From Candidatus Omnitrophota bacterium (GTDB lineage: Bacteria > Omnitrophota > Gorgyraeia > Gygaellales > Profunditerraquicolaceae): 64,000 nucleotides of DNA. The position numbers were made by a program, and so were the translations under genes. The notes under the pieces were generated by a model. That model was not told where the DNA came from. It did no database searches and saw nothing but the letters and a program-made list of their open reading frames with translations. Positions 1 through 64,000 of this stretch are shown here, in pieces (position 1 is the first letter of the stretch; each line of letters starts with the position of its first letter). The stretch covers positions 118,255 through 182,254 of the forward strand of contig JACQXK010000009.1 of assembly GCA_016208765.1 (NCBI GenBank), given 5' to 3'.

Positions 1-1013
1 CGCATGCCGCAAAACCAGAATTTGAGGGTATGATTAGTAAAAGAGAGTTTGTCAATTTGGTAAGGCAGCTAAAGCCGGCAATAGATAGGTTTAACAAGCA
101 TTCTCAATACGGGCCGCTTTCTTTTTTTGAAGTTTATACTGCACTGGCTTTGTATTATTTTAATAAAAAGAAAACTGACATTGTTGTTTTAGAAACCGGT
201 CTTGGCGGCAGGCTTGATGCAACTAATGTGGTTGATCCTTTGGTTGCAGTAATTACGCCTATTAGCTTAGAGCATACAGATAAGCTTGGTAATACTCTGG
301 TTAAGATTGCCGGAGAGAAGGCAGGAATAATTAAAGTTCTTCGCTCCCGTATTCCTCTTCCTGTTGTTTGTGCGCCGCAGGAGAAAGATGCGTTTAGGGT
401 GATAAAAAACAGGTGTTCTAAAACCGGGGCAAGGTTAATTTATGTTAAAAAACCTGACCCAAAACTTAAAATTAATTTAATAGGTTCGCATCAGTCGGTT
501 AATGCAACAGTTGCAAAAACAGCTGTTGAAGCATTAAGTAAAATTGGTTACAAGATTGGTGTTGATAAAATTAAGTCAGGGCTTAATGATACTATTTGGC
601 CCGGTAGATGCGAGGTAGTTTCTTATAATCCAACTGTGGTTTTAGACGGGGCGCAAAATGAAGCTTCGGCAAAAGTTTTAGCCGAGGTGATTAAGAGCAA
701 TTTTTCATACCGTAAGTTGATCCTTGTTTTAGGAATTTCCAGCGATAAGGATATTAAGGGGATTTGCCGGAGGATTTGCCCTTTAGCGGATATAATAATT
801 TTGACTAAAGCAGATACTCCGCGCGCAGCAACAATCCAACAGATAGAAAATGATGTTAAAAAATGTCTAAGCGATTGTAGCAAGCAGATAATTTATACAA
901 ATGGGGTAAGAGAGGCAAAGAAAAAGGCGTTTCTTTTGGCGGATAAGAAAGACTTGATATTAGCAACTGGTTCATTATTTGTGGTGGGTGAATTCAGAAA
1001 TGGTAAAATATAA
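1..1013 (+). CDS. folC: Folylpolyglutamate synthase/dihydrofolate synthase (FolC), 5'-truncated by window edge
   Basis: Reading frame is open back to base 1 (no stop upstream of 30). Mur-ligase/FolC motifs LETGLGGRLDATNVV and AGEKAGIIK are present. The P-loop N-terminus is missing, consistent with truncation at the window edge. Confidence 0.75.
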   Translation, partial: HAAKPEFEGMISKREFVNLVRQLKPAIDRFNKHSQYGPLSFFEVYTALALYYFNKKKTDIVVLETGLGGRLDATNVVDPLVAVITPISLEHTDKLGNTLVKIAGEKAGIIKVLRSRIPLPVVCAPQEKDAFRVIKNRCSKTGARLIYVKKPDPKLKINLIGSHQSVNATVAKTAVEALSKIGYKIGVDKIKSGLNDTIWPGRCEVVSYNPTVVLDGAQNEASAKVLAEVIKSNFSYRKLILVLGISSDKDIKGICRRICPLADIIILTKADTPRAATIQQIENDVKKCLSDCSKQIIYTNGVREAKKKAFLLADKKDLILATGSLFVVGEFRNGKI

Positions 1014-2430
1014 TTTAGACGATACGATTGCCGCTGCAGCTACGGCTATGGGGGATTCAGGAATTGGCATTGTGCGTATTAGCGGTAAATGCGCAATTAG
1101 CATTGCTGATAAAATATTCTCGGCAAAAAACGGCAAAAGGCTTTCTACATTCAAGAATTTTACTCTGCACTATGGCTGGATTGTTGATAGTCGCCTGTCA
1201 CCTGTCACCTGTCCGTTGTCTGAAGATTTAGACAGGCGACAGGATGTAATTGATGAGGCCCTTCTAAGCGTGATGCGCGCTCCGAATAGTTTTACCAAAG
1301 AAGATGTTGTGGAAATTAATTGTCATGGGGGGATTGTAGCAATGCGTGATTGCCTGGAATTAGTATTGGCTAATGGCGCGCGATTAGCCCAGCCAGGAGA
1401 ATTTACTAAAAGGGCGTTTTTAAATGGGAGGATTGATCTTGCTCAGGCAGAGGCGGTTTTGGATATTATCCGTGCAAAAACTGACTCTTCGCTAAAATTA
1501 GGGGTTGAACAATTAAAAGGAGTTTTATCTAAGGAAATAAATATTATTAGAGATGAACTGCTTAATGTGCTTACTATTTTGGAAGCAAATATTGACTTTC
1601 CAGACGAGGAAATAGGTTCTGTTAATACCAAACAAATCCGGCAAAAGCTTGAGAGTCTTTTGCAGCAGTTAAATAATCTTCTTGAAGGCGCTAAATGCGG
1701 CAGGTTGATGCGCGAGGGGATTAAAGTTGTAATTTGCGGGCTGCCGAATGTGGGCAAGTCATCGCTTTTAAATGCTATCCTTAAGCAGGAGCGTTCTATT
1801 GTTACTCCGGTAGCCGGCACTACGCGGGATACTATTGAAGAGGTAATTGATATTAAAGGTATTCCGGTGAGGATCTCTGATACTGCGGGGATCTTAGAGC
1901 CGCGTGATCTGGTGGAGAAGAAGGCGGTTGAGCGCGCGCAGAAACATATCCAACTGGCAGACCTGGTAATTTTGGTTTTTGACGGCACTAAGAAATTATC
2001 GCAGCAAGATTTAGCCTTGATAAGAAAATTAAAGAAAAAGCCGGTCATCGCAGTGATTAATAAAATTGATGCGAGGCAAAAAATAGATAAAGATAAAATC
2101 AGGAAAGAATTCCCTCGCGTAATTGGAATCTCGGCTAAGAAATTAAAGAATTTATCTTTATTAGAGGATGAAATTTCCGGTTTAGTTTTAAAAGGAAAAG
2201 TTATGCCGCAGGAGCCGGTTTTTGTTTCAAGGCAAAGGCACATTCAGGCTTTAAAACATATTCAAAAACTTGTTGAAGAAGCGCGGAATTCATTGGATAA
2301 TAAAACTTCCACAGAATTTATTGCCCAGGACATTAAAGAAGCCCTGGGCCATCTTGATGATATTTTGGGAAAAAAATTCTCTGAAGATTTACTGGATAAG
2401 ATATTTAGCGAGTTTTGTATCGGAAAATAG
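1000..2430 (+). CDS. mnmE: tRNA modification GTPase MnmE (TrmE)
   Basis: N-terminal [23 protein letters not shown]-domain P-loop [17 protein letters not shown], and the diagnostic C-terminal CIGK tail. The ORF track starts at a TTG at 979; the first ATG is at 1000. Confidence 0.85.
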
Positions 2431-2438
2431 GAGCCCTG

Positions 2439-2993
2439 ATGGATAAGAATAAAATAGAAAAAGCAGTCCGGGATATTTTAGAGGCGATTGGCGAGGATCC
2501 AAAGAAGAAAGATCTGCTGGATACGCCAAAACGTGTGGCGGAAATGTATGAAGAGATTTTTGCCGGCATTAACCAAAAACCAGAAGATGAATTGGAAGTT
2601 ATCCTTGACCAAAAGCACCATGAGATTATTTTATTAAAAGGTATTCCTTTGTATTCTGTATGCGAACATCATCTTTTGCCCTTTTTAGGCAGGGCGAACA
2701 TTGCTTATATTCCAAAAAACGGCCGAGTTACGGGCTTGAGTAAATTGGCGAGGGTGGTGGATATTTTGGCTCGTCGTCCACAAGTGCAAGAAAGGTTGAC
2801 TACTCAGATTGCCGAGATCATTATGTCTAAACTTAAGCCTTTAGGAGTGATGGTGGTTATTGAAGCTGAGCACCTTTGCATGTCTATGCGCGGGGTAAAA
2901 AAACCAGGGACCATGACAGTCACTTCTGCTGTGCGTGGTATATTTAAGGAAGACGAAAAAACCCGCGCCGAAACCCTGTCTCTAATGAAATAA
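2439..2993 (+). CDS. folE: GTP cyclohydrolase I (FolE)
   Basis: Conserved CEHHLLPF active-site motif. AGGAG RBS 7 nt upstream of the ATG at 2439. Overlaps the mnmE stop, suggesting translational coupling. Confidence 0.85.
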
Positions 2994-2999
2994 TAAATT

Positions 3000-3660
3000 C
3001 CTCCCTGTTTCTCTTCTGAAGCGGAAACTGTTTCCAATCTGATAAGGACACTGGGCACAGCATTCAGATTAATAGCTCATCTAATAGATTATAAGGGTAT
3101 CTATCATTTAGATTTCTTTCACCGTAACTGCTGAATTTATATTCCGTTATATTTTTTGCAATATTTGCCCTTAATGGGTTCTGTTCTACATAAGCGATGC
3201 AGTTTAGTAAATACTGATCTTTAGATATAGTTTTTGTTTTATACCTGCTCTGCCAAACATGGCCGACTTTGTTATATTTTTTATTATAATGAGCAGTATA
3301 TGATCGTTGTAAACATTGCATAAATTTAGGCAATGTTTCTGGGTCTGAAGGCTCGCCAACTAAATGAATGTGGTTGGGCATTAAACAGTAGCCATACAAA
3401 AGAAATACATATTTACGTTTATAGTGTTTTAATTGTGAGAGATAAAAATCAAAGTCTTCGTCATCAAAGAAAACTTTTTGTTTTTGGTTTCCTCTAGTAA
3501 AAATATGATAACAGGCGTTTTTTATAAGCAATCTTGTTTTTGTCATTTTTCCTCCTTGTATTATTATGTTTGCCTTTTTAGCCCACTGTCCCGATTGAAA
3601 CGGAAACTGTTTCCCGATTGAGTCGGAAACTGTTTCCATAATTAGAATTGGCGGTCTAAG
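3000..3660 (-). mobile_element. IS200/IS605-family insertion element (tnpA plus flanking palindromic ends)
   Basis: Y1 HUH transposase ORF flanked by three copies of the perfect palindrome GGAAACTGTTTCC (about 3022-3036, 3598-3612, 3623-3637). Subterminal hairpins are typical of IS200/IS605 ends or REP/RAYT units. Confidence 0.6.
3064..3639 (-). CDS. tnpA: IS200-like / REP-associated tyrosine (Y1, HUH) transposase
   Basis: 191 aa; HUH motif in LMPNHIHLV; the downstream conserved Tyr in RYKTKT (Y1 catalytic residue). Overall Transposase_17-like layout. Confidence 0.8.
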   Translation of the reverse strand: METVSDSIGKQFPFQSGQWAKKANIIIQGGKMTKTRLLIKNACYHIFTRGNQKQKVFFDDEDFDFYLSQLKHYKRKYVFLLYGYCLMPNHIHLVGEPSDPETLPKFMQCLQRSYTAHYNKKYNKVGHVWQSRYKTKTISKDQYLLNCIAYVEQNPLRANIAKNITEYKFSSYGERNLNDRYPYNLLDELLI

Positions 3661-4145
3661 CTTCTATACTGTACTGCCTCGGAAATGTGCTCAGATTTAA
3701 TTATGTCGCAACCTGCTAAATCGCTGATGGTCTTTGCGATTTTTAATATTTTATCGTAAGCGCGAGCTGATAATCCTAATTCTGTTAAGGCCATCTTGAA
3801 GAGCTTTTTTGCCGAGTCATCCAGCAGGCAATATTTTCTTATTAATTTAGAATTCATCTGTGCGTTACAAAAATAGCTGTTGTCTTTGAGCCTTTCTCTC
3901 TGGATTGCGCGCGCCTGCTCTACTCTTGATTTTATAGCTGCCGAAGATTCCGCCTCATTTATTTCCGTAAGTTCTTTGTATTTTATCGCCGGTATTTCAA
4001 CATGGATATCAATGCGGTCTAATAGAGGCCCGGATATTTTGCCCATGTAATTTGCTATTTTTGTAGTATTGCAACGGCAAACCTTCATTTTATCTGTAAA
4101 ATACCCGCATGGGCAACCGTAGCCAACCTTTCCACAAACACCCAA
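3642..4145 (-). pseudogene. comM: C-terminal fragment of Mg-chelatase-like competence protein ComM/YifB (gene disrupted)
   Basis: 167 aa matching only the C-terminal part of YifB/ComM (Cys-rich CPCGY...C.C motif, PLLDRIDIHVEIP). The N-terminal Lon-like and AAA+ domains (~330 aa) are absent from the adjoining DNA. Confidence 0.7.
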
Positions 4146-4399
4146 TCAAACTGACATTCAAGATCTCCCGTTATCCAGATAAAACTTCAGGACAAAAAAT
4201 CCGTAAGTATAGACTCGAGAGAGAGTTAAAGCAGATAGAATTAGCAAGGTTGCTGAAGGTTGATGAAATGACTATTGTTAATTGGGAATTGGATAAAACA
4301 AAACCCAGGGATATGCTTGCAAATAGAGTAAATAGGCTTTTAGGAACAGAAATTTATCCTATACAAACATCGGCTTTATTAGGAGTAAAACTAAAATGA
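4109..4399 (+). CDS. Small HTH (XRE-like) DNA-binding protein, first gene of the island
   Basis: Helix-turn-helix-like segment LKQIELARLLKVDEMTIVNWE. Start is uncertain (overlaps the comM remnant). Confidence 0.35.
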   Translation: MGNRSQPFHKHPIKLTFKISRYPDKTSGQKIRKYRLERELKQIELARLLKVDEMTIVNWELDKTKPRDMLANRVNRLLGTEIYPIQTSALLGVKLK

Positions 4400-5766
4400 T
4401 CCCCACAGGCATATCCCCTACAGAAGCGGCATTTGAAGTTGTTGGTTTGGTTAATGCCAAGTCAATAATAGATTTCTTGTTTTTTGAAACCAAGATAGGT
4501 TTAGCCGTTTTTCTTATAGGATTTTTGACTTCTTTATGGAGATCTGTCAAAGAATCCGATTTTTCAGTTCTATGGAGTTATTTGGTGATGTTTTGTATTC
4601 TTTTGTTTATTTTTATTAAGCCTATGGCTAGTTTGGAGAGCTCTACTTCTACCATGGAAGCAGCCGGATGGAAAGGCACCTCAACTCAAGAGGCATTAAA
4701 AGACGTCTTTATTGATACCGGTAAAGCTCGAGCTGGTTCTCTAGGTCTTGTTTTCATAAGCCAAGGTTATAATGCCATTGTTTATGGCACGATAAGTGCT
4801 ATTACCAAGGTTACTCAACAGAAAGATTTTAACTATCTGAACAATCCTTTTATCGTCAATAAAGTGTCTTTATATCTACAGCATTTTAGCAGTGAAGGAA
4901 TCAAGAAAAACAACGCCTTAAGAAAAGACTTGGAAGGTTTTCTTAAAAACGATTATCCGCAGACCTTAGGAAGGATGGTTAATAATGGCAAAACTCAATC
5001 AGGTATATCCAAGAAATGGTGGCCTGGGGATGAAGAGGTAATAATGAACTATGATTTGGATCAGAGAAAACGTTGGGAAGCTTTGGACTTAAGATTAACC
5101 GACTATATCAAAACAGAGATAGGCAAATTAGGCGCTAAAGGTCAATTTACCGACCTCTTCATAGACTACAAGGCAATAAAGATAAAGCTTCTTGCCGGAC
5201 ATACTGAAAAGGCAGCTACGGATATAGCCTCTAACTTGACCGGTTACGGCATAGAGCCTAAGAGTGCCAGCTTAAGCTGGTTGATGAGGCAGCCTGCTAG
5301 TTGGCTAGCCTATGCTTCATCATTTGTAGGGCAATTCTTTTCAACCACTTTATCAGAGTTTATGATTAAGGCACTTCCATACTTACAGGGCTACGCGGTA
5401 ATGATTATTTACAGCCTGTTTCCGTTTACTTTATTACTGTGCCTTTTATTTGGGACATTCAGCATATTAAAAGAGTATTTTATTTACCTCTTTTGGGTTA
5501 AATCCTGGGTCATTGTCTGGGCTCTTATTCATTATGCAGCTATCTATATGTCTACCTTACAGGCAAGGTTGGGTTCCGGCACCAGTTCCTGGTTTTTTGA
5601 GAAGCCTTATTTTAATACGGTTACGGGAGTGCTTCTGGTTATGTCTCCAGGGATTGCCTGGTTTATGACTAAGGGGGTATTATCTGGTATAGGAGAAGCA
5701 GCTTCGGCTTTAACCCTTCATGCTGATAAGGGAGTAGGTAAGGTAGGTTCTAAAATAGGGGTGTAG
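4396..5766 (+). CDS. Polytopic membrane protein, TraG_N / VirB6-like (mating-pair stabilisation / channel subunit) candidate
   Basis: 456 aa with 2-3 N-terminal and 3-4 C-terminal TM helices around a large soluble central region. This topology and size match the F-type TraG N-terminal domain. Sits at the head of a tra cluster. Confidence 0.3.
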   Translation: MIPTGISPTEAAFEVVGLVNAKSIIDFLFFETKIGLAVFLIGFLTSLWRSVKESDFSVLWSYLVMFCILLFIFIKPMASLESSTSTMEAAGWKGTSTQEALKDVFIDTGKARAGSLGLVFISQGYNAIVYGTISAITKVTQQKDFNYLNNPFIVNKVSLYLQHFSSEGIKKNNALRKDLEGFLKNDYPQTLGRMVNNGKTQSGISKKWWPGDEEVIMNYDLDQRKRWEALDLRLTDYIKTEIGKLGAKGQFTDLFIDYKAIKIKLLAGHTEKAATDIASNLTGYGIEPKSASLSWLMRQPASWLAYASSFVGQFFSTTLSEFMIKALPYLQGYAVMIIYSLFPFTLLLCLLFGTFSILKEYFIYLFWVKSWVIVWALIHYAAIYMSTLQARLGSGTSSWFFEKPYFNTVTGVLLVMSPGIAWFMTKGVLSGIGEAASALTLHADKGVGKVGSKIGV

Positions 5767-5878
5767 ATGGATAAAATAATTCGCAAATTAATTTTTAAAA
5801 AGTTAGCGGTTAGGTGCGAATTATCCCAATTTGATTACGCTAATTATTTTGCGAATTATTTTTTAAGTATATTTATTA

Positions 5879-6020
5879 TCCCCAAGCACTTAAAGTTATT
5901 TGCGGGCGGTATGCCTTCGGGTGGTTTCGTCAACAACCCTCTCGAAGGCTACCGCACGCTCGTTCCAATCAAAACCACCCAAAACCCCCTAACCCAAAAA
6001 CCCTTAAGGCAGGGCGGGGC
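5879..6020. repeat. Left copy of 142-bp inverted repeat (IR-L), G-rich, with a G-tract (G4-prone) segment and an internal 13-bp hairpin
   Basis: Its reverse complement matches 32687-32828 at 141/142 positions (single T/C difference). Contains CCC/GGG tracts (CACCCAAAACCCCCTAACCCAAAAACCC) and the hairpin GCGGTA(T)GCCTTCG...CGAAGGCTACCGC. Confidence 0.9.
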
Positions 6021-6035
6021 TAATAAAGGAGAAGC

Positions 6036-6809
6036 ATGAGAAAAGGAAGATTAACAAAAGAAGAACAAGCGCGTAGAATCAAGTCATTACTTATCTTTAT
6101 CTATACTTTTCGATATGCAACGAGGAATCAATTGGAGATGTTTATTCAGGTGGTAATGAATCTATCTTTTACGCGCTGGCTTATAGATTATTCTCTTAAC
6201 AAGGGCTTCATCAATGCTTACTACGAGTCTTTATTCAAGACAAAAATCTACTATTTAACCTATAAGGGTAGGGAAATGATTTGCGATCAAGCCATGGTTG
6301 AACATTACTATTTTGAGAAGGCTCACGCGGGGTTAAATACCTTTATTCATCATAATAATATGATAGAGGCCTTTATGTTACTTAGAAGCCACTTGAATAT
6401 CGAAGAATGGGTGTGTGAGTGGGACCTAAGGAGGGGCAAGAGGGCAGGTGAGAAAATTCCCGATGGTTTAATAAAGCTTACGGAAGGAATCAATATGGCT
6501 TTGGAAGTGGAAACCCGCTATAAAACCCTTGGGATCCTAAAGACATTCATTAAGAGATACCGCTACGATATAGAGAAGATTTCTAGGTATCATTGTTTAT
6601 TGGTTGTAGCTTCAAGCAGGTTTAATTATGACGGCTTAAGAATGAGGCTGTATAACATTGCCCCGGAATTCTGTTCAAAAGCTCTTATTTTGGCTGATCT
6701 GGGTATGCTTGAGTTGGGAATGTGTTTCTACCAAGGCAAGCTGATACATCTTGAAGAAGCAATAAAGTTGTTAAAAGAGGGAGGGCAAAATCATGGACAA
6801 ACCGTTTAG
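6036..6809 (+). CDS. Replication-relaxation (Replic_Relax) family protein, putative relaxase/initiator
   Basis: 257 aa. Winged-helix-like N-terminus (LIFIYTFRYATRNQLEMF). Immediately upstream of, and overlapping, the coupling-protein gene. Family assignment is by overall resemblance only. Confidence 0.4.
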   Translation: MRKGRLTKEEQARRIKSLLIFIYTFRYATRNQLEMFIQVVMNLSFTRWLIDYSLNKGFINAYYESLFKTKIYYLTYKGREMICDQAMVEHYYFEKAHAGLNTFIHHNNMIEAFMLLRSHLNIEEWVCEWDLRRGKRAGEKIPDGLIKLTEGINMALEVETRYKTLGILKTFIKRYRYDIEKISRYHCLLVVASSRFNYDGLRMRLYNIAPEFCSKALILADLGMLELGMCFYQGKLIHLEEAIKLLKEGGQNHGQTV

Positions 6810-9057
6810 TTTAAAAGGATTCTTTATAAAGATATTGGTGTTGGTTCCGCTATTCTATATCGGCTTCGGCTGGTATATCGGTCTCAACTACGGAAGAAAG
6901 GGCGCCATTTTGGGACCCTTTGATAATATCCCTGTGGTGATGAAGACTAGTCTCTTGGGCTCATCCCTTGAGGATATTTCAGGCAGTAAAGCTTTGGTAA
7001 TGGTTGTGCCGCCAAAAGAAACCGGTAAGTCTGATCAGGACTCAACTTATTTTAAGATAACCGGTTATTTTGAAGTGCCCGGGAGTTGGGCTTTTGATTT
7101 TGCGCCTTCCGGCAACGATATTGTCCTTCCAAAGACCTTTGCTATGACTGGAAGCTATTCTAGGGTCATTTGCTATGAGCTTAAGAATCCCAGGCACAGG
7201 TTAGGAAGCTTGTCAGTAAGAGAGCTTAATGATCTTCTTAAGGCATCCGGCAGAACCAAGGATATGTTAAGTTTGATGCCTTATCTATTTCTTTCAAATA
7301 TGGAAGAGAAATACCCTTGGCTCTACTCTGACACAGTACTCTTGTCCAGAGCAATGGGTAATATCTTTAAAGACAATATGCTTCCCTACGACATATTAGG
7401 GTTAGCAGGTATAGCAGTTTTTTTTATTGCAATGGCTGCAAGAAGCTTCTGGCTATGGATATATTACTTGTATTGGGTGTTTGCTTACTGGTTCGGCAGG
7501 ATTGGCTACCATGATATAAATCTGTCTTTTAGTAACGATGGCTGGCAGGTAATCCGTTGGAGCTTCTGGAACGGTTTTATCATAAAAGAGGGAAGGTTAT
7601 TCCTGATTATAGCCTTTGGTTTGTCAATTATCGGATTTACAGGCTTGGGTATTATTTATGTGATTAAACACGTGATACCGCGTAAAAGGCGAGAGCTGGA
7701 GGATTTCTTAAAGATAGACAAAGAAACACAAAAGAGAAAAGAGCTTTCCATTGAAACTGTTGAGTTTAAGAAAGTCCACTTTAACATCAACAAAAAGTTA
7801 AATCAATACGCCAAGACAGACAAATATTTTCTGGCTGTCTCAGATGATAAGCTGGATGTGGTTGTCGAGGAGGCTGTGCTTAACCGTCATCTGCACGTAT
7901 TAGGTCCTACAGGAGGCGGAAAAACTTCATTAGTGATCCTTCCTTTAAGCAGGCAGGCGATAGAAAAAGGAAGAGGCTGCTGCTTTATTGATTTTAAGGG
8001 CGATGAGGTTTTTAAAAAGTATGTCCAGCAGCAGGCAAAAGAAAAGGGTAAGAATTTTTATTATTTCAGCATTGACCCTAACGAGCCGTCATCAGGGTAT
8101 AATCCGCTCTCCTCAGGAGATATCCATTCCAAGGTAGACAGGATTATGACGGCACTTGAACTGATTTATCACGGCCCGGCCGGATTTTACTCTAACGTGC
8201 AGGCAATGGCATTCGTTGCATTATTAAAAGAAATGGCTAAGGAAAATAAAGAGATAAATTTTCTTTCGGTTAAAGAAGAATTGGATAAGCCGGACTTTTT
8301 AGAAAGAACGGATGTAAGCGCTCAGGAAGTAAAGGGGCTCGTGGCAGTAATTTCTTGGATTGCAGATATCGATGTAATAAACCGGGATGAACTGGATTTA
8401 GCCAAAGCGATTAAAAACGGCGATATTGTATTCTTCGCCTTAAAGAGCCAGGTGAATACGCGCCTGGCCGAGGCAATAGGTAGGATGCTTATAATTGATC
8501 TTAAATGCCATGCAGTATCCCGCAAGGAAACGGATCCACCTTACTTTATCTTCATTGACGAATTCCAGAATTTAGCTTGTTCGCATTTTGTAGATGTTAT
8601 TTCTAAAGTAAGATCCGCTAATTTCTGCTTGGTTTTATCCAATCAGTCGCGGGGCAACTTATCCAATGTATCAGCTGCATTCGAAAATGCGATTTTCACC
8701 AATACCGCAACCAAGGTAATCTTCATGCAGGAGGACCCTTTTGATGCGAGGTTCTGGTCAGATAAGACAGGGCAGACCACTTATCAGGATAAGAGCGTGT
8801 TTCAGGTGGATAACATAAGTAATGATAAGGCAGGTGCCAAGCTTGACGGTTTAAGATCCGCTCAAGGCAATATCCGGACCGCTCTTAAGAACTACATTTC
8901 AGAGAACGTGTTTTTAAGGCTGCCGTTTCATAAGTCTGTTATTTTTTTAAGGGAAAAACTCACCGTAATAGCTAACCATGAGTTCTTATTTGACAAAAAA
9001 GAAAGAGACAGGCTTATCGCGAACCCGTTTGAATATGACAAGAATAAAGCAGCATAA
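6793..9057 (+). CDS. traD: Type IV coupling protein (VirD4/TraD/TraG family ATPase)
   Basis: 754 aa; N-terminal TM helices; Walker A LGPTGGGKTS; Walker B FIFIDEFQNL. TrwB/TraD-like architecture. Confidence 0.75.
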   Translation: MDKPFSLKGFFIKILVLVPLFYIGFGWYIGLNYGRKGAILGPFDNIPVVMKTSLLGSSLEDISGSKALVMVVPPKETGKSDQDSTYFKITGYFEVPGSWAFDFAPSGNDIVLPKTFAMTGSYSRVICYELKNPRHRLGSLSVRELNDLLKASGRTKDMLSLMPYLFLSNMEEKYPWLYSDTVLLSRAMGNIFKDNMLPYDILGLAGIAVFFIAMAARSFWLWIYYLYWVFAYWFGRIGYHDINLSFSNDGWQVIRWSFWNGFIIKEGRLFLIIAFGLSIIGFTGLGIIYVIKHVIPRKRRELEDFLKIDKETQKRKELSIETVEFKKVHFNINKKLNQYAKTDKYFLAVSDDKLDVVVEEAVLNRHLHVLGPTGGGKTSLVILPLSRQAIEKGRGCCFIDFKGDEVFKKYVQQQAKEKGKNFYYFSIDPNEPSSGYNPLSSGDIHSKVDRIMTALELIYHGPAGFYSNVQAMAFVALLKEMAKENKEINFLSVKEELDKPDFLERTDVSAQEVKGLVAVISWIADIDVINRDELDLAKAIKNGDIVFFALKSQVNTRLAEAIGRMLIIDLKCHAVSRKETDPPYFIFIDEFQNLACSHFVDVISKVRSANFCLVLSNQSRGNLSNVSAAFENAIFTNTATKVIFMQEDPFDARFWSDKTGQTTYQDKSVFQVDNISNDKAGAKLDGLRSAQGNIRTALKNYISENVFLRLPFHKSVIFLREKLTVIANHEFLFDKKERDRLIANPFEYDKNKAA

Positions 9058-9077
9058 AATAAAAGGAGGGAAGAGAA

Positions 9078-9401
9078 ATGTGTAGAGATATTAAAAGAAA
9101 GAGCTTTATATTAAAGACCTTTGCGGTCTTGTGCTTGGTTCTCGGATTTTCAATGGCGGTGGCACCTTTTGTCTTTGCGGAAATAAGCACCACCCAGGAG
9201 CAACAGGTAGTAAGCGACTTCGCCACGTTTATCATCAACATACTCACCGGACCTGTGTCAAAAATCCTGGGGGCAATATTGTTGATTGGCGGCGTGTTTG
9301 CGCTCTTAAACGGAAAGCAGGGAGTGGCTATAGCCTGCGGTTTTGGGTTCATGATTCTTATGTTTATACCCAAGATTCTGGAAGGATTGTTTAAGCAGTA
9401 A
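9078..9401 (+). CDS. traA: Conjugative propilin (TraA/VirB2/TrbC family)
   Basis: 107 aa; long leader with a signal-peptide-like region, then two hydrophobic helices (ILGAILLIGGVFALL, IACGFGFMILMFIP). Strong AGGAGGG RBS. Sits in the traA position ahead of traL. Confidence 0.55.
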   Translation: MCRDIKRKSFILKTFAVLCLVLGFSMAVAPFVFAEISTTQEQQVVSDFATFIINILTGPVSKILGAILLIGGVFALLNGKQGVAIACGFGFMILMFIPKILEGLFKQ

Positions 9402-9688
9402 TGAGAAAATGCCTGCGCACTATTGATAAACCGCTGCTGCTCTTCGGGCTTGAGCCTGAAGACGTGGGGATACTGGCTTTGGCCTGCGGCTCGATGATTT
9501 TATTCTTTGATACCTTTTACGCAGGCCTGGTATTCTTTGGGGGCTGGATGTTTTTAAGGTTAATAAAGCAGGGCAAGCCCCAGGGTTACATTACACACAT
9601 GTTTTATAAGTATGGGATTCGGATAAAAGGCTTGATTGCCCCGCCAAAAAAAGTTAAAATATATTCAGTTTTTAGGAAAGAGGATTAA
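9401..9688 (+). CDS. traL: TraL (VirB3-like) pilus assembly protein
   Basis: 95 aa. Alignable by eye to F TraL (FGLEPEDVGILALACG versus F LGLPLDEVIPAAICIG; RLIKQGK versus RKLKKGR). Confidence 0.55.
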   Translation: MRKCLRTIDKPLLLFGLEPEDVGILALACGSMILFFDTFYAGLVFFGGWMFLRLIKQGKPQGYITHMFYKYGIRIKGLIAPPKKVKIYSVFRKED

Positions 9689-9690
9689 CT

Positions 9691-9882
9691 ATGCAGATGC
9701 AAAATTTTACAATACCAGGATTATTATTGGTTGTCTCAATCGTTGTCCTTTATTTCCTGCCGACATTGATTGCGTTTTTAAGGAACCATAAAAATAAGCT
9801 GGCGGTATTTTTACTAAACCTGCTTTTAGGTTGGACAGGATTGGGATGGGTGGTATCACTTGTCTGGTCGGTAATGAAGTAA
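9691..9882 (+). CDS. Small membrane protein of the superinfection-immunity family (Imm_superinfect-like)
   Basis: 63 aa, two TM helices, family-typical motif YFLPTLIAFLRNHKNK...LLNLLLGWTGLGWVVSLVWS. Confidence 0.5.
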   Translation: MQMQNFTIPGLLLVVSIVVLYFLPTLIAFLRNHKNKLAVFLLNLLLGWTGLGWVVSLVWSVMK

Positions 9883-9921
9883 ATAATGCAAGATAATTTA
9901 GCGGTTCAGGAAAAAATTTAT

Positions 9922-9949
9922 ATAAAAAATCTTGACAATTTAAAATTAT
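9922..9949 (+). promoter_or_regulatory. Sigma70-type promoter (TTGACA, 16 nt spacer, TGT-extended TAATAT)
   Basis: Near-consensus -35 TTGACA at 9922-9927 and extended -10 TGTGTAATAT ending at 9949, in the 200-bp gap upstream of traE. Confidence 0.5.
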
Positions 9950-10020
9950 TGTGTAATATTAAATTAACAATTAGGTAAAGTAGATTTAACACAGTCGCTA
10001 TCACTCGGTCGCAAGACCGG

Positions 10021-10064
10021 AGAAAAATAGGGCTGGTTTTCTGAAAGCAATTTCAGAGAGCCAG
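10021..10064 (+). terminator. Intrinsic terminator / attenuator hairpin in the traE leader
   Basis: GGCTGG ... CCAGCC outer stem with nested CTGAAA/TTTCAG inner stem, followed by TTTTTTATTT. Lies between the promoter at 9922 and the traE start at 10080. Confidence 0.5.
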
Positions 10065-10079
10065 CCTTTTTTATTTGCC

Positions 10080-10697
10080 ATGAATGATTTTAAACCAGAG
10101 AAATTAAAACGCACCGGTTTCGTTGAGAAATGGGCTCATGCAGAACAGACTTCTGCATTTTTGGGGATCAGCCTTTACGCTATTATTATTTTTTGTATAG
10201 CCTTATTGCTTACGTTATTTAAGGTATCCACAAAGCCCCAGGCCATTTATTACATCCCAAGCGCACAAGAAGCTGGCATTGCTTATCCTAACCGCATAGA
10301 TAAAACAATGATCTGCGGTTTTGCTTCAAACTGGCTCTTAAACCGCAATAACTTCACTCCCGCCACAGTCAAGGACACTTATCAAAGAGCAATGCGTTAT
10401 ATGGCGCCTGGGCTACTTTCCAGGACAAAGGCAAGCCTGGAAGATGAAATATTAAGAGTTACGCGCGACAATATCTCTTCGTTATTTTCCCTAAGCAAAG
10501 AGCCGGAATTAGAAGACTCAGGTACGGATTTTAAGGTAACGCTCACTGGAGAAAAGATTATTTTCATGGGCAAAGAAAAACTTGATGATCGTATTCTTCG
10601 TTACACTATGACCTTGCAAAGAATTTCGCCTATTGAGACCAACCCTTACGGAATAGTGATAGCGGGAGTAAAACAGGAAGAGGTAGAGACACAATGA
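10080..10697 (+). CDS. traE: TraE (VirB8-like) inner-membrane pilus assembly protein
   Basis: 205 aa; single N-terminal TM helix. Segment RAMRYMAPGLLSRTKASLEDEILRVTRDN aligns with F TraE ALLQYIRPGAQNQMKVILAEEAKRIKNDN. Confidence 0.55.
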   Translation: MNDFKPEKLKRTGFVEKWAHAEQTSAFLGISLYAIIIFCIALLLTLFKVSTKPQAIYYIPSAQEAGIAYPNRIDKTMICGFASNWLLNRNNFTPATVKDTYQRAMRYMAPGLLSRTKASLEDEILRVTRDNISSLFSLSKEPELEDSGTDFKVTLTGEKIIFMGKEKLDDRILRYTMTLQRISPIETNPYGIVIAGVKQEEVETQ

Positions 10698-11416
10698 AAA
10701 TACTTAAAAAGTTATTTATTTTAATGCTTGTTTCTAGGTTGGTTCTTACGGGGCAAGTTAATGCTTCAAGTGCATCGGATTACAGCGATGAGATTACCTT
10801 AAGGTTAAAAGCAGGCATGATTACCGAAGCTGAGTTTTCGGAAAAAATCACCAATGTCACAAAAAGTGCGGCAAGCGACATGCTGCAGATTGAAACACTC
10901 GGAAATAGGATTTTTTTGCTGCCCAGAGAAAATTTAGAATCGCAACTATACGTAATCACCCAGGACAATGTTTCCTATTGCCTGCATTTAATCATGGATG
11001 AAGCACAAGCTCCTACCCGCATAAAAATTAAGAAGCCTTATCAGAAGATAAACGAAGAGCAGGCCAATGTCACGGCAAATACGGTTGAACTAATGAAAGC
11101 GCTTCTTACTGGCAGGCAACCGGCGGGTGCAGTCAGCTCCAGGCTGCATCCCCAAGAGATTTTTAATAACGGTAAATTCCGTATAGTTATAGATGAGGCT
11201 TATGAGTTTTCCAATAATGTAAAAGCCCTTGTTCTGACTTTTGAGAACTTGGATCATAAACCGCTTGTCGTACCTATTGAGCATATAGAGCTTCCGGGTT
11301 TATTGGCCATAAGCATAGACAGTCAGATATTGGAGGCAAAGCCTTATGGCACTAACAAGAAGCATTCAAGTTACGCTACAAAGGCTTACATGATTGTGGA
11401 AGGGTTAACACAATGA
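10694..11416 (+). CDS. traK: TraK (VirB9/secretin-like periplasmic ring component)
   Basis: 240 aa with signal peptide (MKILKKLFILMLVSRLVLTGQVNASS). Size and position (after traE, before traB) match F TraK. Confidence 0.45.
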   Translation: MKILKKLFILMLVSRLVLTGQVNASSASDYSDEITLRLKAGMITEAEFSEKITNVTKSAASDMLQIETLGNRIFLLPRENLESQLYVITQDNVSYCLHLIMDEAQAPTRIKIKKPYQKINEEQANVTANTVELMKALLTGRQPAGAVSSRLHPQEIFNNGKFRIVIDEAYEFSNNVKALVLTFENLDHKPLVVPIEHIELPGLLAISIDSQILEAKPYGTNKKHSSYATKAYMIVEGLTQ

Positions 11417-12648
11417 AAATATCGCTTGATAAGATTCCCGGTTTTAATAAGCTTCCGCCGGTGCTGCGTAATAATCCGAAATTAGCTTTCGTGATTATTT
11501 CCTGTCTGGTTGTGGTTCTAATATTTTTGCTGTTTGCAGGAAGCAAGGAAACCCAAAAAATACAGAAAAGCCTGGGGTTAGTTGAAGCTAAGAAGGGTGC
11601 CGGCTTGACGGAGGATAAAGATGTCGGCGTTTTAGTGGGCTCTGTGGATACAAAGTCTTATGTTTTGCGCATTGAAAAGCAATATTACGACATCAGCTCG
11701 AAGTTTGATTCTTTGAATGAGCGCATCGGAGCACTTGAAAAGAACGATCAGGATTTACGTAAAAACCTAGGCGATGTAAGCAGCATTGTCATGGCCTTTG
11801 ATAAGAAAGTAACGGATAAATTTGAGCAGAAAACCGGCTTAACAAAGAAAAGCCTTGAGCGGGGGCAGAGCATCGGTTCTATTGAAGAGGCGTTAATTAA
11901 TCCTTTTTTCATGTCGCAACCAGCCGGCAAGACAATTAATCTGGAAATGGCTAAGGTTGGCGAAATAAGAAATGAGGAAAAAGCTCCCGGGAAGAATTAC
12001 GTTTATCTTCCTTTGGGCAGCTTTGTCAAATGTACTCTTCTTACCGGCGTGTATGCCCCTGCTAATGAAAGCAACCCCTTGCCGGTATTAATCAGCGTGG
12101 ATGAAGCTTTTTACGGCCCGAATAACACAAGGATTCCCTTAAAAGGTGCCTTTGCCATCGGCAAGGCAGTGGGCGATGTGGTCTCGAAAAGGGCAATCAT
12201 TCAGATTGTAAGTTTTTCCGTAGTATTGCCAAATGGACAAGTTTTTGAGCATGAGGCGAATTTGGGGTACTTGGCTGATAGCGACGGACGTTTAGGCATA
12301 CAGGGTGAGTTAATTTACAACACAGGAAAACAATTAGGCCTGAATTTTTTATCCGGATTCCTTGCAGGAGGCTCTGAGGCGCTCTCCCAGGCAGAGACCT
12401 CAACCGTTACCGGCGCATATGGACAAACTTCAAGGAATGTTACCGGCAACACCGGACGTTATTCCATGTTTTCAGGCCTGGCTAATAGCGCGCAAGGGAT
12501 GTCAAGTTACTATCAAAAACAGTTAGAAGCCATGATCCCTGCGGTAAAAATTGAGGCAGGAAAAAAAGCTGTTTTAGTTGTCCAGAAAGGAGTGCAAATT
12601 GAAGGCCTTGAAATTTCCAGTGATAATTTTGCTTCTCTTGATGACTAG
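11413..12648 (+). CDS. traB: TraB (VirB10-like)
   Basis: 411 aa; N-terminal TM helix (LAFVIISCLVVVLIFLLFAG), coiled-coil linker, beta-rich C-terminal domain. Position is between traK and traV. Confidence 0.5.
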   Translation: MKISLDKIPGFNKLPPVLRNNPKLAFVIISCLVVVLIFLLFAGSKETQKIQKSLGLVEAKKGAGLTEDKDVGVLVGSVDTKSYVLRIEKQYYDISSKFDSLNERIGALEKNDQDLRKNLGDVSSIVMAFDKKVTDKFEQKTGLTKKSLERGQSIGSIEEALINPFFMSQPAGKTINLEMAKVGEIRNEEKAPGKNYVYLPLGSFVKCTLLTGVYAPANESNPLPVLISVDEAFYGPNNTRIPLKGAFAIGKAVGDVVSKRAIIQIVSFSVVLPNGQVFEHEANLGYLADSDGRLGIQGELIYNTGKQLGLNFLSGFLAGGSEALSQAETSTVTGAYGQTSRNVTGNTGRYSMFSGLANSAQGMSSYYQKQLEAMIPAVKIEAGKKAVLVVQKGVQIEGLEISSDNFASLDD

Positions 12649-13000
12649 CGGATGTGTTGCGTCTAAAGGAATAGTGAAGGACAGCCCAAGCAGGGTAATG
12701 GATGTATACCTGGAGGCTGTTTCTGGCGGAAGGATAGATGCAGTTAACTATATAAAGGAAAACTTAAAAATTGATAAAGCCTTTGGCTATGTAAAGCCCT
12801 ATGTTCCGGTGGTTGAGCCTGCGGATGTGCGCATGGTATGGCTGCCGGCGCATAAGTCAAAATATTCATCTCAAGTTTTAGTCAGCGGCCATTGGGTTTA
12901 TGTCATGGTGAAAGATTCACGCTGGTTTATTGATACACAAGCTAAAGGTGAAGCAAAAATTCCCTTGATAGTCCCTTATAAGGAAGTTAACAAAAAATGA
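12578..13000 (+). CDS. traV: TraV-like outer-membrane lipoprotein
   Basis: Lipobox LLLLMTSGC. An in-frame TTG at 12608 would give a clean lipoprotein signal peptide and reduce overlap with traB. Sits in the traV position before traC. Confidence 0.4.
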   Translation: MSRKECKLKALKFPVIILLLLMTSGCVASKGIVKDSPSRVMDVYLEAVSGGRIDAVNYIKENLKIDKAFGYVKPYVPVVEPADVRMVWLPAHKSKYSSQVLVSGHWVYVMVKDSRWFIDTQAKGEAKIPLIVPYKEVNKK

Positions 13001-15534
13001 TGAAGACGCAAAGCATAGAGTCTTTTCTTGAAGAAGGCAAATCCTTTACAGAGCTTCTGCCTTATTATGCTCATGAAAACGGTTTTTTTGTGCTTAAAGA
13101 CGGAAGCCTGGGTCAGGTTTGGGAAGTTTCCTTAATCGAGAGCGAGACAAAATCCGTTGCTCATTTAGAGCAGTTAGCTCAGATGATAGAAGGAATCATA
13201 ATCCGGCTTCCCGAAGACCTGGTCAGTTGCCAGTTTATTCTTATGTGTGATGAAGATATTGACGATAAGCTCCAGAGTTATACGGATTTTTCCAAGGGTT
13301 TTGACAACGAGATAATAAGAGAGGCCGGTAAGGCTAAGCTTGGGCACCTTAATTTGGGAAAGCACGGTTTTTTTGAGCAGCATACAGGGCGCTATTCCTC
13401 AAAGAGAATACGCTGCTTTTTTACTTTGCGCTATTTTCCTTCCTGGTCGCATACAAATTTTTCCGATAAGCTTCAGTTCTATTTTACCGGGAGAAACAGG
13501 ATAAAAGAAAAACTCTCAGATGATTTCTTGGTAAATTGCCAGAGTATAACCCGGTTTTCGGATGTGGTGGAAGGCGTATTTAAGGCCTGTGAAATCAGGT
13601 ACTCTAAACTTTGCGAAACAGGTCTGCACCGGCTGCTTTATAAACTGCTGAATCCTAAGCGCGCGGATACCTTGCCTATGCCGGTATTTAGGGAATACGA
13701 GTCTCTTATAGACCAGCTTTTATATAACTCGCCTCGTGCCTCGTTAGAAGGTTTTGAATTTGAAGATAGATATTTTAAGGTGGTTACTTTAAAAGAGTTG
13801 CCTCTGTCTACGGAAACAGGCATGTTCACCGCAGAACTTATCAGGGGAACGCGTTTTTCCATGCTGGATTTATTGAAAGATTTTATCATGGTGATTAACT
13901 TTTACATACCAAAACAGGAGGAGGCAATAAGAAGGATAAAGATGCAAAAGGCCTTTGCCTTTATGCAGCGCTCTACATACTTCGGTGACAAGTCAATTGA
14001 GGCCTCTGAGAAAAAAGAGGAACTTGATTCTGTGATCAGAGAGACATTCAGTTCAGGCCACAAAATAATCTATCCAAGGATTCATTTTATTGTCTCGGAA
14101 AGCTCGCATGACAAATGCGAAACTTCCATTGCCAATATCTTAAATGTGTTATCCCGCATGGGCTGCGAGGGTCTAAAAGAAGAAATTATCGGCGCATCAT
14201 TATTTTTATCCTGCCTGCCTTTGTGTTTTGACCACGCTTACGAGAGATTTATTAAGCGCACCCGGCGCATGATTTCTTCTAACTTGAGCGACATGCTTCC
14301 TTTATACGGTTCAGTCAAAGGAACTCAAACCCCTGCGCAGGTGTATCTCAATAGAAGAGGGGAATTGGTTAATTGGGATTTCTTTGATTCCAATACCAAT
14401 CCGCATGCGATTATTATCGGGGCATCAGGGGCGGGGAAAAGTTTTTTTGTGAATGATTTTATCCTGCAGAATGCCCGGCTGGACGCACACTTTTTTGTTT
14501 TAGATAAGGGAGATTCTTATAAAAAACTCTGCCAGATCTTAGGCGGCCAGTACATCAGGTTTGAACTGAATGATCCGGTGACCATAAATCCTTTCTTAAA
14601 AGAACCGGATGCAGAACATTTGGCATTTTTGGTCACGGTATTATCCGAGATGTGCTCAGGGGGCGATGAAAGAGAGCGTCTTTTCAGGGAGCAGGAAGGC
14701 GTTCTGCAAAAGGCGATTCTCTCTGCTTACCAGGAGAGAAAGAATAAAGATGAGGAAGTAACGTTATCGGATGTCGTCGAGAAACTCAAAAGCCATGCCT
14801 GTAACAGGAGGCTGGGATTAGGCGAGAGCATTGGCTTAAAGCTTGCCCTAAAACTTACGCCTTTTACCAGGGAAGGTTCATACGGCAGGTTCTTTGACGG
14901 CAGGAATCAATTTAACCTGGGTACCAAGTTTACCGTATTTGAGTTGGGAAATTTAAGCGCGCATTCCGATTTGCAGCTTGTAGTTTTATTAAACATTATG
15001 TACTTCATTACCAATTTTGTCTCATCAAGCGAAATGAAGCCTAAGCGTAAATTCCTGCTTATAGATGAAGCCTGGAGCCTGCTGCGTTTAAAGAACACCG
15101 CTGAATTTATCACCAATTCCTTTAAGACTTACAGGAAATACCATTGCTCAGCTGTGGCCATAACACAGGAGATAGTTGACCTCGTGGGTGGAGACTGCGG
15201 TATTGCCATCCAGGCAAATGCCGCAAACAAGGTATTTTTAAAACAGGAGCCAAATGTTGTCGATTCCCTAAAAACCTTTGCCTCTTTGACGGATAAGGAA
15301 ATAGAGCTCTTGAAATCTGTTGAGACACAGAAGGGTAAGTTTTCAGAGGCTCTGATTATTTCTGATACTTCCCGTGGCGTAATACGTCTGGTGCCTGATC
15401 CGTTTCTTTACTGGGTAGCTACGAGTGATGCAAAGGATAATGAATATCTGGAGAATAAAGTACAGCAATTTGAAGGTAAATATTTAGAAGCGCTTGAAGC
15501 TTGCGCAAAGGAGCGTCCTTATGGGATACATTAA
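12997..15534 (+). CDS. traC: TraC / VirB4-family conjugative ATPase
   Basis: 845 aa; Walker A IIIGASGAGKSFF; Walker B FLLIDEAWSLL. F-TraC-like size. Confidence 0.8.
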   Translation: MMKTQSIESFLEEGKSFTELLPYYAHENGFFVLKDGSLGQVWEVSLIESETKSVAHLEQLAQMIEGIIIRLPEDLVSCQFILMCDEDIDDKLQSYTDFSKGFDNEIIREAGKAKLGHLNLGKHGFFEQHTGRYSSKRIRCFFTLRYFPSWSHTNFSDKLQFYFTGRNRIKEKLSDDFLVNCQSITRFSDVVEGVFKACEIRYSKLCETGLHRLLYKLLNPKRADTLPMPVFREYESLIDQLLYNSPRASLEGFEFEDRYFKVVTLKELPLSTETGMFTAELIRGTRFSMLDLLKDFIMVINFYIPKQEEAIRRIKMQKAFAFMQRSTYFGDKSIEASEKKEELDSVIRETFSSGHKIIYPRIHFIVSESSHDKCETSIANILNVLSRMGCEGLKEEIIGASLFLSCLPLCFDHAYERFIKRTRRMISSNLSDMLPLYGSVKGTQTPAQVYLNRRGELVNWDFFDSNTNPHAIIIGASGAGKSFFVNDFILQNARLDAHFFVLDKGDSYKKLCQILGGQYIRFELNDPVTINPFLKEPDAEHLAFLVTVLSEMCSGGDERERLFREQEGVLQKAILSAYQERKNKDEEVTLSDVVEKLKSHACNRRLGLGESIGLKLALKLTPFTREGSYGRFFDGRNQFNLGTKFTVFELGNLSAHSDLQLVVLLNIMYFITNFVSSSEMKPKRKFLLIDEAWSLLRLKNTAEFITNSFKTYRKYHCSAVAITQEIVDLVGGDCGIAIQANAANKVFLKQEPNVVDSLKTFASLTDKEIELLKSVETQKGKFSEALIISDTSRGVIRLVPDPFLYWVATSDAKDNEYLENKVQQFEGKYLEALEACAKERPYGIH

Positions 15535-15973
15535 AAAGTTTTTAGCGGTTAGTTTTATTCTGTTCTTAGTAGGCTGCTCTACTTTTGGCAAAAAAGACAA
15601 AGTTCTTGAAGCAGGGTATCGCACCGGGGTAAGGGAAAATATGCAGGATTTTGCTCAAAGCTTCTATGGAAATGATTTTCCTTACTTTTATTGGGAAAGC
15701 CCGGTTGTGCAAAACGTTAAAATTCCTGCACACATTGAAAACGGCGTATTTATACCTGAGCATAATGAGCCGGTAGTGATTGATCCGGCCCAGTGGAGGA
15801 ATAAACCAAGTTATCCTATAAATTGTCCCAAACCAGAGAAGAAATCAAACAAAAAAGAAGGAGGAGAGCCGTATGCGTTTAATTACCTTAATTTTAGTGT
15901 CAGGGATATTACTGTCTTGCCCGAATCTTTTACTTGCGTTAAACCAGGAGCAAAAAACAAAGATAATCGCTAG
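15494..15973 (+). CDS. Lipoprotein (possible pilotin for the downstream secretin)
   Basis: Lipobox LFLVGCS. The likely true start is the Met at 15521. Directly precedes the secretin gene. Confidence 0.3.
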   Translation: MKLAQRSVLMGYIKKFLAVSFILFLVGCSTFGKKDKVLEAGYRTGVRENMQDFAQSFYGNDFPYFYWESPVVQNVKIPAHIENGVFIPEHNEPVVIDPAQWRNKPSYPINCPKPEKKSNKKEGGEPYAFNYLNFSVRDITVLPESFTCVKPGAKNKDNR

Positions 15974-17411
15974 CGAGTGGAAAGAAGCACTAGCGCCAAA
16001 GAGAGATGTTACCGAAGTAAAAGAAACTCAAAACTGGCGGCCTAAGGAAAAAGCAGAAAGCCCTAAACTGGAACTGCCCCTAGTCTTTGACAAGAAGATT
16101 ACCTTGCGCTCATCCGGGGTAAGTTTAAAAACGCTTACTGCTAAAATCGGCGAAGTGACCGGATACAACGTTATCTATGATCCTGAGGTTGATTCAAATA
16201 CTAGCGTATCGCTTGATGTCCAGGACGTGCCTGTATGGCGTGCGTTGAATACCATGCTTTTTCCCTTAAGCTGCGGATTTAAGATAAAGGGTAATGATTT
16301 GATTATTCTTTCCAAGGAGACGCGCACCTTTAAATTAACCTTGCCGCCAAACACGCAGACCTTTTCTGATACCATCAGCAATGAATCATGGACAAAGCCG
16401 GATGAAGCGACTGCATCCTCTAGCAGCAATAACAATTCCAACATGAATATAAAGGTAGGGGCAAGAGTTTTTGTGGAAAGCAGGGAAGACGCCATGTCCT
16501 TTTGGAAGGATGTAGAGCTGAACCTGTCGAAGATGATTTCACCGACCGGAAAATACTCTTTTAACAAACTTGCAGGCTTGGTTATGGTAACAGACAGCCC
16601 GCAGGTCTTGGATAAAATAGCCAGCTACATTGACCTCGTCAACGCTGAGACTAACAAACAAATATTAGTTGAAGTAAAAATACTGGAAGTCACTCTTTCC
16701 CGCGAAAACACCTTTGGCATAGACTGGAATGCCATTTACAAGAACTTAGGCGACATAAAACAACTGACGTTATCTTCTAATTTTGCCGCGCAGAATCTTC
16801 TCAGCCCAGGGCTCTTTACTCTTACTGCTTCCGGCCCCAAAGAAGACTCAGGCACAGTTTCCAGCGGATTAAACGCGCTGATAAAAGCGCTTCAGTCGCA
16901 GGGACGAGTGGAAGTGGTTTCGCAGCCAAAGATAATGCTCTTAAATAACCAGGCAGCCATGGTTCAGGTGGGAACTGTGACGAGCTATGTTGCTAACACC
17001 ACAACTACGACCACACAGGCAGGCCTTGCTTCCACAAGTGCAACCACTGATCAGGTACAGGAAGGAGTATCTTTAAGGCTTATGGCAAGCATATTGGATG
17101 ATCAAATTCTGGTGCAGCTTACTCCTGTGGTAACCACACTTGACCAAATCCGAAGCATTAACATGGGGTCCGGCACAACCATTGAAGCGCCCAAGACTTC
17201 CACTAAATCCATGCACACCTTGGTTAAGATTAAAGACGGCCAAACTATCGCAGTTGGAGGTTTGATTACCTCTAACGACAATAATAGCGAGAAGGGCATA
17301 CCGCTTTTGCGCGATTTGCCGTTAATCGGAAAGTTTTTTGAATATAAGAGTAAGACCCATACGCGTACAGAGCTGGTAATTTTTATAACCCCTAAAATAT
17401 TACAAAGATGA
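15873..17411 (+). CDS. Secretin (GspD/PilQ/PilN-type outer-membrane channel)
   Basis: 512 aa; signal peptide. C-terminal secretin signature GGLITSNDNNSEKGIPLLRDLPLIGKFFEYKSKTHTRTELVIFITPKIL. Confidence 0.7.
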   Translation: MRLITLILVSGILLSCPNLLLALNQEQKTKIIASEWKEALAPKRDVTEVKETQNWRPKEKAESPKLELPLVFDKKITLRSSGVSLKTLTAKIGEVTGYNVIYDPEVDSNTSVSLDVQDVPVWRALNTMLFPLSCGFKIKGNDLIILSKETRTFKLTLPPNTQTFSDTISNESWTKPDEATASSSSNNNSNMNIKVGARVFVESREDAMSFWKDVELNLSKMISPTGKYSFNKLAGLVMVTDSPQVLDKIASYIDLVNAETNKQILVEVKILEVTLSRENTFGIDWNAIYKNLGDIKQLTLSSNFAAQNLLSPGLFTLTASGPKEDSGTVSSGLNALIKALQSQGRVEVVSQPKIMLLNNQAAMVQVGTVTSYVANTTTTTTQAGLASTSATTDQVQEGVSLRLMASILDDQILVQLTPVVTTLDQIRSINMGSGTTIEAPKTSTKSMHTLVKIKDGQTIAVGGLITSNDNNSEKGIPLLRDLPLIGKFFEYKSKTHTRTELVIFITPKILQR

Positions 17412-18592
17412 ACTACCTAATTTTTGATAACGATGTTTATTACGATATAGACGCTAAGACCGGCGTTGCATCTAAATACGCGATAAAGGCTGTTTTTGAG
17501 GGATCGACAAAGGAAGTTTCAGTTGCGGTTATCGACACTGTTCAAAAGCAGGTAGTTGCCCCGGAAAAATCCCCTTCCAAGAAAGACGAAGTTATAGCCT
17601 CAAGCTTTACAGGCGAATACCTGACGCAATCAGAGAGAATAGCGGAAAATTTATTTCAGGTTATCGCTGTCGAGAAACCCAAGATTAACGAGGTCTATAA
17701 ATGCCTTGGATTCGAAAATGTCCGGCTTGTGGTTCCCTACGGGATAGCCTTAAGAGAATTTCTGAAAAACAATAACATAGCTGGTGATAAGAAAAGAGTA
17801 GTCTTTCTGGACCATTTAGGCGATCAGGTTTTGCTTACGATTTTTAACAAGGATGTATTTACCACTCCCCGGCGCCTGTCAAAAGTGCTTCCGCAGGTTA
17901 CAAGAGAGTTGATGAGGAGCCAGGAAAGCTACAGGTCCCAGAATAAAACCGATGCAGAGATTAACTTCCTGATTGTTACTAACAGTAAAGAGATAATTGA
18001 TGAGATTGTTTCAAACGGCGTAGAAACAAAAGAAAATATTGTTTTTGTCCAGGATGCTTATCCGGCATTAACCGGCTTAAGGCAGGGTAAGTTTTCCATG
18101 CACTATATGCTGCCTGAGCAGTTTATCCGCTTAAGAGAGCTAAAAGAAGCAAAGAGGCGCGTTTTAAAACTCGGGGTAATGTTGAGTGTTTTGGCAGTTT
18201 TTCTGATTTTACTTTTAGCAAGCTTTAGCGTAAACAAAACCGCTTCCGTACATTTAAAAAATTTGCAGTTTGAGGAGGCCTCTTCTAATGAGACCTTAAA
18301 GAACGCCTACCTGGAAAAATATAAAGATATCTTAAGGCACGAGAAGAAGATAAATTTCCCTTATTACTTTAGCCTGTTTCTTCAGCCGCTGTCTCCCGAA
18401 TACAGAGTAGAGTCAATAACTATAAAGAGTTTATCTAATGGCCGTTACAGGTTTGAGGCAGTAGTGTCTTTAGGTACAAAGGACAAGCCTTTTACTAAGA
18501 TGAACCTCTCCCGCGTTTTTAAGCAGGCAAGAGTAGAAAACATTTTAGTAAAGGATAATCCGGGGCTAAAGGTCACTCTGGATATTTTCTAA
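17408..18592 (+). CDS. Pilus assembly protein with PilM/PilN-like topology (putative)
   Basis: 394 aa: ~250-aa cytoplasmic region, one TM helix (LGVMLSVLAVFLILLLASFSV), ~130-aa periplasmic tail. Located between the secretin and the PilB ATPase. Confidence 0.3.
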   Translation: MNYLIFDNDVYYDIDAKTGVASKYAIKAVFEGSTKEVSVAVIDTVQKQVVAPEKSPSKKDEVIASSFTGEYLTQSERIAENLFQVIAVEKPKINEVYKCLGFENVRLVVPYGIALREFLKNNNIAGDKKRVVFLDHLGDQVLLTIFNKDVFTTPRRLSKVLPQVTRELMRSQESYRSQNKTDAEINFLIVTNSKEIIDEIVSNGVETKENIVFVQDAYPALTGLRQGKFSMHYMLPEQFIRLRELKEAKRRVLKLGVMLSVLAVFLILLLASFSVNKTASVHLKNLQFEEASSNETLKNAYLEKYKDILRHEKKINFPYYFSLFLQPLSPEYRVESITIKSLSNGRYRFEAVVSLGTKDKPFTKMNLSRVFKQARVENILVKDNPGLKVTLDIF

Positions 18593-18612
18593 AAAAGAAG
18601 GGGGTGAAGCAG

Positions 18613-18828
18613 ATGTCATTTATTATTGGAAAAGTTACGCGCAAGGTAAGTAAGCAGCATAACGAGTATTTTACAGGAAAGGTCTGTAATTTGCCGGTAA
18701 GGGCGTCTTGGGCAAAAAAGGGCCAGGATGATTTATGTTTATTCCTGGACACAGAGAAAATCAATTTTCTTTCAGAGCAGAACAAAGTTCCAGGCGGTGC
18801 AGGCGCTCAGCAAGAGAATAAACAATAA
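18613..18828 (+). CDS. Small hypothetical protein (71 aa)
   Basis: GGGGGTG RBS upstream of the ATG at 18613. No recognisable motif. Confidence 0.2.
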   Translation: MSFIIGKVTRKVSKQHNEYFTGKVCNLPVRASWAKKGQDDLCLFLDTEKINFLSEQNKVPGGAGAQQENKQ

Positions 18829-18900
18829 CGGTTAAAATCCAGAGTGAGCCAGCCGGATTATTCAGGATCCGCTGGTTCACTCTCTAAACTTTAGAAACCC

Positions 18901-19386
18901 ATGAGAATAATAACCTTTGTTTTTGTAATAATAATTTTGGTCTTATCAGCATTGTTATGGAACTCTGCTTTGGATACCCGCTTTCTTTCCAGGCAGGCAA
19001 AGAACACCTCAGAAAGAATCAGCGCAGTTAAACAGGAGAAAGACGCTTTGCTTAAGTATAAAAGCCAAGCTTCGCTTCCCTTGGAAAAGTTTTATCTGGA
19101 AGTTTTTAACGATATAAAAGAATTATCTTTTTATTACCGCGCTGCTTCCGAAGTTAAGATTATTGAAGCAAAAGAGCTTGTAAATATACAGACATTTTTT
19201 AAAGAATCCCAATATAAGGGGATAAAGTATGTTGATGTCTTATGTCGGGTTGATTTAAAGAATCAGTTTGATACGTATTTATTTGATACGCTCTATAAAA
19301 TGCTAAAGGACAGGCCTATTGAAGTGCTCGAGGCAAGCTTAGAGAAAAACATCCTTAATTTAACCATGCGTCTTTACGGACCTTAA
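18901..19386 (+). CDS. PilO-like bitopic inner-membrane pilus assembly protein (putative)
   Basis: 161 aa; N-terminal TM helix followed by coiled-coil-like and alpha/beta regions. Confidence 0.25.
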   Translation: MRIITFVFVIIILVLSALLWNSALDTRFLSRQAKNTSERISAVKQEKDALLKYKSQASLPLEKFYLEVFNDIKELSFYYRAASEVKIIEAKELVNIQTFFKESQYKGIKYVDVLCRVDLKNQFDTYLFDTLYKMLKDRPIEVLEASLEKNILNLTMRLYGP

Positions 19387-19394
19387 AAAGGAGG

Positions 19395-20030
19395 GTGAGT
19401 AAAATGAGAAGAATTTTGTTTCTATTTTTATTTTTCATGGCTATGGCAGGGTTTAAATACGCTTATTGCCAGGATAATCTTTTGGCGGTGGATGTCGTTG
19501 ATAACAAACAAAAGGCTTTAACACAAGAAAATAAACCTCTTGCCAAAGACGTGAATGTCAATAAGGCCGAAGCGGCTATAGAGGAAGTAAAGCCGCGTGA
19601 TGATTCTGAACAAGACCTTAAAGAAATAAAAGCCTATAGAGGGCTCTTAGAGAATAAACAAAAGGAACTTGAGGTAATCAGGCTTGACCTTGAGAAAAGT
19701 GATCTCATGTTAAAGAAAAGGCAGGCGGAAAAGGAGATTTATGAAATTGACAAGGCCCTTCCGCAGGGAAAGGCCGAAGTTTCTTCCTTGCCGGGTTCGT
19801 CTGCTCAAGCGGAAAAAGATTCCCTGGTTGATACCTCTGATATAAAAATACAGCTTCTATTGATAGCTGGTGATTTAAAGCAAGGCCAGGTCAGCTTAAA
19901 AGGTGTTCCTTACAGTTTTAAAGAGGGGGATTCTGTCGCCTCAAAATTAACTGCTCAAGAAATTGCAGCGTCGGGTGTTACCTTCAAGCAGCCAGATGGA
20001 AGTATTTTTAAGCTTAATTTCATAAACTAA
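19395..20030 (+). CDS. PilP-like periplasmic / lipoprotein pilus assembly protein (putative)
   Basis: 211 aa; signal peptide ending in Cys (AYC), Lys/Glu-rich linker, C-terminal beta-rich domain. Immediately upstream of the pilB-like gene. Confidence 0.25.
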   Translation: MSKMRRILFLFLFFMAMAGFKYAYCQDNLLAVDVVDNKQKALTQENKPLAKDVNVNKAEAAIEEVKPRDDSEQDLKEIKAYRGLLENKQKELEVIRLDLEKSDLMLKKRQAEKEIYEIDKALPQGKAEVSSLPGSSAQAEKDSLVDTSDIKIQLLLIAGDLKQGQVSLKGVPYSFKEGDSVASKLTAQEIAASGVTFKQPDGSIFKLNFIN

Positions 20031-20031
20031 A

Positions 20032-21672
20032 ATGCCTGTAGAAGAGATAGGACACATACTTTTAAATTCTAAGGTGATCACTAAAGAGCAGCTTGAATTT
20101 GCCCTGATGATCCAGAGGAATATCAGCCCTGCTCAAAGATTAGGAAGAATCCTTAAGTATTATAACTTTGCAAGCGAAGAGGCCGTGGCCAGGGCTTTAG
20201 CTAAGCAGGTCGGCTGGAGGTATTTTAACAAAAAATACGTGGTTAATCTTCCGATGGTAGAAAAAATAGGCCTGGAGTTTCTTGCAGATAGGGTTTTCCT
20301 ACCTGTGGAGACTGAAAAAGGGCTGTGTTTTGTTTTTGCCTATCCTTTTGATATCGAGGCAACCGATCTTCTTGCAAGCGCAGGCCTGCAGAACAAAGAG
20401 TTTTACATCGGAAGCGAAAACGCAATCCGGCATCACCTGGAGATGTTTAAAAATAAGAAAAAAAGAGAAGAGATTGACAAAAGAATCAACATGCTTAAAG
20501 AAACAGGCGTTGTCGGCGATGAGCTTAAAGAGTTGCTGGATGAGCTTTTAGATGATGCAATAATTCATAACGCTACTGATATCCATATTGAGCCGGAAGA
20601 AAAAATAAGCACTATACGTTTTAGGATTGACGGAATTCTCTATTTTAAGTTCTGCATTCCCTTGGAAGTGCACAACAACCTCATTAATGTGGTTTTCAGC
20701 AGGGCAGAGATTACCGTGAGCGATTTTTACAGGTTTCATGATGCCAGATTCCAGCATGTCTATTCAAATCAGCCTGTGGATATAAGGGTATCCTGTATTC
20801 CTTCAATATTCGGTCCGGCATTAGTCTTGCGGCTTCTAGGCGTAAATAAAACCTTAATTACTTTGGAAAACTTAGGATTCCATAAAACGCACTTTGACAC
20901 CATAAGCCGCATAACCAAGAAGCCCCACGGCATTATCATTATCACCGGGCCCACCGGAAGCGGTAAGACTACGACACTTTATGCTATCCTCAGCCAACTT
21001 AAATCCCTTTCTACAAAAGTAATTACCATCGAGGATCCTGTTGAGATTAAAATGCCGCTTATAAACCAGGTACAGATTAATGAAAAACAGGGCATTACTT
21101 TTGCTCATGCCACGAGGGCATTTTTACGGCATGACCCGAATATAATCTTGATCGGCGAAATAAGAGATCACGATACAGCCCAAGAGGCGATACGTGCTTC
21201 CATTACCGGACACAGAGTATTATCCACGTTGCACACGAACACGGCAGCGGACTCAGTTTACCGGCTGCATGATTTGGGAATAGAGCTTAGACATATCGCA
21301 AACAGCATTCTTTGCGTTATCTCGCAAAGGCTGATCAGAAAGCTCTGTCCATTCTGCAAAAAAAGAGCCATTGTTAAAAAAGAGGAACTGCCGGAATTCT
21401 TTATGAAGTATCTTAAGGAGGATGAAAGCGAAATCCGCGTATATAAGAGTAAAGGATGTCTTCACTGCCAGGCGGGTTTCCTCGGTCGTACTGTCATTGC
21501 CGAGGTTTTAGAGTTTAGCGATGATGTCCGGGATTTAGTCAACTTGGGAAAACTGGATCTAGTCAGGCACAAAAATAAAGAAGAAGGCTTCACCAACCTC
21601 CAGCAGGATGCGGTAAGACTTGTACGCGAAGGCGTTACTTCTCTTGAAGAGGCAATGAGGGTAGCAGGATAA
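20032..21672 (+). CDS. Type II/IV secretion / type IV pilus assembly ATPase (GspE/PilB family)
   Basis: Walker A ITGPTGSGKTTT; Asp box; Walker B ILIGEIRD; His box; tetracysteine motif CPFC...CLHC. Confidence 0.85.
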   Translation: MPVEEIGHILLNSKVITKEQLEFALMIQRNISPAQRLGRILKYYNFASEEAVARALAKQVGWRYFNKKYVVNLPMVEKIGLEFLADRVFLPVETEKGLCFVFAYPFDIEATDLLASAGLQNKEFYIGSENAIRHHLEMFKNKKKREEIDKRINMLKETGVVGDELKELLDELLDDAIIHNATDIHIEPEEKISTIRFRIDGILYFKFCIPLEVHNNLINVVFSRAEITVSDFYRFHDARFQHVYSNQPVDIRVSCIPSIFGPALVLRLLGVNKTLITLENLGFHKTHFDTISRITKKPHGIIIITGPTGSGKTTTLYAILSQLKSLSTKVITIEDPVEIKMPLINQVQINEKQGITFAHATRAFLRHDPNIILIGEIRDHDTAQEAIRASITGHRVLSTLHTNTAADSVYRLHDLGIELRHIANSILCVISQRLIRKLCPFCKKRAIVKKEELPEFFMKYLKEDESEIRVYKSKGCLHCQAGFLGRTVIAEVLEFSDDVRDLVNLGKLDLVRHKNKEEGFTNLQQDAVRLVREGVTSLEEAMRVAG

Positions 21673-22878
21673 ATGTATTATAAATTCAGCGTCTTATCAG
21701 AAACAGGAAACGAAATAAACGGTATTGAGCAGGGTTCCTATTCAGAAATAAAGAACAGCTTAAGGCAGAAGAACTATTACATTTTGTCTTTGGAAGCGGA
21801 TTTTTTTAAGTCAATAAGGTTTGCCTTGGAGAAAAAAACAATTAAGGCGCAAACGCTGGCAGTATTTTTTGAGGATTTGGTGAACATGCTAAAAACCGGC
21901 ATTGCCATGAATGAGGCGGTTAGCGCCTTACGGGAGTCGTCTGTTGAGCCCGTCCTGACTAAGGCTTTATCCGGCATTGAGTATGATCTTGTTAACGGTT
22001 TTTCTTTGACTAATGCCTTTAAAGAAACAAAAGTCTTTCCATGGCTGGTTTTAAATATGCTTAAAGTCGGCGAGAAATCCGGCTCTCTTGAGCAGGTATT
22101 CGAGGATTTAGCCAAGTATTATTCCCGGGAGGCGGAATTCCTGAGTAGTTTAAAGAGCGCGGTAATTTATCCAATAATTGTATTCTGCATGCTGGTCGGG
22201 ATAATGTTCTATGTTTCCTTTAAGGTGTTACCTCATTTAGAGGCGCTCTTGCCCATAAGGGGCAATGCTTATTTTTCAACCCGACTGCTTTTATCTTTGA
22301 GCCATTTCCTGAAAGACTTCTGGTTTGTCTGTTTATTGTTTCCGGTTGTATTAGCGTGTATCTATTCAAGGTTTAAGAAAAGCTCGGTTGAAAGAATTGC
22401 ATCATTCTATTACAAGCTTCCCCTGGTAGGTTCTGTGGCTAAAGACGCAGCTATTTCTAACCTTTTTTCTAAGCTCGCGGTTCTCCAAAGAAACGGCATC
22501 AATATCGCTGACGCGCTTTCCTTAATCGAAGAGACTACTTCTTATCAATTTTTAGCTAAGAAAATACAGAAGCTTAATGATCTTATTGTAAGCGGGCTTA
22601 GCTTCTGGCAGGCCCTGCAAAAAGACCCATTTTTCCCAAAGCTTGTTTATACAACTGTCAGAAAAGGCGAGGAGATGGGCTCGCTTGATGAGTATCTGCA
22701 AAGCCTTTCCAAGTATTACTTTGATAAAGTCTCAAGGAGCATACGCGTAATTTTAGGTTTTATCCAACCGGCACTTTTAGTTTTCTGCGCAGCAGTTTTA
22801 TTGTTTGTTGTTTCGGCATTCATCATGCCGGTTTACAGCAATCTTTCAAACATTGCAGGCGGCAATGTTAAGTTTTAG
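21673..22878 (+). CDS. Type II secretion / type IV pilus platform protein (GspF/PilC family)
   Basis: 401 aa; duplicated T2SF domain layout with three TM regions. Translationally coupled to the ATPase (TAAATG overlap). Confidence 0.8.
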   Translation: MYYKFSVLSETGNEINGIEQGSYSEIKNSLRQKNYYILSLEADFFKSIRFALEKKTIKAQTLAVFFEDLVNMLKTGIAMNEAVSALRESSVEPVLTKALSGIEYDLVNGFSLTNAFKETKVFPWLVLNMLKVGEKSGSLEQVFEDLAKYYSREAEFLSSLKSAVIYPIIVFCMLVGIMFYVSFKVLPHLEALLPIRGNAYFSTRLLLSLSHFLKDFWFVCLLFPVVLACIYSRFKKSSVERIASFYYKLPLVGSVAKDAAISNLFSKLAVLQRNGINIADALSLIEETTSYQFLAKKIQKLNDLIVSGLSFWQALQKDPFFPKLVYTTVRKGEEMGSLDEYLQSLSKYYFDKVSRSIRVILGFIQPALLVFCAAVLLFVVSAFIMPVYSNLSNIAGGNVKF

Positions 22879-22894
22879 AGGAGGTGAGGAAAAG

Positions 22895-23320
22895 ATGAGG
22901 AATAGGGGAGGTTTTACGCTGATCGAACTGGTGCTGGTCATAAGCATTATCGCGCTTTTAATCATGGCGGTGGGATTAACTAGCGGCGTACGGGAAAATG
23001 CCAAGGTGCATTCGGCTTCCGAATCAGTCAAGGCATTAAGGACAGCTGCGGAAAGCTACATCGCAGCCGGTAACATGACCTACACCGGGATAACGATTCC
23101 TGGCTTACAGACATTAGGGTACTTGCCTGCCAGTTTTTCTGCAACAGGCTCAAACCCTTGGGGCGGGAATTATGTCATAGCCCCGAATACCGACACTAAT
23201 AAGGTCGATATCTCGCTTACCGGTGTAAGCAGTTCTGCGGCAACAAGGCTTTCGGCTTTGTTTGCTAACAGTGCAGCAGCAACTAGCTATGCATCCGAAA
23301 CATGGACAATAACGTTTTAG
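22895..23320 (+). CDS. Prepilin / pseudopilin (type IV pilin N-methylation site)
   Basis: Short basic leader MRNRG then FTLIELVLVISIIALL (class III signal, Glu+5). GAGGAGGTGAGG RBS before the ATG at 22895. The track ORF starts further upstream at 22805. Confidence 0.7.
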   Translation: MRNRGGFTLIELVLVISIIALLIMAVGLTSGVRENAKVHSASESVKALRTAAESYIAAGNMTYTGITIPGLQTLGYLPASFSATGSNPWGGNYVIAPNTDTNKVDISLTGVSSSAATRLSALFANSAAATSYASETWTITF

Positions 23321-23772
23321 CAAAGCGTGGTTTTAGTTTGGCTGAGCTGAGCCTTGTGCTGATGTTAGTTAACGTATTCATTGCCGTATCTTTTTACTCT
23401 GCGGCAAAGATACGGCAGGCTGCTTCAGCACAAAGGGTAATTGAGGAGCTGGATGCAATAGCTGCAGCAAGTACCAGATATTACAGCGAGCATGGGGCGT
23501 GGCCGGTGAATTTAGCCGACCTGCGCCCCAGCTATCTGGTGCAGCAGTCTAGCGACCTTAATCCCTTTGGCAATGCCTATACAATTACCTCTAATGCTTC
23601 AAGTTTTTCAATATCTACGCTTTTGCCAAAAAACCTAGTTACCAATAAAAGCTACGGCAGCGAGGTTGTGGTTGTAAATCAGGGTAATAATGATCTGGTT
23701 AGCATCACTAAATCACCAGAATCAATAAACTGGAAGTTAAAATATGAGAAGAAGTACATCCATAAACAATAA
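23302..23772 (+). CDS. Prepilin / minor pilin
   Basis: Leader MDNNVLAKRG then FSLAELSLVLMLV. Confidence 0.65.
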   Translation: MDNNVLAKRGFSLAELSLVLMLVNVFIAVSFYSAAKIRQAASAQRVIEELDAIAAASTRYYSEHGAWPVNLADLRPSYLVQQSSDLNPFGNAYTITSNASSFSISTLLPKNLVTNKSYGSEVVVVNQGNNDLVSITKSPESINWKLKYEKKYIHKQ

Positions 23773-24577
23773 AAAGGGTTTTTCTTTAATTGAGCTTTGT
23801 ATAGCGCTTGGGGTTTTGGTTATCCTTACCTCATCCATTACCCCTGTTTTTATCAAGAGAATACAGGTTAAGGCAGGGGAAAAGACTGCGCTGGAGATGT
23901 CGGTAATACAGCAGGCAGCGCTTTCGTATTACGCAGCTAATAATGCTTGGCCTGCGAGTATCCAAGCTTTGCAAAATGCAGGATACCTTAATCCTTCTTG
24001 GTCTGCTAATAATCCCTGGCAGAATGCTTATACTATTTCCTCAACTATCAGCGCTTTTACGGTCTCAACCACTGTGCCTCAGGAGTGGACAAATCTTGTA
24101 GCAAGGGACCTGCCCACTAGTTCTGTATTGGGAACTATCGTCGGCAGTGTTGTGCCTGCGCCTGGCAGCGCTCAAAATGATTCGCTTCCCATAGGTTCAA
24201 TTGTTATCTGGTCAGGTGCTGTTGCTTCCATACCTACTGGTTGGCAGCTTTGCGACGGAACTAACGGCACGCCTGATCTTCGGGATAAGTTTGTGGTAGG
24301 GGCAAGGCAGGATTCAGGCGGTGTCTCAATGACGAATGTTTCCGGTTCATTAACCAAGATTGGAGGGGAAGCAAAACATACATTAACTATTGCCGAGATG
24401 CCTGCACATACGCATTCTTATCGCTGGTGGCCGGGATGGTATTTTTCAGGTAGCTCTGAATACGGCGCAAAAGGCGGCCCTGACGATAACCATCAGACCG
24501 GAAGCGTAGGAGGCGGACAGCCGCATAACATACTGCCGCCTTATTATGCCCTATGCTTTATCATGAAAATCTCTTAA
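23744..24577 (+). CDS. Prepilin with C-terminal phage tail-collar (T4 gp36-like / MdpB-like) domain, putative tip adhesin
   Basis: Leader MRRSTSINNKKG then FSLIELCIALGVLVIL. C-terminal IGSIVIWSGAVASIPTGWQLCDGTNGTPDLRDKFVVGA ... EMPAHTHSY ... NILPPYYALCFIMKI matches the phage tail-collar consensus (GWxxCDG ... PDLRxxF). Confidence 0.65.
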   Translation: MRRSTSINNKKGFSLIELCIALGVLVILTSSITPVFIKRIQVKAGEKTALEMSVIQQAALSYYAANNAWPASIQALQNAGYLNPSWSANNPWQNAYTISSTISAFTVSTTVPQEWTNLVARDLPTSSVLGTIVGSVVPAPGSAQNDSLPIGSIVIWSGAVASIPTGWQLCDGTNGTPDLRDKFVVGARQDSGGVSMTNVSGSLTKIGGEAKHTLTIAEMPAHTHSYRWWPGWYFSGSSEYGAKGGPDDNHQTGSVGGGQPHNILPPYYALCFIMKIS

Positions 24578-24583
24578 AGACAA

Positions 24584-25492
24584 ATGGTTTCAAGATTTAG
24601 GAAGGCTTTTATTGTTATTTTGTTTTTGATCTTTTCTTTAGGAAAAGTTTTTGCTCTTGAGACAACCGATATCTTGGGGATGGTAAACTTAAACTGCATA
24701 GATTTAAAGGTAATCGGCGTATGCGTAAATCCCATTGGTATTCCCGGTATTGTGATTATGTATTGGGAACCCGCCTTGCTTATTGAAACCGTCAAGCGCC
24801 CGGGCGACACTGTAATTAATTCGTTAAAACCGGTTATCGCTGATTTTGCTTCACAGGGAACTAAAAATCTTATGTCCGGGCTTACAGGATTGCCTGTAGT
24901 AATATCAAGCGGATCTAGTTCTAGCAAGCTGACTGGAACAAATTTGCAGTTTAATGAAGCACACGTGTATGAGTTTCCATTTAGGGATGAGATTATGTCT
25001 TTCATTGATATGCAGTGTCCGGATAAACTTCCTACAGGTTTATTTATCAAGTATCTTTCGGAATTGGATTCTGCGGAATGGCGTATAGGCGCTATTGAGG
25101 CCTTGCATCCGAAAAGTATTGCTTCAGCGGCAAGTGGTTTAACCTGCGCTGCAACAGGAGCATTCCTGGATGATCTGTGCATGGGTTTTTGGGGAGCAGC
25201 TTATCCAAGACGAGGTTTTGTTACGCACCAGAGCGAAGTAGTGGGGAGCGCAATAGCAGCAACTAGAGCAGTAAGCATTGCCTCACTTTTAGGCTCTACT
25301 TTTCATATCGTCTTGGAGACCACAGGTTTTATTCCTTCCTTTGATAGCGATAAGCTGGAGTTAATTTATCCAAATCCAAGCGGATGCATCAAAATAGGCC
25401 AGCATCCGGCAACCTGGGAATCCGGCAAATTGTCTTCATCCGGGAAATACCTTTGGGTATATTGGAGAAGAAGAATATGCTGTATTTATTAA
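24584..25492 (+). CDS. traU: TraU (F-type pilus assembly / DNA transfer protein)
   Basis: 302 aa; signal peptide. IMYWEPALLIETVKRPGDTVINS aligns with F TraU INYWEPMALTDVTRSPGCMVNLG. Multiple conserved Cys. Confidence 0.55.
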   Translation: MVSRFRKAFIVILFLIFSLGKVFALETTDILGMVNLNCIDLKVIGVCVNPIGIPGIVIMYWEPALLIETVKRPGDTVINSLKPVIADFASQGTKNLMSGLTGLPVVISSGSSSSKLTGTNLQFNEAHVYEFPFRDEIMSFIDMQCPDKLPTGLFIKYLSELDSAEWRIGAIEALHPKSIASAASGLTCAATGAFLDDLCMGFWGAAYPRRGFVTHQSEVVGSAIAATRAVSIASLLGSTFHIVLETTGFIPSFDSDKLELIYPNPSGCIKIGQHPATWESGKLSSSGKYLWVYWRRRICCIY

Positions 25493-26016
25493 GCGTAATT
25501 TTAAGCGTTTCTTTATTATTAAATCCGGCTTATGTAATAGCAGGATTTTTTGATGAGAAAGATGTCTCTATACAGCAAAGCGGTTGCAGTGAATGTCAAA
25601 GCCAAACACTTAACCTAAATCCGGATTTAAAAGAAAAAGTTGTAGTAATAGAAAAGAAGATTTCCAATAACCTCAATAAAAATACCAGTGGTAAAGAGAT
25701 CACCTTATTTATTGATCTTAGCGACAGCTATTTTGACCAGGCGGTTAACGTATTAGTCAAATTCAAAAATGACAATCCTGACTGGTTGGTTAAAGGCGTT
25801 ATTACTGGCAGCAAGAATAATTTAAAAGAAAAGTTACTTGCGAAACAGAAGTTTTTTGGCACCGGTATTGAATTCAGTATTGACCTGAGTGGCACCTTGT
25901 CAAAAGAGTTCGGTATCATTAAGACGCCGGTTTATTTGATTTCCTATAAAGGCAGCCAGCAGAAAATAACCGGGTTGTCTGATTTTAATGATTTTATATC
26001 GAGACTTAATAAATGA
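25477..26016 (+). CDS. Periplasmic F-type transfer protein, TrbC/TraW-like (putative)
   Basis: Signal peptide MLYLLSVILSVSLLLNPAYVIAG; size ~180 aa. Occupies the position after traU where trbC sits in F-like operons. The ATG at 25477 has a GGAGAAG RBS. Confidence 0.3.
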   Translation: MLYLLSVILSVSLLLNPAYVIAGFFDEKDVSIQQSGCSECQSQTLNLNPDLKEKVVVIEKKISNNLNKNTSGKEITLFIDLSDSYFDQAVNVLVKFKNDNPDWLVKGVITGSKNNLKEKLLAKQKFFGTGIEFSIDLSGTLSKEFGIIKTPVYLISYKGSQQKITGLSDFNDFISRLNK

Positions 26017-26741
26017 GAGCATTTATTCTTATGTTTATCCTTTTTTTATCGCACCTTGCTAATGCATCCGCAGAAAGTATCTTTCAGTATAAACGGATTG
26101 ATTTTTTCCGAGAAATAGAAACACAAATAGAACCAGTAACAGCACAAACTAATAATTCTTCCGAAGTTATTACAGAAGAATGGGCTGAACCAATAATTGC
26201 TCCTTCCGGCAAAGTAAATGTCTATGTACCGCCTAAAGAGGTGAGGAATTTCCTGGATAAGCCCGATCCGGATAACGCAAGGGCATACTTACAGTGGAAC
26301 TTAAAGAGGATTAAAAAATTCATCCTTGCGCAGGAATTGCTAAGAAAAGAAGCAAAGGAGCTTGAAGTGATTAAGGAAACGAAAAGCCTGCTTGAACCCG
26401 ATTCTCCAGCAGGATTTAGGGATTCTAGTAGCAATACAAAAGTTGATGTGAGTTATCTGTTCTATTTTATGCTAAAAGGTTGCCCTGTGTGTGAGAAAGA
26501 ATCCCAGGTGATAGAAGACGTCTATCTTAATCATCCAGAAATCAGAATCGAAGCCTTTGCCAAAGGCTTCTCTGACAGGGAGCTAGAAAACTTTAAGTTT
26601 TCTGCCAAGCAAGATTCTGGCATGAGCAGCCTTTTTAAGGTTGAATCATATCCGGCTATTGCAATATTTAACAAAAAGAATAAAAGGTATTTTCTTTCGG
26701 GGTTTGTAGATAAAGAGAGGATACTTAAGCTGCTTAAATGA
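26013..26741 (+). CDS. traF: TraF/TrbB-like thioredoxin-fold protein (CxxC)
   Basis: 242 aa; signal peptide; CPVC redox motif in a thioredoxin-like C-terminal half. Confidence 0.45.
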   Translation: MRAFILMFILFLSHLANASAESIFQYKRIDFFREIETQIEPVTAQTNNSSEVITEEWAEPIIAPSGKVNVYVPPKEVRNFLDKPDPDNARAYLQWNLKRIKKFILAQELLRKEAKELEVIKETKSLLEPDSPAGFRDSSSNTKVDVSYLFYFMLKGCPVCEKESQVIEDVYLNHPEIRIEAFAKGFSDRELENFKFSAKQDSGMSSLFKVESYPAIAIFNKKNKRYFLSGFVDKERILKLLK

Positions 26742-28018
26742 AGAAAATCATTATTTCTTTAGCTTTAATTTCGCTATTAAGAGGTATAAGCTATGCTGAT
26801 ATTTTCTCTAAAGACGATACCACTAGCCCTTATACCATAGACAGCGCTATTTCCGAAGATAGGTCCGGCTTCTATTACCGGGGAGGTCTTGACTACCGGC
26901 CGACTGTTCCGGTTGATGAGCCGGGAGTAGGTTACTCTATCTTAAGTGGTTCAAAAGGATGCAGCGGTTTTGACCTTGCCTCAAGCTTTAACAGCGTTCT
27001 CTCAGAACAGATCCTGGCGGATTATATGAAAGGTATATCCAGCGAAGCAATGGCAGCTGCACCGATGTTATTATTAGAGTATGTTTCGCCGACATTGGCA
27101 GACATCATCAAACACTTTAATGCTATGACTAATATGCGCCTAGGTCTAAGGTATGCCCAATGCGAAGACATCGAGAAGGCAGCCGGGGAATACATGGATA
27201 AGCTAAGGAAAAAGAGTGAGAGCGAGTGCGTTAAAGAAAAAGTAGCAACCGGCCTTGATATTGACTCAGCGCTTAAAGCCTGCAAAGAGGGGAAAGATCC
27301 ATTCGCCTTCCTGAAGAATGCTGAAGGCGTTCCCTTGGCACAGGGAGGAAAAATCGATGTACTTTCAGATATCTTTAAGAAGATAAATATCCCGGGCGAG
27401 AGAAAAGATTTTGTCAAATCAGTGGTAGGCGAGACCACCATCACCTCATCACAGATTGAGAACAACAAAGGAGAAAAATCCATCTATAAGGTAAACGATG
27501 AGTTTAGGTCTGAAACTTCCGATAAGTTTCTCTCTCTTTTCAATGAATACCTGAATTCAAAAACTGTATCCAGCGATTCATTAAAAGGCCTGTCCTTACA
27601 CAATAATCCGGTGACAGAGGAACAGATTAGAGATATAGCTTTGATGCCTAAGGCAAAACAATATATAGCGATTTCCAAAATTTCCTCTGACATAGCTTAT
27701 TTTAAGACTGTCTCCCAATACAGGCAGGCTATGGATGATTTATTAGAGGCAATGCGCGCGCCTGGCTTAGATGATGTGCAAAGAGGCGTGCTTGAGCGGG
27801 ATTATAATTACCTGAAAGAGAAACTGGAAAGATTCAAAGAGGAAAGAGAGATTTATAAAGATTACAACGAAGCCGTAGCCGGTATCTTATCGGAATCAGA
27901 AAAAGAAAAGCTCAATACCATTATAAATGATGATGGAACAAGCTCGTATTTCAACGATACTACTGAAACGCAGGATAAAAAAGAGATGTACCTGTCTGCT
28001 ACGGAAGAAAAGGAGTAA
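26738..28018 (+). CDS. traH: TraH (F-type pilus assembly)
   Basis: 426 aa; signal peptide. GxGC.GxD...SF segment (SGSKGCSGFDLASSF) resembles F TraH (NAGCGGIDAFLGSF). Coiled-coil C-terminus. Confidence 0.45.
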   Translation: MKKIIISLALISLLRGISYADIFSKDDTTSPYTIDSAISEDRSGFYYRGGLDYRPTVPVDEPGVGYSILSGSKGCSGFDLASSFNSVLSEQILADYMKGISSEAMAAAPMLLLEYVSPTLADIIKHFNAMTNMRLGLRYAQCEDIEKAAGEYMDKLRKKSESECVKEKVATGLDIDSALKACKEGKDPFAFLKNAEGVPLAQGGKIDVLSDIFKKINIPGERKDFVKSVVGETTITSSQIENNKGEKSIYKVNDEFRSETSDKFLSLFNEYLNSKTVSSDSLKGLSLHNNPVTEEQIRDIALMPKAKQYIAISKISSDIAYFKTVSQYRQAMDDLLEAMRAPGLDDVQRGVLERDYNYLKEKLERFKEEREIYKDYNEAVAGILSESEKEKLNTIINDDGTSSYFNDTTETQDKKEMYLSATEEKE

Positions 28019-28091
28019 TATAAAAAATGAAGATTTTAGATCATGATCTCAAACTATTAAAATATATTCAGTTTTTAGGAAAGAGGATTAA

Positions 28092-28958
28092 CTATGCAGA
28101 TTTACGAAAGTAAAACCCTTCTTTGAAATAAGGGTGTTTTTTTAATAGTTCAACCCTACGTAAGTTGAGATTGGATAGTCCATTTCTCACGGTTTCCTCG
28201 TAATATTTTTCTCGATTTCCTACCAATTTGTTCTTTCCGTTAAAAAATGTTTCAAAGATTATATGTTTGATTCTTATAAAATCATCTTTAATTATAGCAT
28301 TGATTGCAAGCAATGAGTCTAATATATGCACCATTCTTAAGCAATTATCTCGATGATAAGTAGGATCAATCGATGAAAGATGTGCCCAAATATGTCGGTT
28401 AAAATTTAATAATGGCAAATCGGATCTTCTTCGTACCTGTTTATATAAAGTATTAGAAAGTAAAGTAAGTAGATTTTCTACGATGTAAGTGAGAAGCGGT
28501 TGTAATTCAGGGCGTCCTGCGCGTAGAGACATCATTCTTTGAATATTACTATTGTCTATTCGAACGAATTCCCTTTCTCCTATTAACTGGAGGATGATGC
28601 CTTCTGGCAAGGGAGTCAATACTCCCTCACAAGTAATCAAGTTTAAGTCATACAACTCTAGAAGACCGATTTCAACCAAGTGCGAGAATTTATCTATTGG
28701 CTGAAGATTACAGTATCCTTCTTCTATCAATATGGCCCGAAATTTATAAAGAAGTGTATTAACAAATATCTCATCGGCAATCATCTTCCCGTAATGTTCT
28801 TTATCTCTTAGGGTGGGCGTTCCAGGAAGGCGTTTGATAAAATCAATAAATTTTGGCTTTACAAACTGAAAAAACCAAAAAGGAGATATAACCCATTCAT
28901 ACTTAGTTAATTTTACATTGGCCAAATTATATGATTCAAAGAGTTCTCCATCAGTCAA
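28092..28958 (-). CDS. Hypothetical protein on opposite strand (possible Abi-like defence gene)
   Basis: 288 aa; no motif recognised with confidence. Its 3' end abuts a 46-bp duplicated segment. Confidence 0.25.
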   Translation of the reverse strand: MTDGELFESYNLANVKLTKYEWVISPFWFFQFVKPKFIDFIKRLPGTPTLRDKEHYGKMIADEIFVNTLLYKFRAILIEEGYCNLQPIDKFSHLVEIGLLELYDLNLITCEGVLTPLPEGIILQLIGEREFVRIDNSNIQRMMSLRAGRPELQPLLTYIVENLLTLLSNTLYKQVRRRSDLPLLNFNRHIWAHLSSIDPTYHRDNCLRMVHILDSLLAINAIIKDDFIRIKHIIFETFFNGKNKLVGNREKYYEETVRNGLSNLNLRRVELLKKHPYFKEGFYFRKSA

Positions 28959-29340
28959 TATTGTCTCCTTTTTTATATATAACTTTATGGCATAGAAACT
29001 AGCTGATTCTATTGGAATTGCATAAAATTACATATTTTAGAATGCACAGGTAAAATTATATCAAAGATTGAAAAAATTGTCATTTAGATTTTGTCGTGGT
29101 GGCCACACGATTCACTTTAGCGGCTGAAATTTTTCTCTGTTTATTAGAGAACCTATCCTATGGCAGGCCTTATAAATTCTTCAGTTATCGTTTCTGAATT
29201 GGACTACAAACCATTACAGGAACGTATTTTCTCTTCTATAAAATTTTTACTATCTGTTTTGCAGTTTTTTCGATACACTAACCTTTTCTTCGATCAGACA
29301 GCTTCCTTTTCTCATTTTTTATTTTTTCTTGTCTTCAGTA

Positions 29341-29675
29341 ATCCCCTTTCTTTTTATCCGCCTACAATAACCCAAGCCTGACTTTTGCTCAAGAAAATCC
29401 TTCGGAAAAATTCATCTCTGCCTAAAAAGCCTTTTCGTGGTTTGCCTCGGAAAGGCTTTTTTGTCATCAGAAGTATTCTGCCCCTATAGGGGAGTCTCAA
29501 TTTTTCCAAAGGACTCCCAAGAAGGTCGCTCGTTTGGCTCTCGCTTCCCTTCGGGCATGTCTGTTTTTTTGACAAAAGACCGTATTTTCTGTGGTGTGCC
29601 TCAAAAAATACTTCAATTTCTTGGGTTTTAATTTTCGGCGTCAAAAGAAAGGAGGCTTACATGAGCCAAGTAAAA
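29341..29675 (+). promoter_or_regulatory. Copy 1 of a ~320-bp duplicated leader/promoter module (ends in RBS + ATG + MSQVK)
   Basis: About 80% identical to 33190-33512. Contains TTGACT/TTGACA boxes, the hairpin GGGAGTCTCAATTTTTCCAAAGGACTCCC, and a conserved AAAGAAAGGAGGCTTACATGAGCCAAGTAAAA end. Confidence 0.6.
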
Positions 29676-29963
29676 ACAAAACAAAAAACAAATCGAAAGG
29701 AGGTGAATACTATGATTGAAGTAGCCAGAGTTTATAAAGTCGAAAAAGACGAGAGCTCCCTGAAGGCCTTTGTTGACATTAAAGTCGCTGACGCGGTTTT
29801 AATCAAAGGTATCAGGGTTATGGCTAAAAAAGACGGCGGGCTGTTCGCAGCTATGCCATCCCATTTAGCTGGCGACGGTAAGTATTACGATACCGTTCAA
29901 TTCTTAACGCCTGAGGCAAAAACCGAATTGCAAGAAGTGGTTCTTGCAGCCTACGAGGCTTAA
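29661..29963 (+). CDS. spoVG: SpoVG-family nucleic-acid-binding protein
   Basis: IKGIRVMAKKDGGLFAAMPSHLAGDGKYYDTVQFLTPEAKTELQEVVLAAY parallels B. subtilis SpoVG ([47 protein letters not shown]). An internal Met at 29712 with an AGGAGG RBS is the probable true start. Confidence 0.65.
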   Translation: MSQVKTKQKTNRKEVNTMIEVARVYKVEKDESSLKAFVDIKVADAVLIKGIRVMAKKDGGLFAAMPSHLAGDGKYYDTVQFLTPEAKTELQEVVLAAYEA

Positions 29964-30021
29964 AGAATTTAAAAACTTTAAAAGCTGTCCTATCGGCTAT
30001 ACGGGGGAAAGGAAAGATAAA

Positions 30022-30255
30022 ATGAACTTAAACGAACTAGAGAACGAAAAGACAAAAATTAAGCTTGCAGGGGAAGAGGTAGAGGTTAAAACTTCTGATT
30101 CCGTAAAGGATACCTTAACAAGGCTCCTTAAGGAAAAAGGCATTGATTCTTTTACCATTTTGGTTGACGGAGAAGAAGTTACCTCTACCGATGACTTGCC
30201 GGCTACTTTTGACGGTCATGATATCGAAGTTGAAAGATACGTCAAGGCAGGTTAA
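30022..30255 (+). CDS. Small beta-grasp ubiquitin-like protein (Ubl) with C-terminal Gly
   Basis: 77 aa. Alternating hydrophobic pattern of a beta-grasp fold (KIKLAGEEVEVK ... FTILVDGEEV). Ends ...VERYVKAG. First gene of an E2/E1/JAB cassette. Confidence 0.5.
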   Translation: MNLNELENEKTKIKLAGEEVEVKTSDSVKDTLTRLLKEKGIDSFTILVDGEEVTSTDDLPATFDGHDIEVERYVKAG

Positions 30256-30325
30256 ATAAAAAAGCCAAAGGAGAGGGAGAGATTCTTTTCTCCCTCTCCT
30301 AAAGTTTAATAAGGAGCTTGAGAAG

Positions 30326-30913
30326 ATGATAGATACGGAATTAATCACAAAAGCAAAGAAAAAATCAACATTAATTGAAAAGATTGACGCCTCTTGGCGG
30401 GAGTTTACGGAAAGCTTAAAAGAAGGTATCTTTACGGTTCCTTTTACCGGAGGTTACAGATGCGTAATCAAGGAAGATGATATGCTTATTGAGGGCTATT
30501 CTGGTCTATTGCTCATAGATAAGGTCTACTATAGCCATAAGACCTATTCTTTAAAGATACCTGTCAAATATTACCCTTTTAAAATTTACGGCATCTATGA
30601 CCAAGGTGGCTGCTTTATTGCGTTTGTTTCAGAGCCGGAGATAGGCTTCCACTATTTGGGTATGAGCGATAAGGGGCATACCATCTGCACCGGAGAGATT
30701 CAATACCTTAACCCTGAATCTTTAGGCTTGCTCAAAGAAGCCTGCTTAAAGATAGCCAAGTCATTCAGGGTAATCAACCTTGAATCCTTAGGAACCGTAA
30801 TCTTACCCGAGAGATTCTCAAATTTAAAGAACATCCTGTCAAATAAAGATAAAGATGTATCATGCAAATTTTCGGAATTGGATAAGCAAGGTCTGATTGA
30901 GCGGATCATTTGA
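30326..30913 (+). CDS. E2-like (UBC-fold) conjugating enzyme candidate
   Basis: 195 aa; HYLGMSDKGHTICTGEI resembles the UBC HPN...Cys catalytic segment. Sits between the Ubl and the E1. Confidence 0.4.
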   Translation: MIDTELITKAKKKSTLIEKIDASWREFTESLKEGIFTVPFTGGYRCVIKEDDMLIEGYSGLLLIDKVYYSHKTYSLKIPVKYYPFKIYGIYDQGGCFIAFVSEPEIGFHYLGMSDKGHTICTGEIQYLNPESLGLLKEACLKIAKSFRVINLESLGTVILPERFSNLKNILSNKDKDVSCKFSELDKQGLIERII

Positions 30914-31854
30914 AGGAGGATAAAACTATGCCACAAGAAGCTATTTATGAACGACAGAGATTAATAGAAGGTCTAGAAATACCCGAAGTCGCCTCGGTAG
31001 TAGGCTGTGGCGGAACGGGTTTCTGGACTGCTCTTCTTCTTTCCATGTCAGGAATTAAAGAATTGATCTTGGTTGATACCGATATAGTTGAGGTATCCAA
31101 TCTGAACAGGCTGCTTTTACAGGAAAGCTCTGTAGGAAAGAAGAAAGCAGAAGCCCTAAAAGAACTCATATCCGGCATAAGAAAAGAAATAAGGATTGAG
31201 ATTCAGGATATGCGTATCGAAAAGCCCATAGACTGCCAGATATTACGTGGAGATATATTTTGCTGCACGGACAACTTAAAAAGCCAGCAGATTATCTGCG
31301 CTTTCTGCAAAAAGAACGAACTTGCCTACCAAAGAATTGGCTATGACGGCACAATCCTGAATGTTTCAAAGACCTTCCCGCTTTCCTTAAAAGATACAGA
31401 TGAGGATCGGGGCTATACAATTACTCCTTCCTGGGTGATTCCTGCGGTATTTGCCGCGGCAGCCGGAGTTTCATCACGCACTTACAAGGAACTTTGCCTT
31501 ATGGATGATATCGGGAAGGTTCATATACAGCATTCTTCTCATATCTGTCGCAAAATTTTAGACGATGCGAGAATCGAAGGCGAGGATAACATTATTGATA
31601 ACATCGAAGACCATATACCTGATAACTACGGTTACTGTGATGATTGCTCAAGGATTGACCCTGACGGCTCTGATTACGGATACTGTCCTGACTGTGAAGA
31701 ACATTACAGCGATGACGATATAGAGGACATAAAAGAAAAAGCAAAGAATGAGGAGTACGACCGGATAATCGGGGAGATTGAGGCAGGAGAGATTACTGAC
31801 CCAAAGTTATTAGAAGCCATTAGAAAATGGGCAAAAGCAAAAGGAGGAAAATAG
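30910..31854 (+). CDS. E1-like activating enzyme (ThiF/MoeB/UBA superfamily)
   Basis: Rossmann motif VVGCGGTGFWTALLLSMSGIKELILVDTDIVEVSNLNRLLL (GxGxxG ... D.D.V..SNLNRQ). Acidic Cys-rich C-terminal tail (CDDC...CPDC). Confidence 0.75.
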   Translation: MKEDKTMPQEAIYERQRLIEGLEIPEVASVVGCGGTGFWTALLLSMSGIKELILVDTDIVEVSNLNRLLLQESSVGKKKAEALKELISGIRKEIRIEIQDMRIEKPIDCQILRGDIFCCTDNLKSQQIICAFCKKNELAYQRIGYDGTILNVSKTFPLSLKDTDEDRGYTITPSWVIPAVFAAAAGVSSRTYKELCLMDDIGKVHIQHSSHICRKILDDARIEGEDNIIDNIEDHIPDNYGYCDDCSRIDPDGSDYGYCPDCEEHYSDDDIEDIKEKAKNEEYDRIIGEIEAGEITDPKLLEAIRKWAKAKGGK

Positions 31855-31855
31855 A

Positions 31856-32668
31856 ATGTTTACGTTAGAAGATACTAAAACCAAAAAAAGCAATATTTTA
31901 GATGTAAGGATAAAAAATTACGGGGAATGTGGTTTTTGTACTGACCATGACCACAAAGAAACTCTAAAGATACCTTGGAATATCTGGAGTCAGTGGCAGT
32001 ATATCAGTCAGCGCATACAGGATAAGGAATGGGGCGCTATATTTTGGGTTAAGGATAATACCATAACGAGCTTTAAAATCCCAAAGCAGGAGGTAGGCTC
32101 AGTAGACTGTGAATTCAAGGAAGAATTAGGGGGTGATGGCATAATCCATTCGCACCACGATATGGGAGCGTTTCATTCATCGCAGGACGATGCCCACGCG
32201 CGCAATCTCTACACTTACAGCATAGTTATAGCTAATTCCAAGGGAAGTATTGCTACAAAAAGAGTAAAGCTACCCTGTAACGGCTTTGGCTACGTCAAAA
32301 TAAGCTTAAAACTGGTTGAATTACCTGAGATAGATCTTTCAAAGATAAGCGAAAGAACAAGGGAGTTAATTCCAGAGGCGACCTCAGAATTTGAAGAAAG
32401 CGAGCATCCTTGCGACAGTTGTCAAACCGGCGACTGCGAGAACTGCGAACACTTAGGTATGCCTTATCTAGCTTGCCAGACCTGTGATACCTTTAAATGC
32501 AAATCGTGCAAGACAACCGCCGGTCTGGACATCCGGGGTGTGCTTCCTTTTTGCGAGCTCTGTAATGGCTCTGATATTTGTGCTTCCTGCGAAAGAATCG
32601 CAAAATACCTTAAAAATTACCCAGAAGAGCGAGGTCATTTACAAACTCCAGTTGAGAGCCAGGCGTAG
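31856..32668 (+). CDS. JAB/MPN (JAMM) metallopeptidase with C-terminal Cys-rich zinc-ribbon region
   Basis: Exact JAMM motif H-S-H-x7-S-x2-D in IIHSHHDMGAFHSSQDD plus upstream Glu. C-terminus has ~16 Cys in CxxC pairs. Confidence 0.7.
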   Translation: MFTLEDTKTKKSNILDVRIKNYGECGFCTDHDHKETLKIPWNIWSQWQYISQRIQDKEWGAIFWVKDNTITSFKIPKQEVGSVDCEFKEELGGDGIIHSHHDMGAFHSSQDDAHARNLYTYSIVIANSKGSIATKRVKLPCNGFGYVKISLKLVELPEIDLSKISERTRELIPEATSEFEESEHPCDSCQTGDCENCEHLGMPYLACQTCDTFKCKSCKTTAGLDIRGVLPFCELCNGSDICASCERIAKYLKNYPEERGHLQTPVESQA

Positions 32669-32686
32669 AGGTTTATAAATACGCTC

Positions 32687-32828
32687 GCCCCGCCCTGCCT
32701 TAGGGGTTTTTGGGTTAGGGGGTTTTGGGTGGTTTTGATTGGAACGAGCGTGCGGTAGCCTTCGAGAGGGTTGTTGACGAAACCACCCGAAGGCATACCG
32801 CCCGCAAATAACTTTAAGTGCTTGGGGG
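32687..32828. repeat. Right copy of 142-bp inverted repeat (IR-R)
   Basis: Reverse complement of 5879-6020, 141/142 identical. Begins 19 bp after the JAB gene stop. Confidence 0.9.
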
Positions 32829-32873
32829 TAAAGAAATAAGTTTTAAAAAATTAATTAAAAGGGAGAGAAAAAT

Positions 32874-33074
32874 ATGAAAGTTGATAATTGGGTTGACGAA
32901 TTACGAAATCAGTTAAGAAGCTTCGACGCGGAAACCTTAGACAGCGAAATGAAAATGGCTGATATAACGCTGGGCTATGTTGATACGCAAGGCCTAATTC
33001 ATTACCACAAAATTGAATACAGGGCAAAAGGATTTGAGAAGAAGCCGGTCCTAAACCAGCCCTTACAGAGCTAA
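32874..33074 (+). CDS. Hypothetical small protein (66 aa)
   Basis: ORF with GGGAGAG RBS; no motif recognised. Confidence 0.2.
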   Translation: MKVDNWVDELRNQLRSFDAETLDSEMKMADITLGYVDTQGLIHYHKIEYRAKGFEKKPVLNQPLQS

Positions 33075-33189
33075 AATTTACGCATTAAAATTCAGGCAGT
33101 GGATGGCCAAAATATTCGGCCTTTCCATAGCTACGCGCTTTTCTCTTCATCCTCAAATTTTCTTTTCTGTTTTTCCTTGCCGTCACGTA

Positions 33190-33512
33190 ATCCTCTTTCT
33201 TTTTCTCGCCTTAAAAATAGCCCAAGATTGACTTTTGTGCAAGAAAATCCTTTGGAAAAATTCACCTCTACCTTGTCTTTGCGGTTTGCCTCAAAGGACA
33301 AGGTATCAAGGATATCCTGCCCCTTCGGGGAGTCTCAATTTTTCCAAAGGACTCCAGGAAACTCGCTCACTTGGGCGTTCGCTTCCTTTCGGGCGTATCT
33401 GTTTTCTTGACAAAAGACGTGATTTTTGTGGGTTACCTCAAAAATCACTTCAAATCATTGGGCTTATATTTTCGGCATCAAAAGAAAGGAGGCTTACATG
33501 AGCCAAGTAAAA
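33190..33512 (+). promoter_or_regulatory. Copy 2 of the duplicated leader/promoter module
   Basis: Direct repeat of 29341-29675, including the GGGGAGTCTCAATTTTTCCAAAGGACTCC hairpin and the RBS+ATG+MSQVK start. Confidence 0.6.
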
Positions 33513-33791
33513 AAAGAAATATTAAAGAAAAACGAAAAATTTGAGGATGGGATGCTGCGCACGGATGCCTGCATGGAAAGGCATCTGGGCAGCCGTAATT
33601 CTCAATACAGGACCTATTCAGAGGATCTGTCGCAGAATTCCTTCGGTTTTTCCGCTGTCTGGGAAGAAAGACATCTTATGAAAGACGTCTACAATCTCAT
33701 CAACAAGGGCTTTAAGCCAAACGGTTCTGAAACTCTGGAAACCTTTGTTGAGAAACATCGGGATTTGCTTGATGAAGAAGGTGATTTCTAA
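33498..33791 (+). CDS. Hypothetical protein (97 aa) driven by leader copy 2
   Basis: Starts with the same MSQVK codons as the spoVG-region ORF and then diverges. No recognisable domain. Confidence 0.3.
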   Translation: MSQVKKEILKKNEKFEDGMLRTDACMERHLGSRNSQYRTYSEDLSQNSFGFSAVWEERHLMKDVYNLINKGFKPNGSETLETFVEKHRDLLDEEGDF

Positions 33792-34006
33792 TGCAGGAGT
33801 TTAAGAAGGTTACAACTAATGAAGTAACTGAAAAATTAACCATGGGCCAGATTGAGAAAGTCTGGCAGCGGGTTGATGCAAGAAAAGAGCAGGATTCAAA
33901 TCAGCTTAGCCTGCAGGTTTTTTGGTTTGCAGGGGTAGAGGTTTGGGTAATAGATGAAGGTGGTATTACTACAATGATGTTTCCTAACGAAAATAAGGAG
34001 GAATGA
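33791..34006 (+). CDS. Hypothetical small protein (71 aa)
   Basis: Overlapping stop/start (TAATG) with the upstream ORF. No motif recognised. Confidence 0.25.
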   Translation: MQEFKKVTTNEVTEKLTMGQIEKVWQRVDARKEQDSNQLSLQVFWFAGVEVWVIDEGGITTMMFPNENKEE

Positions 34007-34336
34007 AAATGTGGATACAAAAAGACAACTTAAAAAAAGAAATAACCTGGGAGCGAATTTTGGATTGGGTAGTAATTGACGGAGTCTTGTGGGTGGAAAT
34101 TCAAGAAAAGGAGGTGAAAGACGTATGTATAGTCCAGTGTTAAGCGAAACAATGGTTAAGACGCTGTATAGGCTGAAATACAGCCAGGATAAGCCGATGA
34201 CTGTGGTGGTTGAGAAGTTGCTTCTGCGCTCGATAGCATCTATAGACAAAGGGCCGGTGTGTGAGAAATGCATCAGTGAAAACAATAATGATTGCAGGAA
34301 TTGTTACCTATCCTGTATTACAAAGGAGGTTTCAAA

Positions 34337-34677
34337 TGTTAACAGAAAATGAATTAAGGCAATTTAGCGGAACAGAGCATTGGTATAAACATTTAAGCGG
34401 GTATCTTTACACTGATGGCATTCAATATGTCGCGCAAGAAGGTGGTGCATTTTGGCTAATTGATAAAGTATTGTTTATGACCAGAGCGAAAAATAATTTA
34501 CAGGAATTTGGCGTTTGGAAGCTTAAGGTTAATGAAGATAGATCGGCAACACTAGTGTGCGAAGACGGTAATTACCATGAGCTCTATCGAGAGAAGATTG
34601 AGTGGACAGATTTTCCGCTGAAAAGAATTGAATTATGGTTTGAAAATGGCGTTTTAATACTGCCAAGCGAACATTAA
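34337..34677 (+). CDS. Hypothetical protein (113 aa from the internal Met at 34337)
   Basis: AAAGGAGG RBS before the ATG at 34337. The longer track ORF begins at 34261. No motif recognised. Confidence 0.3.
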
Positions 34678-34874
34678 AGAAAAAGACTGAAAAATATGTA
34701 ATTAAGCGGACTACGAAGATTGCTACTAATCCGACAGAAAAATATTCTTAGAGGTATTAGGTTGTAGTTTTAATAGTTTTATTGTAGAGGAATTGTTTGA
34801 CGAATAAGAAATTAGGTTTATAATTAGATTTAGACTGTTATAATATGTTACAAAAGGTGTAAACCTATAAAAGA

Positions 34875-35066
34875 ATGAAAGAATCTATTGAAGTATATAC
34901 AGTTGAAGAGCTTGCAAAGGCCTTAAAACTGCATCCTTATACTATCAGACGTTTATGCCGGGAAAACAAGATCCCGGCTTTTAAATTTAGCGGCCAGTGG
35001 CGGTTTAACAAAGACTCAATAGCTAAATGGGCAAAGGAAAGAGAGAAATTATATTATAAGAAATAA
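34875..35066 (+). CDS. Excisionase / MerR-like HTH_17 DNA-binding protein (Xis-like)
   Basis: 63 aa, YTVEELAKALKLHPYTIRRLCRENKIPAFKFSGQWRF (helix-turn-helix of the excisionase/HTH_17 type). Preceded by TTGACG...TATAAT promoter-like elements at about 34797-34830. Confidence 0.5.
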   Translation: MKESIEVYTVEELAKALKLHPYTIRRLCRENKIPAFKFSGQWRFNKDSIAKWAKEREKLYYKK

Positions 35067-35081
35067 GACAGCTTAGAAAAT

Positions 35082-36323
35082 ATGCTCAACAAAAGAATTG
35101 TTATTACTGGAATAGGCGTAATTTCTCCGATAGGTATTGGTAAGGACAAATACTGGCAAAGCCTTTTTGAGGGAAAGTCAGGAATAAAACCAATTACGCT
35201 TTTTGATGTTTCAGGGCTTAAGGTTAGAACCGGCGGAGAGATTAGTAATTTTAATCCTAAAGAGATTTTAGGTGATAGCAATCTGCGTACTTTAGATAGG
35301 GCTACTTTACTGCTTGCCTCAAGCACTAAATTAGCCATCGATGACGCAAAACTGGAAATTAATAAAGAGAACAACCGGCAAATAGGAGTATCTGTTGGTA
35401 CCACCTTCGGTAGCTTAAATAGTATCTCCGAGTTTGATAAGGCTTCAGTTACTGACGGTCCGCGTTATGTCAACCCTTCGGTTTTTCCCAACACTGTATT
35501 TAACTCTCCGGCAAGCCAGCTCTCCATTCGATTTCATATCAAAGGATTCAATACTACTATTTCATCTGGTATGTGCGCTGGGCTTGATGCCATAGACTAT
35601 GCAAGAGATTTTTTATATCGCGGCAGAGCCAAAACCATTATTTGTGGTGCAGTTGAAGAATTTTGCATTCAAACATTCCTCGGTTTCTATAAATTAAACT
35701 ATCTTGCCGGACTAAAAAATAACTCTGAGCCAGTATCTTGCCCTTTTGATAAGCGCAGAAATGGTATTGTTTTCTCAGAGGGTGCTACAACCCTGATGTT
35801 GGAAAGCTTGGACGATGCTTCATTCCGTAAAACTAAGATTTACACGGAAATCCTCGGTATTGGATCTTATTTTGATCCCTACCGTCTGACTAAATATAAC
35901 CCTGAAGGTAAAGGAATGAAGCAGGCAATGCACTTAGCACTTAAGGATGCGGGCCTTAGTCCGCAGGATATTGGTTGTGTTTTTGCTAATGCTAATTCTA
36001 CACAAGACGCAGATAAATTTGAAACTCAAGCCGTAAAAGATGTTTTTGGTTCTTATGCTGATAAAATACCTATTGTTGCTGTTAAGTCTATGCTTGGCGA
36101 GACATTCAGTACGGGCGGAGGCCTTGCAGTCATAGCCGCCATAGGCGGTATAAATAATGGCTTTATCCCCCCAACTATTAATTATAAAAAGAAAGATTTG
36201 GGATTAGATTTGGATTATGTTCCAAATAAGGCGCGGAAATTTAATATAAATACGGCTATGGTAAATACCTTTGGTCAGAATGGCTGGAATAAAAGTTTAA
36301 TTATCGGCAGACGCAAAAAATAA
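35082..36323 (+). CDS. Beta-ketoacyl-ACP synthase-like protein lacking the His-His dyad (CLF-like partner subunit)
   Basis: KAS fold with Cys in TISSGMCAGLDAIDYA. Positions of the two catalytic His read ANANST and GETFSTGG instead of HGTGT / GHxxGAAG. Confidence 0.65.
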   Translation: MLNKRIVITGIGVISPIGIGKDKYWQSLFEGKSGIKPITLFDVSGLKVRTGGEISNFNPKEILGDSNLRTLDRATLLLASSTKLAIDDAKLEINKENNRQIGVSVGTTFGSLNSISEFDKASVTDGPRYVNPSVFPNTVFNSPASQLSIRFHIKGFNTTISSGMCAGLDAIDYARDFLYRGRAKTIICGAVEEFCIQTFLGFYKLNYLAGLKNNSEPVSCPFDKRRNGIVFSEGATTLMLESLDDASFRKTKIYTEILGIGSYFDPYRLTKYNPEGKGMKQAMHLALKDAGLSPQDIGCVFANANSTQDADKFETQAVKDVFGSYADKIPIVAVKSMLGETFSTGGGLAVIAAIGGINNGFIPPTINYKKKDLGLDLDYVPNKARKFNINTAMVNTFGQNGWNKSLIIGRRKK

Positions 36324-36328
36324 AGAAT

Positions 36329-37435
36329 ATGATCAACTTTGCTTTTTTAGGCCACTATATGAGCGCGGACAATCTTGAGGATATTTACAGATTTTATCCT
36401 TTTTTGCGCAGTTTTAACTGGTTTTTGAAGAGACAACCTAGGATTTTTAGAGAAAATATTATTAAATATCTTCCGCCCCATAAATTCATGGATATAAGAA
36501 ATGTTGTTTCAAAAACAGGCTTGAAAATAGACGGTATTGCTGTAATGTGTCCTTATGTGCCAAAGCAGATGGTAACATTAGGAGAAAAAGTTGTTTTAAA
36601 AAAAATAATCTCTTCGGTAAGACTGGCAAAGAAATTGGGTGCTGGCATTGTCGGCTTAGGCGGTTTTACTTCTATTGTAGGCAACGAAGGCGAAATAGTG
36701 GCAAAAGAAGTGGATGTTGCAGTTACATCCGGAAATACTTATACCGCAGCTTTAGCTTTACAGGGTATTGAAAAAGCCGCGCAGATTTTGGAGAGGCCTT
36801 TAGAGAGTTCTGTTGTGGCAGTAATTGGAGCTACCGGTGATATCGGCGGTATTTGTGCGAAAATTCTCTCTAGAAAAGCCAAAACGCTTATTCTTTGTGC
36901 AAGAAAAATAGAAGAAGCCGTTGATTTTATTTCAGTCTTGAAGAAATCCTCTAGGACAAATATCATAATTGAAAAATATGCCGATAAGGTAGCATCTCAA
37001 GCCGATTTTATTATTAGCGCCACCAGTGCCGCGACTACCATTATTTCGCCGCAGAACCTAAGGCCGGGCGCAGTAGTTTGTGATGTATCTTTACCTCCAG
37101 ATATTGCTAAAGAAGTGATTAAGATGCGCAATGACGTATTTGTTTTTGACGGTGGTAAGGCTAGTTTTTTAAATTCCGGTTTAATCGAAAGTAATAAATG
37201 GAAAGGCATATTTCCGAATGGTATAATTTATGGATGTCTGGCTGAAACAATGATTTTGGCTTTAGAACAGAAATTTGTAAATTTTTCTATAGGTAGGGGC
37301 AATATCACTGAGGATAAGATTAAATTTATCTCTGAGTTAGCCGAAAGGCACGGTTTTTCTTTGGCGCCATTCCATTGCGGGAGATATATTTATACACAGG
37401 AAGACATTCAAAGAATTAAAAATCTAATTTCTTAA
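36329..37435 (+). CDS. Long-chain acyl-[ACP] reductase (Aar) family protein
   Basis: GLGGFTSIVGNEGEIVAKEVDVAVTSGNTYTAALALQGIEKAA ... VAVIGATGDIGGICAKIL ... LILCARK and C-terminal GRGNITEDKIKFISELAERHGF parallel cyanobacterial Aar (ALGGFTSII...TTGNTHTAYVICRQVEAAA...VAVVGATGDIGSAVCRWL...LILTARN...GRNQITIEKMEAIGEASVRHGF). Confidence 0.6.
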   Translation: MINFAFLGHYMSADNLEDIYRFYPFLRSFNWFLKRQPRIFRENIIKYLPPHKFMDIRNVVSKTGLKIDGIAVMCPYVPKQMVTLGEKVVLKKIISSVRLAKKLGAGIVGLGGFTSIVGNEGEIVAKEVDVAVTSGNTYTAALALQGIEKAAQILERPLESSVVAVIGATGDIGGICAKILSRKAKTLILCARKIEEAVDFISVLKKSSRTNIIIEKYADKVASQADFIISATSAATTIISPQNLRPGAVVCDVSLPPDIAKEVIKMRNDVFVFDGGKASFLNSGLIESNKWKGIFPNGIIYGCLAETMILALEQKFVNFSIGRGNITEDKIKFISELAERHGFSLAPFHCGRYIYTQEDIQRIKNLIS

Positions 37436-37450
37436 AAGGAGGCAATTACT

Positions 37451-37705
37451 ATGGCAGACACGGGAGGTATTAATATTAAACAGGAAATTCAGACAATATT
37501 GTCAAAGATTCTCAACCGTCCGTCGGAAGAAATTACCGATGATGCAAGGTTTGTAGAGGATTTGGGGATGGATTCCATTATGTCTATCGAAATCCTTGCT
37601 TCTATTGAAAAGAAATTTAAGATTACAATTCCCGATGAAGAAATAAAGAAGGTGGCTTCCTTAAGACAAGCAATTGAGCTAGCAGAAAAATACATCAGAA
37701 AATAA
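37451..37705 (+). CDS. Acyl carrier protein
   Basis: 84 aa; phosphopantetheine-attachment motif DLGMDSIMSIEIL. Confidence 0.75.
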   Translation: MADTGGINIKQEIQTILSKILNRPSEEITDDARFVEDLGMDSIMSIEILASIEKKFKITIPDEEIKKVASLRQAIELAEKYIRK

Positions 37706-38940
37706 TGTCGGATTTTAAGAAAAGACGCATTGTAGTCACGGGCTTAGGCATAATTTCTTCAATTGGCATTGGTAAAGATGCTTTTTGGAAGAATGCCATT
37801 GCCGGTAAATCTGGGATTTCCGAGATTACTACTTTTGATACTTCTGGTTATCTCGTGCATAAAGGCGGTCAAATCAAAGATTTTAGTACTGAGGAATTTA
37901 TTGATAAAAGAAAACTTAAATATGTGGGTCGCGCGTCTCAATTAGCGGTTGCCGCCGCAAAGTTAGCCTTGGAAGATGCAAAATTAAGCCGTAGTTATTT
38001 ATCTAGACATAATGCTGGCGTGAATATGGGTACTACAATGGGTGAAACGCAATGGATTGAGGAAATAGACACAGTTTGGGCAACCTCCGGCAGTGAAAAA
38101 GTAAGAATTGAACCAATATATGAATATCCGCCTTATGCGCTTACTTCAAATGTTGCAATGGAGTTTAAATTGACTGGCCCTAATTTTATTTTTACTACTG
38201 CCTGTGCTGCGGGTAATTATGCCATTGGATATGCTTATGATCTACTTCAGGCAGGCAAAGCAGATTTGATGCTTGCCGGAGGCTCAGACGCGCTTTCAAG
38301 AATTGCATTCACTGGTTTTAGCCGGTTAGCTGCGGTTGCCCCTGAAAAATGCCAGCCATTCGACAAGAACAGAAAAGGAATGATGGTGGGTGAGGGTGCC
38401 GCCGTTCTTGTATTAGAAACTTTAGAGAATGCTCTCAAACGGAAAGCCTCTATTTACGCTGAGATTCTTGGGTATGGTTTAAGCTGTGATGATTATAGTA
38501 TGATGATTACCATTGAAGAAGGTATGCGTTTTGCTATGGGAGAAGCAATAAAAGAATCAGGCATTGATAAAAACGAAGTGGATTATATCAGCGCGCACGG
38601 CACAGGCACTCCACAGAATGATAAAGAAGAATGTGCGGCAGTAAGAAATGTTTTTGGAGAAAGAGCCAAAGAAATTCCACTTACTTCCTTAAAATCAATG
38701 TTAGGGCACACTATGGGCGCTGCTTCTGCGATCGAAGCATTAGCCTGTTGTTTAACGGTAAAAGATGATATAATTCCACCTACAATTAACTATGAAACAC
38801 CGGATCCTGAATGTAATCTGGATCACGTACCTAATACAGGTAGAAAACAAAAGATAAATATTGCTTTAAATAATGCCTATGCTTTTGGCAGTAATAATTC
38901 ATGTTTGGTAATTAAAAAATACGATGAGCGATCTCAGTAA
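37705..38940 (+). CDS. Beta-ketoacyl-ACP synthase II (FabF-like), catalytically complete
   Basis: Cys in FTTACAAGNYAIGYA; His in ISAHGTGTPQNDKEE; His in LGHTMGAASAIEA. Confidence 0.8.
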   Translation: MSDFKKRRIVVTGLGIISSIGIGKDAFWKNAIAGKSGISEITTFDTSGYLVHKGGQIKDFSTEEFIDKRKLKYVGRASQLAVAAAKLALEDAKLSRSYLSRHNAGVNMGTTMGETQWIEEIDTVWATSGSEKVRIEPIYEYPPYALTSNVAMEFKLTGPNFIFTTACAAGNYAIGYAYDLLQAGKADLMLAGGSDALSRIAFTGFSRLAAVAPEKCQPFDKNRKGMMVGEGAAVLVLETLENALKRKASIYAEILGYGLSCDDYSMMITIEEGMRFAMGEAIKESGIDKNEVDYISAHGTGTPQNDKEECAAVRNVFGERAKEIPLTSLKSMLGHTMGAASAIEALACCLTVKDDIIPPTINYETPDPECNLDHVPNTGRKQKINIALNNAYAFGSNNSCLVIKKYDERSQ

Positions 38941-40402
38941 AATTAAGGATAAGTATGACGTTATAATCATCGGCGCCGGCATCGGAGGCCTTGTTTGTGG
39001 TTGTTATTTGGCAAAAGCAGGGATGAAGGTATTAATTGTAGAGAGAAATAATAAAGTTGGGGGATATTGTGGATCATTTAAGAGGAATGGTTTTATTTTT
39101 GATACAGGTGTTCATGCTTTAGAAGGGTGCGGACCTAATGGTATCTTAAATAAGATCATCCAAGATTTGGGGATAAATTCTTTATTAAAAATAAAAAGAA
39201 TTGATCCTTCCGATGTAATTATTACTAGTTTTGGTAATTTTAATATTAGAAATGATATTAAAATTACGATAAATGAATGGACAGAAAGATTCCCGCGTTG
39301 TAAAGATGGAATCCAAAACATCTTTGGGCTTATTTTAAATAAGGATTTTGTTTTGAGATACCCCGAACTTAAGAAAATAACCTTCGATAAATTACTAAAA
39401 AGGCATGTTAAGGACAAGTTTATCACAACATTGTTATCTGTTTTGTTTGTCAATGTGGGTTTGCCAATAAATAGATTATCAGCGGTAAATGGCCTTATCT
39501 TCCTGAATCATTACTTGTCAGATGGAGGGTATTACCCGGAAGGGGGCATGCAAGGTTTTGTTAATGTTTTTCAAGAAAAATTCAAATCTTTCGGTGGGAC
39601 GGTATTATTAAATACTACAGTCAACAAGATATTCTCAGAAAATAAGTGTGTACGTGGAGTCGTAATAGCAAATAACAATATTTTTGAATCAAAATATGTT
39701 ATTTCTAATTGTGATGCTACACAGACATATTTAAATTTAATTGATAACCAAGAGACTCAAGTTAAATACAAAAAGCGTTTAGGAAACATGGTTACTTCTG
39801 CCTCTGTTTTTATGGTCTCTTTGGGTTTAAAAAAAGATATATATGATAGAAATTTTGATTGCGGTGCGTTGTGGTATTTGAGAAATGAAGATGAAAATGC
39901 TGGACTTGAAATGCTCTTTAAGAATAAAACAAATTACAATAGCAATTGTATTATGATAGCCTTCCCTTCATTCCACGATAATAAATTAGCCCCGGTTAAT
40001 AAATCGTCTATCTATTTGATGTGCAACGCTAATTTTAAAAACGCAGAGTATTGGAAAGAAAATGAAGAAAAAGTTGCGAATGAGCTAATTGGTATTGCGG
40101 AGAAGGTTGTCCCACTAATAAAGAATAATATTGAAGTTAAGCTTATCGCTACCCCACAGACTCTATATAAATATACTCTTAATAAAAACGGCGCTATGCA
40201 TGGATGGGCTTCCTTGGTATCACAAATTGATCCTACAATTATTCCTCGAGAAAGTGATATCAAGAATTTATTTTTCGTTGGTCATTGGATAACGCATCCT
40301 GGGCAAGGTGGAATTCCAATGGTGGCAAAATCAGCCTATAATTTGGTTAACATAATACTTAGCAAAAGTAAACAAAACGCATTTATGGAGAAATGCCGAT
40401 GA
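38924..40402 (+). CDS. FAD-dependent oxidoreductase (phytoene-desaturase/amine-oxidase superfamily)
   Basis: N-terminal dinucleotide-binding motif DVIIIGAGIGGLVCGCYLAKAGMKVLIVERNNKVGG; 492 aa. Confidence 0.65.
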   Translation: MSDLSKIKDKYDVIIIGAGIGGLVCGCYLAKAGMKVLIVERNNKVGGYCGSFKRNGFIFDTGVHALEGCGPNGILNKIIQDLGINSLLKIKRIDPSDVIITSFGNFNIRNDIKITINEWTERFPRCKDGIQNIFGLILNKDFVLRYPELKKITFDKLLKRHVKDKFITTLLSVLFVNVGLPINRLSAVNGLIFLNHYLSDGGYYPEGGMQGFVNVFQEKFKSFGGTVLLNTTVNKIFSENKCVRGVVIANNNIFESKYVISNCDATQTYLNLIDNQETQVKYKKRLGNMVTSASVFMVSLGLKKDIYDRNFDCGALWYLRNEDENAGLEMLFKNKTNYNSNCIMIAFPSFHDNKLAPVNKSSIYLMCNANFKNAEYWKENEEKVANELIGIAEKVVPLIKNNIEVKLIATPQTLYKYTLNKNGAMHGWASLVSQIDPTIIPRESDIKNLFFVGHWITHPGQGGIPMVAKSAYNLVNIILSKSKQNAFMEKCR

Positions 40403-42486
40403 ATATTTATTCTATTTCATTGTTGTTAGCATGTGTATTTAATTTATTTATAGGCTTGTTTGTATATTTTAAGAATCCCAAAGAGAAGGTAAACAGATTT
40501 TTTGGAATATACTACATTGTTCTTACTATGTGGGTTTTTGGATGTTTTATGGAAAGTAGTGTTGGGACTGCACAAGATGCGCTTTTTTGGGATAAGATTC
40601 TTTACACGGGTTGCATACTCGCTGCTCCTTTGTATCTTCATTTTTGTTATATTATTACGGGAAAAAGCAATAAATCAAAGTTGTTATATTTTTCTTATTT
40701 AACCGCAATTATTTGGTTAATTTTTAATTTTAGCTCTTCTTTAAGGCCGTTTTTTATTAACGATGTTGTTCATAAATATTGGTATAGATTTATTGCTGTG
40801 CCCGGATTTTTGTGGTATGTCTATGTGCTTTGGTTTAACTTATTAGTGACGATGATGTTTGTCGTATTGTTTAAATATTTCTTACATTCTTCAGGAATCA
40901 AAAGATTGCAGGCGAAATACTTGTTGTTTGCATTTTTGATCATGATCTCAGCAGGTTCTTTTTATTTCCTGCTTTTGTTAAATATTTCATCTCCCCCAGT
41001 CGATCCGTATCTTTTGATACTATTTGGAGTTATTATGTCCTACGCTATAGTCCGGCACCAGTTAATGGACATCGAAGTCATCATCAAGAAATCCCTCGTC
41101 TTCGCCGGGATGTTTGCTTTTATCTTTGGTATTTATATTGGAATTACGCTTATAATCTCTCAATTTGTAGCAGGTGGTAAAATTTTCTCTTTGATGATTA
41201 GTGCATTGATCATCACCGTAACTCTTCGTCCTCTTGAAAACTGGCTTGTTAATATCACCGACAAATTCCTCTTTCAGAAAAAATACGAATACAAGCAGAT
41301 CCTAAGGGCGTTTATCGATGAGGTAGTAACCGTCTTAAATCTTGATGAGATAGTTAATTCTACGCTAAAACTCTTGGACCAAACTTTACATCCATACACC
41401 GCAGGGGTATTCATTTTGAACAAGGTAGATGATAAATTCCAGCTTTACAATTCATCTGGGCTGGAAGATAAGGATATGGTTTTTACTTCTGAATCAAAGC
41501 TGTTAGCTTTCTTTAAGAAGACCCATGGTCCTTCGGTAATTAAGCAGATAGATGGTATAACCGGAGTAAATCCGGAGATAGCTGTAGAAATGACTAAATT
41601 GAAAGCAGTAATCGCCCTACCTTTTATGTTGCACAATGATTTGATTGGTTTTATTTCGTTGGGGAAAAAGAAGTCAGACGAAGAATACACTAAGGACGAC
41701 CTTGATGTGCTTCTGGATCTCGCCCGTACCGAGGCAATAGCTATAGGTAACGCCCAACTCCTTACTGAGGCCGCCCAATCCGAAAGGCGCGCGGCCATCG
41801 GCACCATGGCTGCAGGAATAAATCATGAGATTGGGAATCCGCTAAATATTATGTCAAATAAGATTCAGGTATTTAAGTTGGCTCGGCAAAAGGGGTTGTT
41901 TAAAGATAAGCCTAGCGAAGGAATCTTAGATGAGGCAGAGAAAGCATTGGATGAATGTCTGAAGCAGACAGAGAGGATTTCAATAATCACGAGAAAGTTG
42001 TCAAATTTTGCCAAACCAAGCAAAGAGTTTAAACCGGATTTGGTAAACATCCCTCAGGAAGTAGATGAAACTCTTTTTATTGTCGGTCATGAACTGGATC
42101 TGGAAAGAATCGCGGTTAAAAAGGAATTTAGCGCAGAGCCGCAGAGAATTTTGGCGGATAAGTATGATATTCAGCAGATTTTGTTCAATATAATAAGGAA
42201 TGCCGGACAGGCAATTGAGGGCCAGGGGAAGATTATTATCAGAGTGATGCCAACCAGAGATGGCAAAGTGCATATTGAAGTGGAAGATACAGGTAAAGGA
42301 ATCCCTGAGGATAAAATACACAAGGTATTTGAGCCGTTTTTTACCACCAAAGGCTCTAAGGGCGGTACAGGCCTGGGTTTATCTATTGTCAGGCAGCTTG
42401 TCCGGCGCAATAAAGGCGAAATTACTTTTCGCAGCCTTGCCGGTATCGGGACGACTTTTATTATAGCTTTTCCCAAAGCTGGTTAA
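40393..42486 (+). CDS. Sensor histidine kinase with polytopic N-terminal membrane domain
   Basis: About 7 TM helices, a GAF-like region, a HisKA segment (INHEIGNPLN), and HATPase_c (GTGLGLSIV ... GIGTTFIIAFP). Confidence 0.75.
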   Translation: MPMNIYSISLLLACVFNLFIGLFVYFKNPKEKVNRFFGIYYIVLTMWVFGCFMESSVGTAQDALFWDKILYTGCILAAPLYLHFCYIITGKSNKSKLLYFSYLTAIIWLIFNFSSSLRPFFINDVVHKYWYRFIAVPGFLWYVYVLWFNLLVTMMFVVLFKYFLHSSGIKRLQAKYLLFAFLIMISAGSFYFLLLLNISSPPVDPYLLILFGVIMSYAIVRHQLMDIEVIIKKSLVFAGMFAFIFGIYIGITLIISQFVAGGKIFSLMISALIITVTLRPLENWLVNITDKFLFQKKYEYKQILRAFIDEVVTVLNLDEIVNSTLKLLDQTLHPYTAGVFILNKVDDKFQLYNSSGLEDKDMVFTSESKLLAFFKKTHGPSVIKQIDGITGVNPEIAVEMTKLKAVIALPFMLHNDLIGFISLGKKKSDEEYTKDDLDVLLDLARTEAIAIGNAQLLTEAAQSERRAAIGTMAAGINHEIGNPLNIMSNKIQVFKLARQKGLFKDKPSEGILDEAEKALDECLKQTERISIITRKLSNFAKPSKEFKPDLVNIPQEVDETLFIVGHELDLERIAVKKEFSAEPQRILADKYDIQQILFNIIRNAGQAIEGQGKIIIRVMPTRDGKVHIEVEDTGKGIPEDKIHKVFEPFFTTKGSKGGTGLGLSIVRQLVRRNKGEITFRSLAGIGTTFIIAFPKAG

Positions 42487-42493
42487 TTTTTAT

Positions 42494-43183
42494 ATGTTTG
42501 AAGAAATTCGTAATTTGTTTAAAGATAAAGATAGGGATGAAGAGGAAATCAAAATCTCTATGTGTCACGAAAAAGATGCAGATGGAAAAGAATGGGTGGT
42601 TGTGTCTGTTCAGGATAGCGGAGCTGGCTGGCACTGGGATGATATGCCCCGGGATGCCAGAGAAAGGTATCAAAATATAAGATCATCTACGGAGAAAATG
42701 AACGGAAAGTTTGAATATGCAAATATTAAAGGACAAGGTGCCGTAGTCAAAGTTAGGTTTCCAGCATCTTATGATGAAAATGAGAAATTAGAATCAACTG
42801 TTTCTTCCCAATTTTTTCAAGGGGGTGTAATTATGAAAAAAGTTTTGATTGTAGATGATGAGCTTGAATTCGTGAAAGATTTCTCTAAAGCATTGGTAAT
42901 GTTTGGCCATGAGCCCTTTCAGGCAGTTGATGGAGAGGGGGCGTTTGAGGTAATTGAAACTAAAAAGCCGGATATTGTGCTTTGTGATTACAAACTTCCT
43001 GATATGGAAGGGGATAGAATCTTAGAAATGACAAAGAAGAATCATCCCGAAATAAAATTTGTGATGCTAACTGCCTATTATGACGAGGTGGTTAAGGAGC
43101 GTTTTAAAAGATTAGGTGCGGATGAAGTAATCTTCAAGCCCATAGTCTTAACTGAAATCGAAGCTTTATTGGCTAAGCTCTAA
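42494..43183 (+). CDS. Response-regulator receiver protein with N-terminal HATPase_c-like remnant
   Basis: C-terminal REC domain (VLIVDDELEF ... DIVLCDYKLPDMEG ... FVMLTAYYDE) preceded by a ~100-aa segment resembling the end of a kinase ATPase domain (VVVSVQDSGAGWHWDDM). Confidence 0.55.
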   Translation: MFEEIRNLFKDKDRDEEEIKISMCHEKDADGKEWVVVSVQDSGAGWHWDDMPRDARERYQNIRSSTEKMNGKFEYANIKGQGAVVKVRFPASYDENEKLESTVSSQFFQGGVIMKKVLIVDDELEFVKDFSKALVMFGHEPFQAVDGEGAFEVIETKKPDIVLCDYKLPDMEGDRILEMTKKNHPEIKFVMLTAYYDEVVKERFKRLGADEVIFKPIVLTEIEALLAKL

Positions 43184-43197
43184 CAGAAAGGTTCATC

Positions 43198-43449
43198 ATG
43201 TCAAAAATCAGGGATTTATTTCACAAGGTCGGCAATTGCCACAACAAAATCAGCGTTGCCGCAGGTCTAACCAAGGCTGAATTAAAGCGAAAGCATGAGG
43301 GCGGCACTATGCCAGAGGAAATAAAAAAAGTAGTTGGCAGGTTGTCAGAACTGGAGCAGCACGCAGTAGAAGCAAGCAAGGTCTTAAACCAATTGAAAGA
43401 TATTATTTATGGTGCTATAGACCCTGATACAGGCAAGGCCAAGAAGTAG
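43198..43449 (+). CDS. Small hypothetical protein (83 aa), possible degenerate Hpt-like phosphotransfer protein
   Basis: DLFHKVGNCHNKISVAAG loosely resembles the Hpt HxxKG region. Weak evidence. Confidence 0.2.
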   Translation: MSKIRDLFHKVGNCHNKISVAAGLTKAELKRKHEGGTMPEEIKKVVGRLSELEQHAVEASKVLNQLKDIIYGAIDPDTGKAKK

Positions 43450-43452
43450 AAT

Positions 43453-44331
43453 ATGGAAAATCTTAAAAAGATTTTAATTGTTGATGACGAAAAATTTGTG
43501 ACTGATGCGTTGGAAGAATTTTTCCACAGCAAGGGTTACAGAATATTTAAAGCGCAGGATGGTCAGGCATGCTTAGATATTATTAAAAGCGAAAAGCTCG
43601 ATTTAGTGCTTTTAGACATAAAGCTTCCTAAGATTGACGGAATTGAAATTTTAAAATTACTGCGCAGGGATTATCCTGAGGTTAAAGTTATCATTATGAC
43701 TGCCTATGACTTTGAGTATAAAACCAAGGTTGATAATATCGGCTGCGATGCATTTTTTGTTAAGCCCCTCTTAATTGATGAATTAATGCAGGAAGTAGAA
43801 AATTTGCTGTCAGCGGGTGTTAAAATAAGTAAACAGCAGAGAGATATTATTCCGCAGCTAGCGGAAGAGGTAGAATTTAGCGTTTCAGAAGGGATGTTGC
43901 CCTGTGCCAAGCTTTTAATAGTAAGCCCGCGAGATTTGATTTCTAGTCTCCTGAAGGATTATTTCACGCAGCAACAAATCTGTGAAGGGATATACGTAGT
44001 AGCTGAAAGTGGACTAGAGCAGTTAGATTATATAAAGAAATTCCAGCCCGATATTATTCTTTTGGATGTGGCATTAGTAGGAGTGCTCGGAGAATTCGGA
44101 GATATTCTAATAAAAATGCCGCATCCACCGAAAGAAATTATCCTTTTTGGCGATCCGGCGGTAAAATGGGAGGAAGCAGAAATATTAATCAAGAGAGGCA
44201 CTAAATTTATTGAAATGCCCATGGATTTACACGATATGACATATCCGATTAGAGAGACTATCGAGCGCCTAAGCAATGCAGTAAAAGAAGTTTGCATAAA
44301 ATACCATTTATTTAGTAAGGAGGCAGGTTAA
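43453..44331 (+). CDS. Response regulator with REC domain plus second REC-like domain
   Basis: ILIVDDEKFVTD ... DLVLLDIKLPKIDG ... IIMTAYDFE; then a second alpha/beta segment (DIILLDVAL). Confidence 0.55.
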   Translation: MENLKKILIVDDEKFVTDALEEFFHSKGYRIFKAQDGQACLDIIKSEKLDLVLLDIKLPKIDGIEILKLLRRDYPEVKVIIMTAYDFEYKTKVDNIGCDAFFVKPLLIDELMQEVENLLSAGVKISKQQRDIIPQLAEEVEFSVSEGMLPCAKLLIVSPRDLISSLLKDYFTQQQICEGIYVVAESGLEQLDYIKKFQPDIILLDVALVGVLGEFGDILIKMPHPPKEIILFGDPAVKWEEAEILIKRGTKFIEMPMDLHDMTYPIRETIERLSNAVKEVCIKYHLFSKEAG

Positions 44332-44724
44332 ATGTTAAAGAGAAAGATGAAATTATTAGTCGTTGATGATGAAAAGGATATTTGCCATTTTGTAAAACTG
44401 CTTTTTAAAAAGGAAGGGTTTTTGGTGTATAGCGCCCTTTCCGGCACTCAGGCCTTAAATGCAGCAAGGAAAATTAAGCCTGATATAACCCTTTTAGACA
44501 TCTATCTTAAAAAGGGAATCACTGGCCTTGAGGTTCTTGAGCAAATAAGAAAATCTGTCCCCAATTGCCGTAATATCATGGTTACTTGGGATAAGGCTGA
44601 GGAAAAAATGCAGGAAGCAAAAAAGCTGGGAGCGGTTTCCTATCTTACCAAGCCCTTAACTGTAACACAGCTGCTTAAAGTAGTCACTCGCATAGCAAAA
44701 CAGGCAGAAAGAGAGGGCCGGTAA
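44332..44724 (+). CDS. Single-domain response regulator (CheY-like receiver)
   Basis: LLVVDDEKDICHFV ... DITLLDIYL ... conserved Lys near KPLT. Confidence 0.7.
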   Translation: MLKRKMKLLVVDDEKDICHFVKLLFKKEGFLVYSALSGTQALNAARKIKPDITLLDIYLKKGITGLEVLEQIRKSVPNCRNIMVTWDKAEEKMQEAKKLGAVSYLTKPLTVTQLLKVVTRIAKQAEREGR

Positions 44725-44988
44725 ATGGCCAATCCTATGTCTGATGAGCAGAGAATATACGAAAAAATAGAAAAAGAGAAATTAATCATCCCTTCAGTTA
44801 TTTGGGAACTACTCGACCACCATTTAGGAAATGATGTTTATACCATTTCCTTGATTGCCGGTAGCCACGTTACCGGCCAAGAAAAAGAGCCTATCCCCAT
44901 TGAAGACGGCGAAAAGATTGTTAAACACTGCGTAGAGATTAAGAAGTTTTTACAGAAATTAAACGAAGCAACCCGGGTGAAAAGCTGA
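44725..44988 (+). CDS. Hypothetical small protein (87 aa)
   Basis: Stop/start overlap with neighbours; no motif recognised. Confidence 0.2.
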   Translation: MANPMSDEQRIYEKIEKEKLIIPSVIWELLDHHLGNDVYTISLIAGSHVTGQEKEPIPIEDGEKIVKHCVEIKKFLQKLNEATRVKS

Positions 44989-44989
44989 G

Positions 44990-45268
44990 ATGTTCTGGGG
45001 AAAAGAAGAAAAAATCCCTTCACGGTTAAAACAACAGTTGTTATCCAGAATCAGGCCAATATTGGCAAAACATCTTAAGGTTGGTGAAGAGAAGATTATC
45101 CCTGAGGCAAAACTCGTAGAAGAATTAGGCATAGATTCTCTGGAGGCTGTCGAAATTATTATGGAGTTAGAAGAGGCGTTTGATATTGAGATTATGGATG
45201 CGGACGCAGAAAAAATGAAAATCGTTGATGAGGTGCTGGAATATTTAGCCAAGAGGATAAAACAATGA
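44990..45268 (+). CDS. Acyl-carrier-protein-like small protein
   Basis: LGIDSLEAVEIIMELEEAFDIEI carries the DSL phosphopantetheine-site pattern of ACPs. Embedded among receiver genes. Confidence 0.45.
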   Translation: MFWGKEEKIPSRLKQQLLSRIRPILAKHLKVGEEKIIPEAKLVEELGIDSLEAVEIIMELEEAFDIEIMDADAEKMKIVDEVLEYLAKRIKQ

Positions 45269-45645
45269 TTAAGCTTTTATTGGTAGATGATGAAAAAGGA
45301 CTATGTGAGTATTTAAGGGATTTTTTTAAATTGCGCAGTTTCACTGTGTTTACTGCCACAAACGGCCAGGATGCGCTTTCTCTTGTAAAGAAGGAAAAGC
45401 CCAAGGTTGTATTCTTAGATATTAAAATGTCAGGCATGTCCGGTTTGGAAGTATTAAAAGAAATAAAGAAAATAGATAGTGCAACGAAAGTGATTATGGT
45501 TACTGTTCTGGACGATGAAAAGACCAAGGATGAAGCAAAAAAATTAGGCGCGGACAGCTTTATTACTAAACCTTTTATTACTGACCGCCTAGAAGAAATT
45601 GTCGGGGAAAAAATTAAAGAGTTATTAGAAGAGAAAGGGCAATAA
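45265..45645 (+). CDS. Single-domain response regulator (CheY-like)
   Basis: LLVDDEKGLCEYL ... VVFLDIKMSGMSG ... TKPF. Confidence 0.7.
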   Translation: MIKLLLVDDEKGLCEYLRDFFKLRSFTVFTATNGQDALSLVKKEKPKVVFLDIKMSGMSGLEVLKEIKKIDSATKVIMVTVLDDEKTKDEAKKLGADSFITKPFITDRLEEIVGEKIKELLEEKGQ

Positions 45646-45646
45646 A

Positions 45647-46036
45647 ATGCTTAAACCCAAAATATTAGTGGTGGATGATGAATTAGATGTTCTGGATAGA
45701 TTAGCTAATATCGTTTCGAGGCATTTTCTTTGTGAAGTCAAGAAGGCTTCCAGCGGCGAAGATGCCTTAATCCTGCTTAAGAAGGAGAGTTTTGACCTTG
45801 TGCTTTTAGATATTAAGATGCCCGGTTTAAGTGGTATCGACGTGATAAATGAAGCAATAAAATTTACTCCTCAAACAAAATTCCTGGCTATTTCCGGTTA
45901 TGACAGTGATGAAGTTGCTTCTGCCGCGCTTAAGGCCGGAGCAGTTGATTTTATCCCTAAACCTCAAACTTCAAAAGCAATCCAGCTTAAAATCAAAGAG
46001 ATATTAAGCCAGTTAGGTAAATACGAAGCCAAGTGA
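45647..46036 (+). CDS. Single-domain response regulator (CheY-like)
   Basis: ILVVDDELDVL ... LVLLDIKMPGLSG ... PKP. Confidence 0.7.
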   Translation: MLKPKILVVDDELDVLDRLANIVSRHFLCEVKKASSGEDALILLKKESFDLVLLDIKMPGLSGIDVINEAIKFTPQTKFLAISGYDSDEVASAALKAGAVDFIPKPQTSKAIQLKIKEILSQLGKYEAK

Positions 46037-46038
46037 AC

Positions 46039-46623
46039 CTAAATATGTTTTGGATTTTGAATAATGATGCAGGAAGCTTTTCGCAAGGTATTATTTTCAA
46101 ACAAATGCGGGATATTGCTTTCAAAACAAAGTACGTCGTCTTTCTTCAGTTCAAATCTCTCTTGCCCTACCACGCAGGTAATTTTTCCTTTTAATCCGTA
46201 AACCCACTTTTCATATCTTGCTAGCTCAATCGGATCCTGTTCGAGTTTTGTTTTTCCTCCGGGTTCAAGTATAAGCCTGACACCCAGGAAAGACTGTTGT
46301 TCCTTGGTTAAAATCTGCGCGTAGGCGTTTTTAGAATAAACATACTGCGCAACACCCTGATCGTACTTCTTAATGAAATTAGCCAGAGAAAGTTTCTTCT
46401 CTTCTTCCGTATCTTCTTTGAGTTCTTTTAAGGAAACACCCAAGCCAATACAAATCTGCGAAAGAGAAGAGACCCTTGCATCGCGCAGACCTTTCTCAAT
46501 GCGATAAAGGGAATTATAACGCAGGGCCTTATTACCGTAAATCTCTATTAACCTCTGCTCCAAATCAGTCAAAGATAGCCCTTTTTCTTTGCGTATTTGC
46601 CTGATTTTGTCGTGAAGTTTCAT
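46039..46623 (-). CDS. XRE-family HTH transcriptional regulator with C-terminal cupin domain
   Basis: N-terminal IRQIRKEKGLSLTDLEQRL (HTH_3); C-terminal beta-barrel-like segment. Confidence 0.6.
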   Translation of the reverse strand: MKLHDKIRQIRKEKGLSLTDLEQRLIEIYGNKALRYNSLYRIEKGLRDARVSSLSQICIGLGVSLKELKEDTEEEKKLSLANFIKKYDQGVAQYVYSKNAYAQILTKEQQSFLGVRLILEPGGKTKLEQDPIELARYEKWVYGLKGKITCVVGQERFELKKDDVLCFESNIPHLFENNTLRKASCIIIQNPKHI

Positions 46624-47059
46624 CTCTTGCCTCCAATAAAATTGTAACTTAAATAATCGGGTTTGTCAAGGAGTATTTTCTACCAATTATTTTTTATTAA
46701 TCTAAAAATTGGCTATAAAATAGCTATTTTTATACATTTTTACTTATCATAACTTCTTGTATATCAATTAATTATGAAATAGAAAGCAAAGATAAGCCCC
46801 GTCCTACCAAAGTTTTTAAAATACACTTGACATTGGTAGAAAGATATGCTATACTTCAACTGGAGGAAAAAAAGATGGAACATTTAAAAGACTGGTTTAT
46901 GGTGTTAACAAGCAAGATGCACTTTCCGTTAATCGCCGGTTTAATGTTGTGTTTTAAAAAAGAGGAAAAAAGCACCTTTCTTGATTTAGGCGATTTAGGG
47001 GATAATGTGCCGCACGTTTTTTTTAAAAACCTGCATTAAGGCGCAGGGAGGGTGAGGCA

Positions 47060-47242
47060 ATGGCTAAGGTCCGGTGTAAAGATTGCGGTAAAACTGGGTA
47101 TACAGCATCACCGAAATACATCATCTGCTCCTGCGGAGGAAGGTTCAGGATAATCCCGGGAGCTTGCCGTATGCAGCGAGCTGAGCCGGATATTGTAAAT
47201 ACAGTATTAATGAGCTTCCAAATTTTATCGCACTATGCATGA
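47060..47242 (+). CDS. Small zinc-ribbon protein (60 aa)
   Basis: CKDCGK ... CSCGG four-Cys arrangement; GGAGGGTGAGG RBS. Confidence 0.25.
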   Translation: MAKVRCKDCGKTGYTASPKYIICSCGGRFRIIPGACRMQRAEPDIVNTVLMSFQILSHYA

Positions 47243-47499
47243 ATTAAAAACAATAACTAATAAAACTAATTTAACCGGTCAGGATCTGGATGCCTTAATT
47301 ATCAAGGTAAAACAAAATTACCGGCCGTACTTATGCAGAGAAAATGCGCCCGAGCATTGCGGCCTTTGTGTTTTATTTCCCGTATGTAAAGTTGTAAATC
47401 ACAATCTAATTTGCCCTTGGCTTACTTATGGAGGTAAGTAAGCTTTTTATTTAGGGTTAGATTTTCGGCAGCCACGGATTCCCTGTGAAAGGGGATTAG

Positions 47500-47548
47500 C
47501 CGGACTGATAACCAAACGGTCAGGTTTATCAGTCTGGCTTTTTATTTT
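47500..47548 (+). terminator. Rho-independent terminator
   Basis: Perfect 12-bp stem CCGGACTGATAA / TTATCAGTCTGG followed by CTTTTTATTTT. Confidence 0.55.
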
Positions 47549-47585
47549 GACCACTTATTAAAAAAGTTTAAAAAGGAGAAAACGG

Positions 47586-50500
47586 ATGTTGGACTGGCAG
47601 AAGAATAATAAGTTAAGGGCATTCATCAGGACTATCTGTGTTGTTTTAATAATAACCTTTCTTTCCTATGATTTATCTTGGGCAGGTGCAACCGAAGTAT
47701 TTAGTCCCAAAAACTGGTGTGCAGCGGCCAAGCCGAAAGATTTCACTTCAATCGAAATTCCCCAGGAACTCGGAGTAATTAAGGAATCCTATATTTCAAA
47801 ATCTAATCCGCATAAGCTGATTATCCATATTCAGGATGCCCATGCTAATGTTGAGGCGCAGGAAAATGAGGCAAAGCTCATCAGTTATCTTAAAGATAAA
47901 TACAGCGCGAATCTGGTTTCAGTGGAAGGCGGCTTTGGCGATTTTGACGCTAAATTCTTCCGGGAATTTCCCAAAGATAAAAAAGTAAGAAATAAGATTG
48001 CGAGATATTTTCTCTCTAAGTCTTTTATTTCCGGTACAGATTATCTTTTGATTACTGATAATTCGCCTCCGGCAGTTTACGGCGCAGAAGACAAAGATCT
48101 CTATTCAACGCACCTTGCTGTCTTTAAAGATAATCAGGAGATCGTTAGCGCTCTTAATCGATCCTTGGGTCTTTTGGACAACGCAGTTGAAGCCTTGAAA
48201 GATAAATTCTATTCCAGGGACTTAAGAGAACTGGATAAAAAAACAAGTGATTTTAGAGAAGGAAGGCTCGCTTTAGAGGATTACCTCTCTTACCTTAATA
48301 TTGCCTCAATTGTAAATAATCTGGACCTTGCCGGGTTTCCCAGTCTTTATCGTTTGATTACTTCCGGAGAGCTGGAAAGAAAGATTAACTTTGATAAAGC
48401 CGAAGCCGAACGCCAGGCATTGATTGAAACGCTTGCCAGGACGTTAGAGAGAAATGAACTCGAGGAATTAATAAAGGCCAGCCTTGATTTTAAATCCAGC
48501 AAGCTTAGTCCTGCTGATTATTATACCTATCTAGAAGGTTTAGCCAAAAAATCCGGCATCGCAGCCGGCTCCTATAATAATTTATTTACCTATATTAAGT
48601 ACATAAGTTTATCCAGCGGCTTGGATAATTCCCGGGTCTTTCCGGAAATAGACGAGCTGGCAGAAAGGCTCAAAGAGAAGTTAATTGCTTCTTCCGGACA
48701 GAAAGATATAGATAAACTCTGCCTGATGACGCGCATCCTTAAAGGCCTTGCGGAGATAAACCTTTCGCCCAAAGAATATGAATATTTTAAGAAAAGCAGG
48801 AATGATTTTACACGAAAAATTCTTGCCGGGCTTTTCGGGAGGTATCTGAATAATTCTTATGTTAAGAATCTGCCTGCGGATGATCAAATTTTATCTTTAG
48901 AGAAATTCTACAGCCTTGCCCATGACAGGGATAAGGCAATAGTCGAGAATTCTCTTAGCCGTTCAGACAGAGAATATAGCGCTAATTCTGTTATTCTTGT
49001 TGCCGGCGGTTTCCATACCCAGGGCATCACTTCAATCCTGAAAGAAAAAGATATCTCATATTTAGTTATCGCTCCAAATCTTAAAACAGCACAGGAAAAA
49101 GAATCAACCTATTTTTCTTTGCTCAAAGATAAGAGAATTCCTTTGCAGGATGTTTTAACTGATCCGGATACTTTGCAGATTATAAACAGTATTTCCGATC
49201 CCCAGGCTCGGAAGCTGCTGATTAACTACTGGGTTGCCCGGGCATCAAGGTATTATTCTTATGAAGATTTGAATGTCCAGTTAAACCGACTTGCTTTATC
49301 CGATGCCGATAAAACCGCAGTTAACCTTGCTTTAAATGAAATTCCCCATCAGGAAAACATGGTTGTTAAAGAATCTCCTGCCAGCCGCGGAAGCAGCCCT
49401 GTAAAGACAGAAAAGGATTTCTTCAGGGTTATTTCTTTTGTCTTAAGTTTTGGTTGGGCAGCTACAGCCTGGGCAGATTTTGGCCATGTCTGCCACAAAG
49501 CCATCTCAGGATTGCAGGATTTGGTTACTCAGCCGGTTGTGATTATTTCGGGGATCTGCGCCGGAATTGGTTATATGGTTTATCGTATCGCAAAAAAGAT
49601 ATTCAATAAAGGCCCGGCGCCAATGCAGAGGCAGCCAGAGGCAGTGCCTTTGGAAATTATGCCGCCAGAAGTATATGCAGCTAACCGGCCTATGCAAAAT
49701 ATTATGCCGCCAGTTCCGCATGTAATCAGCCGGCCAGCACAGAATAATCTGCCGGCTGCAGCCGGCGAAATCAGCGAAGAAATCCGCCGGTTAGGCGAAT
49801 TTATCTCTCAGGCTTCCAGCGAGACCCTCTCCAGGAGTTTCTGGCCGGCAGGGCCTTTTGAACTGCCGCTTCCCATGCCGATTACGGAATTTGAACGGCT
49901 GCCTTCTGACAGGGAAAAAATTGTCAGTATTCTGGAAAATATGCAGCGGATGATGGATTGGGCTGATGAAACAGCCCTTCATGATTTTGAAAAGGCAGTT
50001 GATAACGCCAGAGACCGGACAACACAAGAAGCCTTATCAGGTTTTGACAGGTTATCTAACACCCAGATTCATAATCTCGCCACCAGCGGGTATTTGGCAG
50101 AACTACAAAGAGAATTCCAGCAGGTCATTGATAATCAAGCCCAACTCATGATACATTCCTATACTCCAAGCGCCCAGGAACAAACCCTCTATGTGAGTGA
50201 AGAAATGGACCAGAGATATCCGCGTCTGCCCAGATATCTAAAATGGCTGCTTGGTAATAATCCCGGGCTTGAATCTGATCCTTTAATCAGGGATTTCCTT
50301 TATGCGGTTGAGATGAGGATGATGCGAATACCGCCTTTTCCTGAAATGGTCAGGGAATATTCCAGAGAGGCATTATACAAGTCGTTATATCTAAATCCTG
50401 AACTGGCAAAGCGCTTAATTTTGTATTTATCTAATGGTGTTTCAGAAGGTGCTGTTTTTGATGAAGCACGCACCCAGGAGCTAATCACGCAGGAGTTAGC

Positions 50501-53500
50501 TCCGGCACCCGAAGCCTTGCCTGAACCGGATATTAAAAAGATAACAGCAGAAAAGTCAGAACTCCGGTCATTGGAAGAGGCTTGCAACCAGCTAACGGCT
50601 AAATTGAACGAGCAGGAAGAATTAGCAAGAAAGATCGAGGCTGATCTTCGCGAATTAAACGAGAGTCTTGAAGAGGCGCGCAGGCAGAACGATGCAATTA
50701 TTATTGACGCTTTAAACCCGGCAGCCGCAGGCCTGTCTGCAAAATTAGAAAGAGAAAAAGCCTTACTTTTAAAACTCCAGCAGGAAAAAACCGAATACGA
50801 AGATAGAATTAAAAAAGTAAAAAAGGATTTAGGCTTGGATGAAGGCACGACACTTTATTCATCCAGTCCGCTTACTATGGGAGTTGTTGCGGTATTTGCG
50901 GCGATGTTCGGTATTCCTTTATACATCACAAAAAAGATTATAGGTAAATATTTTACTACTACCCTTGCTAAGGTATTCGGTATAGGTGCCGGTATCGCAA
51001 CGCTTATTCCGGGTTATTATATTTATTACGCAAGTCTGAAGCCGCAGATAGAGCAGGTTTTTGTTAATTTCCCGGAAGCTGATTGGGCGAGGCTTGCTTC
51101 TTTCGTAATTATCTGGCCGATTTCTGTAATTATCGGAACTCTCTTTGGAAAGATTGGCGAAGAAGTAATACATGAGGCGCTGTATGACAGGGCGAATTCT
51201 GCGTATAAGAAAAAAGATTTTGCCAAGGCAGCGGATTTAATTAATCGCGCGATAGAATTAAGAGAAAAGCCCGAGTATTATGCTTTGCTGGGAGACTGTA
51301 GATTTGAAGAGAAACGAATTAACGCGGCCATTGAAGCCTATGAGAGTGCTTCAAGATTAGGAAGCAAGAACAACCTGGCATACAACAGCCTTGGCGTGTT
51401 GTATGCACAAACAGGCAATGATGCAAAGGCCATTGAGAATTATAAACGTTCGTTAGAATTAAAGCCCGACAATGCAGTGGTTTTAACTAATTTGGGAAGG
51501 GTCCTGCATAGAAAGGGCCAGCTCTTAGAAGCGGCAAGGGCTTTGCAGCGCGCCCAGGAAATAAGACCTGATCTATCAGTTACCGAAGAATTAAATCAGA
51601 TCTTGCGCCAGGCAGCTGGTACTCCAAAACCGCAGCAGCCAAAAGACCTTGATTATATTAGGACAAAGAAAGCTTCACTTATAATTGACAGGGAAAAGTC
51701 TTGGCTAAACCAGCTTAATGATAAGGATGTTTTAGGGCCACTTATGTTCTTAGGCGCAGTTATAGGCTGGGTTTTGGGAGGCTTATTCTTACATTATGTC
51801 CCTTACGGCCATCATTGGAATTTAGGAACTTCAGCTGATCCTTCTTGGTTAGGAATTGCTGTTTGGACAGGAGAAATTATTGGTGCTCCGCTTGCAGGCG
51901 TAGGTTTAACTATGCCAATTATATGGATTAGCGATAAGATTACCACATTCATAAGGCAGGTTTACAGATATATAAAATTTCCCCATGATTACAAAATAAT
52001 GCAAAAGATTAATATAAAGCCTTCAGATGAACTTTCAGATGAGGATTTAAAACGGGCAGCACCTTTATTTGCCCGGCTTCCCAAGGATTATTTAGAGGAG
52101 ATATTCCGTTCCTGGGTTGAAGCCGGACATGATGAAAAAATACCGCGGCTTTTTAAATTCGACAACTGGAAGTCAAGCAAGATACAGGTTTATTCGGATA
52201 TCGGAGAATATAAAAAAGCAATACGCGCGGCTGTTGTTAAGTTTACGAATTCCCAGGCAGAGCAGTCCAGCCTGACAACAGAGATTGACAGCCAGAAGGA
52301 AAGGCTTGCGCAAAAGGGAATAGAGAATTCCATTAGATTGTTAAAAGACATCCTGCCGCAGGTAGCCGAGCATTCCCGTACAAGACAAGAGTTTATTTAC
52401 TGGCTTAATCTGCTTGTAGATTTGCCGGTAAATGTCTGGAATCAAGGTTCAAAGCGCGTTTTGGATGATTTTACCGATTTAAGAGAGTTTAAACAAGTTC
52501 AGGAAGCTGTCTTGAAAAAATTTGCTCACAATCCGCAGGAAGAAGAGAGGATTAACAAAGTAATAGAAAAGTTGAAATCAAAACTCAATGAAGACGGATT
52601 TTTTAGTCCCGCCGGAATTTTAAAGACAGCCTTAGATGAAGTGAGTAAAGTTTCTCGCGATATCAATGAATTTATATTCTGGGTGAATGAATTAACACAA
52701 TTTGACAAGAATCTTTTTTCTTCAGGTTTTGGATATTCAAGGAGGCAAACAGGAGACGCCTGTCTGCCGGCATTACAGAACCTGGTTGTATATGAAAGAA
52801 CAAAAGAAGAAGCCGCTAAGAAATTCTGCAAGGATGATAATGAAATCAAGACACTCTACCAGGCTGCTGATTCTTTAAAGAAACTATTAAGGGAACAATC
52901 TTTCGCCGGTAATTTCTCAATATTAAAAGATATTATCTTAAGAGTAGCCGAGGTCTCGCGAAGTTTAACGGAATATCTTGATTACATAGCTGTATTAAAA
53001 ACCTTTGATAAAAATATTTGGCGCAGTACACAGACAGTTTTACAGGCCCTTAACAACCATATTGACTATAAAAAGGCAAGAGAAAATGCAGCAGCAAAAT
53101 TCACGCATAATGATTCAAACCGGCAGAGATTCCTTTCAGATGTCGATGATTTAAGAAATCAGCTAGTGCAAAAAGGTTTTCCTCATGCCTCGGACTTGCT
53201 CAAAGACGTGCTTCCGGAATTAACCAAGACCTGTCGCTCCAGCGAAGAATTTGTTTATTGGCTCGGGGAATTAGTCGGGTTAAATCCCAGCGTATGGCAC
53301 GCAGGAGCCCATGCAGTAGTCAGCAGTTTTAATGATCTGGCTGGCTTTAAACAGGCTAAAGAAATGGCCCTTGATAAACTTTGTGCCAGCCGGCAGGAAA
53401 AAGAAGAATTAGCTAAAACAATTGACGGCCTTAAGGCAAAACTTGAAGGAAAAAGGCCCGGTTGCGCAGGCCTCTTCAAAGATCTCATTTTAGAGATTCT

Positions 53501-56500
53501 AAAAGATATTGATACGCTTTCTAACCCGTCTTACAGAAAGAATGACTTTATCTGGTGGCTGGCAATGTGCGTTAATTTTGAGCCGGCGGTCTGGCATGCC
53601 GGAATAACGCAGGTTTTAACAGGTTACCGGGAATTAAAAGATTATGTAAGAGAAAGGCGGGAATTATCCGCAAGATTCGCTGCTAATCCTGAAGAAGAAA
53701 AGCGGTTGTCAGGCGCTTGGGATAATTTGGATAAAGCTGCTAATTTTGCAAGGCCTGCTTCCATCAACCTGCTTAAGGGTGCGTTAGATAAGTCAGCTCA
53801 AATTTCCGCTAACCCAAGAGAATTTGTTTTTTGGGTGGGGACTTTATCCGAATTAAACACTGAAGTGCTGGATATATTCTGCCGCGACATCGAAACCGTC
53901 TTTAGCTATTACAAAGAAAAAGGCAAATCACGCGACTTTAACCATTTACCCGCAGCTCTAAACCAGTACTATAAAACTTATCATCAGATAATCCTTATTA
54001 CACTTGATCTCTTGGATATATTAACTGAGCCGGGGGTTGATATTAATGCCAGGGTTGAAAAAGCTTCCCGTTATATAGTTGAGCAGAAAATTGTCAGATT
54101 GGGCGCGCCCCCTAATTTGATCGGATTAAAAGATGTTGTCAGTTTTGACCAGCTGCTGGGCATTGTCGGCGAAGGCGGTTTTGGCGGTTTATTAAATTAT
54201 CACTGGCAGGAGGAAACGACATCTTATGATGATTACGGAGGTTATGGCGAATCATCTTATTATGACACTAATCTTCAGCCTATCCGCCTTATTGTTCCCA
54301 AAATGGGCAGGGATGGAATGTATTCGTTTTGGGAAGCGCAGCAGCCGCCTTATTATCGGCAGTTTCAGGAGGAGACAAGAGGCTTAGCTCCGGGCTTCCG
54401 CAGGCCGGGAGAAAAATTCAGGGTGGCGTATGATGACAGAGTATTAAACTGGAGCAAAGAAGATATTTTTCAGGTTATGCCTATTGCAAGCGATGTAGAG
54501 GCATTGCAGCAGTTGATCCGGTATTTGCGTATGGAATGGCCGAATCTTTACGAAAGCTTTATTGAGCCTAAAAGAGACTTGATTAAAGATAGATTCTTAG
54601 AAGAATTCGTTACCCCGGATACAGTCTTAAAAATGTCGCAGCAGCTTTTAGGTAAAGTGCAAAACTGGAAGTTTAGCGATGACGAAAGAACAGTATTCCT
54701 GATTAAGATTATGGAGATATTTGCTTTTTCGGAAACCGCAGATTTAAGGACAAGAATTAACAATGCTTCAGAAGATTTTAATAAACTAAGGCTGGTAGCA
54801 GAGTATTGGGAAAAAGTTTTAGAGTTAATTTTGAAGCATAATTGGCTGCAGGAAAAATCCAAATTCTATAAAAGTGTTGCCAAGATAATTAAGCAAAGGA
54901 CAGCTACAATTAATGATAAGTTAGGTAACGGCTCAGAAGGGGTGATGCAGTTTTATCTTTCCGGAGGAACGGTTGCCGACTTCTTCAGGGGTATTGTCAG
55001 CTGCGATTGTACCAAGCCCGGAGGACAGGCTTTTCAAAATACCCTTGGCACAGTGGTTGATCCTGGATTTCTCTTATTCAAAATTATTGAGAGCGGACAG
55101 TGGGCAGGAAATATTTATTCGGTTATTTTCAAAACAAAGGATGGTAAATTCGCGTTATTCGTAGATGTATTCCAGATTAATCTCGGGCATCCCTTGGTTG
55201 CGCAGGGCGATACCTGGAATAAGAAAAGGGAAAGGTTTATTGCGGCTTTCTTCCAGGAATTTAAGTCGTATCTTGCCTCTCAGGGTTTTGATTATTTGAT
55301 TTTTGCCAATACCCATTCTTCTCAGAAGATCGGTGAATATATCCATAGAGAACTGGTTAAGCAATCAGGCAGGTCCTCAGCAGAATCCTTAAGTTTGAAA
55401 AAGCCCGGAGGGCTGGCGCATTTAGGCGAAGGAGCCTTGCCTGTGGAATTTGTACAGGGAGTGGGTAATATTGCGCCGGGTTTTCAGAGTGTTTCAGGAT
55501 ATAAGATTGCTTTGGATAAAAATACTGCGCAAAGCGCGCAGCAGAGAAAGAAAAAGCTCGATGCTCTCACTGTTTTATTAAAAGAAGCAGCTAATGAAGA
55601 ATCTCGCTTATCCGGAGTTTTAAGACAGGCGCAAAAAGAATTTAATCAGCTTAATGCGAGAGGCAGGGAAGCCGCTAATTCCGGAAAGAACTCTGTTGCG
55701 GAGGCGCTTAGAAAAGCTTCCGAACAGAAAACTTTGGAAATCAATAAAGTCAATTATGAATTACAGGGGATCAGGCAGAGAATGCAGCAGGCCCAACTGG
55801 AAGCCGGGCAGATTATGGGAGCTCTTGGTTTACCGCAGGCGCGTCAAGACAGAACATCTTCCGCTGTCATCGGAAAATTTCTGTTGGCACTTCCAGTTGT
55901 AGGAGCTCTGAATTTATTTCTTGCCCGGTCTGCGCAGGCTCAAGAGCCTTCGTTTATCGAAGAGTTTGTCCGTAACCCGATAGGTTTCTTTTTAACTTTT
56001 TTAGGAGGCTTGGGAATTCTTTGGTTCATTATAACAAAGCTTTTTTCGGAGAAAGAAGAAACACTTCCTTATTACGACAGGAGTTTTCCCAGGCGTCCAA
56101 TAATTGAAGAATACCGCCTGCCGGAAGATGTAAGCGATCAATTAGACAGGGTCTTGGAAAAAACCTCTCCTAATGTTGCAAGCTTAATTCCTAAGAAAAT
56201 AGATATCAGATTGCCTCATATGTCCGGCATAAGTCCTAATCAGGCGGTTAAGGCGCTAAGATTTATTTTTACCAAGTTAATAAAGCATAACTCTATATTG
56301 GATTTCCTCAAAGGGCAGGATTTCTATAAGAAATTTAAGGATAGAACAAGTGAGCTGGGTTTAGCCGGAGATTTTGACCAAGCACAGCATAGTTACTTTT
56401 TTACCGTAAAGAGAGAAAAAGACCCTGATGTCCAATATGAGCTTAGTTTGTCAGAACGCAATGCCGATAGTATTTTAAGCGGGATTGCCAGCGGTGATTG

Positions 56501-59500
56501 CACATCCATAAACAGCCATGCTTTTTCTAACACTATTCCGCAGTTTATGCTTGATCCGGGATTTTTAGTTTTTAAGCTTTTGCAGGATGGTAAGTGGGTG
56601 GGCAATGTTTATACAATTGTTGCGCAAAAAGACAACAAACCGATTCTCATTATTGATGCTGTGCAATTGCCTGTTTTAGGCAGGGAGTGGCCGGCTCCGG
56701 CTGTTGAATTAGCAGACAAAATTGTCGAGAAAATAATTGAATACGCGCAAGAGCAGGGTTTCTCCGCGGTTTTAATGAGCAGTTTTATTTCTAATTTTAG
56801 CGCTGTGTATAAGCATTTCAGCCTGCAATATCCGGTGAAAGCGGCAAGGATAGAGAAAGTCGGAGGTTTTGAACATTTAAAAGCCTTGGGCCTTTGGGAT
56901 GATTATGTATTGTGCAATGAGTACTTGGAAACTTTCAGTCCGCAGTGGAATTATTCTTCAAAGACAAGAGTCAACCCGAATAATCCGGAACAAACATTGT
57001 TATTAAGGAATATTTGGGAGAAGGCCCGGTCTTTAGATGAAACTAAAGAAGATCCTGTTCCTGCTTCAAGCCCGATCCAGTCTGTTTTGAATAAATTAAA
57101 GATCGCGGTTCTTATTGGAATAGTGTCTTTATTTATACTTGCTATGCCGCATAAGGCAAATGCGGCTAAATTTGCGATAACCGGCACAACACCGCCCCAG
57201 GTTGTAGCTGTAGTGGAAAAGGGAGATACTGCCTGGAAAATTGCCGGACAAGCATACAAAGAAGTCGAAGGATTGGGTAAAGGCAGTTATTCTGCTAACT
57301 TGCAATGGAAAAGAATTTACGAAGCTAATCCGCAGCTGCATCACCGTCCGAATAATACTCTTGCGCCAATGTACGAAAACGGCAGGCATTACGAAGATGA
57401 CAAGCATATTGTAGTTAATATCAGGCCGGGTGACAGGCTGGTTATTCCGGGACAAGTAAATTACGAGACAACAGGATTACAGGCGCCTGCCTTACAAAAG
57501 CCGGCTGTTCCGGAAGCAGGAGTTTCTCAACCGCCAGTCAATGTCCAACAAGCAGAACAGGAATTTTCCAAACTGAAAGAGCAAACCCAGACCGCGCAGG
57601 CTGATTTAGAGAGGCTGCAAAAACAGAGGGATGAACTTAACCGCCAGATTCAAGAACTACAAAACCAGCTTAATGATGCAAGAGAGCAGTCTCAAGCTTT
57701 GCAACCCATAGAAGCAAGGCGCAAAGCTTTGGAAGACGAAGCAAAGCAGCTTGAAGAGAAGCGGGCTAGGTATGCTCAGGAAATCGTTGATCTTGAGAAA
57801 CAATACCGCGACGCTCAGGATAATCTAGCTAAAGTTATTTCTGAAAGAGAAAAAGCCCGAGCGGAGCTGGAACAGCTTAAGCAGCAAGTTCCCCAGAAAC
57901 AGGCTGAGTTAAATAGGATTAGAGAAGAAAACGAAAGACTGGAGGCGCAAAGAAAACAGATTCAGGATAATCTATCCAGGCTGCAAAACCAAAGAGGTGA
58001 TTTGCAAAAGTCAATTGACCAATTGAATCAAGAAAGAGCTGAATTGCAGAGGGATTTGGAAAATCTCCGGCAGCAGATAGTTGAAGCCAAGAAAATATTA
58101 GATGAAGCAAAGCAAAAAATCCAGCCTGTCTGGAAAAATGTTTGGGATGGTTTATCGCTTCCGGCAAGAATAGGGCTCATTCTTTTATTTATAACCGGCT
58201 TAGGAGCAATCGCCGCAGGGATCATTTTGATAAAGAGATGGCATAAATTCAAAGAATTAGAAAATAAAATAAACCGGTTAAGAGAAGAAGCCGAAGACTT
58301 AGATGGCCAGCTTACGCCTTTACGCGCAGAGAAGGATGATCTTGTTAAGATGAAAGAGGATACGCTTGCAGAAAAAGTTAGAGTTGAGAAAGAAGCAAGG
58401 AAGGTATCCCAACAGCAGACCCAGCTTGAAGCTGATAGAGGCATACTTACGCAAGAATCTCAGGATTTGCAAAAACAAAAGGAAGAAATAGAAAAACAAA
58501 AACAAGGCTTAGCTGAATTAGATAAACAAAAACAAACAGTAAAGGATGAAATTACGCAATTAGAAACTCAACGCGACGGCCTTAATCAAGCATTAGCTCA
58601 AGCGCAGGAAGAGGTCAAGAAGGTTCAGTCTCAGACGCAAACGCAGATTAATGCCTTAGATGATCAGTTGCAGGAGGCAAGGGAAAAATATGAAACCAGC
58701 TTTGCGGAGATAGAGGAGCAGAAATCTAAAACTCAGGGTGAATTACAGGGTTTGCTTTCTGAAAAAACCAAGGCAGAAGGAGAATTGAATGCTTTGGCCG
58801 AAAAGACAGCTTTATTAGCAGAGACACAAGGAACCTTGCTTGAGGGATTGCAGGATTTAGAAAAACAGCAAAAAGCAACTCAGGAAAATATTGAGCTTTT
58901 AAGACAGGAAGAAGCCGGATTAAAGGATAGAGCTGAGAAGTTAAGAAAAGTCAGGGAGATTAAGCCGGAAGTAGAGGGTTTGGCAGCCAGGGCAAGAGCT
59001 ATTTCTCAGGAAGTTAATTCTTTGTATTTAGGAGAAGAAGGCAAGGCACGCGGAGTAGACGCTTTTGTCAGTCTAGTGCAGACAAAGAGCCATAGCGGAG
59101 ATGAACATCAAATCAGAGAAGAATTAAAAGGAATTTTGACGTCTCTGGGAGGAAAAATAATTTTAGAATGCGGAACAGCTAATAAACAATGCGGGTTAAA
59201 GAAAAACGGCGGTATTGTTCCGCAAAATCTGGTAGTGGAATTTCCGGGTACAGGCAGATTTAGTAAGGAGCCCGGATTTATTATTAATGCCCATATGGAT
59301 ACGGTTACTCACAGCACCCCAGAGCAGATGGATGTTTCAGATAGCGCAAAAGGATTTTTTCATAAAATAAACGGTTCGTTTGGTGCTGATGATAAAGCCG
59401 GGCTGCTGGTTCAATTAGAGGCTTTGCGTTTTATGAAAGACAATTATTGGGATAAAGGATACGACCACAGAAGGATCGTGTTTATCATTACTGCAGAAGA

Positions 59501-61478
59501 AGAGCCTCATCCGGAAAGGGCAGGTTTTGGCAGAGGCGCAGAGCATCTGGCAGTCAGTCATCCGGGATTATTTAAAAATATCCTTTTCACATTAACAAGC
59601 GACGGACCGTTGGAAATGCCGAATTATGACCCTGACCGCTCATTTGTCGCGGTGGTCCCAGAAACATTAAAAAACCGCCAGCCCTATGCTTCGATATTGG
59701 AAACTCTTAGCAATATTGCCGGAAGAAAAGGCCGCGTCTTGGAAACAACAGAAGTTGGATTGGGGATGGGGGATTTTGCCCATTTCCCTGCCTCTGCAAA
59801 GGCTGAGATGCATATCCGGTCTCCTTACGAAGGTAACCACAGCAACGAGAGAGTGAAAATTGCAAACTTAATCGATCATATTGACTTATGGATAGCGATA
59901 TTATCGAGATTTGCTTGCGACATTCAGGATACCAAGACATCCGGCATAGCAAGAAAAACATCAGGAAATGAACCGGTAAGGGTACTTCGTGAATTTATTG
60001 TAAGTGAAGATAGCAGCCTTGTCTTGGCTGATGGCGCTAAACCGGGATTATACGAAATAACCGGAATCTTATCTGCTAAGCTGGATAAAGCAATAGCCGA
60101 GATTATGATAAGTCCTTTAGGATACAAACGCGGTCATGCGATTAAAAAAATCACTGTTGTTCAGGGCAATAACCGTTTAGCTGAGGCAGATACCATTAAC
60201 GGAAATATCATCTTGGATATCGATGCTTTTGAATCCGATAATTTATTAGCCTTAGAAATGGAACATGAGTTTTTGCATATTAAATTAGATAAAGAAAAGC
60301 AGATTCCGGAAGCCATAGAAGAAATTTCTGCTCTTCTTTTTGAGACAGTGCATTTTCTGTCGTTGGATCAGGCTAGGAGGCAGGAAATTATTGATGTAAT
60401 GGAAGCTGATAATGATATTGATGAACAGGGGTTTGTCAAAATACTTGAGAAGTTTGACATCAGCACTTTAGATCTCCAAATTTTAGTAGAAGACCTAATT
60501 AGTTATGTTAGAGATAGCGGTGTCTATCCAGCCCGGATAGCAAGTTACTTAGAAGGTAAAACAGCTAATCAAATACAAAATGAATTATATTATTCCATAA
60601 AGAACTATCCCGAGGATTTATTTATTGTAATGATAGACAGGCTGATTAGCATTGGCAAATCAGCCCGGGGTTTAATGGAAAATATTCTTCTGTTTCATAA
60701 TAGTATTGGTTTAGAAAAATATCCGGATATTATGGGCAAAAAATTAGTTATGTCTGATCCTTTTGCCAAAGTATTTTATGGTTTAGGCCAAGACGAAAGC
60801 TTAATCTTATCTCCGCAAGCCTTGTCAGTCTTAAATACTTTGATTTTAGATTATAACGGATTGACTTTGGATATCGATATAGATACTTTAATTGATGTTT
60901 CTACCGGTATGCCTAAATTAAAAGGCCTTGGTTTTAAAGAGGCGCTTGCTTCTTTATATCAGGCACAGGAGAAGAAAGAAATTCCTGCTAATTTACATGT
61001 CAGGTTGATTAATCTTAATCCTGATTTAAACAGAGCAAAAATCATTAAAACTTTAGGCTTAAGCGATGCTTTACTAAAAGGAATGGTGGAGATTCCGGAT
61101 ATTTCTCAGGATTATTTAACCAAAGGCCTTGAGATATATCTTGTTCCTGGATCCATCAGGATTGTCTATGAAGCTAATGCCAAATACTGGGGCGAAAAAA
61201 TAGACGTACTGGTGCAAAAGGGCAAAGAAACCGAAATTCTCTCCAGTCTCGGTTTAATCGTTGCCGCTCTTTCCAAGGAGCCGAAATTCTATCAAAGCCT
61301 TCCGCAGGAATTGAAAGAATATATATCCGCTTCAACCGATGATAAAGGAAATATTGTCTTAGACGACCAGAATAAGATTAAGCAGTTGATCTTTAAGCCG
61401 ATTGAGAGGACAAAGGTAGATACGCAGTATTTAGACCGTCTGGATAAAGCGAATAAAGAATTGGAAGGTATGGTATAA
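47586..61478 (+). CDS. Giant multidomain surface/membrane protein (4630 aa)
   Basis: Single uninterrupted 13,893-nt ORF with AAAGGAG RBS. Contains N-terminal TM helix, several internal TM clusters, TPR repeats (~51190-51610), six tandem ~100-aa repeats (~52250-53900), a duplicated GDCT...DPGFLxFK...GxWxGNxY domain (~54930-55270 and ~56440-56780), a LysM-like domain (~57200-57460), ~500 aa of Q/E/K-rich coiled coil (~57540-58990), and an M20/M28-like metallopeptidase region (HMDTVTH, GADDKAG, TAEEEPH; ~59200-59900). Confidence 0.8.
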   Translation: MLDWQKNNKLRAFIRTICVVLIITFLSYDLSWAGATEVFSPKNWCAAAKPKDFTSIEIPQELGVIKESYISKSNPHKLIIHIQDAHANVEAQENEAKLISYLKDKYSANLVSVEGGFGDFDAKFFREFPKDKKVRNKIARYFLSKSFISGTDYLLITDNSPPAVYGAEDKDLYSTHLAVFKDNQEIVSALNRSLGLLDNAVEALKDKFYSRDLRELDKKTSDFREGRLALEDYLSYLNIASIVNNLDLAGFPSLYRLITSGELERKINFDKAEAERQALIETLARTLERNELEELIKASLDFKSSKLSPADYYTYLEGLAKKSGIAAGSYNNLFTYIKYISLSSGLDNSRVFPEIDELAERLKEKLIASSGQKDIDKLCLMTRILKGLAEINLSPKEYEYFKKSRNDFTRKILAGLFGRYLNNSYVKNLPADDQILSLEKFYSLAHDRDKAIVENSLSRSDREYSANSVILVAGGFHTQGITSILKEKDISYLVIAPNLKTAQEKESTYFSLLKDKRIPLQDVLTDPDTLQIINSISDPQARKLLINYWVARASRYYSYEDLNVQLNRLALSDADKTAVNLALNEIPHQENMVVKESPASRGSSPVKTEKDFFRVISFVLSFGWAATAWADFGHVCHKAISGLQDLVTQPVVIISGICAGIGYMVYRIAKKIFNKGPAPMQRQPEAVPLEIMPPEVYAANRPMQNIMPPVPHVISRPAQNNLPAAAGEISEEIRRLGEFISQASSETLSRSFWPAGPFELPLPMPITEFERLPSDREKIVSILENMQRMMDWADETALHDFEKAVDNARDRTTQEALSGFDRLSNTQIHNLATSGYLAELQREFQQVIDNQAQLMIHSYTPSAQEQTLYVSEEMDQRYPRLPRYLKWLLGNNPGLESDPLIRDFLYAVEMRMMRIPPFPEMVREYSREALYKSLYLNPELAKRLILYLSNGVSEGAVFDEARTQELITQELAPAPEALPEPDIKKITAEKSELRSLEEACNQLTAKLNEQEELARKIEADLRELNESLEEARRQNDAIIIDALNPAAAGLSAKLEREKALLLKLQQEKTEYEDRIKKVKKDLGLDEGTTLYSSSPLTMGVVAVFAAMFGIPLYITKKIIGKYFTTTLAKVFGIGAGIATLIPGYYIYYASLKPQIEQVFVNFPEADWARLASFVIIWPISVIIGTLFGKIGEEVIHEALYDRANSAYKKKDFAKAADLINRAIELREKPEYYALLGDCRFEEKRINAAIEAYESASRLGSKNNLAYNSLGVLYAQTGNDAKAIENYKRSLELKPDNAVVLTNLGRVLHRKGQLLEAARALQRAQEIRPDLSVTEELNQILRQAAGTPKPQQPKDLDYIRTKKASLIIDREKSWLNQLNDKDVLGPLMFLGAVIGWVLGGLFLHYVPYGHHWNLGTSADPSWLGIAVWTGEIIGAPLAGVGLTMPIIWISDKITTFIRQVYRYIKFPHDYKIMQKINIKPSDELSDEDLKRAAPLFARLPKDYLEEIFRSWVEAGHDEKIPRLFKFDNWKSSKIQVYSDIGEYKKAIRAAVVKFTNSQAEQSSLTTEIDSQKERLAQKGIENSIRLLKDILPQVAEHSRTRQEFIYWLNLLVDLPVNVWNQGSKRVLDDFTDLREFKQVQEAVLKKFAHNPQEEERINKVIEKLKSKLNEDGFFSPAGILKTALDEVSKVSRDINEFIFWVNELTQFDKNLFSSGFGYSRRQTGDACLPALQNLVVYERTKEEAAKKFCKDDNEIKTLYQAADSLKKLLREQSFAGNFSILKDIILRVAEVSRSLTEYLDYIAVLKTFDKNIWRSTQTVLQALNNHIDYKKARENAAAKFTHNDSNRQRFLSDVDDLRNQLVQKGFPHASDLLKDVLPELTKTCRSSEEFVYWLGELVGLNPSVWHAGAHAVVSSFNDLAGFKQAKEMALDKLCASRQEKEELAKTIDGLKAKLEGKRPGCAGLFKDLILEILKDIDTLSNPSYRKNDFIWWLAMCVNFEPAVWHAGITQVLTGYRELKDYVRERRELSARFAANPEEEKRLSGAWDNLDKAANFARPASINLLKGALDKSAQISANPREFVFWVGTLSELNTEVLDIFCRDIETVFSYYKEKGKSRDFNHLPAALNQYYKTYHQIILITLDLLDILTEPGVDINARVEKASRYIVEQKIVRLGAPPNLIGLKDVVSFDQLLGIVGEGGFGGLLNYHWQEETTSYDDYGGYGESSYYDTNLQPIRLIVPKMGRDGMYSFWEAQQPPYYRQFQEETRGLAPGFRRPGEKFRVAYDDRVLNWSKEDIFQVMPIASDVEALQQLIRYLRMEWPNLYESFIEPKRDLIKDRFLEEFVTPDTVLKMSQQLLGKVQNWKFSDDERTVFLIKIMEIFAFSETADLRTRINNASEDFNKLRLVAEYWEKVLELILKHNWLQEKSKFYKSVAKIIKQRTATINDKLGNGSEGVMQFYLSGGTVADFFRGIVSCDCTKPGGQAFQNTLGTVVDPGFLLFKIIESGQWAGNIYSVIFKTKDGKFALFVDVFQINLGHPLVAQGDTWNKKRERFIAAFFQEFKSYLASQGFDYLIFANTHSSQKIGEYIHRELVKQSGRSSAESLSLKKPGGLAHLGEGALPVEFVQGVGNIAPGFQSVSGYKIALDKNTAQSAQQRKKKLDALTVLLKEAANEESRLSGVLRQAQKEFNQLNARGREAANSGKNSVAEALRKASEQKTLEINKVNYELQGIRQRMQQAQLEAGQIMGALGLPQARQDRTSSAVIGKFLLALPVVGALNLFLARSAQAQEPSFIEEFVRNPIGFFLTFLGGLGILWFIITKLFSEKEETLPYYDRSFPRRPIIEEYRLPEDVSDQLDRVLEKTSPNVASLIPKKIDIRLPHMSGISPNQAVKALRFIFTKLIKHNSILDFLKGQDFYKKFKDRTSELGLAGDFDQAQHSYFFTVKREKDPDVQYELSLSERNADSILSGIASGDCTSINSHAFSNTIPQFMLDPGFLVFKLLQDGKWVGNVYTIVAQKDNKPILIIDAVQLPVLGREWPAPAVELADKIVEKIIEYAQEQGFSAVLMSSFISNFSAVYKHFSLQYPVKAARIEKVGGFEHLKALGLWDDYVLCNEYLETFSPQWNYSSKTRVNPNNPEQTLLLRNIWEKARSLDETKEDPVPASSPIQSVLNKLKIAVLIGIVSLFILAMPHKANAAKFAITGTTPPQVVAVVEKGDTAWKIAGQAYKEVEGLGKGSYSANLQWKRIYEANPQLHHRPNNTLAPMYENGRHYEDDKHIVVNIRPGDRLVIPGQVNYETTGLQAPALQKPAVPEAGVSQPPVNVQQAEQEFSKLKEQTQTAQADLERLQKQRDELNRQIQELQNQLNDAREQSQALQPIEARRKALEDEAKQLEEKRARYAQEIVDLEKQYRDAQDNLAKVISEREKARAELEQLKQQVPQKQAELNRIREENERLEAQRKQIQDNLSRLQNQRGDLQKSIDQLNQERAELQRDLENLRQQIVEAKKILDEAKQKIQPVWKNVWDGLSLPARIGLILLFITGLGAIAAGIILIKRWHKFKELENKINRLREEAEDLDGQLTPLRAEKDDLVKMKEDTLAEKVRVEKEARKVSQQQTQLEADRGILTQESQDLQKQKEEIEKQKQGLAELDKQKQTVKDEITQLETQRDGLNQALAQAQEEVKKVQSQTQTQINALDDQLQEAREKYETSFAEIEEQKSKTQGELQGLLSEKTKAEGELNALAEKTALLAETQGTLLEGLQDLEKQQKATQENIELLRQEEAGLKDRAEKLRKVREIKPEVEGLAARARAISQEVNSLYLGEEGKARGVDAFVSLVQTKSHSGDEHQIREELKGILTSLGGKIILECGTANKQCGLKKNGGIVPQNLVVEFPGTGRFSKEPGFIINAHMDTVTHSTPEQMDVSDSAKGFFHKINGSFGADDKAGLLVQLEALRFMKDNYWDKGYDHRRIVFIITAEEEPHPERAGFGRGAEHLAVSHPGLFKNILFTLTSDGPLEMPNYDPDRSFVAVVPETLKNRQPYASILETLSNIAGRKGRVLETTEVGLGMGDFAHFPASAKAEMHIRSPYEGNHSNERVKIANLIDHIDLWIAILSRFACDIQDTKTSGIARKTSGNEPVRVLREFIVSEDSSLVLADGAKPGLYEITGILSAKLDKAIAEIMISPLGYKRGHAIKKITVVQGNNRLAEADTINGNIILDIDAFESDNLLALEMEHEFLHIKLDKEKQIPEAIEEISALLFETVHFLSLDQARRQEIIDVMEADNDIDEQGFVKILEKFDISTLDLQILVEDLISYVRDSGVYPARIASYLEGKTANQIQNELYYSIKNYPEDLFIVMIDRLISIGKSARGLMENILLFHNSIGLEKYPDIMGKKLVMSDPFAKVFYGLGQDESLILSPQALSVLNTLILDYNGLTLDIDIDTLIDVSTGMPKLKGLGFKEALASLYQAQEKKEIPANLHVRLINLNPDLNRAKIIKTLGLSDALLKGMVEIPDISQDYLTKGLEIYLVPGSIRIVYEANAKYWGEKIDVLVQKGKETEILSSLGLIVAALSKEPKFYQSLPQELKEYISASTDDKGNIVLDDQNKIKQLIFKPIERTKVDTQYLDRLDKANKELEGMV

Positions 61479-62696
61479 ATGCGCAAATTTGTATTTTGTT
61501 TGTATATAATTATTTTCCTTTCGTTGGGTATAGTTTATGCTATGGACTCAGGCGAGGATGATGCCAGCTCAGTTTATCTCTCCTCAATTGCCGTCAGCAG
61601 GACAGACGACGGATTTAATCATCTAAGATTCAAGCTTAAAGCCAGAAAATCAGGATTCTTTGAACCGATTATTGACATAAACAAGTCAGCGCAGAAGTCC
61701 CTGGAGTATTTCTTTATCGGTTTAGCTCTGCCTGATAGTGCCTTTTGGGTAAATCTTAATCCGCATGAGCCGGAAAGATTAATCGATCAGGACTTAGCTG
61801 ATACTGATTTAGGCAGAATAATGCTCAGTGCGGATTTAAGGTTAAAAGAGGATTTTGCGGAGTGCCTTAATCCGCAGACATCTCCAGTCGGCAGAGAATT
61901 CTGGAAGCGGGTTTACGAAAAAGCAAAAGAACTGGGCTATACAGATAAAATCCCTTTTACGAACAAACTCTGGATAATTCCCGATAAAGCCTTGGCAGTT
62001 GAATCCAGTAATCAGCTTTCGCTGGTTAATTGCAGCCTTAAAGTAGGATTTGGGCCCGTAGGCTCTTTACCATTAGATAATTTTATTTTGGGCCTGATGA
62101 AAGAGTTAATCGTTCCTTATATAGAGAAAAGAGTGAATGAATCTTATGCCTATGCGGATTTAAGGGAGGTCTATCATGCCTTAATCCTGAGCCGTTGGTA
62201 CAGGCAGAAATTTGGCGTTTTTCGGGGAAACCTTTGTCAAGCTGTCGGTTTTGAAACTCTTAGCGAAACAAACCAGGATTATCCCATTGAGAAAAATGAG
62301 GTTTATCAGGATTACCTGAATTCTTTTAAGAAGGGCAGGTATTCTTTTACGGAAAGAATACCTGAGTTAGACATGTTCGGAACGATTATCATTACGAGGA
62401 ATTATTTTAGCGGCGGAGTTGATTTTAAACGCATTGATCTTAGTTTAACCGATAAGCAAGGAGAGTCTGCGCAGGGAGAATTAACTTATACCTGCGATTT
62501 ATTTATTCCTGAAGGAATACAACATCCTTTAGCGTATGCAAAAGCAAATTTAGGACTGCTTAAAGGAGATATTTCAGGGATTGTTTTAGCGAAAAATTTA
62601 CCGGCAATCGTTCCGTTAAATCATCCTTCAGAGGATAGTCTGCGGAGTCTCGATTCCTGCGGAAAAATGGAGAGACTGGTTTTAAGCAAGCTTTAA
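61479..62696 (+). CDS. Hypothetical secreted protein (405 aa), translationally coupled to the giant gene
   Basis: Signal peptide MRKFVFCLYIIIFLSLGIVYA; ATG overlaps the giant-gene stop (TAAATG). Confidence 0.4.
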   Translation: MRKFVFCLYIIIFLSLGIVYAMDSGEDDASSVYLSSIAVSRTDDGFNHLRFKLKARKSGFFEPIIDINKSAQKSLEYFFIGLALPDSAFWVNLNPHEPERLIDQDLADTDLGRIMLSADLRLKEDFAECLNPQTSPVGREFWKRVYEKAKELGYTDKIPFTNKLWIIPDKALAVESSNQLSLVNCSLKVGFGPVGSLPLDNFILGLMKELIVPYIEKRVNESYAYADLREVYHALILSRWYRQKFGVFRGNLCQAVGFETLSETNQDYPIEKNEVYQDYLNSFKKGRYSFTERIPELDMFGTIIITRNYFSGGVDFKRIDLSLTDKQGESAQGELTYTCDLFIPEGIQHPLAYAKANLGLLKGDISGIVLAKNLPAIVPLNHPSEDSLRSLDSCGKMERLVLSKL

Positions 62697-62711
62697 AGCC
62701 TGTTAAAAAAT

Positions 62712-62903
62712 ATGAAGATTGATGAAGTGGCCGAATTATCAGGAGTTTCCATTACTACAGTTTCCCGTGTGATTAATAACCAGAAAGTTAACGAAGAAAC
62801 AAAGCTAAGGGTTTTGGCAGTAATCCGCAAACATAATTATAAGCCGAACCCTCATGCCCGGAACTTAGCCCGTAAGAGAAACGGCGAAGAACAAATTTTT
62901 TAA
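62712..62903 (+). CDS. Stand-alone LacI-type HTH domain protein (63 aa)
   Basis: MKIDEVAELSGVSITTVSRVINN matches the LacI/GalR HTH. No ligand-binding domain follows. Confidence 0.45.
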   Translation: MKIDEVAELSGVSITTVSRVINNQKVNEETKLRVLAVIRKHNYKPNPHARNLARKRNGEEQIF

Positions 62904-62941
62904 TTAAATTTTATGATTAGAAAGGGCTCCTCCAGCCTTTT

Positions 62942-64000
62942 CTAAACCGGGTCCAACATCCGGTAATGCCCTGCAGGAGAGAAACTCTTCTTGCAGGGCA
63001 TCTTTTTAGCTGGGAAGATGATAGAGAAGGTGGTTTTTGATCCAGACAGGCTTTCAGCGTAAATCTTACCCTTATGGTTTTCAATAATGCTCTTTACAAT
63101 AGCAAGTCCTAATCCGGAGCCTTTTTCCTTGGTTGTAAAGAATGGTTCAAATATTTTCGGAAGTAGATCCTGCGGAATCCCTGTGCCGGTATCTGAGATA
63201 ATAATCTTTATGCTTCCATTTTCCCTGGAAGTGGATATTTTCAACTCTTTTTCCGTTTCTTTATTATTGTGCATTGCCTGGATGCTGTTTAAGAAAAGGT
63301 TTAGAAAAACCTGCTCTAACTGTTGCGGGTCGCTGATAATCATCCCGCATTCAGGAGAATAATTTTTCTTAACATGTATTCTTTCTTTTGTTATTTCGTT
63401 CTCCAGCAGGCTTAATGTCGCATCAATAATCTCATGAAGATTAGTTTCTCTTAGATGCGCGCTTTTGGGATGCGCATAGAAGATTAACTGTTCAACAATA
63501 TGGTTGATCCGATCTACTTCTGAACCTACGATTCTTTGGAATTTGGCCCGGAATTCCGGGTTATCAAATTTTTTATTCATGTATTCAGTAAAGGTTTTAA
63601 TTGAAGCAAGCGGGTTTTTAATCTCATGGGCAATGCCTCCGGCAAGCCTTCCGATAGAAGCAAACTTTTCTGCTTCAAAAAGCTTATCTTTTGTTTCGGA
63701 GAGCTCTTCATATGCTTGGGCGTTTTCAATGGCCAGCGCAGCTTGGATAGACAAGGTGTTAAAAAGGCTCAGGTCTTCCTGCGTATACATATCTCCGGAA
63801 AGCTTCTCTCCTAAAAGCAGCAGTCCGATTAACCTTCCTTTTAAGAAACTCGGCACGCATAAACTGACATTGAAACGTTCCATTTCTTCGATAATTCTTG
63901 AGGCTTCCTGAGAATAGTTTTGTTTAACCATTAGTTTTAGTTCTTCGCAGACAATAGGGTCTTTGTTTTTAAGAAGATATTTGACCAGGGGATTCTGCCG
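62942..64000 (-). CDS. Sensor histidine kinase (GAF end + HisKA + HATPase_c), N-terminus beyond window
   Basis: HisKA segment AHEIKNPLASIKTFTEY; HATPase_c DTGTGIP ... GSGLGLAIVKSII ... GSKTTFSIIFP. Reading frame stays open upstream of the listed Met to the window end. Confidence 0.7.
   Translation of the reverse strand, partial: RQNPLVKYLLKNKDPIVCEELKLMVKQNYSQEASRIIEEMERFNVSLCVPSFLKGRLIGLLLLGEKLSGDMYTQEDLSLFNTLSIQAALAIENAQAYEELSETKDKLFEAEKFASIGRLAGGIAHEIKNPLASIKTFTEYMNKKFDNPEFRAKFQRIVGSEVDRINHIVEQLIFYAHPKSAHLRETNLHEIIDATLSLLENEITKERIHVKKNYSPECGMIISDPQQLEQVFLNLFLNSIQAMHNNKETEKELKISTSRENGSIKIIISDTGTGIPQDLLPKIFEPFFTTKEKGSGLGLAIVKSIIENHKGKIYAESLSGSKTTFSIIFPAKKMPCKKSFSPAGHYRMLDPV
62966..63008. 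terminator. Hairpin + T-run between convergent genes (possible bidirectional terminator)
   Basis: ATGCCCTGCAGGAG ... TTCTTGCAGGGCAT followed by CTTTTT. Overlaps the last codons of the minus-strand kinase ORF. Confidence 0.3.

What the first reader, a model, noticed from the sequence alone, without database searches (positions are those of the whole stretch)
29661..32668. Complete ubiquitin-like conjugation cassette (Ubl - E2-like - E1 - JAB/JAMM) at the end of the transfer region, preceded by SpoVG
Four consecutive, tightly spaced genes. The first is a 77-aa beta-grasp protein ending in Gly. The second is a 195-aa protein with a UBC-like H...C segment. The third is a ThiF/MoeB-type E1 (GCGGTG ... 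SNLNRL). The fourth is a JAMM peptidase (exact HxHx7Sx2D) with a long Cys-rich zinc-ribbon tail. This composition matches the prokaryotic E1/E2/Ubl/JAB systems predicted by comparative genomics and recently shown (Bil-type systems) to act as antiphage defence by conjugating Ubl to phage tail proteins. Here it sits inside the IR-bounded conjugation module and is co-transcribed downstream of a SpoVG-family nucleic-acid-binding gene and a long structured leader. Its substrate might therefore be a transfer component, for example the tail-collar pilin or relaxosome proteins, rather than a phage. That is inference only.
Basis: partly seen in the sequence, partly recalled or inferred. Interest (0 to 1): 0.85.

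Follow-up and report, generated by a model that had tools for sequence, protein, structure and literature searches.

The report
New ubiquitin-like tagging cassette on ICE
A conjugative element of an uncultured Omnitrophota bacterium carries a four-gene ubiquitin-like protein-tagging kit whose E2-type enzyme belongs to no described family, placed behind a DNA hairpin that looks like a promoter active only on incoming single-stranded DNA.

Summary
Four tightly spaced + strand genes follow a SpoVG-family gene. They encode a 77-aa protein ending in Gly, a 195-aa protein with invariant His109/Cys121, a ThiF-type E1 and a JAMM peptidase with the exact HxHx7SxxD motif.

- **Ubl.** All 120 family representatives end in invariant Gly plus zero or one cap residue.
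- **E1.** It is a single adenylation domain with no Cys in the crossover loop but an invariant Gly-Tyr (120/120), as in Bub E1s.
- **Family.** It is not Bil, Bub, CBASS or PRTRC, but a new variant of the bacterial Ubl-conjugation kind.
- **Distribution.** The Ubl-E2L-E1-JAB order recurs wherever contigs are long enough, almost all Omnitrophota, usually downstream of TraH.
- **"Structured leader".** It is a conserved ~320-nt hairpin, present twice, and more stable on the template strand in 63/64 copies. I read it as a Frpo-like single-strand promoter (inference), which would place the cassette among early "leading-region" genes.

Targets and role remain unknown.

The parts
29330..29665 (-). Hairpin element 1. 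A ~320-nt imperfect end-to-end hairpin whose base contains the RBS and the ATG at 29661. Candidate Frpo-like single-strand promoter.
   Evidence: ssDNA fold: - strand -68.5 kcal/mol (z -8.4), + strand -59.1 (z -6.2). Over 13 aligned copies, 97.8% of cells are paired against 39-54% in slid controls, with 7 compensatory pairs. The - strand is more stable in 63/64 metagenomic copies. TTGxxC-N17-TATTGT lies on the 3' arm in 52/64.
29661..29963 (+). SpoVG-family nucleic-acid-binding protein. First gene after hairpin 1. A second ATG with a strong RBS lies at 29712.
   Evidence: Pfam SpoVG 3.2e-17, 62.9 bits. It lies upstream of the Ubl gene in most loci, downstream of JAB in L013, and was not detected in L003, L011, L014 and L015.
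30022..30255 (+). 77-aa ubiquitin-like modifier candidate ending in Gly77 (codon 30250-30252).
   Evidence: All 120 family representatives end YVK[A/P]G plus nothing (52) or one residue (C 63, R 2, G/M/Y 1 each). The phage-like homologue L019 ends VKAG-LN. No profile hit. The beta-grasp fold was not tested structurally.
30269..30300 (+). Conserved GC-rich stem-loop between the Ubl and E2-like genes. Possible attenuator or stabiliser that would give Ubl in excess over the enzymes (inferred).
   Evidence: A stem of 10 to about 19 pairs (most 12-15) is present in 34 distinct loci. The stem sequence covaries in divergent loci (L003, L013, L014, L057).
30326..30913 (+). E2-like protein (E2L) of a previously undescribed family. 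UBC-type fold with invariant His109 (30650-30652) and Cys121 (30686-30688).
30928..31854 (+). ThiF-type E1 adenylating enzyme with a single domain. The crossover loop has no Cys but an invariant Gly162-Tyr163 (Tyr codon 31414-31416). The C-terminal part has a CxxC...CxxC zinc ribbon and an acidic helical tail.
   Evidence: Pfam ThiF 6e-24 over the Rossmann half. PDB relatives match through that half only. GY in 120/120 and loop Cys in 0/120. Invariant columns. Identical 308-aa NCBI protein P0334.
31856..32668 (+). JAMM/JAB metallopeptidase (Glu58; H98xH100x7S108xxD111 at 32147-32188) with a C-terminal tail of six CxxC pairs.
   Evidence: Pfam Prok-JAB 29.1 bits against cut-off 25. The motif is invariant in 14 homologues. 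In L011, L012 and L017 the reading frame ends before most of the tail (L014 keeps only its end), so it is accessory. Weak B-box-like matches only.
32874..33074 (+). Conserved 66-aa ORF after JAB, function unknown.
   Evidence: 71-88% identical in L001, L005-L010 and L018. No family hit.
33180..33502 (-). Hairpin element 2, about 80% identical to element 1. It includes the same RBS and 'MSQVK' start.
   Evidence: - strand -76.0 kcal/mol (z -11.9), + strand -68.1 (z -10.0)..
33498..34677 (+). Second hairpin-driven operon: orf98 (33498-33791), orf71 (33791-34006), orf87 (34089-34352) and a DUF6876 protein (about 34336-34677).
   Evidence: Pfam DUF6876 3.3e-43. The order is conserved in the longer genome loci (L001, L006-L010) and in many metagenome contigs.
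34875..35066 (+). HTH_17 (excisionase/AlpA-like) small DNA-binding protein. Last element-type gene before KS/oxidase/kinase genes.
   Evidence: Pfam HTH_17 3.3e-16. Downstream genes.

Best explanation
This is a self-contained ubiquitin-like protein-conjugation module of a previously undescribed family. It is a backbone component of conjugative elements of Candidatus Omnitrophota.

**Proposed chemistry**
1. Where the Ubl gene encodes one residue after Gly77 (usually Cys), the JAMM peptidase removes it. In this window Gly77 is already terminal.
2. The single-domain ThiF-type E1 adenylates Gly77.
3. The E1 has no cysteine in its crossover loop. The activated Ubl therefore passes to Cys121 of the UBC-fold protein either through an oxyester on the invariant loop Tyr163 (as shown for Bub E1s) or directly from the adenylate. 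His109 assists.
4. The E2-like protein transfers the Ubl to lysines of target proteins.
5. The JAMM peptidase can reverse the mark. Its Cys-rich tail and the E1 zinc ribbon are candidates for partner or substrate recognition.

**Shown here:** gene content, motifs, conservation, fold of the E2-like protein, synteny.

**Inferred:** every chemical step and the targets.

**Favoured role (about 0.45 on its own).** The operon and its neighbour operon each sit behind a ~320-nt hairpin that folds best on the template strand. This hairpin brings a -35-like and a -10-like hexamer to 17-nt spacing only when folded. A MobC-like relaxase candidate lies next to the coupling-protein gene, and all genes share one orientation. 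Together these fit a leading-region module transcribed from the incoming single strand. The cassette would then act early in the recipient, in establishment or counter-defence, rather than as classical host immunity.
For: **Composition and motifs**
- SpoVG, ThiF and Prok-JAB are all above Pfam cut-offs.
- The exact JAMM motif and Glu58 are invariant in homologues.
- The E1 ATP and Mg motifs are invariant.

**Ubl**
- Gly is invariant, with a 0-1 residue cap in 120/120 representatives and a 2-residue cap in L019.

**E2L**
- H109 and C121 are the only invariant columns across 45 members down to 18% identity.
- The model has pLDDT 95 and the topology helix / four-strand meander / Cys loop / three helices.

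**Linkage**
- The Ubl-E2L-E1-JAB order recurs in the genome loci wherever the contig is long enough.
- E2L homologues of only 23-32% identity still sit beside an E1 that is 50-63% identical to this one. One of these contigs is phage-like.

**E1 loop**
- Gly-Tyr in 120/120, Cys in 0/120.
- Precedent for a Tyr oxyester in a Cys-less E1: PMC11601596.

**Element context**
- F-type tra genes, a coupling protein and a type IV pilus module lie at 4396-28018.
- TraH lies upstream of the cassette in 9 loci besides the window.

**Hairpins**
-.
- All 59 informative copies precede one of the two operons.

**Relaxase candidate**
- 6036-6809 matches MobC at 1.4e-9.

**Frpo concept:** PMC11541004.
Against: **E2 assignment**
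- It rests on one method. Foldseek against the PDB finds nothing significant (best E 0.075).
- hhalign against canonical E2s gives 2.6% probability.
- No HPN motif is present.
- I could not inspect the superposition to confirm that Cys121 overlies the E2 catalytic Cys.

**Ubl**
- Profile comparison with ThiS/MoaD/CysO gave nothing.

**Role**
- No conjugate, target or activity is known.
- The MobC hit is far below its curated cut-off (37.7 against 200 bits).
- No oriT, integrase or att repeats were found.
- The T-strand is inferred, not known.
- The -35/-10 hexamers match the consensus only 3-4 of 6.
- Most of the G:T excess comes from three fixed positions, two of which overlap the start-codon region.
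- The + strand RNA would also fold strongly, so an mRNA leader or an antisense RNA is not excluded.
- The hairpin has no sequence similarity to plasmid Frpo elements in PLSDB.
- In L001 restriction-modification and other defence-type cargo sits next to the cassette. That would suit a defence role equally well.
Confidence: 0.6

Rival explanations
1. Same chemistry, different role. The cassette is an antiphage (Bil-like) defence system carried as cargo by the conjugative element. It would tag a phage structural protein during infection of the host.
For: Characterised Ubl/E2/E1/JAB operons (Bil) and the related CBASS type II act in phage defence, and Bub operons are associated with defence regulators (PMC11601596). 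The E1 hits PADLOC Cap2 'E1-E2' models through its Rossmann half. In L001 the cassette lies next to Vsr, a DNA methylase, a GHKL ATPase and a type IIG restriction enzyme. Mobile elements often carry defence cargo.
Against: No PADLOC, NCBIfam or Pfam model of Bil, Bub, CBASS or 6A-MBL is met. The cassette holds a fixed backbone position with conserved hairpins rather than sitting in the variable cargo spot, which lies between TraH and hairpin 1. Distant members occur on a phage-like contig with a small terminase. No CapW/BrxR or CapH/CapP-type regulator was seen among the ORFs scanned.
Confidence: 0.22
2. An E2-independent or non-conjugating system. The Ubl would be a ThiS/MoaD/CysO/QbsE-type sulfur carrier, or a SAMP/TtuB-type modifier, activated by the E1 alone and trimmed by the JAMM peptidase. 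The 195-aa protein would be an unrelated partner, substrate or adaptor.
For: The E1's best NCBIfam and PDB matches are ThiF, TcdA, MccB, PaaA and MoeB. About half of the Ubl genes encode Gly-Cys at the end. From general knowledge, that is the form of the CysO-cysteine adduct cleaved by the JAMM enzyme Mec+, and it recalls QbsE/QbsD. Archaeal SAMPylation needs no E2. No sequence profile calls the 195-aa protein an E2.
Against: All ThiF/MoeB equivalog scores are far below cut-off (for example 71 against 159 bits), and only the Rossmann half matches. No rhodanese domain, cysteine synthase, thiazole, molybdopterin or siderophore gene is present among the ORFs at 28-35 kb. The setting is a mobile element. 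The 195-aa protein has a UBC-type fold with an invariant His/Cys pair and is always adjacent to the E1, even at 23% identity.
Confidence: 0.1
3. The cassette acts in the donor and modifies components of the transfer machinery (pilin with tail-collar domain, relaxosome) to regulate conjugation.
For: It lies immediately after the tra/pil genes in the same orientation. It co-occurs with TraH in 9 further loci.
Against: No direct evidence. The Collar hit of the pilin is sub-threshold (19.5 against 24 bits). A cargo hot spot and a separate hairpin element separate the cassette from TraH. Distant relatives occur without tra genes on a phage-like contig.
Confidence: 0.08

Closest known systems
Bil systems (BilA Ubl, BilB E2, BilC JAB, BilD E1; class 6d of Iyer, Burroughs & Aravind 2006, PMC1779556)
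   Same: Four separate genes for a Ubl, an E2, an E1 and a JAB peptidase. The Ubl C-terminal Gly is exposed by the peptidase. The E2 has a catalytic Cys. No E3 gene is present.
   Different: Bil E1 is a tandem inactive/active adenylation protein with a mobile Cys domain (PMC11601596). This E1 is a single 308-aa domain with no loop Cys. According to Iyer et al., class 6d E2s lack the His before the Cys. Here the invariant His precedes the Cys by 12 residues. No profile for known defence systems is met. Gene order and setting (conjugative-element backbone) also differ.
Bub systems (6E/DUF6527; BubA/B/C/D/E), PMC11601596
   Different: Bub E2s use Ser, whereas here Cys121 is invariant. Bub proteins are fused (Ubl-E2, JAB-E1 or E2-E1) and come with a DUF6527 serine protease. 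Here all four are separate and no DUF6527 gene is present.
PRTRC cassettes (ParB-related, ThiF-related cassette; TIGR03735-03741) of plasmids and ICEs
   Same: A ThiF-family protein plus a JAB-like protein (PRTRC_A) on conjugative elements. Function uncharacterised.
   Different: Scores are far below cut-offs (ThiF 12.9 against 144.75 bits; PRTRC_A 20.2 against 101.8). No PRTRC_B to F model was matched and no ParB was seen. The host phylum differs.
Frpo/ssi single-strand promoters of plasmid leading regions (Masai & Arai 1997; Samuel et al. 2024, PMC11541004)
   Same: A long imperfect hairpin of about 300 nt directly upstream of early genes. The genes are oriented for transcription from the strand predicted to be transferred. 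The -35 and -10-like hexamers lie in the stem, with the -10 at a partly open junction. There are several copies per element.
   Different: No sequence similarity to plasmid elements. The hexamers are weak. The transferred strand and oriT are not known. The downstream genes (SpoVG, Ubl system, DUF6876) are not among those reported for leading regions in that paper's main text.
Archaeal/bacterial E2-less Ubl systems and JAMM-linked sulfur carriers (SAMP/UbaA/HvJAMM1, TtuB/TtuC, CysO/Mec+, QbsE/QbsD)
   Same: A small modifier with C-terminal Gly, sometimes capped. A single-domain ThiF-type E1. A JAMM peptidase.
   Different: Those systems have no UBC-fold partner. They are chromosomal and tied to sulfur metabolism or general protein modification, and the terminus is usually Gly-Gly.

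Membership tests
JAMM/MPN+ (Prok-JAB) metallopeptidases | Upstream Glu plus HxHx7Sx2D zinc site; profile above cut-off | tested here: met
   Glu58, H98, H100, S108, D111, invariant in 14 homologues. PF14464 scores 29.1 bits against cut-off 25.
ThiF/E1 adenylating enzymes | Rossmann ATP site (GxGxxG), Arg finger, Lys, Mg-binding Asp | tested here: met
   GCGGTG, SNLNR, GKKK and CTDN are invariant. PF00899 6e-24.
Canonical E1 (thioester-forming) | Catalytic Cys in the crossover loop or in an inserted CYS domain | tested here: not met
   The loop NVSKTFPLSLKDTDEDRGYTITPSW has no Cys in 120/120 representatives, and Gly-Tyr is invariant.
UBC/E2 superfold | N-terminal helix, four-strand antiparallel meander, Cys loop, crossover helix, C-terminal helices | tested here: met
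UBC/E2 superfold | Recognisable by E2 sequence profiles (Pfam UQ_con, Prok-E2_A to E) or HPN motif | tested here: not met
   No Pfam hit for 45 members at E<=1. hhalign against five canonical E2s gives 2.6%. The motif is GFHY, not HPN.
UBC/E2 superfold | Invariant Cys structurally equivalent to the E2 catalytic Cys | tested here: inconclusive
Ubiquitin-like modifiers | C-terminal Gly, free or behind a short removable cap | tested here: met
   120/120 end in Gly plus 0 or 1 residue. L019 has a 2-residue cap.
Ubiquitin-like modifiers | Beta-grasp fold | not tested
The only hints are a sub-threshold Pfam RBD hit (E 0.03) and a precomputed RBD tag on P0214. hhalign against ThiS/MoaD/CysO was negative.
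Bil (BilABCD) | E1 with tandem IAD-AAD plus CYS domain | tested here: not met
   Single 308-aa adenylation domain with no loop Cys. Definition from PMC11601596.
Bil (BilABCD) | Antiphage activity through tagging of a phage tail protein | not testable with these tools
   Needs experiment.
Bub (6E/DUF6527) | DUF6527 serine protease; fused Ubl-E2, JAB-E1 or E2-E1; Ser in the E2 active site | tested here: not met
   No DUF6527 hit among the ORFs at 28-35 kb. All four genes are separate. The E2L Cys is invariant.
CBASS type II (Cap2/Cap3) | E2-E1 fusion with a CD-NTase and an effector | tested here: not met
   Only the Rossmann half matches the PADLOC E1-E2 models (residues 29-108 against positions ~300-450 of ~580). 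There is no fusion and no CD-NTase.
PRTRC | TIGR03736 ThiF, TIGR03735 protein A and the other PRTRC proteins above cut-off; ParB homologue | tested here: not met
   12.9 against 144.75 bits and 20.2 against 101.8 bits. No other PRTRC model was hit.
ThiS/MoaD/CysO sulfur-carrier pathways | E1 meeting a ThiF/MoeB/MoeZ equivalog, a rhodanese or sulfurtransferase, and adjacent biosynthetic genes | tested here: not met
   Best equivalog 71.4 against 159 bits. No rhodanese domain and no biosynthetic neighbour.
Frpo/ssi single-strand promoters | Long hairpin on the transferred strand carrying -35/-10 elements, upstream of leading-region genes | tested here: inconclusive
   Hairpin and covariation are met. 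The template strand is favoured in 63/64 copies, and TTGxxC-N17-TATTGT occurs in 52/64. The transferred strand is inferred only from a sub-threshold MobC hit. No homology to plasmid elements.

The most novel reading that the evidence does not exclude
Conjugative elements of Omnitrophota, and some phage-like relatives, carry a ubiquitin-like conjugation system that is switched on from the incoming single strand by hairpin promoters. It works in the recipient cell during the first minutes after entry, tagging host defence or DNA-processing proteins, or the element's own proteins, to secure establishment. That would make it the first Ubl-based counter-defence or establishment system. Its relay would also be chemically mixed: a tyrosine oxyester on a Cys-less E1 handing over to a cysteine thioester on a UBC-fold protein of a new family.
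Probability: 0.22. Interest if true: 0.9.

Novelty: new variant of a known kind. Interest (0 to 1): 0.66.

Why it matters
Bacterial ubiquitin-like conjugation has so far been tied to phage defence (CBASS type II, Bil, probably Bub).

- **New combination.** This variant has a UBC-fold enzyme that no profile library recognises. It also combines a Bub-like Cys-less, Tyr-bearing E1 with a Cys-bearing E2. It could show how thioester and oxyester relays interconvert.
- **New setting.** The cassette sits on the mobile element's own backbone, behind what looks like a single-strand promoter. If so, Ubl tagging would be a weapon or tool of the invader rather than of the host. The leading-region concept would also extend to a little-studied, largely uncultured phylum.
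- **New search models.** The family gives new models for finding divergent E2s, and the hairpin gives a new structured DNA/RNA family. Rfam has no match in the window.

Tried and rejected
**No hit for the E2-like protein or the Ubl**
- Pfam, NCBIfam, PADLOC and PHROGs all gave nothing.
- Sequence searches of the PDB with the E2L profile and the Ubl profile gave only chance hits: haemagglutinin and phycoerythrin.

**Structure-based searches**
- Foldseek against the PDB was uninformative.
- The afdb50 library was unavailable.

**Profile-profile comparisons**
The Ubl alignment had very low diversity.

**Database searches for relatives**
- PLSDB plasmids: no DNA or E2L protein match, and only generic ThiF hits for the E1.
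- GenBank phages: no E1 match.
- IMG/VR: no relative of E2L.
- Rfam: nothing in the window. No tRNA genes.

**Element ends**
- A search for att-type direct repeats between 2950-4420 and 34600-35120 found nothing longer than 11 nt. The ends of the element are therefore undefined.
- I considered that the truncated comM at 3642-4145 marks an insertion whose other half lies to the right. No N-terminal comM fragment was seen among the larger ORFs I scanned in the window.

**Rejected reading**
- I rejected a MITE or REP reading of the hairpins. All 59 informative copies sit in one orientation directly on the start codon of one of two operons.

Full report
**1. What is in the sequence**

Between 29661 and 32668 there are five consecutive + strand ORFs.

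- **SpoVG-family protein, 29661-29963.** Pfam 62.9 bits against cut-off 29.6. The NCBIfam SpoVG equivalog is not reached (47.7 against 108 bits).
- **77-aa ORF, 30022-30255.** It starts at an ATG behind an RBS and ends ...RYVKAG-stop.
- **195-aa ORF, 30326-30913.**
- **ThiF-family protein.** Pfam 6e-24, matched over residues 30-138 only.
- **JAB protein, 31856-32668.** Pfam Prok-JAB 29.1 bits against cut-off 25. It carries Glu58 and H98-x-H100-x7-S108-xx-D111, followed by six CxxC pairs.

The E1 start is ATG 30928, with AGGAGG 8 nt upstream, not TTG 30910. An identical 308-aa protein is in NCBI as 'ThiF family adenylyltransferase' of a Candidatus Omnitrophica MAG, on a 220.5-kb contig.

**2. 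The host and the element**

Named homologues are almost all from Candidatus Omnitrophota MAGs.

Upstream of the cassette lie the following:
- TraG_N (4396)
- a coupling protein (6793)
- TraE, a CagX-like protein, TraB/TrbI and TraC
- a secretin, a T2SSE ATPase, T2SSF and two N-methyl pilins
- TraU, TraF and TraH (26738-28018)

ORF 6036-6809, just before the coupling protein, gives a sub-threshold match to MobC 'replication-relaxation' relaxases (1.4e-9; 37.7 against 200 bits).

To the left are housekeeping genes, an IS200-type transposase and a truncated comM. To the right, after an HTH_17 gene (34875-35066), come ketoacyl synthases, an amine oxidase and histidine kinases. These recur beside the cassette in other genomes at only 25-38% identity in most loci (71% for two genes in L007), which makes them look like chromosomal flank.

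I found no integrase and no att repeats.

**3. Conservation of the cassette**

In the genome loci the order Ubl-E2L-E1-JAB is the same wherever the contig is long enough. Short contigs hold part of it. Protein identity runs from 50 to 97%.

- SpoVG precedes it in most loci. It follows JAB in L013 and was not detected in L003, L011, L014 and L015.
- A second module usually follows: orf66, orf98, orf71, orf87, DUF6876.
- TraH and the preceding tra/pil genes lie upstream in nine further loci.
- The space between TraH and the cassette varies. In L001 it holds Vsr, a DNA methylase, a GHKL ATPase and a type IIG restriction enzyme. In L031 and L057 it spans 8-12 kb.

The cassette is therefore backbone, and the spot before it is a cargo site.

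**4. The 77-aa protein**

No profile library recognises it. PDB sequence search and hhalign against ThiS/MoaD/CysO are negative.

The informative feature is the C-terminus:
- All 120 cluster representatives end YVK[A/P]G followed by nothing (52) or one residue.
- The cap residue is Cys in 63, Arg in 2, and Gly, Met or Tyr once each.
- The divergent homologue on L019 ends VKAG-LN.

An invariant Gly at the mature end behind a short variable cap is the signature of ubiquitin-like modifiers and their precursors.

This is the main gap in the case.

**5. The 195-aa protein (E2L)**

*Sequence.* It has no hit in any library, alone or for 45 family members. An exhaustive HMM search of 1.84 billion representatives found only 93 relatives. 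Across 45 members, down to 18% identity, the only invariant columns are His109 and Cys121. Pro39, Pro79, Gly123 and Ser154 are nearly invariant. All 120 close representatives keep H...C.

*Model.* A model from close homologues was mediocre. One from the diverse alignment reached pLDDT 95 and pTM 0.82. Its elements run in this order:
1. helix 15-33
2. four long antiparallel strands
3. a loop carrying Cys121
4. helix 133-146
5. helices 162-172 and 178-187

*Against.* Foldseek finds nothing significant. hhalign against canonical E2s gives 2.6%. There is no HPN motif.

I conclude that a UBC-type fold with a His...Cys pair in the expected place is likely. It belongs to a family not previously described. 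I could not verify the equivalence of Cys121 with the E2 catalytic residue.

**6. The E1**

The ATP and Mg motifs are invariant. PDB and NCBIfam relatives (PaaA, TcdA, MccB, ThiF, UBA5, E1s, BubCD) match only through the Rossmann half, and all curated cut-offs are missed by a wide margin.

The crossover loop, NVSKTFPLSLKDTDEDRGYTITPSWV, has no Cys in 120 of 120 representatives. Gly162-Tyr163 and Pro-Ser-Trp-Val are invariant.

The only Cys residues conserved in all relatives are C103 and C112/C113, next to the Mg-binding Asp. C124, C127 and C190 are lost in distant members.

Ye et al. (PMC11601596) showed that Bub E1s likewise lack a loop Cys. They use an invariant loop Tyr to form a Ubl~Tyr oxyester, which is passed to a Ser on BubB. 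Here the E1 looks Bub-like but the E2-like protein keeps a Cys. Whether Tyr163 forms an intermediate, or Cys121 attacks the adenylate directly, is inference.

The E1 is also much better conserved than E2L. E1s next to E2L homologues of 23-32% identity are still 50-63% identical to the window E1.

**7. Linkage beyond the close family**

Three distant E2L homologues were located on contigs.
- Each has a ThiF gene downstream, directly in L019 and L020. In L021 it follows a second, tandem E2L paralogue.
- L019 also has the Ubl homologue, a small terminase subunit gene and many tiny ORFs, so its context is phage-like.

No relatives were found in IMG/VR, GenBank phages or PLSDB.

**8. Which known system is it?**

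| System | Result | Basis |
|---|---|---|
| Bil | No | Single-domain, Cys-less E1 |
| Bub | No | No DUF6527 protease, no fusions, Cys rather than Ser |
| CBASS type II | No | No E2-E1 fusion, no CD-NTase |
| PRTRC | No | 12.9 against 144.75 bits and 20.2 against 101.8 bits |
| Sulfur-carrier pathway | No | No rhodanese or biosynthetic partner; equivalog cut-offs missed |

It belongs to the general kind predicted by Iyer et al. 2006 (PMC1779556), who already noted that such operons ride on conjugative elements. I therefore rate it a new variant of a known kind.

**9. The 'structured leader'**

The ~340 nt before SpoVG are repeated before orf98 at about 80% identity. The repeat includes the RBS and the 'MSQVK' start codon.

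*Fold and conservation*
- Each copy folds end to end into one imperfect hairpin.
- In 13 aligned copies, 97.8% of cells pair, against 39-54% when partners are slid.
- There are 7 compensatory pairs in 29 cells, and no shuffle out of 500 reaches the covariation score.

*Which strand folds*
- The - strand, which is the template for the downstream genes, is the more stable. This holds in 13 of 13 aligned copies and in 63 of 64 distinct metagenomic copies, by a mean of 9.2 kcal/mol.
- On the - strand there are 50 G:T cells against 11 A:C cells.
- Three fixed positions supply most of that excess, and two of them overlap the start-codon region.

*Where the copies sit*
- The conserved core occurs in 74 metagenome contigs.
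- In all 59 copies with enough downstream sequence, the next genes are the SpoVG-type or the orf98-type operon.

*Promoter-like features*
- On the 3' arm of the - strand hairpin, TTG(C/A)(A/G)C-N17-TATTGT is conserved in 52 of 64 copies.
- It points toward the genes.
- On the opposite arm a 37-nt side hairpin is looped out. In duplex DNA the TTGACA at about 29567 and the -10-like TTTAAT at 29627-29632 are therefore 54 nt apart. This is my reading.

This matches the logic of Frpo/ssi single-strand promoters of plasmid leading regions (PMC11541004). There is no sequence similarity to plasmid elements.

*Fit with transfer polarity*
- If oriT lies near the MobC-like gene and the relaxase enters last, the transferred strand is the - strand.
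- The two hairpin operons would then be among the first genes to enter. This assumes the element circularises between the HTH_17 end and the TraG_N end.

These steps are inferred. An mRNA leader that hides the RBS, or an antisense RNA, cannot be excluded.

**10. Other regulatory detail**

A stem-loop of 10 to about 19 pairs (most 12-15) lies between the Ubl and E2L genes (30269-30300). It is present in 34 distinct loci, and the stem sequence covaries in divergent ones. Most copies have no U-tract on the + strand. I suggest it lets the modifier accumulate in excess over the enzymes. This is inference.

**11. Verdict**

| Claim | Probability |
|---|---|
| Real Ubl-E2-E1-JAB conjugation module of a new family on a conjugative element | about 0.75 for the chemistry |
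| Early-expressed leading-region function | about 0.45 |
| Antiphage cargo | about 0.22 |
| E2-less or sulfur-carrier reading | about 0.1 |

Interest is moderately high. A specialist would be surprised by three things: the unrecognised E2 family, the Bub-like E1 paired with a Cys E2, and the hairpin-promoter context. No activity or target is known, and two key folds or alignments remain untested.

Noticed in passing
window 29330-29665 and 33180-33502: Two ~320-nt hairpin elements about 80% identical, each overlapping the RBS and an 'MSQVK' start codon. They are conserved with covariation in more than 64 distinct copies and more stable on the template strand. Rfam has no match in the window. 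Many metagenome contigs end inside this repeat, probably as assembly breaks.
   Followed up: yes
window 30269-30300: GC-rich stem-loop between the Ubl and E2-like genes. It is conserved in structure with sequence covariation in 34 loci, mostly without a U-tract.
   Followed up: partly
window 6036-6809: 257-aa ORF directly upstream of the coupling-protein gene. It has a sub-threshold match to MobC 'replication-relaxation' relaxases (1.4e-9; 37.7 against 200 bits) and no Pfam hit. It is the only relaxase candidate seen in the element.
   Followed up: partly
window 3064-4145: An IS200-type transposase (3064-3639, -) lies next to a 167-aa C-terminal fragment of a ComM/Mg-chelatase-like gene (3642-4145, -), just left of the first transfer gene. 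comM is a known island insertion site. No N-terminal fragment was seen among the larger ORFs scanned.
   Followed up: partly
window 15873-24577: A type IV pilus-like set is embedded among F-type tra genes: a secretin with an STN domain, a T2SSE ATPase, T2SSF, and two N-methyl pilins, one with PilS/bundlin-like matches and one with a sub-threshold phage tail-collar match. This is a hybrid mating apparatus.
   Followed up: no
window 28092-28958 (-); L001 1-8800; L031, L057: The stretch between TraH and hairpin 1 is a variable cargo site. It holds an unknown 288-aa ORF on the opposite strand here. In L001 it holds Vsr, a Dcm-type methylase, a GHKL ATPase and a type IIG restriction enzyme. In L031 and L057 it spans 8-12 kb.
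   Followed up: partly
L021 149-1257; P0214; L019 2613-2867: Family variants: two tandem E2-like paralogues before the E1 (L021); a 110-aa Ubl with an internal duplication (P0214); and a phage-like contig with a small terminase whose Ubl ends VKAG-LN (L019).
   Followed up: partly
P0193 (2954 aa): A giant protein matches E2L residues 122-180 (crossover helix to third helix) in nine separate stretches (E 2.7e-7). This part of the fold may exist as a repeat module elsewhere.
   Followed up: no
window 47586-61478: A single 4630-aa ORF on the + strand, followed by a 405-aa ORF with no family hit. Not examined.
   Followed up: no
window 31856-32668 (residues 186-245) and 30928-31854 (residues 237-256): The JAB protein carries six CxxC pairs, with weak B-box-like matches only (E 0.48 and 9.1). 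The E1 carries a CxxC-x12-CxxC ribbon followed by an acidic helical tail. In L011, L012 and L017 the JAB reading frame ends before most of its tail, and L014 keeps only the end. These could be RING/B-box-like recognition modules.
   Followed up: partly

Follow-up and report, generated by a model that had tools for sequence, protein, structure and literature searches.

Why two different operons of one mobile element should begin with near-copies of the same long leader is the question raised by the window analysed here, a stretch of 64,000 nucleotides from a Candidatus Omnitrophota bacterium. The window represents an F-type conjugative element with an F-type T4SS, a coupling protein and a MobC-like gene, and the two leaders (A and B) point the same way as the T4SS and mobC genes, each directly before an operon. 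Each leader was found to belong to a ~400-nt unit that is one long, conserved and covarying hairpin. We tentatively propose, at a little less than an even chance, that the leaders are single-stranded-DNA hairpin promoters, functional analogues of Frpo/ssi of the F and IncI1 plasmids, unrelated to them in sequence. The two units, the first genes behind them and the inverted repeat (IR) of the element are positioned as follows.

29276-29722, no strand assigned: leader A, whole self-complementary unit (P0-P5 stem plus side hairpins), ending within the SpoVG start region
33148-33550, no strand assigned: leader B, whole self-complementary unit, which extends ~17 codons into the 97-aa ORF
29661-29963, plus strand: SpoVG-like ORF (Pfam SpoVG, 3.2e-17)
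33498-33791, plus strand: 97-aa ORF of the family 'MSQVKKE..EKFEDG..DACMER' (with 90 homologues, mostly from Omnitrophota and reaching E = 1e-58)
5859-6020, minus strand: IR left arm, 162 nt, abutting the MobC-like gene (6036-6809); candidate oriT
32687-32848, plus strand: IR right arm, between the two leader-driven operons

The IR mentioned in an earlier, sequence-only reading of this DNA is real, with 162-nt arms that are 94% complementary, and it has copy A inside and copy B outside. The operons assigned there to the leaders were also confirmed: copy A feeds spoVG and the Ubl cassette (SpoVG, Ubl, a 195-aa protein without assignment, a ThiF-type E1 and JAB), and copy B feeds small ORFs outside the IR, together with DUF6876. 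Searches of Pfam, NCBIfam and PADLOC with the 97-aa ORF gave no match. MSQVK, taken earlier for the first five codons behind both leaders, is how the proteins of the 97-aa family (copy B) natively begin; in copy A the 17-codon MSQVK.. prefix lies within the hairpin, in frame with SpoVG here, but this frame is not kept in some relatives. The true start of the SpoVG-like ORF is likely 29712, with its own RBS.

The leaders form a direct repeat (29338-29681 and 33187-33518) of ~84% identity, with two copies only in the 64-kb window. A MAFFT alignment of 29300-29720 with 33150-33560 gave 84% mean column identity, and a repeat search gave blocks of 80-92% identity spaced 3837-3850 nt apart, which bears out both the positions and the roughly 80% identity given for the repeats before; in the 64 kb the 28-mer GGGAGTCTCAATTTTTCCAAAGGACTCC has exactly two occurrences, against 0 expected by chance. 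The common end described for the two copies, AAAGAAAGGAGGCTTACATGAGCCAAGTAAAA, is indeed present in A and B. The second conserved block is likewise present in both, but with a one-base difference (TTTTTTTGAC in A, TTTTCTTGAC in B), and the sequence quoted as a conserved hairpin is conserved except for its final C, which is missing from copy B. This sequence is better described as one strand of a long-range helix than as a local hairpin: CCTTYGGAAAAATT (29399-29414) pairs with AATTTTTCCAAAGG (29497-29513), with compensatory changes among relatives. Rather than a string of separate small motifs (promoter plus hairpins), each copy is one long imperfect hairpin.

The self-complementary unit (~400 bases) is larger than the repeat because the non-homologous flanks pair too. 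DNA-parameter folds of 29270-29740 gave 61 long-range pairs for leader A, the outermost being 29276/29705 on the minus strand; on the plus strand, 29288-29296 is paired with 29713-29722. Leader B has 78 long-range pairs in such folds, and its outer pairing joins CATCCTCAAATTT (from 33148) with AAATTTGAGGATG (up to 33550). The 3' arm of each leader contains the Shine-Dalgarno (SD) sequence, the ATG and the first codons; P1 consists of GTAATCCYCTTTCTTTTT paired with AAAAGAAAGGAGGCTTAC, and P0 of the flank paired with the first codons. The side hairpins H1 and H2 share the conserved loop T-GG-NYTG-CC-T. The parts of the two hairpins are listed below.

29338-29355, plus strand: A, P1 5' strand GTAATCCCCTTTCTTTTT, complementary to the SD region 29643-29660 (helix 2, 89% paired)
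29643-29663, plus strand: A, P1 3' strand AAAAGAAAGGAGGCTTAC, with SD GGAGG and ATG at 29661
33187-33204, plus strand: B, P1 5' strand GTAATCCTCTTTCTTTTT
33480-33500, plus strand: B, P1 3' strand with SD and ATG at 33498
29419-29466, no strand assigned: A, apical side hairpin H1 (inverted repeat I7), loop TGGTTTGCCT, then a T-run
33270-33304, no strand assigned: B, H1, loop CGGTTTGCCT; stem wholly different from A, loop the same
29582-29611, no strand assigned: A, H2, a side hairpin with loop TGGTGTGCCT set into the 3' arm, with TTGACA on one side and the TTTAAT/TATATT box on the other
33419-33448, no strand assigned: B, side hairpin H2 with loop TGGGTTACCT on a perfect stem of 10 bp
29569-29574, plus strand: A, TTGACA in the 3' arm, near-invariant in the family, with its complement on the proposed template arm
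33407-33412, plus strand: B, TTGACA in the 3' arm, near-invariant in the family

No other long fold in the 64 kb is as strong as those of the two leaders. Among windows of 300 nt, leader B has the lowest folding energy on both strands (-64.1; mean -27.6, sd 6.6), and on the minus strand the window from 29341, in leader A, ranks third lowest among 2124. The z-scores of the DNA-parameter folds were -7.7 and -8.9.

Collecting homologous leaders, as the earlier reading had suggested for a covariation analysis, revealed strong covariation, and conservation in more than 100 related loci. The full-length copies collected numbered 146; they came from 115 loci in genomes and metagenomes, mostly of Omnitrophota. 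Behind every copy lies a gene of one of two kinds, SpoVG-like or 93-97-aa 'MSQVKKE..', and the RBS and start codon coincide exactly with the leader in all 140+ copies. The consensus structure of 81 non-redundant copies comprises 122 pairs with 91.4% of cells paired, compared with 37-58% when the partners were slid; both partners had changed in 50 of the 122 pairs, whereas shuffles gave 29.1+-2.5 and none of 500 reached 50. Long-range pairs covary (49/368 is AU in 40 copies and GC in 35; 83/225 is UA in 60 and GC in 17), and in H1 both sides have changed in 8/10 and 8/11 pairs of helices 9 and 10. Furthermore, flank pairing is type-specific, with -21.6 and -26.3 kcal/mol for cognate flanks, -14.4 and -12.6 for swapped ones and about -10 for shuffled ones. 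No Rfam family matched at gathering score in the whole window, and at E<=1 only chance miRNA hits were seen in 29200-33650; the leader is a conserved structured element without an Rfam counterpart.

Structured RNAs normally have G.U pairs in large excess over A.C. At paired positions of the consensus structure, 216 cells were of the G.U type and 325 of the A.C type, and an unbiased count of single mismatches in Watson-Crick-only folds gave 40 G.U and 37 A.C. G.U is thus no commoner than A.C, which argues against a purely RNA structure, and we lean towards a structure formed by single-stranded DNA, possibly besides the mRNA. The minus strand was the more stable in 80/81 copies with DNA parameters, and its advantage amounted to +5.4 kcal/mol, compared with +1.6 in shuffles. 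Minus-strand mismatches were purine-purine in 292 cases and pyrimidine-pyrimidine in 54. Eight published Frpo T-strands, taken as controls, were 9-17 kcal/mol more stable than their complements, with 44 purine-purine and 11 pyrimidine-pyrimidine mismatches. Of the shared cis-regulatory RNA postulated earlier, the shared cis-element, structured, covarying and conserved, stands, but its statistics are not those of an RNA-only structure. The co-regulation of the Ubl cassette with cargo genes proposed with it fits the placement of the leaders, by which both operons would be controlled alike.

From the candidate oriT, the repeats, the hairpin and the conserved box beside mobC we infer that the strand transferred (the T-strand) would be the minus one and that the leaders would lie in the leading region. 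The mobC module is inverted in three loci (L035, L046 and L081); by the same reasoning, leader B would enter there as the sense strand. On the minus strand, the gene-distal arm carries promoter-like hexamers.

29364-29392, minus strand: A, TTGAGC (29392-29387), 17-nt spacer, TATTGT (29369-29364), in the distal arm
33214-33242, minus strand: B, TTGCAC (33242-33237), 17-nt spacer, TATTTT (33219-33214); alternative register TGCACA-16

Minus-strand hexamers with 8-10/12 matches occupy the same structural position in 77/81 copies. The match is a modest 8/12 in most copies, and the sigma-70 consensus of Omnitrophota may differ; the highest scores (TTGATA-16-TATACT, 10/12) occur in the most diverged copies. 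It should be noted that a single 8/12 match within an 80-nt arm is not rare by chance. TTGACT and TTGACA boxes had earlier been read in both leaders: TTGACA is present in A and B, but copy A has CTGACT in place of TTGACT. As a conventional double-stranded promoter these boxes fail, with no -10 at 16-18 bp downstream and TTGACA lying ~58 bp in the duplex from the nearest TATATT; TACAAT (29363-29368) has no -35.

According to the mechanism that we propose, the minus (template) strand would pass into the recipient in the course of conjugation and fold there. Its distal arm would serve as the non-template strand, presenting an AT-rich tract, TTGNNN, 16-17 nt and TATNNT, with the second half of the -10 in a mismatched stretch, and H2 would be looped out of the template arm, bringing the template complements of TTGACA and TATATT into line. 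Host RNA polymerase is predicted to start near 29637-29640 (A) and 33473-33476 (B) and would read down the stem, giving an mRNA with an open leader of ~22-25 nt and a strong SD. Once the complementary strand had been synthesised, the two boxes would be ~58 bp apart and the promoter lost, and any read-through mRNA carrying both arms would have its SD and ATG hidden. The T-GG-NYTG-CC-T loops may bind a protein or act as priming or stop signals. If this is true, the promoter would be active only on the single strand entering the recipient.

The names of Masai and Arai (1997) are reportedly linked with Frpo/ssi single-stranded-DNA promoters. These promoters, known in three classes (1-3) from IncF and IncI1 plasmids (PMC9849209; PMC11541004; PMC12672017), share several properties with the leaders: a very stable imperfect hairpin of ~300-400 nt; at least two similar copies, separated by a few kb, each immediately upstream of a transfer-co-oriented operon; a stem with -35/-10-like hexamers, the -10 being partly unpaired; and a (here proposed) transferred strand that outfolds its complement and has mostly purine-purine mismatches. 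Frpo occurs twice in the F plasmid itself; ~5.4 kb separates the copies, which share 90% identity, and behind each of them comes an operon running in the direction of tra. The published candidate Frpo' 4 has a matching geometry, with hexamers in the gene-distal arm, a partly unpaired -10 and the stem base near the RBS. New classes have been found by hairpin mining (PMC12672017), and singling out the leaders as extreme folds of 64 kb amounts to the same kind of mining. An nhmmer search of the F leading region and of published Frpo sequences with a leader profile gave nothing at E<=10; this bars the known sequence classes, not the mechanism, because the known classes are themselves mutually unrelated in sequence (PMC12672017). 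The leaders differ from Frpo/ssi in their host (Omnitrophota, not Proteobacteria), in a stem that covers the RBS, ATG and 17 or more codons, whereas the F hairpin stops ~45-60 nt before the ATG, and in two to four side hairpins with a conserved loop motif. One of these, H2, forms a three-way junction inside the proposed promoter spacer, on the template arm, which is found in none of the folded F or IncI1 hairpins. In addition, G.T is not in excess over A.C on the proposed transferred strand (37:40, against 10:0 in the Frpo controls). Single-strand-specific activity, the start sites and a leading-region position are what the likeness to Frpo/ssi would predict.

The main alternative, which we consider unlikely but of real weight, is that the hairpin forms in mRNA. 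Transcripts from ordinary upstream promoters (e.g. before orf66, or in the conserved ~100 nt ahead of leader A) would fold back and bury the SD, ATG and first codons until RNase III cut the long duplex, or a helicase or a loop-binding protein released them. A candidate for the loop-binding protein is SpoVG, which binds nucleic acids and whose gene directly follows leader A. Such a model would be independent of which strand transfers, and the 5' arm is complementary to the SD, ATG and first codons and, in A-type copies, also to the second SD and the SpoVG ATG. RNA folds have z ~ -4, and the U.U and C.U mismatches that dominate on the plus strand are tolerated by RNA helices. Only ~75-110 nt separate orf66 from leader B, so co-transcription is likely, and plus-strand promoter-like sites (9/12) lie upstream at 33062-33091 and 29027-29056, but without clear conservation. 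Against mRNA folding stand the missing excess of G.U over A.C at paired positions, the better folding of the minus strand in 73/81 copies even under RNA parameters and the want of an Rfam relative; it also leaves the fixed minus-strand -35/-10-like hexamers and the invariant TTGACA unexplained.

Fold-back inhibition reportedly shields the IS10/Tn10 transposase from read-through transcripts (the work named is that of Davis, Simons and Kleckner, 1985). There, as here, an upstream segment is complementary to the RBS and start codon and would silence transcripts initiated outside, and a transcript begun between the complementary segments would be translatable. The arms of the leaders are, however, ~330 nt apart, with a duplex an order of magnitude longer, and no convincing double-stranded promoter lies between them (no plus-strand sigma-70-like site of at least 9/12 was found inside either leader), so that an internal start would need the folded single strand.

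We regard as improbable that the leaders are ssi/sso sites, that is, folded single-stranded DNA on which RNA polymerase or primase primes the complementary strand, with the conserved loops (always N-T-G) as start or stop point and no direct role in downstream expression. The sso1 of ICEBs1 is reportedly a single-strand origin of this type (Wright, Johnson and Grossman, 2015); ssoA and its like share with the leaders a large, orientation-specific folded single-stranded DNA read by host RNA polymerase, a short loop motif and use right after conjugative entry (here proposed). The DNA-like pairing constraint, the several leader copies per element (two or three) in a single orientation and the finding of conserved-loop hairpins nowhere else in the 64 kb would suit such a role, and Frpo was first described as both promoter and priming signal (PMC12672017). 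The sso elements are, however, not tied to an RBS or start codon, whereas here each copy is fused to a gene start; the exact RBS/start-codon placement of 140+ copies before just two gene families and a stem running into coding sequence would be left unexplained, and the CS-6 loop motif of ssoA, TAGCG[TA], is absent from both strands of both leaders.

A 5' UTR riboswitch or transcription attenuator, as first suggested for this locus, is very improbable. The leader is long, structured and conserved, resembling Rfam structured RNAs and leaders in size (300-400 nt), conservation and covariation; A-type H1 looks like an intrinsic terminator (14-bp stem, then T6), and in copy B an H3 stem with a T-run behind it was flagged. 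As read from the alignment, the T-run after H1 is nevertheless confined to A-type copies and missing from B-type ones such as copy B of the window. Each leader is one giant hairpin over the RBS and start codon, a near-continuous single stem rather than a multi-helix ligand pocket with conserved unpaired nucleotides; it has no conserved, mutually exclusive terminator/antiterminator pair, no Rfam match, and a mismatch spectrum unlike that of RNA, G.U not being favoured over A.C.

Very unlikely, too, is a feature of double-stranded DNA, be it an array of palindromic operators, a cruciform driven by supercoiling or a site of recombination that shuffles cassettes such as the Ubl module. It would fit the strand-symmetric pairing constraints, the copy spacing (3.8 kb where the Ubl cassette is present, 1.2 kb where it is missing) and one recombinant leader (locus L013, with an A-type upstream arm and a B-type gene). 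However, the leaders have no linked recombinase, and the insertion point of the Ubl cassette is between SpoVG and orf66, away from the leader boundaries. Double-stranded operators (the binding sites for a common regulator considered earlier) do not account for covarying stems, and the loops of the side hairpins stay constant even where the stem sequence is entirely different, which argues for selection on intrastrand pairing and not on a protein-binding duplex.

The direct repeat that the sequence-only reading had placed at 29341-29675 and 33190-33512 is genuine: copies A and B share 84% of columns in a MAFFT alignment, with ungapped blocks of 80–92% identity spaced 3837–3850 nt apart, and the 64 kb contain exactly two occurrences of the 28-mer GGGAGTCTCAATTTTTCCAAAGGACTCC, where chance predicts none. 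Both copies end, as had been claimed, in the same 32 bases, which comprise the Shine-Dalgarno (SD) sequence, the ATG and four further codons. The TTGACT/TTGACA boxes need correction in copy A, which has CTGACT; the second conserved block is common to both copies with a difference of one base; and the sequence quoted as a conserved hairpin turned out, in the folds of both copies, to be one strand of a helix (P5), because CCTTYGGAAAAATT pairs with AATTTTTCCAAAGG. The observation as a whole is confirmed and enlarged. Folding copy A or copy B, on either strand, gives the same picture of one long interrupted stem, whose parts are as follows.

Leader A (copy A): about 29276-29722, gene sense on the plus strand, self-complementary unit before SpoVG
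Leader B (copy B): about 33148-33550, gene sense on the plus strand, before the 97-aa ORF
P1, both copies: 5' end GTAATCCYCTTTCTTTTT with AAAAGAAAGGAGGCTTAC, the SD region
P2, both copies: GCC with GGC
P3, both copies: ATARCCCAAG with CTTGGGYTTAT
P4, both copies: TGACTTTTG..CAAGAAAA with TTTTCTTGACAAAAG
P5, both copies: CCTTYGGAAAAATT with AATTTTTCCAAAGG
H1: side hairpin at the apex
H2 and the GC-rich H3: side hairpins inserted only in the 3' arm

The stems of H1 and H2 are wholly different between the copies and their loop, T-GG-NYTG-CC-T, is fixed; this loop with flanking stems was found nowhere else in the window. In extended folds the pairing continues outward past the repeat, joining the sequence upstream of copy B to the first ~17 codons, and that upstream of copy A to a short MSQVK frame, a second RBS and the SpoVG ATG. 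The outer flanks of A and B are non-homologous, yet each fits its own partner.

Flank pairing energies (kcal/mol) of leaders A and B
Cognate flanks: A -21.6, B -26.3
Swapped flanks: A -14.4, B -12.6
Shuffled flanks: A about -10, B about -10

Within each leader type, cognate pairs of this outermost helix (P0) covaried no better than non-cognate ones, so the evidence for P0 is solely the contrast between A and B. The MSQVK codons are the native N-terminus of the 97-aa family, and the conservation of the first five codons may be partly due to their inclusion in the stem. In leader A the MSQVK stretch is a vestigial frame: copied with the leader (29661-29714), it extends over 17 codons and leads into the second RBS and SpoVG's canonical start, MIEVARV. 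Here and in the majority of relatives it shares the SpoVG frame, any indels being multiples of three; in a few relatives it is out of frame and ends as an upstream ORF of 17–27 aa.

Related loci were collected by a protein-guided genome scan (13) and a DNA pattern scan of metagenomes (109), and the leader is kept in these elements: an nhmmer profile recovered 146 full-length copies in 115 loci, with one to three per locus. Unique sequences number 125 of the 146, with 87 left at <97% identity, and pairwise identity spans 55–100%. Every copy is followed by a gene of either the SpoVG-like family or the family encoding proteins of 93–97 aa, and of no other; the leaders are spaced 3.8 kb apart with the Ubl cassette and 1.2 kb without it. 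The covariation analysis proposed in the sequence-only reading revealed compensatory changes in the long-range helices (RNAalifold, 81-sequence alignment) at 49/368 (AU 40, GC 35), 83/225 (UA 60, GC 17) and 84/224 (GC 63, AU 16). In a 122-pair consensus of these 81 sequences, 91.4% of cells are paired, against 37–58% with slid partners; both sides have changed in 50 of the 122 pairs, against 29.1 ± 2.5 in shuffles, none of 500 reaching 50; and the covariation score is 0.139 against 0.074. The leader structure is real and under selection. When the whole window was scanned by DNA folding in 300-nt sliding windows, leader B gave, on each strand, the lowest energy among 2124 windows, and leader A, despite its ~40% G+C, the third lowest on the minus strand. 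Other strong folds, at ~23.2–23.6 kb and 49.6–50.0 kb, fall in GC-richer coding sequence and form many local stems with no long hairpin. No match to 28001–36000 was found by blastn in phage and plasmid collections, and no leader by pattern scan in viral contigs.

Among the related loci (labelled L), a third, much diverged leader (~55–60% identity) precedes a second 97-aa paralogue at L024:10875-11250, L030:6110-6484 and L098:13298-13672, and long forms of ~445 nt occur at L019:1392-1836 and L052:12166-12614. Extra hairpins with a T-GG-NNTG-CC-T loop are present at L019:2883-3271 and in the diverged L030:6110 and L024:10875 copies.

In the plus strand or its RNA a G.T-type mismatch is a wobble, as an A.C-type mismatch is in the minus strand; selection on RNA only should therefore give many more G.U than A.C. 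Single mismatches in Watson-Crick-only folds were 40 of the G.T type against 37 of the A.C type, and the mismatch cells of the consensus structure 216 against 325. Since G.U shows no excess over A.C, an RNA-only structure is disfavoured; taken as a strand test, the wobble asymmetry gave a symmetric outcome, which speaks against RNA only and picks no DNA strand. The minus strand, the template of both leader-driven operons, folds better in 80 of the 81 copies with DNA parameters and in 73 with RNA parameters, by a mean of 5.4 kcal/mol compared with 1.6 in dinucleotide shuffles, and its mismatches show a purine-purine excess (292 versus 54 cells, 50 versus 23 sites). As a positive control, the same strand tests were applied to eight published T-strands, the strands transferred in conjugation, of Frpo, the single-stranded-DNA (ssDNA) promoters of F and IncI1 plasmids (Supplementary Table 2, PMC11541004). 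There, the T-strand was 9–17 kcal/mol more stable, purine-purine outnumbered pyrimidine-pyrimidine mismatches by 44:11, and G.T stood to A.C as 10:0. By comparison with these eight controls, the minus strand of the leaders has two of the three T-strand signatures, more weakly, and lacks the third, G.T above A.C.

When hexamers were scored by their likeness to a sigma-70-type consensus, no conventional promoter within the leaders reached 9 of 12. TTGACA is near-invariant in the family but has no -10 at 16–18 bp; the nearest TATATT is ~58 bp off because H2 sits between them. On the minus strand, the distal arm carries an AT-rich tract, TTGCAC or TTGAGC, 17 nt, and TATTGT or TATTTT. A -35/-10-like pair occupies this one structural position in 77 of 81 copies with 8–10 of 12 matches, and the most diverged copies match best, with TTGATA-16-TATACT. 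On duplex DNA, firing from these hexamers would point away from the genes. On the folded minus strand, the proximal arm would be the template, and transcription would run down the stem to the RBS and gene, starting ~22–25 nt before the ATG. Tentatively, at somewhat below an even chance, we regard the leaders as putative hairpin promoters acting on the single DNA strand that is transferred, which would make them a new variant of the Frpo kind with no relation to it in sequence; all the alternatives together are about as likely.

The geometry matches that of the published candidate Frpo' 4, with hexamers on the arm away from the gene, a -10 that is partly unpaired and the stem base at the SD, and the F plasmid has two Frpo copies (90% identity over 516 nt, ~5.4 kb apart), each before an operon co-oriented with tra. 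Three sequence-unrelated classes of ssDNA promoter were found in IncI1 and IncF plasmids by hairpin mining and then confirmed by 5' RACE (PMC12672017). The leader profile has no sequence similarity to Frpo, and two traits are unusual for that kind: the stem covers the RBS and early codons, and modular side hairpins with a conserved loop are present, one of them inside the promoter spacer.

On the plus strand, the window encodes a complete F-type mating apparatus identified by Pfam (TraG_N, coupling protein at 6793-9057, TraE, TrbI-like, TraC, TraU, TraF and TraH), together with the secretin, ATPase and platform of a type IV pilus set. Beyond TraH follow a minus-strand ORF with no assigned function, leader A, SpoVG, Ubl, a 195-aa ORF, a ThiF-type E1 and JAB, and then a 66-aa ORF (orf66), leader B, the 97-aa ORF, two small ORFs, DUF6876 and an HTH_17 protein. 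A Candidatus Omnitrophica MAG (220-kb contig) encodes a protein with 100% identity to the 97-aa protein, which has 90 homologues, mostly in Omnitrophota; together with the mating genes, these homologues indicate that the leaders belong to a conjugative element integrated in a genome of an uncultured phylum. The conjugative genes are bordered on the left by housekeeping genes, an IS200-like transposase and a truncated comM, which suggests that the element was inserted into or beside comM.

An inverted repeat of 162 nt, 94% complementary (5859-6020 and 32687-32848), brackets 27 kb containing a mobC-like gene, the coupling protein, the T4SS, leader A and the Ubl cassette. This 162-nt element recurs in 66 loci, as a rule ~350 nt ahead of a leader, and contains GGGTTTT-type direct repeats, a ~50-nt hairpin and the invariant CTTTAAGTGCTTGGGG. 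Its left copy adjoins the start of a 257-aa ORF (6036-6809), followed by the coupling-protein gene. The only relaxase candidate in the window is this ORF, which lacks a Pfam match and in NCBIfam resembles MobC 'replication-relaxation' proteins only weakly (E 1.4e-9, falling far short of the curated cutoff); no classical relaxase, integrase or right end of the element was found in the window, the contig extension or the related loci. The 162-nt repeat looks like an oriT present in two copies of opposite orientation. The usual oriT layout runs from relaxase gene through accessory repeats, hairpin and nick to the leading region. If it holds here, the minus strand would be transferred in the window's arrangement, and would thus serve both leader-driven operons as template, which is what the ssDNA-promoter model requires. 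In three related loci (L035:346-3810, L046:1734-2912 and L081), the mobC-like and coupling-protein genes are inverted and adjoin the other repeat copy, back-to-back with orf66, leader B and the 97-aa gene, an arrangement expected if the 27 kb bracketed by the repeats had flipped. There, the same argument would have leader B enter as the sense strand.

The main rival reading is that the mRNA folds back and sequesters the RBS, whose SD region is paired in P1; with RNA-only selection disfavoured by the mismatch counts, we consider it rather unlikely. It and the ssDNA-promoter reading are not mutually exclusive, and the strand-symmetric mismatch pattern would arise if pairing were needed in both minus-strand DNA and plus-strand RNA. 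In that case the leader could be a two-state switch working from both strands, a promoter at ssDNA entry and a silencer in read-through mRNA, which we consider unlikely. Folded into a promoter, the entering template strand would yield a burst of translatable mRNA with a short leader; once the second strand had been made, the palindrome would be reached by read-through only, and the mRNA fold would silence the same genes. The dual need for pairing would explain why neither G.T nor A.C is better tolerated, and a protein encoded by the element, SpoVG for example, would dock on the modular T-GG-NYTG-CC-T hairpins. If true, such a switch would, as far as we know, be the first ssDNA-promoter class outside Proteobacteria, and would tie early expression of the ubiquitin-like conjugation cassette to DNA entry. 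The riboswitch or attenuator suggested by the sequence-only reading is less likely, Rfam giving no match at the gathering score or even at E≤1, and a pure priming signal and a duplex-DNA site are likewise less likely.

To our knowledge, experimental demonstration of ssDNA promoters is limited to a few enterobacterial plasmids; their presumed role is to time the earliest genes for anti-defence and establishment once DNA has entered by conjugation. If the leaders are indeed hairpin promoters, a sequence-unrelated, strongly covarying analogue in conjugative elements of Omnitrophota, far from Proteobacteria, would imply that the strategy may be general, and the >140 natural variants would offer a model for which structural features matter. 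The element's 'first-minute' functions would then include SpoVG, the Ubl-E1-JAB cassette and the 97-aa/DUF6876 genes, which would be a concrete clue to the roles of these genes. Even under the RNA reading, the leader is a large, widespread structured element absent from Rfam.

The proteins of 97, 66, 71 and 195 aa have no match in Pfam, NCBIfam or PADLOC, where E1 has generic E1 matches only, and the AlphaFold model of the 97-aa protein (pLDDT 66) was too poor for a structure search. The position of the 195-aa ORF (30326-30913), between Ubl and E1, suggests a possible E2-like partner. The gap between TraH and leader A (28019-29275), here occupied by the minus-strand ORF, is a variable hotspot of 1.5–12 kb, which elsewhere carries DUF932, an AbiEii toxin or a type IIG restriction-modification enzyme (L086:433-1215; L008:504-1541; L125:1-5588). 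A perfect 45-nt direct repeat with RBS and ATG occurs at 9654-9698 and 28057-28101, a separation of 18.4 kb; a small ORF past the coupling-protein region begins at one copy, and the other lies just past TraH, at the hotspot's edge. At the left edge of the element, 3064-4145 holds the IS200-like Y1 transposase and a C-terminal comM (Mg-chelatase-like) fragment, the other half of comM being absent from the window. Past the HTH_17 gene, 35082-46036 encodes ketosynthases, ACP, an FAD amine oxidase, a 7TM histidine kinase and many receiver proteins; this cluster may belong to the element rather than the chromosome, because it recurs in several related loci (L125:11647-19819; L126:4019-11049). Further on, a 4630-aa ORF (47586-61478) matches only TPR repeats, a weak M20 peptidase region and coiled coils.

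Follow-up and report, generated by a model that had tools for sequence, protein, structure and literature searches.

An operon of an Omnitrophota bacterium encoding predicted relatives of the anammox amxFabF2/amxFabFmut ketosynthase pair

What might be made by a compact set of lipid- or polyketide-type genes in a Candidatus Omnitrophota metagenome-assembled genome (MAG), and are these genes native to the chromosome or cargo of a neighboring mobile element? The ORF list of the 64,000-nucleotide stretch analyzed here (contig JACQXK010000009.1, hereafter the window) confirms five nearly abutting, co-directional ORFs on the + strand at 35082-40402. According to Pfam and NCBIfam, they encode two ketoacyl synthases (KS1 and KS2), a PP-binding acyl carrier protein (ACP), a protein with the Shikimate_DH fold, and a CrtI-family flavoprotein. 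The operon spans from an HTH_17 gene (34875) to the end of a 7TM kinase gene (42486) and probably continues into response-regulator genes past 42486. The features are as follows.

34797..34824, + strand: promoter-like site, TTGACG-16-TATAAT, 11/12, consensus match only
34875..35066, + strand: HTH_17/excisionase-family DNA-binding protein, 63 aa (PF12728 59.7 bits, TIGR01764 42.6 bits)
35082..36323, + strand: KS1, dead FabF-like ketosynthase, 413 aa (best PDB match 9s5h_C)
36329..37435, + strand: predicted AAR/PigE-N-type NAD(P)H-dependent thioester (acyl-ACP) reductase, 368 aa (NCBIfam, PDB)
37451..37705, + strand: ACP, 84 aa (PF00550 59.7 bits, PDB ACP matches)
37705..38940, + strand: KS2, intact FabF-type ketosynthase, 411 aa (best PDB match 9s5h_B)
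38924..40402, + strand: CrtI/phytoene-desaturase-family FAD protein, 492 aa (Pfam Amino_oxidase, NAD_binding_8)
40393..42486, + strand: 7TM-GAF-HisKA-HATPase sensor histidine kinase (PF16927 70 bits, HATPase_c 91 bits)
42494..46036, + strand: downstream co-directional array of receiver-domain proteins (ORFs; Response_reg and PP-binding in the gene calls of locus L005)
44990-45268, + strand: second small ACP-like protein inside this array (PF00550 39.8 bits)

The genes are tightly packed: KS1 and the reductase are separated by 5 nt and the reductase and the ACP by 15 nt, while ACP and KS2 overlap by 1 nt and KS2 and the FAD gene by 17 nt. The kinase gene, whose product has a PrsK-like architecture by profile search, overlaps the FAD gene by 10 nt and is translationally coupled to it. 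The promoter-like site, located in the 198-nt gap upstream of the HTH_17 gene, is a possible operon promoter, and the receiver-domain array may belong to the same regulatory unit. The ACP carries its phosphopantetheine site at Ser42 (motif GMDSIM). As no ketoreductase, dehydratase, enoyl reductase, malonyl transferase, or phosphopantetheinyl transferase was found within the window operon by ORF list and Pfam, the operon genes alone cannot run the pathway.

The ketosynthase pair and the redox enzymes

The catalytic triad of KS1 is fully lost: in alignments Met164, Asn303, and Glu340 replace Cys, His, and His, and Lys335 is retained. The initial annotation had credited KS1 with an active-site Cys. 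Pairwise and multiple alignments correct this point: Met164 fills the catalytic column and Cys165 is the next residue (SSG-M-CAG vs. TTA-C-AAG). None of the 120 closest KS1 homologs has a Cys in this column, which is occupied by Met (79), Phe (33), Tyr (4), Ile (2), Val (1), or Leu (1). Conversely, the absence of both catalytic His, proposed at the same time from the motifs ANANST and GETFS, holds. Both motifs are present, and an alignment check of the alternative that the His are merely shifted found Asn303 and Glu340 in the His columns, like the Asn and Glu of 118 and 119, respectively, of the same 120 homologs. The triad of KS2 is intact (Cys167/His298/Lys330/His335, with gate Phe394).

Both proteins find their best PDB matches in one complex, the ketosynthase/chain-length-factor heterodimer amxFabF2/amxFabFmut of anammox Cluster I (PDB 9S5H/9S5I; Granatino et al., bioRxiv 10.64898/2026.05.19.726425), whose subunits are each inactive alone and active as a heterodimer only. 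KS1 matches chain 9s5h_C (6e-116, 391 bits; runner-up 279 bits) and is 48.2% identical to amxFabFmut, with a triad M/N/E versus V/N/E and conserved tunnel residues F135/T138/V139. KS2 matches chain 9s5h_B (1.3e-152, 511 bits; runner-up 342 bits) and is 55.6% identical to amxFabF2, with conservation of the tunnel and Mg-site residues (the equivalents of A164 and F203, M337, F394, S296, E344, and N389). In neighbor-joining (NJ) analysis, the dead-KS clade, uniting Omnitrophota and anammox sequences, is monophyletic in 100/100 bootstraps, and the partner clade of KS2 and amxFabF2 types is supported in 92/100. The earlier suggestion that KS1 is a chain-length-factor-type partner of KS2 is thus borne out by their closest PDB relatives, the two chains of this heterodimer. 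Judging from sequence, KS1 is a chain-length-factor-like partner of the amxFabFmut family, and the two window ketosynthases are specifically related to amxFabFmut (KS1) and amxFabF2 (KS2); by analogy with these, we infer that they heterodimerize. The initial annotation had overlooked this kinship with the "ladderane" Cluster I. That cluster is supposed to be restricted to anammox bacteria, yet its type of active/dead ketosynthase pair is found here in an Omnitrophota bacterium.

The reductase scores best with the PigE-N profile (217 bits), followed by AAR (TIGR04058, 131 bits) and hemA (39 bits) in NCBIfam, and its PDB matches are 4ppm (1.4e-38) and 6jzq (4e-28). Cys303 aligns with Cys294 of AAR, the dinucleotide motif is G167-A-T-G-D-I-G173, and the Cys303 column and the GxTGxxG motif are kept in 120/120 reductase homologs. 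The previous assignment as an Aar homolog stands at the superfamily level: the protein is predicted to be a member of the AAR/PigE-N thioester-reductase superfamily with Cys303 as the putative acyl acceptor. Its TIGR04058 score lies far under the AAR equivalog cutoff (131 vs. 450 bits), which counts against the pathway that we favor below. The GenBank entry labels the protein "shikimate dehydrogenase" and shortens its start. The alternative of a glutamyl-tRNA reductase, checked by the same profile search, was ruled out (hemA 39 bits vs. PigE-N 217 bits). Reduction of thioesters to aldehydes has been shown for AAR and for PigE-N, a thioester reductase (PMC8341465), and by analogy this enzyme is expected to set its product free as a fatty aldehyde.

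The FAD protein has a GxGxxG motif at residues 17-22. It scores 162 bits against TIGR02734, under the cutoff of 238, and 90 bits against the best PDB carotenoid desaturase. It aligns over 491 aa with the Brocadia PDH of locus L075 (34.8% identity, 256 bits), which marks it as a homolog of the kuste3607-type "PDH" in anammox Cluster I. Its probable role is to modify the acyl chain, most likely by oxygen-independent desaturation while the chain is bound to the ACP; flavin-dependent acyl-ACP dehydrogenation has a precedent in FabX, of an anaerobic-type unsaturated fatty acid pathway. CrtI activity is absent from anammox PDH homologs, and the ACP is not specifically amxACP-like in PDB comparison; both observations count against the favored pathway.

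Related clusters and the neighboring conjugative element

Dead-KS loci were collected from 380 matching species; L009-L088 minus 12 anammox-type loci gave 68 further Omnitrophota-type species loci. The related clusters follow the order HTH_17, dead KS, (FabG), ACP, (FabZ), KS, reductase, CrtI-like enzyme, and 7TM histidine kinase, and in most of them FabG and FabZ are encoded inside the cluster. The reductase is AAR-like or FAR-type; a NAD_binding_4 FAR-type protein (as in Ca. Velamenicoccus archaeovorus) or a LuxD-like acyl-ACP acyltransferase can also occupy the slot. These reductases make the aldehyde or alcohol product proposed earlier plausible. A release enzyme is encoded in 14 of the 21 full Omnitrophota clusters and the 7TM kinase, the conserved last gene, in 16. 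Two unrelated metagenome contigs (L001 and L089) keep the exact seven-gene order HTH_17-KS-reductase-ACP-KS-FAD-kinase at 60-73% protein identity, so that the arrangement is not due to chance; in L001, a response regulator and a PP-binding protein follow the kinase, as in the window. According to the literature, antiSMASH "ladderane"-type clusters of Omnitrophota MAGs are transcribed in situ.

An F-type conjugative element of ~32 kb (TraG_N, TraD, TrbI, TraC, TraU, TraF, and TraH) lies directly upstream, at ~2.4-34.7 kb. This proximity, together with an HTH_17 score above the TIGR01764 "excise" domain cutoff, is what speaks for the initial view of the cluster as horizontally acquired island cargo, with HTH_17 as the excisionase of the element. 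However, in 20 other loci an HTH_17 homolog (36-48% identity) immediately precedes the dead-KS cluster. As HTH_17 is the conserved first gene in >20 Omnitrophota loci, where the genes upstream either serve housekeeping functions (isocitrate/malate dehydrogenase, Lpd, lipoyl ligase) or are unrelated, the cluster belongs to the chromosome, and the conjugative element has inserted next to it. The same cluster occurs without this element in L089, where HTH_17 heads it with no mobile element nearby, and in L001, where the upstream region differs. In addition, the scanned ORFs include no integrase, and synteny with relatives extends downstream into the kinase and regulator genes. We consider the cargo explanation highly improbable; HTH_17 is probably a transcription regulator rather than the excisionase of the element.

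Proposed pathway and its alternatives

From the sequence features, family relationships, and conserved gene order observed in this operon, we infer a scheme for chain length, flavoprotein reaction, aldehyde fate, and regulatory logic. With moderate confidence, we propose a native chromosomal operon in which an acyl chain, built by a ketosynthase/chain-length-factor pair on a dedicated ACP, is modified by the flavoenzyme and then released as an aldehyde by the reductase. The dead KS1 would pair with the active KS2 in the manner of amxFabFmut/amxFabF2, prime itself by malonyl-ACP decarboxylation, and elongate an acyl chain on the operon ACP. Malonyl-ACP decarboxylation and acetoacetyl-ACP formation have been shown for the anammox heterodimer (amxFabFhet); acetoacetyl-ACP is its only product in vitro, which counts against the elongation step. 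Keto-reduction and dehydration would be performed by FabG and FabZ encoded elsewhere, and the CrtI-like flavoprotein may then desaturate the ACP-bound chain. Transfer of the acyl group to Cys303 of the reductase and reduction by NAD(P)H would free a fatty aldehyde, possibly unsaturated, whose further reduction could give an alcohol destined for lipids of the membrane or envelope. Regulation of the operon would fall to HTH_17 and to the 7TM kinase embedded in the membrane, perhaps according to the state of the membrane.

The pair could instead be the general elongating enzyme of Omnitrophota, part of the primary fatty-acid and membrane-lipid machinery, with routine tailoring and no dedicated product. 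The dead KS is present in the 68 further species loci, including the complete Ca. Velamenicoccus archaeovorus genome, and 17 loci link it to FabG and FabZ only, amid housekeeping genes. Moreover, in at least one Omnitrophota lineage (L003), the same reductase and 7TM kinase families are encoded inside the housekeeping operon rpmF-plsX-fabD-fabZ-fabF-fabG. The FabF of this operon belongs to the KS2 clade, so that general fatty-acid synthesis rather than a specialized pathway could be the task of the system. However, two different dead-KS loci (L020, L026) occur in one MAG (CAYJUK01) and two dead-KS clusters in tandem in L012, so that the Met-type clade including the window resembles an additional, accessory system. 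FabG, FabZ, and FabD are also absent from the window operon, and its extra dedicated ACP and release enzyme are typical of side pathways. A role in primary metabolism is possible but rather unlikely. The supply of octanoyl-ACP for protein lipoylation by a dedicated short-chain synthase would agree with the C6-C8 preference of the anammox heterodimer and of amxFabZ, with the conserved tunnel residue Val139, and with the position of the cluster directly downstream of Lpd, LplA/LipB-type ligase, and lipoyl-carrier genes in L008, L014, L045, and L056. Nevertheless, lipoate supply would have no use for a thioester-destroying reductase, for a CrtI-like enzyme, or for a 7TM kinase, and lipoylation genes do not adjoin the cluster in the window, L001, L089, or the anammox clusters, making this role very unlikely.

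Two further readings start from known ketosynthase/chain-length-factor systems. In a highly reducing type II PKS-like system, similar to those for aryl-polyenes and ishigamide, the pair, a ketoreductase, and a dehydratase would act without enoyl reductase, double bonds would be introduced or isomerized by the CrtI-like enzyme, and a polyenal would be released. Enoyl reductase genes are missing from all related clusters, the FabZ proteins encoded in the clusters of relatives match ApeP-like and ApeI-like Pfam families, and KS2 scores 335 bits against the ishigamide ketosynthase (6kxd), which is the closest structural neighbor of amxFabF2 (bioRxiv 10.64898/2026.05.19.726425). We nonetheless regard a polyene as an unlikely product: KS2 matches Bacillus subtilis FabF equally well (342 bits), the Cys column holds Met or Phe versus Gln in PKS chain-length factors, ketoreductase and dehydratase are absent from the window operon, and no aryl-starter ligase, methyltransferase, LolA/MMPL export set, or cyclase adjoins it. 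Ladderane-type (cyclobutane) lipids, the proposed product of anammox Cluster I, could be suspected from the four of six Cluster I protein types matched here (ACP, active KS, dead KS, and PDH). Their synthesis is scarcely credible, since the window operon has no FabZ and ladderanes are known from anammox bacteria only, according to the literature. The B12 radical-SAM gene that directly follows PDH in the anammox loci reaching far enough (n = 11), apart from L077, is likewise absent from the operon, the 21 full Omnitrophota clusters, and the 68 further Omnitrophota-type loci.

Comparison with known systems

The reductase shares with cyanobacterial AAR (TIGR04058; 6JZQ/6JZU) its fold, the Cys303/Cys294 position, the GATGDIG NADPH motif, and the expected conversion of acyl-ACP to fatty aldehyde. 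Unlike in the AAR/ADO alkane pathway, it has no aldehyde-deformylating oxygenase partner, and it is encoded in a ketosynthase/chain-length-factor cluster or, in other Omnitrophota, in a plsX-fab operon. The N-terminal thioester-reductase domain of PigE, from the MAP branch of prodigiosin synthesis (4PPM; PMC8341465), is its best profile and PDB match and has the same Cys-containing motif G-C-x-A-E-T, but the window enzyme stands alone, without a fused aminotransferase domain or prodigiosin genes. Type II PKS pairs (ishigamide Iga11/12, aryl-polyene ApeO/ApeC) similarly combine an active KS, an inactive tunnel-shaping paralog, and a dedicated ACP. The window KSs differ by grouping with FabF and the anammox pair, by Met/Phe instead of Gln in the Cys column, and by the absence of cyclases, aromatases, and aryl-polyene accessory genes. 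Two likenesses are functional analogies only. Helicobacter pylori FabX is a flavoenzyme that dehydrogenates acyl-ACP to give unsaturated chains without oxygen, but it is unrelated in sequence, has a different fold, and belongs to the FMN/[4Fe-4S] enzymes. DesK of the Bacillus subtilis DesK/DesR system is a membrane-embedded kinase controlling a lipid desaturase; it is unrelated in sequence and has five transmembrane helices rather than the HisKA_7TM domain of the window kinase.

Anammox Cluster I (KustE3603-3608) belongs to a planctomycete rather than to Omnitrophota, and its order is ACP, FabZ, KS, dead KS, as opposed to dead KS, reductase, ACP, KS here. The window operon lacks its FabZ, B12 radical-SAM, and amxACP-like ACP and adds the thioester reductase, the HTH_17 regulator, and the 7TM kinase; in the 12 anammox-type loci, none of these three occurs in the 10 kb on either side of the dead-KS gene. 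Despite these differences, both systems encode an active and a triad-less FabF of the same two clades, with the His-to-Asn and His-to-Glu replacements and the tunnel-lining and Mg-site residues in common, a dedicated ACP, and, immediately downstream, a CrtI-like "PDH" conserved at 35% identity.

Organization of the probable lipid operon

The initial annotation described five plus-strand ORFs at 35082–40402, and all are present exactly as reported. They belong to a longer array resembling a transcription unit, which includes an HTH_17 gene upstream and a kinase gene followed by receiver-domain genes to about position 46036. The five core genes are separated, in order, by 5 nt, 15 nt, a 1-nt overlap, and a 17-nt overlap.

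Genes of the operon and of the adjoining signaling array (core genes: ORFs assigned to families with Pfam and NCBIfam)
34875–35066, plus strand: HTH_17 gene (63 aa), stopping 15 nt short of KS1
35082–36323, plus strand: KS1, FabF-like protein (core)
36329–37435, plus strand: Rossmann-fold reductase, 368 aa (core)
37451–37705, plus strand: acyl carrier protein (ACP), 84 aa (core)
37705–38940, plus strand: KS2, FabF-type ketosynthase (core)
38924–40402, plus strand: flavoprotein, 492 aa (core)
40393–42486: 7TM-GAF-HisKA histidine kinase, with a 10-nt overlap with the flavoprotein gene
42494–46036: five consecutive receiver-domain proteins, after the 7TM kinase
44990–45268: second small ACP-like protein, among the receiver-domain genes (PP-binding, 39.8 bits)

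A promoter-like site, a consensus match only (11 of 12 positions), lies in the gap 5′ of the HTH_17 gene. The kinase gene is translationally coupled to the flavoprotein gene, and the kinase may tie expression to the state of the membrane, by functional analogy with DesK. None of the ORFs at 34875–46036 encodes a FabZ- or FabA-fold protein. All neighbors in this interval fall in families other than the aldehyde-deformylating oxygenases, in agreement with the absence of such a gene noted initially. The operon gene assignments include no cyclase or aromatase, and an Rfam search of the window recovered no known RNA. The window belongs to a Candidatus Omnitrophota MAG. The proteins MBI4706903/4 in GenBank are 100% identical to those of the window, and two further assemblies of the same strain exist.

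The signaling-gene array at 42494–46036 has a carrier protein embedded in it. A similar arrangement occurs at L001, a locus from another genome, where a 266-aa PP-binding protein (39% identity over the ACP part) and a response regulator follow the kinase. Further downstream, a single ORF of 4630 aa (47586–61478) encodes a protein with coiled-coil-like stretches, a TPR block near residue 1265, and, at about residues 3900–4106, a region resembling an M20 peptidase. Omnitrophota are known for giant proteins.

The ketosynthase pair and its partner enzymes

Alignment of KS1 with Bacillus subtilis FabF, KS2, and both chains of PDB entry 9S5H places Met164 in the catalytic Cys column and Asn303 and Glu340 in the two His columns, Lys335 being kept. 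KS1 has therefore lost the whole triad. The loss of both His at the motifs ANANST and GETFS, proposed initially, agrees with this alignment, in which the two motifs occupy the His columns. The Cys then taken for the active-site residue is Cys165, one position after the catalytic column. KS2 is intact (C167, H298, K330, H335, and gate residue F394).

Residues at the catalytic columns in the 120 closest database relatives of KS1
Cys column: Met 79, Phe 33, Tyr 4, Ile 2, Val 1, Leu 1
First His column: Asn 118, Thr 1, Ser 1
Second His column: Glu 119, Asp 1

Of the 120 closest dead-KS homologs, 106 retain Cys165 (window 35574–35576); the anammox proteins have Thr instead.

The 9S5H chains are amxFabFmut (chain C) and amxFabF2 (chain B) of Brocadia fulgida, which are encoded in the putative ladderane "Cluster I" (Granatino et al. 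2026, bioRxiv 10.64898/2026.05.19.726425). Each is inactive alone, and they copurify as a heterodimer that decarboxylates malonyl-ACP and forms acetoacetyl-ACP. It was likened to a ketosynthase/chain-length factor (KS/CLF) pair in which Phe135, Thr138, and Val139 of the dead subunit line the tunnel (Granatino et al. 2026). In a cross-linking assay, the anammox pair favored C6–C8 probes. Among PDB proteins, KS1 scores 391 bits with 9s5h_C, followed by 279 bits with 9s5h_B and 275 bits with B. subtilis FabF, and KS2 scores 511 bits with 9s5h_B, the next match being B. subtilis FabF at 342 bits. With the two chains of this heterodimer as best matches, the proposal that KS1 is a CLF-type partner of the intact KS2 is supported. 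The tunnel residues F135, T138, and V139 of the dead subunit are identical in KS1 and invariant in alignment A1, and the gate, tunnel, and Mg-site residues of amxFabF2 are all identical in KS2, whereas B. subtilis FabF departs from the pair at F135, T138, V139, S296, and N389. Conservation of Val139 and Phe135 hints at the same tunnel geometry as in the anammox enzyme. A net-charge count over aligned segments, as distinct from 3D potentials, did not reproduce the reported asymmetry of the heterodimer even for the 9S5H chains.

In a neighbor-joining (NJ) tree of 55 ketosynthases (Kimura distances, 100 bootstrap replicates), all dead-KS proteins of Omnitrophota and anammox bacteria group together (100/100), and their active partners make up a separate clade (92/100). 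The anammox dead-KS branch is nested within the Omnitrophota diversity in 87 of 100 replicates, a lead given by NJ only. We rejected the identification of KS1 as a type II polyketide synthase (PKS) CLF. In those proteins (KS-beta) Gln replaces the active-site Cys, whereas KS1 has Met164 and its homologs Met, Phe, Tyr, Ile, Val, or Leu; they are also associated with cyclase/aromatase genes, and the window operon has no cyclases.

The closest PDB relatives of the reductase are 4PPM (1.4e-38) and 6JZQ (4e-28), both characterized proteins that convert a thioester to an aldehyde via an active-site cysteine. [quoted passage not shown] The initial designation as an Aar homolog thus holds for the catalytic Cys and the GxTGxxG motif; it does not extend to equivalog status, the score with TIGR04058 being 130.9 bits for a cutoff of 449.7. 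Assignment to the glutamyl-tRNA reductases, which had been raised as an objection, is not favored by profile search (only 39 bits). Two precise identities were rejected. Besides its low score, an AAR equivalog is at odds with the operon's lack of the aldehyde-deformylating oxygenase gene with which cyanobacterial AAR is paired. PigE carries a fused C-terminal class III aminotransferase domain, whereas the window reductase ends at residue 368 and matches the PigE model only over positions 34–354 of 837 (217 bits; cutoff 850). GenBank lists this protein with a truncated start as "shikimate dehydrogenase" (MBI4706904.1), an annotation corrected here; homologs span all 368 residues.

The flavoprotein belongs to the CrtI/amine-oxidase family and falls under every carotenoid equivalog cutoff. 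It shares 34.8% identity over 491 aa (256 bits) with the Brocadia phytoene-desaturase-family homolog (PDH) that follows the KS pair, compared with 90 bits for the best solved carotenoid desaturase in the PDB, and is equally close to its PDH counterparts in other Omnitrophota clusters. In anammox bacteria, the PDHs lack CrtI activity. The window ACP scores 44 bits with 9s5i_E and 7auf and 51–52 bits with ordinary bacterial ACPs.

Distribution and genomic context of the cluster

A dead-KS profile scan of one genome per GTDB species matched 380 species, and ORFs were called and classified in all of the best 80 loci. These comprise 68 Omnitrophota-type loci, one of them in the complete Ca. Velamenicoccus archaeovorus genome and several deposited as "uncultured Planctomycetales" or just "bacterium," and 12 anammox-type loci from Brocadia, Scalindua, and unnamed Planctomycetota MAGs of the same gene order. 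The anammox order is uniform: ACP, FabZ, KS, dead KS, PDH, and B12 radical-SAM. The Omnitrophota loci among the best 80 show four related layouts.

Layouts of the Omnitrophota-type clusters
Layout A, HTH_17 to KS: HTH_17, dead KS, FabG, ACP, FabZ, KS
Layout A, after KS: [FAR- or AAR-type reductase], (nitroreductase, GMC oxidoreductase), PDH, 7TM kinase
Layout B: HTH_17, [reductase], FabG, dead KS, FabZ, KS, ACP, third KS, PDH (PDH), kinase
Layout C (that of the window): HTH_17, dead KS, reductase, ACP, KS, PDH, kinase
Layout D: dead KS, FabG, FabZ alone
Locus L090: FabG, dead KS, FabZ, KS, ACP, reductase, kinase

Layout C recurs in L001 and in another locus, L089, with reductases 70% and 60% identical, respectively. 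A partner KS adjoins the dead KS in 21 of the 38 loci with enough flanking sequence. Among these 21, PDH and kinase genes are each present in 16, and a chain-release enzyme in 14, one locus bearing two types: 10 FAR-type NAD_binding_4 proteins, 4 AAR-type reductases, and 1 LuxD-like acyltransferase-methyltransferase. A B12 radical-SAM gene occurs in none of these 21 Omnitrophota loci and adjoins PDH in 10 of 11 anammox loci of sufficient extent.

Individual loci depart from these patterns. In the closest GTDB species representative (L009), the reductase is absent and a LuxD-like acyl transferase (PF02273)-methyltransferase fusion lies between PDH and kinase (14493–16244), which suggests a different release chemistry, possibly yielding a free acid or methyl ester. 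In "bacterium MF1_201704_bin_1079" (L066, 9851–14599), dead KS, ACP, FabZ, and KS are followed directly by a B12-binding radical-SAM protein; with only 29% identity along 79% of its length to the enzyme of anammox Cluster I, it is a candidate ortholog at most. The contig ends shortly afterward, and the locus might represent a cluster outside anammox bacteria that has a putative radical-SAM step. In L003 (ENA ERZ795054 NODE_619, 2131–11104), a housekeeping operon reads yceD-rpmF-plsX-fabD-fabZ-fabF-kinase-fabG-reductase; its reductase is AAR-like (46% identical) and its HisKA_7TM kinase lies between fabF and fabG. An acyl-ACP reductase gene beside plsX hints that Omnitrophota may make lipids derived from aldehydes or alcohols as a core trait. 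In four loci (L008, L014, L045, and L056), genes for isocitrate/isopropylmalate dehydrogenase, malate dehydrogenase, a dihydrolipoyl-dehydrogenase-like flavoprotein (Lpd), an LplA/LipB-type lipoyl ligase, and a lipoyl carrier lie 5′ of HTH_17.

In the window, an F-type conjugative element of about 32 kb (2431–34677) separates mnmE (979–2430) from the lipid operon.

Genes of the conjugative element
Transfer genes: TraG_N, TraD-like coupling protein, TrbI, TraC, TraU, TraF, TraH
Further genes: secretin, T2SS E/F-type ATPase and platform, pilins, DUF6876
3064–3639: IS200-type Y1 transposase

No integrase or relaxase was recognized among its scanned ORFs, and a search for a tRNA or direct-repeat boundary enclosing the cluster within the element found none. 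The initial annotation called the HTH_17 gene Xis-like and suggested that the cluster, on the flank of the island, may be horizontally acquired cargo. The HTH_17 protein passes the excisionase domain cutoff (42.6 versus 28.8 bits). However, HTH_17 is a conserved cluster head in more than 20 loci without the element, homologs with 36–48% identity lying immediately 5′ of the dead-KS cluster in 20 other loci. The same seven-gene order follows PilZ, HTH_8, and pilin genes in L089 and an RHS toxin and a Y1 transposase in L001. Because HTH_17 heads the cluster elsewhere, behind other upstream genes, and no boundary encloses it here, the gene context indicates that the conjugative element is inserted beside a resident operon and that the cluster is not its cargo, an origin to which we attach hardly any credence.

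Inside the element, a non-coding sequence of about 300 nt is present in two copies, 87% identical, at 29340–29700 and 33190–33540. Each ends in AAGGAGG and the ATG of an ORF beginning MSQVK. As single-stranded DNA, copy 2 folds into a long hairpin (−62.6 kcal/mol, z = −6.4), and the repeated sequence may resemble the single-strand promoters found in the leading regions of plasmids. This internal repeat accounts for a break in two other assemblies of the same strain, which lies exactly within copy 2, at window position 33484. Between the copies (window 29944–32668), two small ORFs precede genes for a ThiF-type E1-like protein (30910–31854) and a deubiquitinase-like protein of the prokaryotic JAB type, Cys-rich in its tail (31856–32668). 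The element seems to carry these genes as a module for ubiquitin-like conjugation.

Proposed pathway and comparison with anammox Cluster I

The best-supported reading, which we hold with moderate confidence, is chain building by a KS1/KS2 heterodimer, modification by the CrtI-like enzyme, and release by the reductase as an aldehyde. KS1 and KS2 would assemble into a heterodimer of the anammox type, which would take its primer from malonyl-ACP and lengthen the chain on the operon's ACP. FabG and FabZ, which lie inside the cluster in most relatives, would be supplied from elsewhere in the genome for ketoreduction and dehydration. For the step in which the CrtI-like enzyme would then alter the chain, the simplest guess is desaturation without oxygen; FabX provides a precedent for flavin-dependent acyl-ACP dehydrogenation. 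Finally, the reductase would release the chain in aldehyde form. Within gene context, reductive release draws its best support from the non-orthologous replacement of release enzymes in the clusters, where thioester reductases of two unrelated families occur and, in one case, a LuxD-like acyl-ACP acyltransferase.

The cluster family could instead be the primary fatty-acid machinery of Omnitrophota and not a side pathway, an unlikely explanation that still carries some weight. The dead KS occurs in 68 further Omnitrophota-type species loci among the best 80 of 380, layout D sits among housekeeping genes, and L003 has its reductase and kinase inside the rpmF-plsX-fabD-fabZ-fabF-fabG series, with a FabF that groups with KS2. 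Against this, two dead-KS loci (L020 and L026) occur in one MAG, L012 carries a tandem pair of clusters, and FabG, FabZ, and FabD are missing from the window operon. That none of the clusters encodes an enoyl reductase would suit a polyene made by a highly reducing type II PKS-like route, which we judge improbable; an aryl-polyene cluster was rejected as the identity of the operon. The lipoylation genes upstream of several Omnitrophota clusters would point to lipoate supply, but this neighborhood is absent in the window, L001, L089, and the anammox loci, making such a role very improbable. Ladderane synthesis by the window operon has a negligible chance and was rejected because both a B12 radical-SAM gene and FabZ are missing.

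The literature mentions in passing, without analysis, transcribed antiSMASH "ladderane" clusters in Omnitrophota MAGs; the present cluster family probably accounts for these puzzling calls in non-anammox MAGs. Lipids are not treated in the main paper on Omnitrophota genomics. The fatty aldehydes or alcohols predicted here, under a membrane sensor kinase, give a first concrete hint on lipid chemistry in a phylum without isolates.

The closest known system is anammox Cluster I, with which the window operon has in common the KS pair, a dedicated ACP, and a kuste3607-type PDH directly after the KS pair. It differs in lacking FabZ and the radical-SAM enzyme, in its additional reductase, regulator, and kinase, and in its ACP, which does not resemble the amxACP-type carrier. 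Granatino et al. (2026) described Cluster I as "unique to ladderane-producing bacteria" and regarded its dead FabF as the first CLF in a fatty-acid pathway. The same KS/CLF pair, with its tunnel residues, is conserved in many Omnitrophota lineages without the radical-SAM enzyme, which leaves the radical-SAM step alone as a candidate ladderane-specific feature. A more speculative and rather doubtful extension is that KS/CLF and CrtI-like enzymes form an old Omnitrophota/anammox lipid module to which anammox bacteria added only the B12 radical-SAM enzyme for ladderanes. If so, the window operon would be a natural "ladderane pathway without the cyclase" with its own release enzyme. Its aldehyde product would reveal the KS/CLF and PDH chain, possibly polyunsaturated or otherwise unusual, and ladderanes would derive from this chain as their long-sought precursor. 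In anammox bacteria, what the KS/CLF and flavoprotein module makes has eluded study; this compact five-enzyme variant, with its predicted reductive release, therefore offers a tractable heterologous system in which to read the product.
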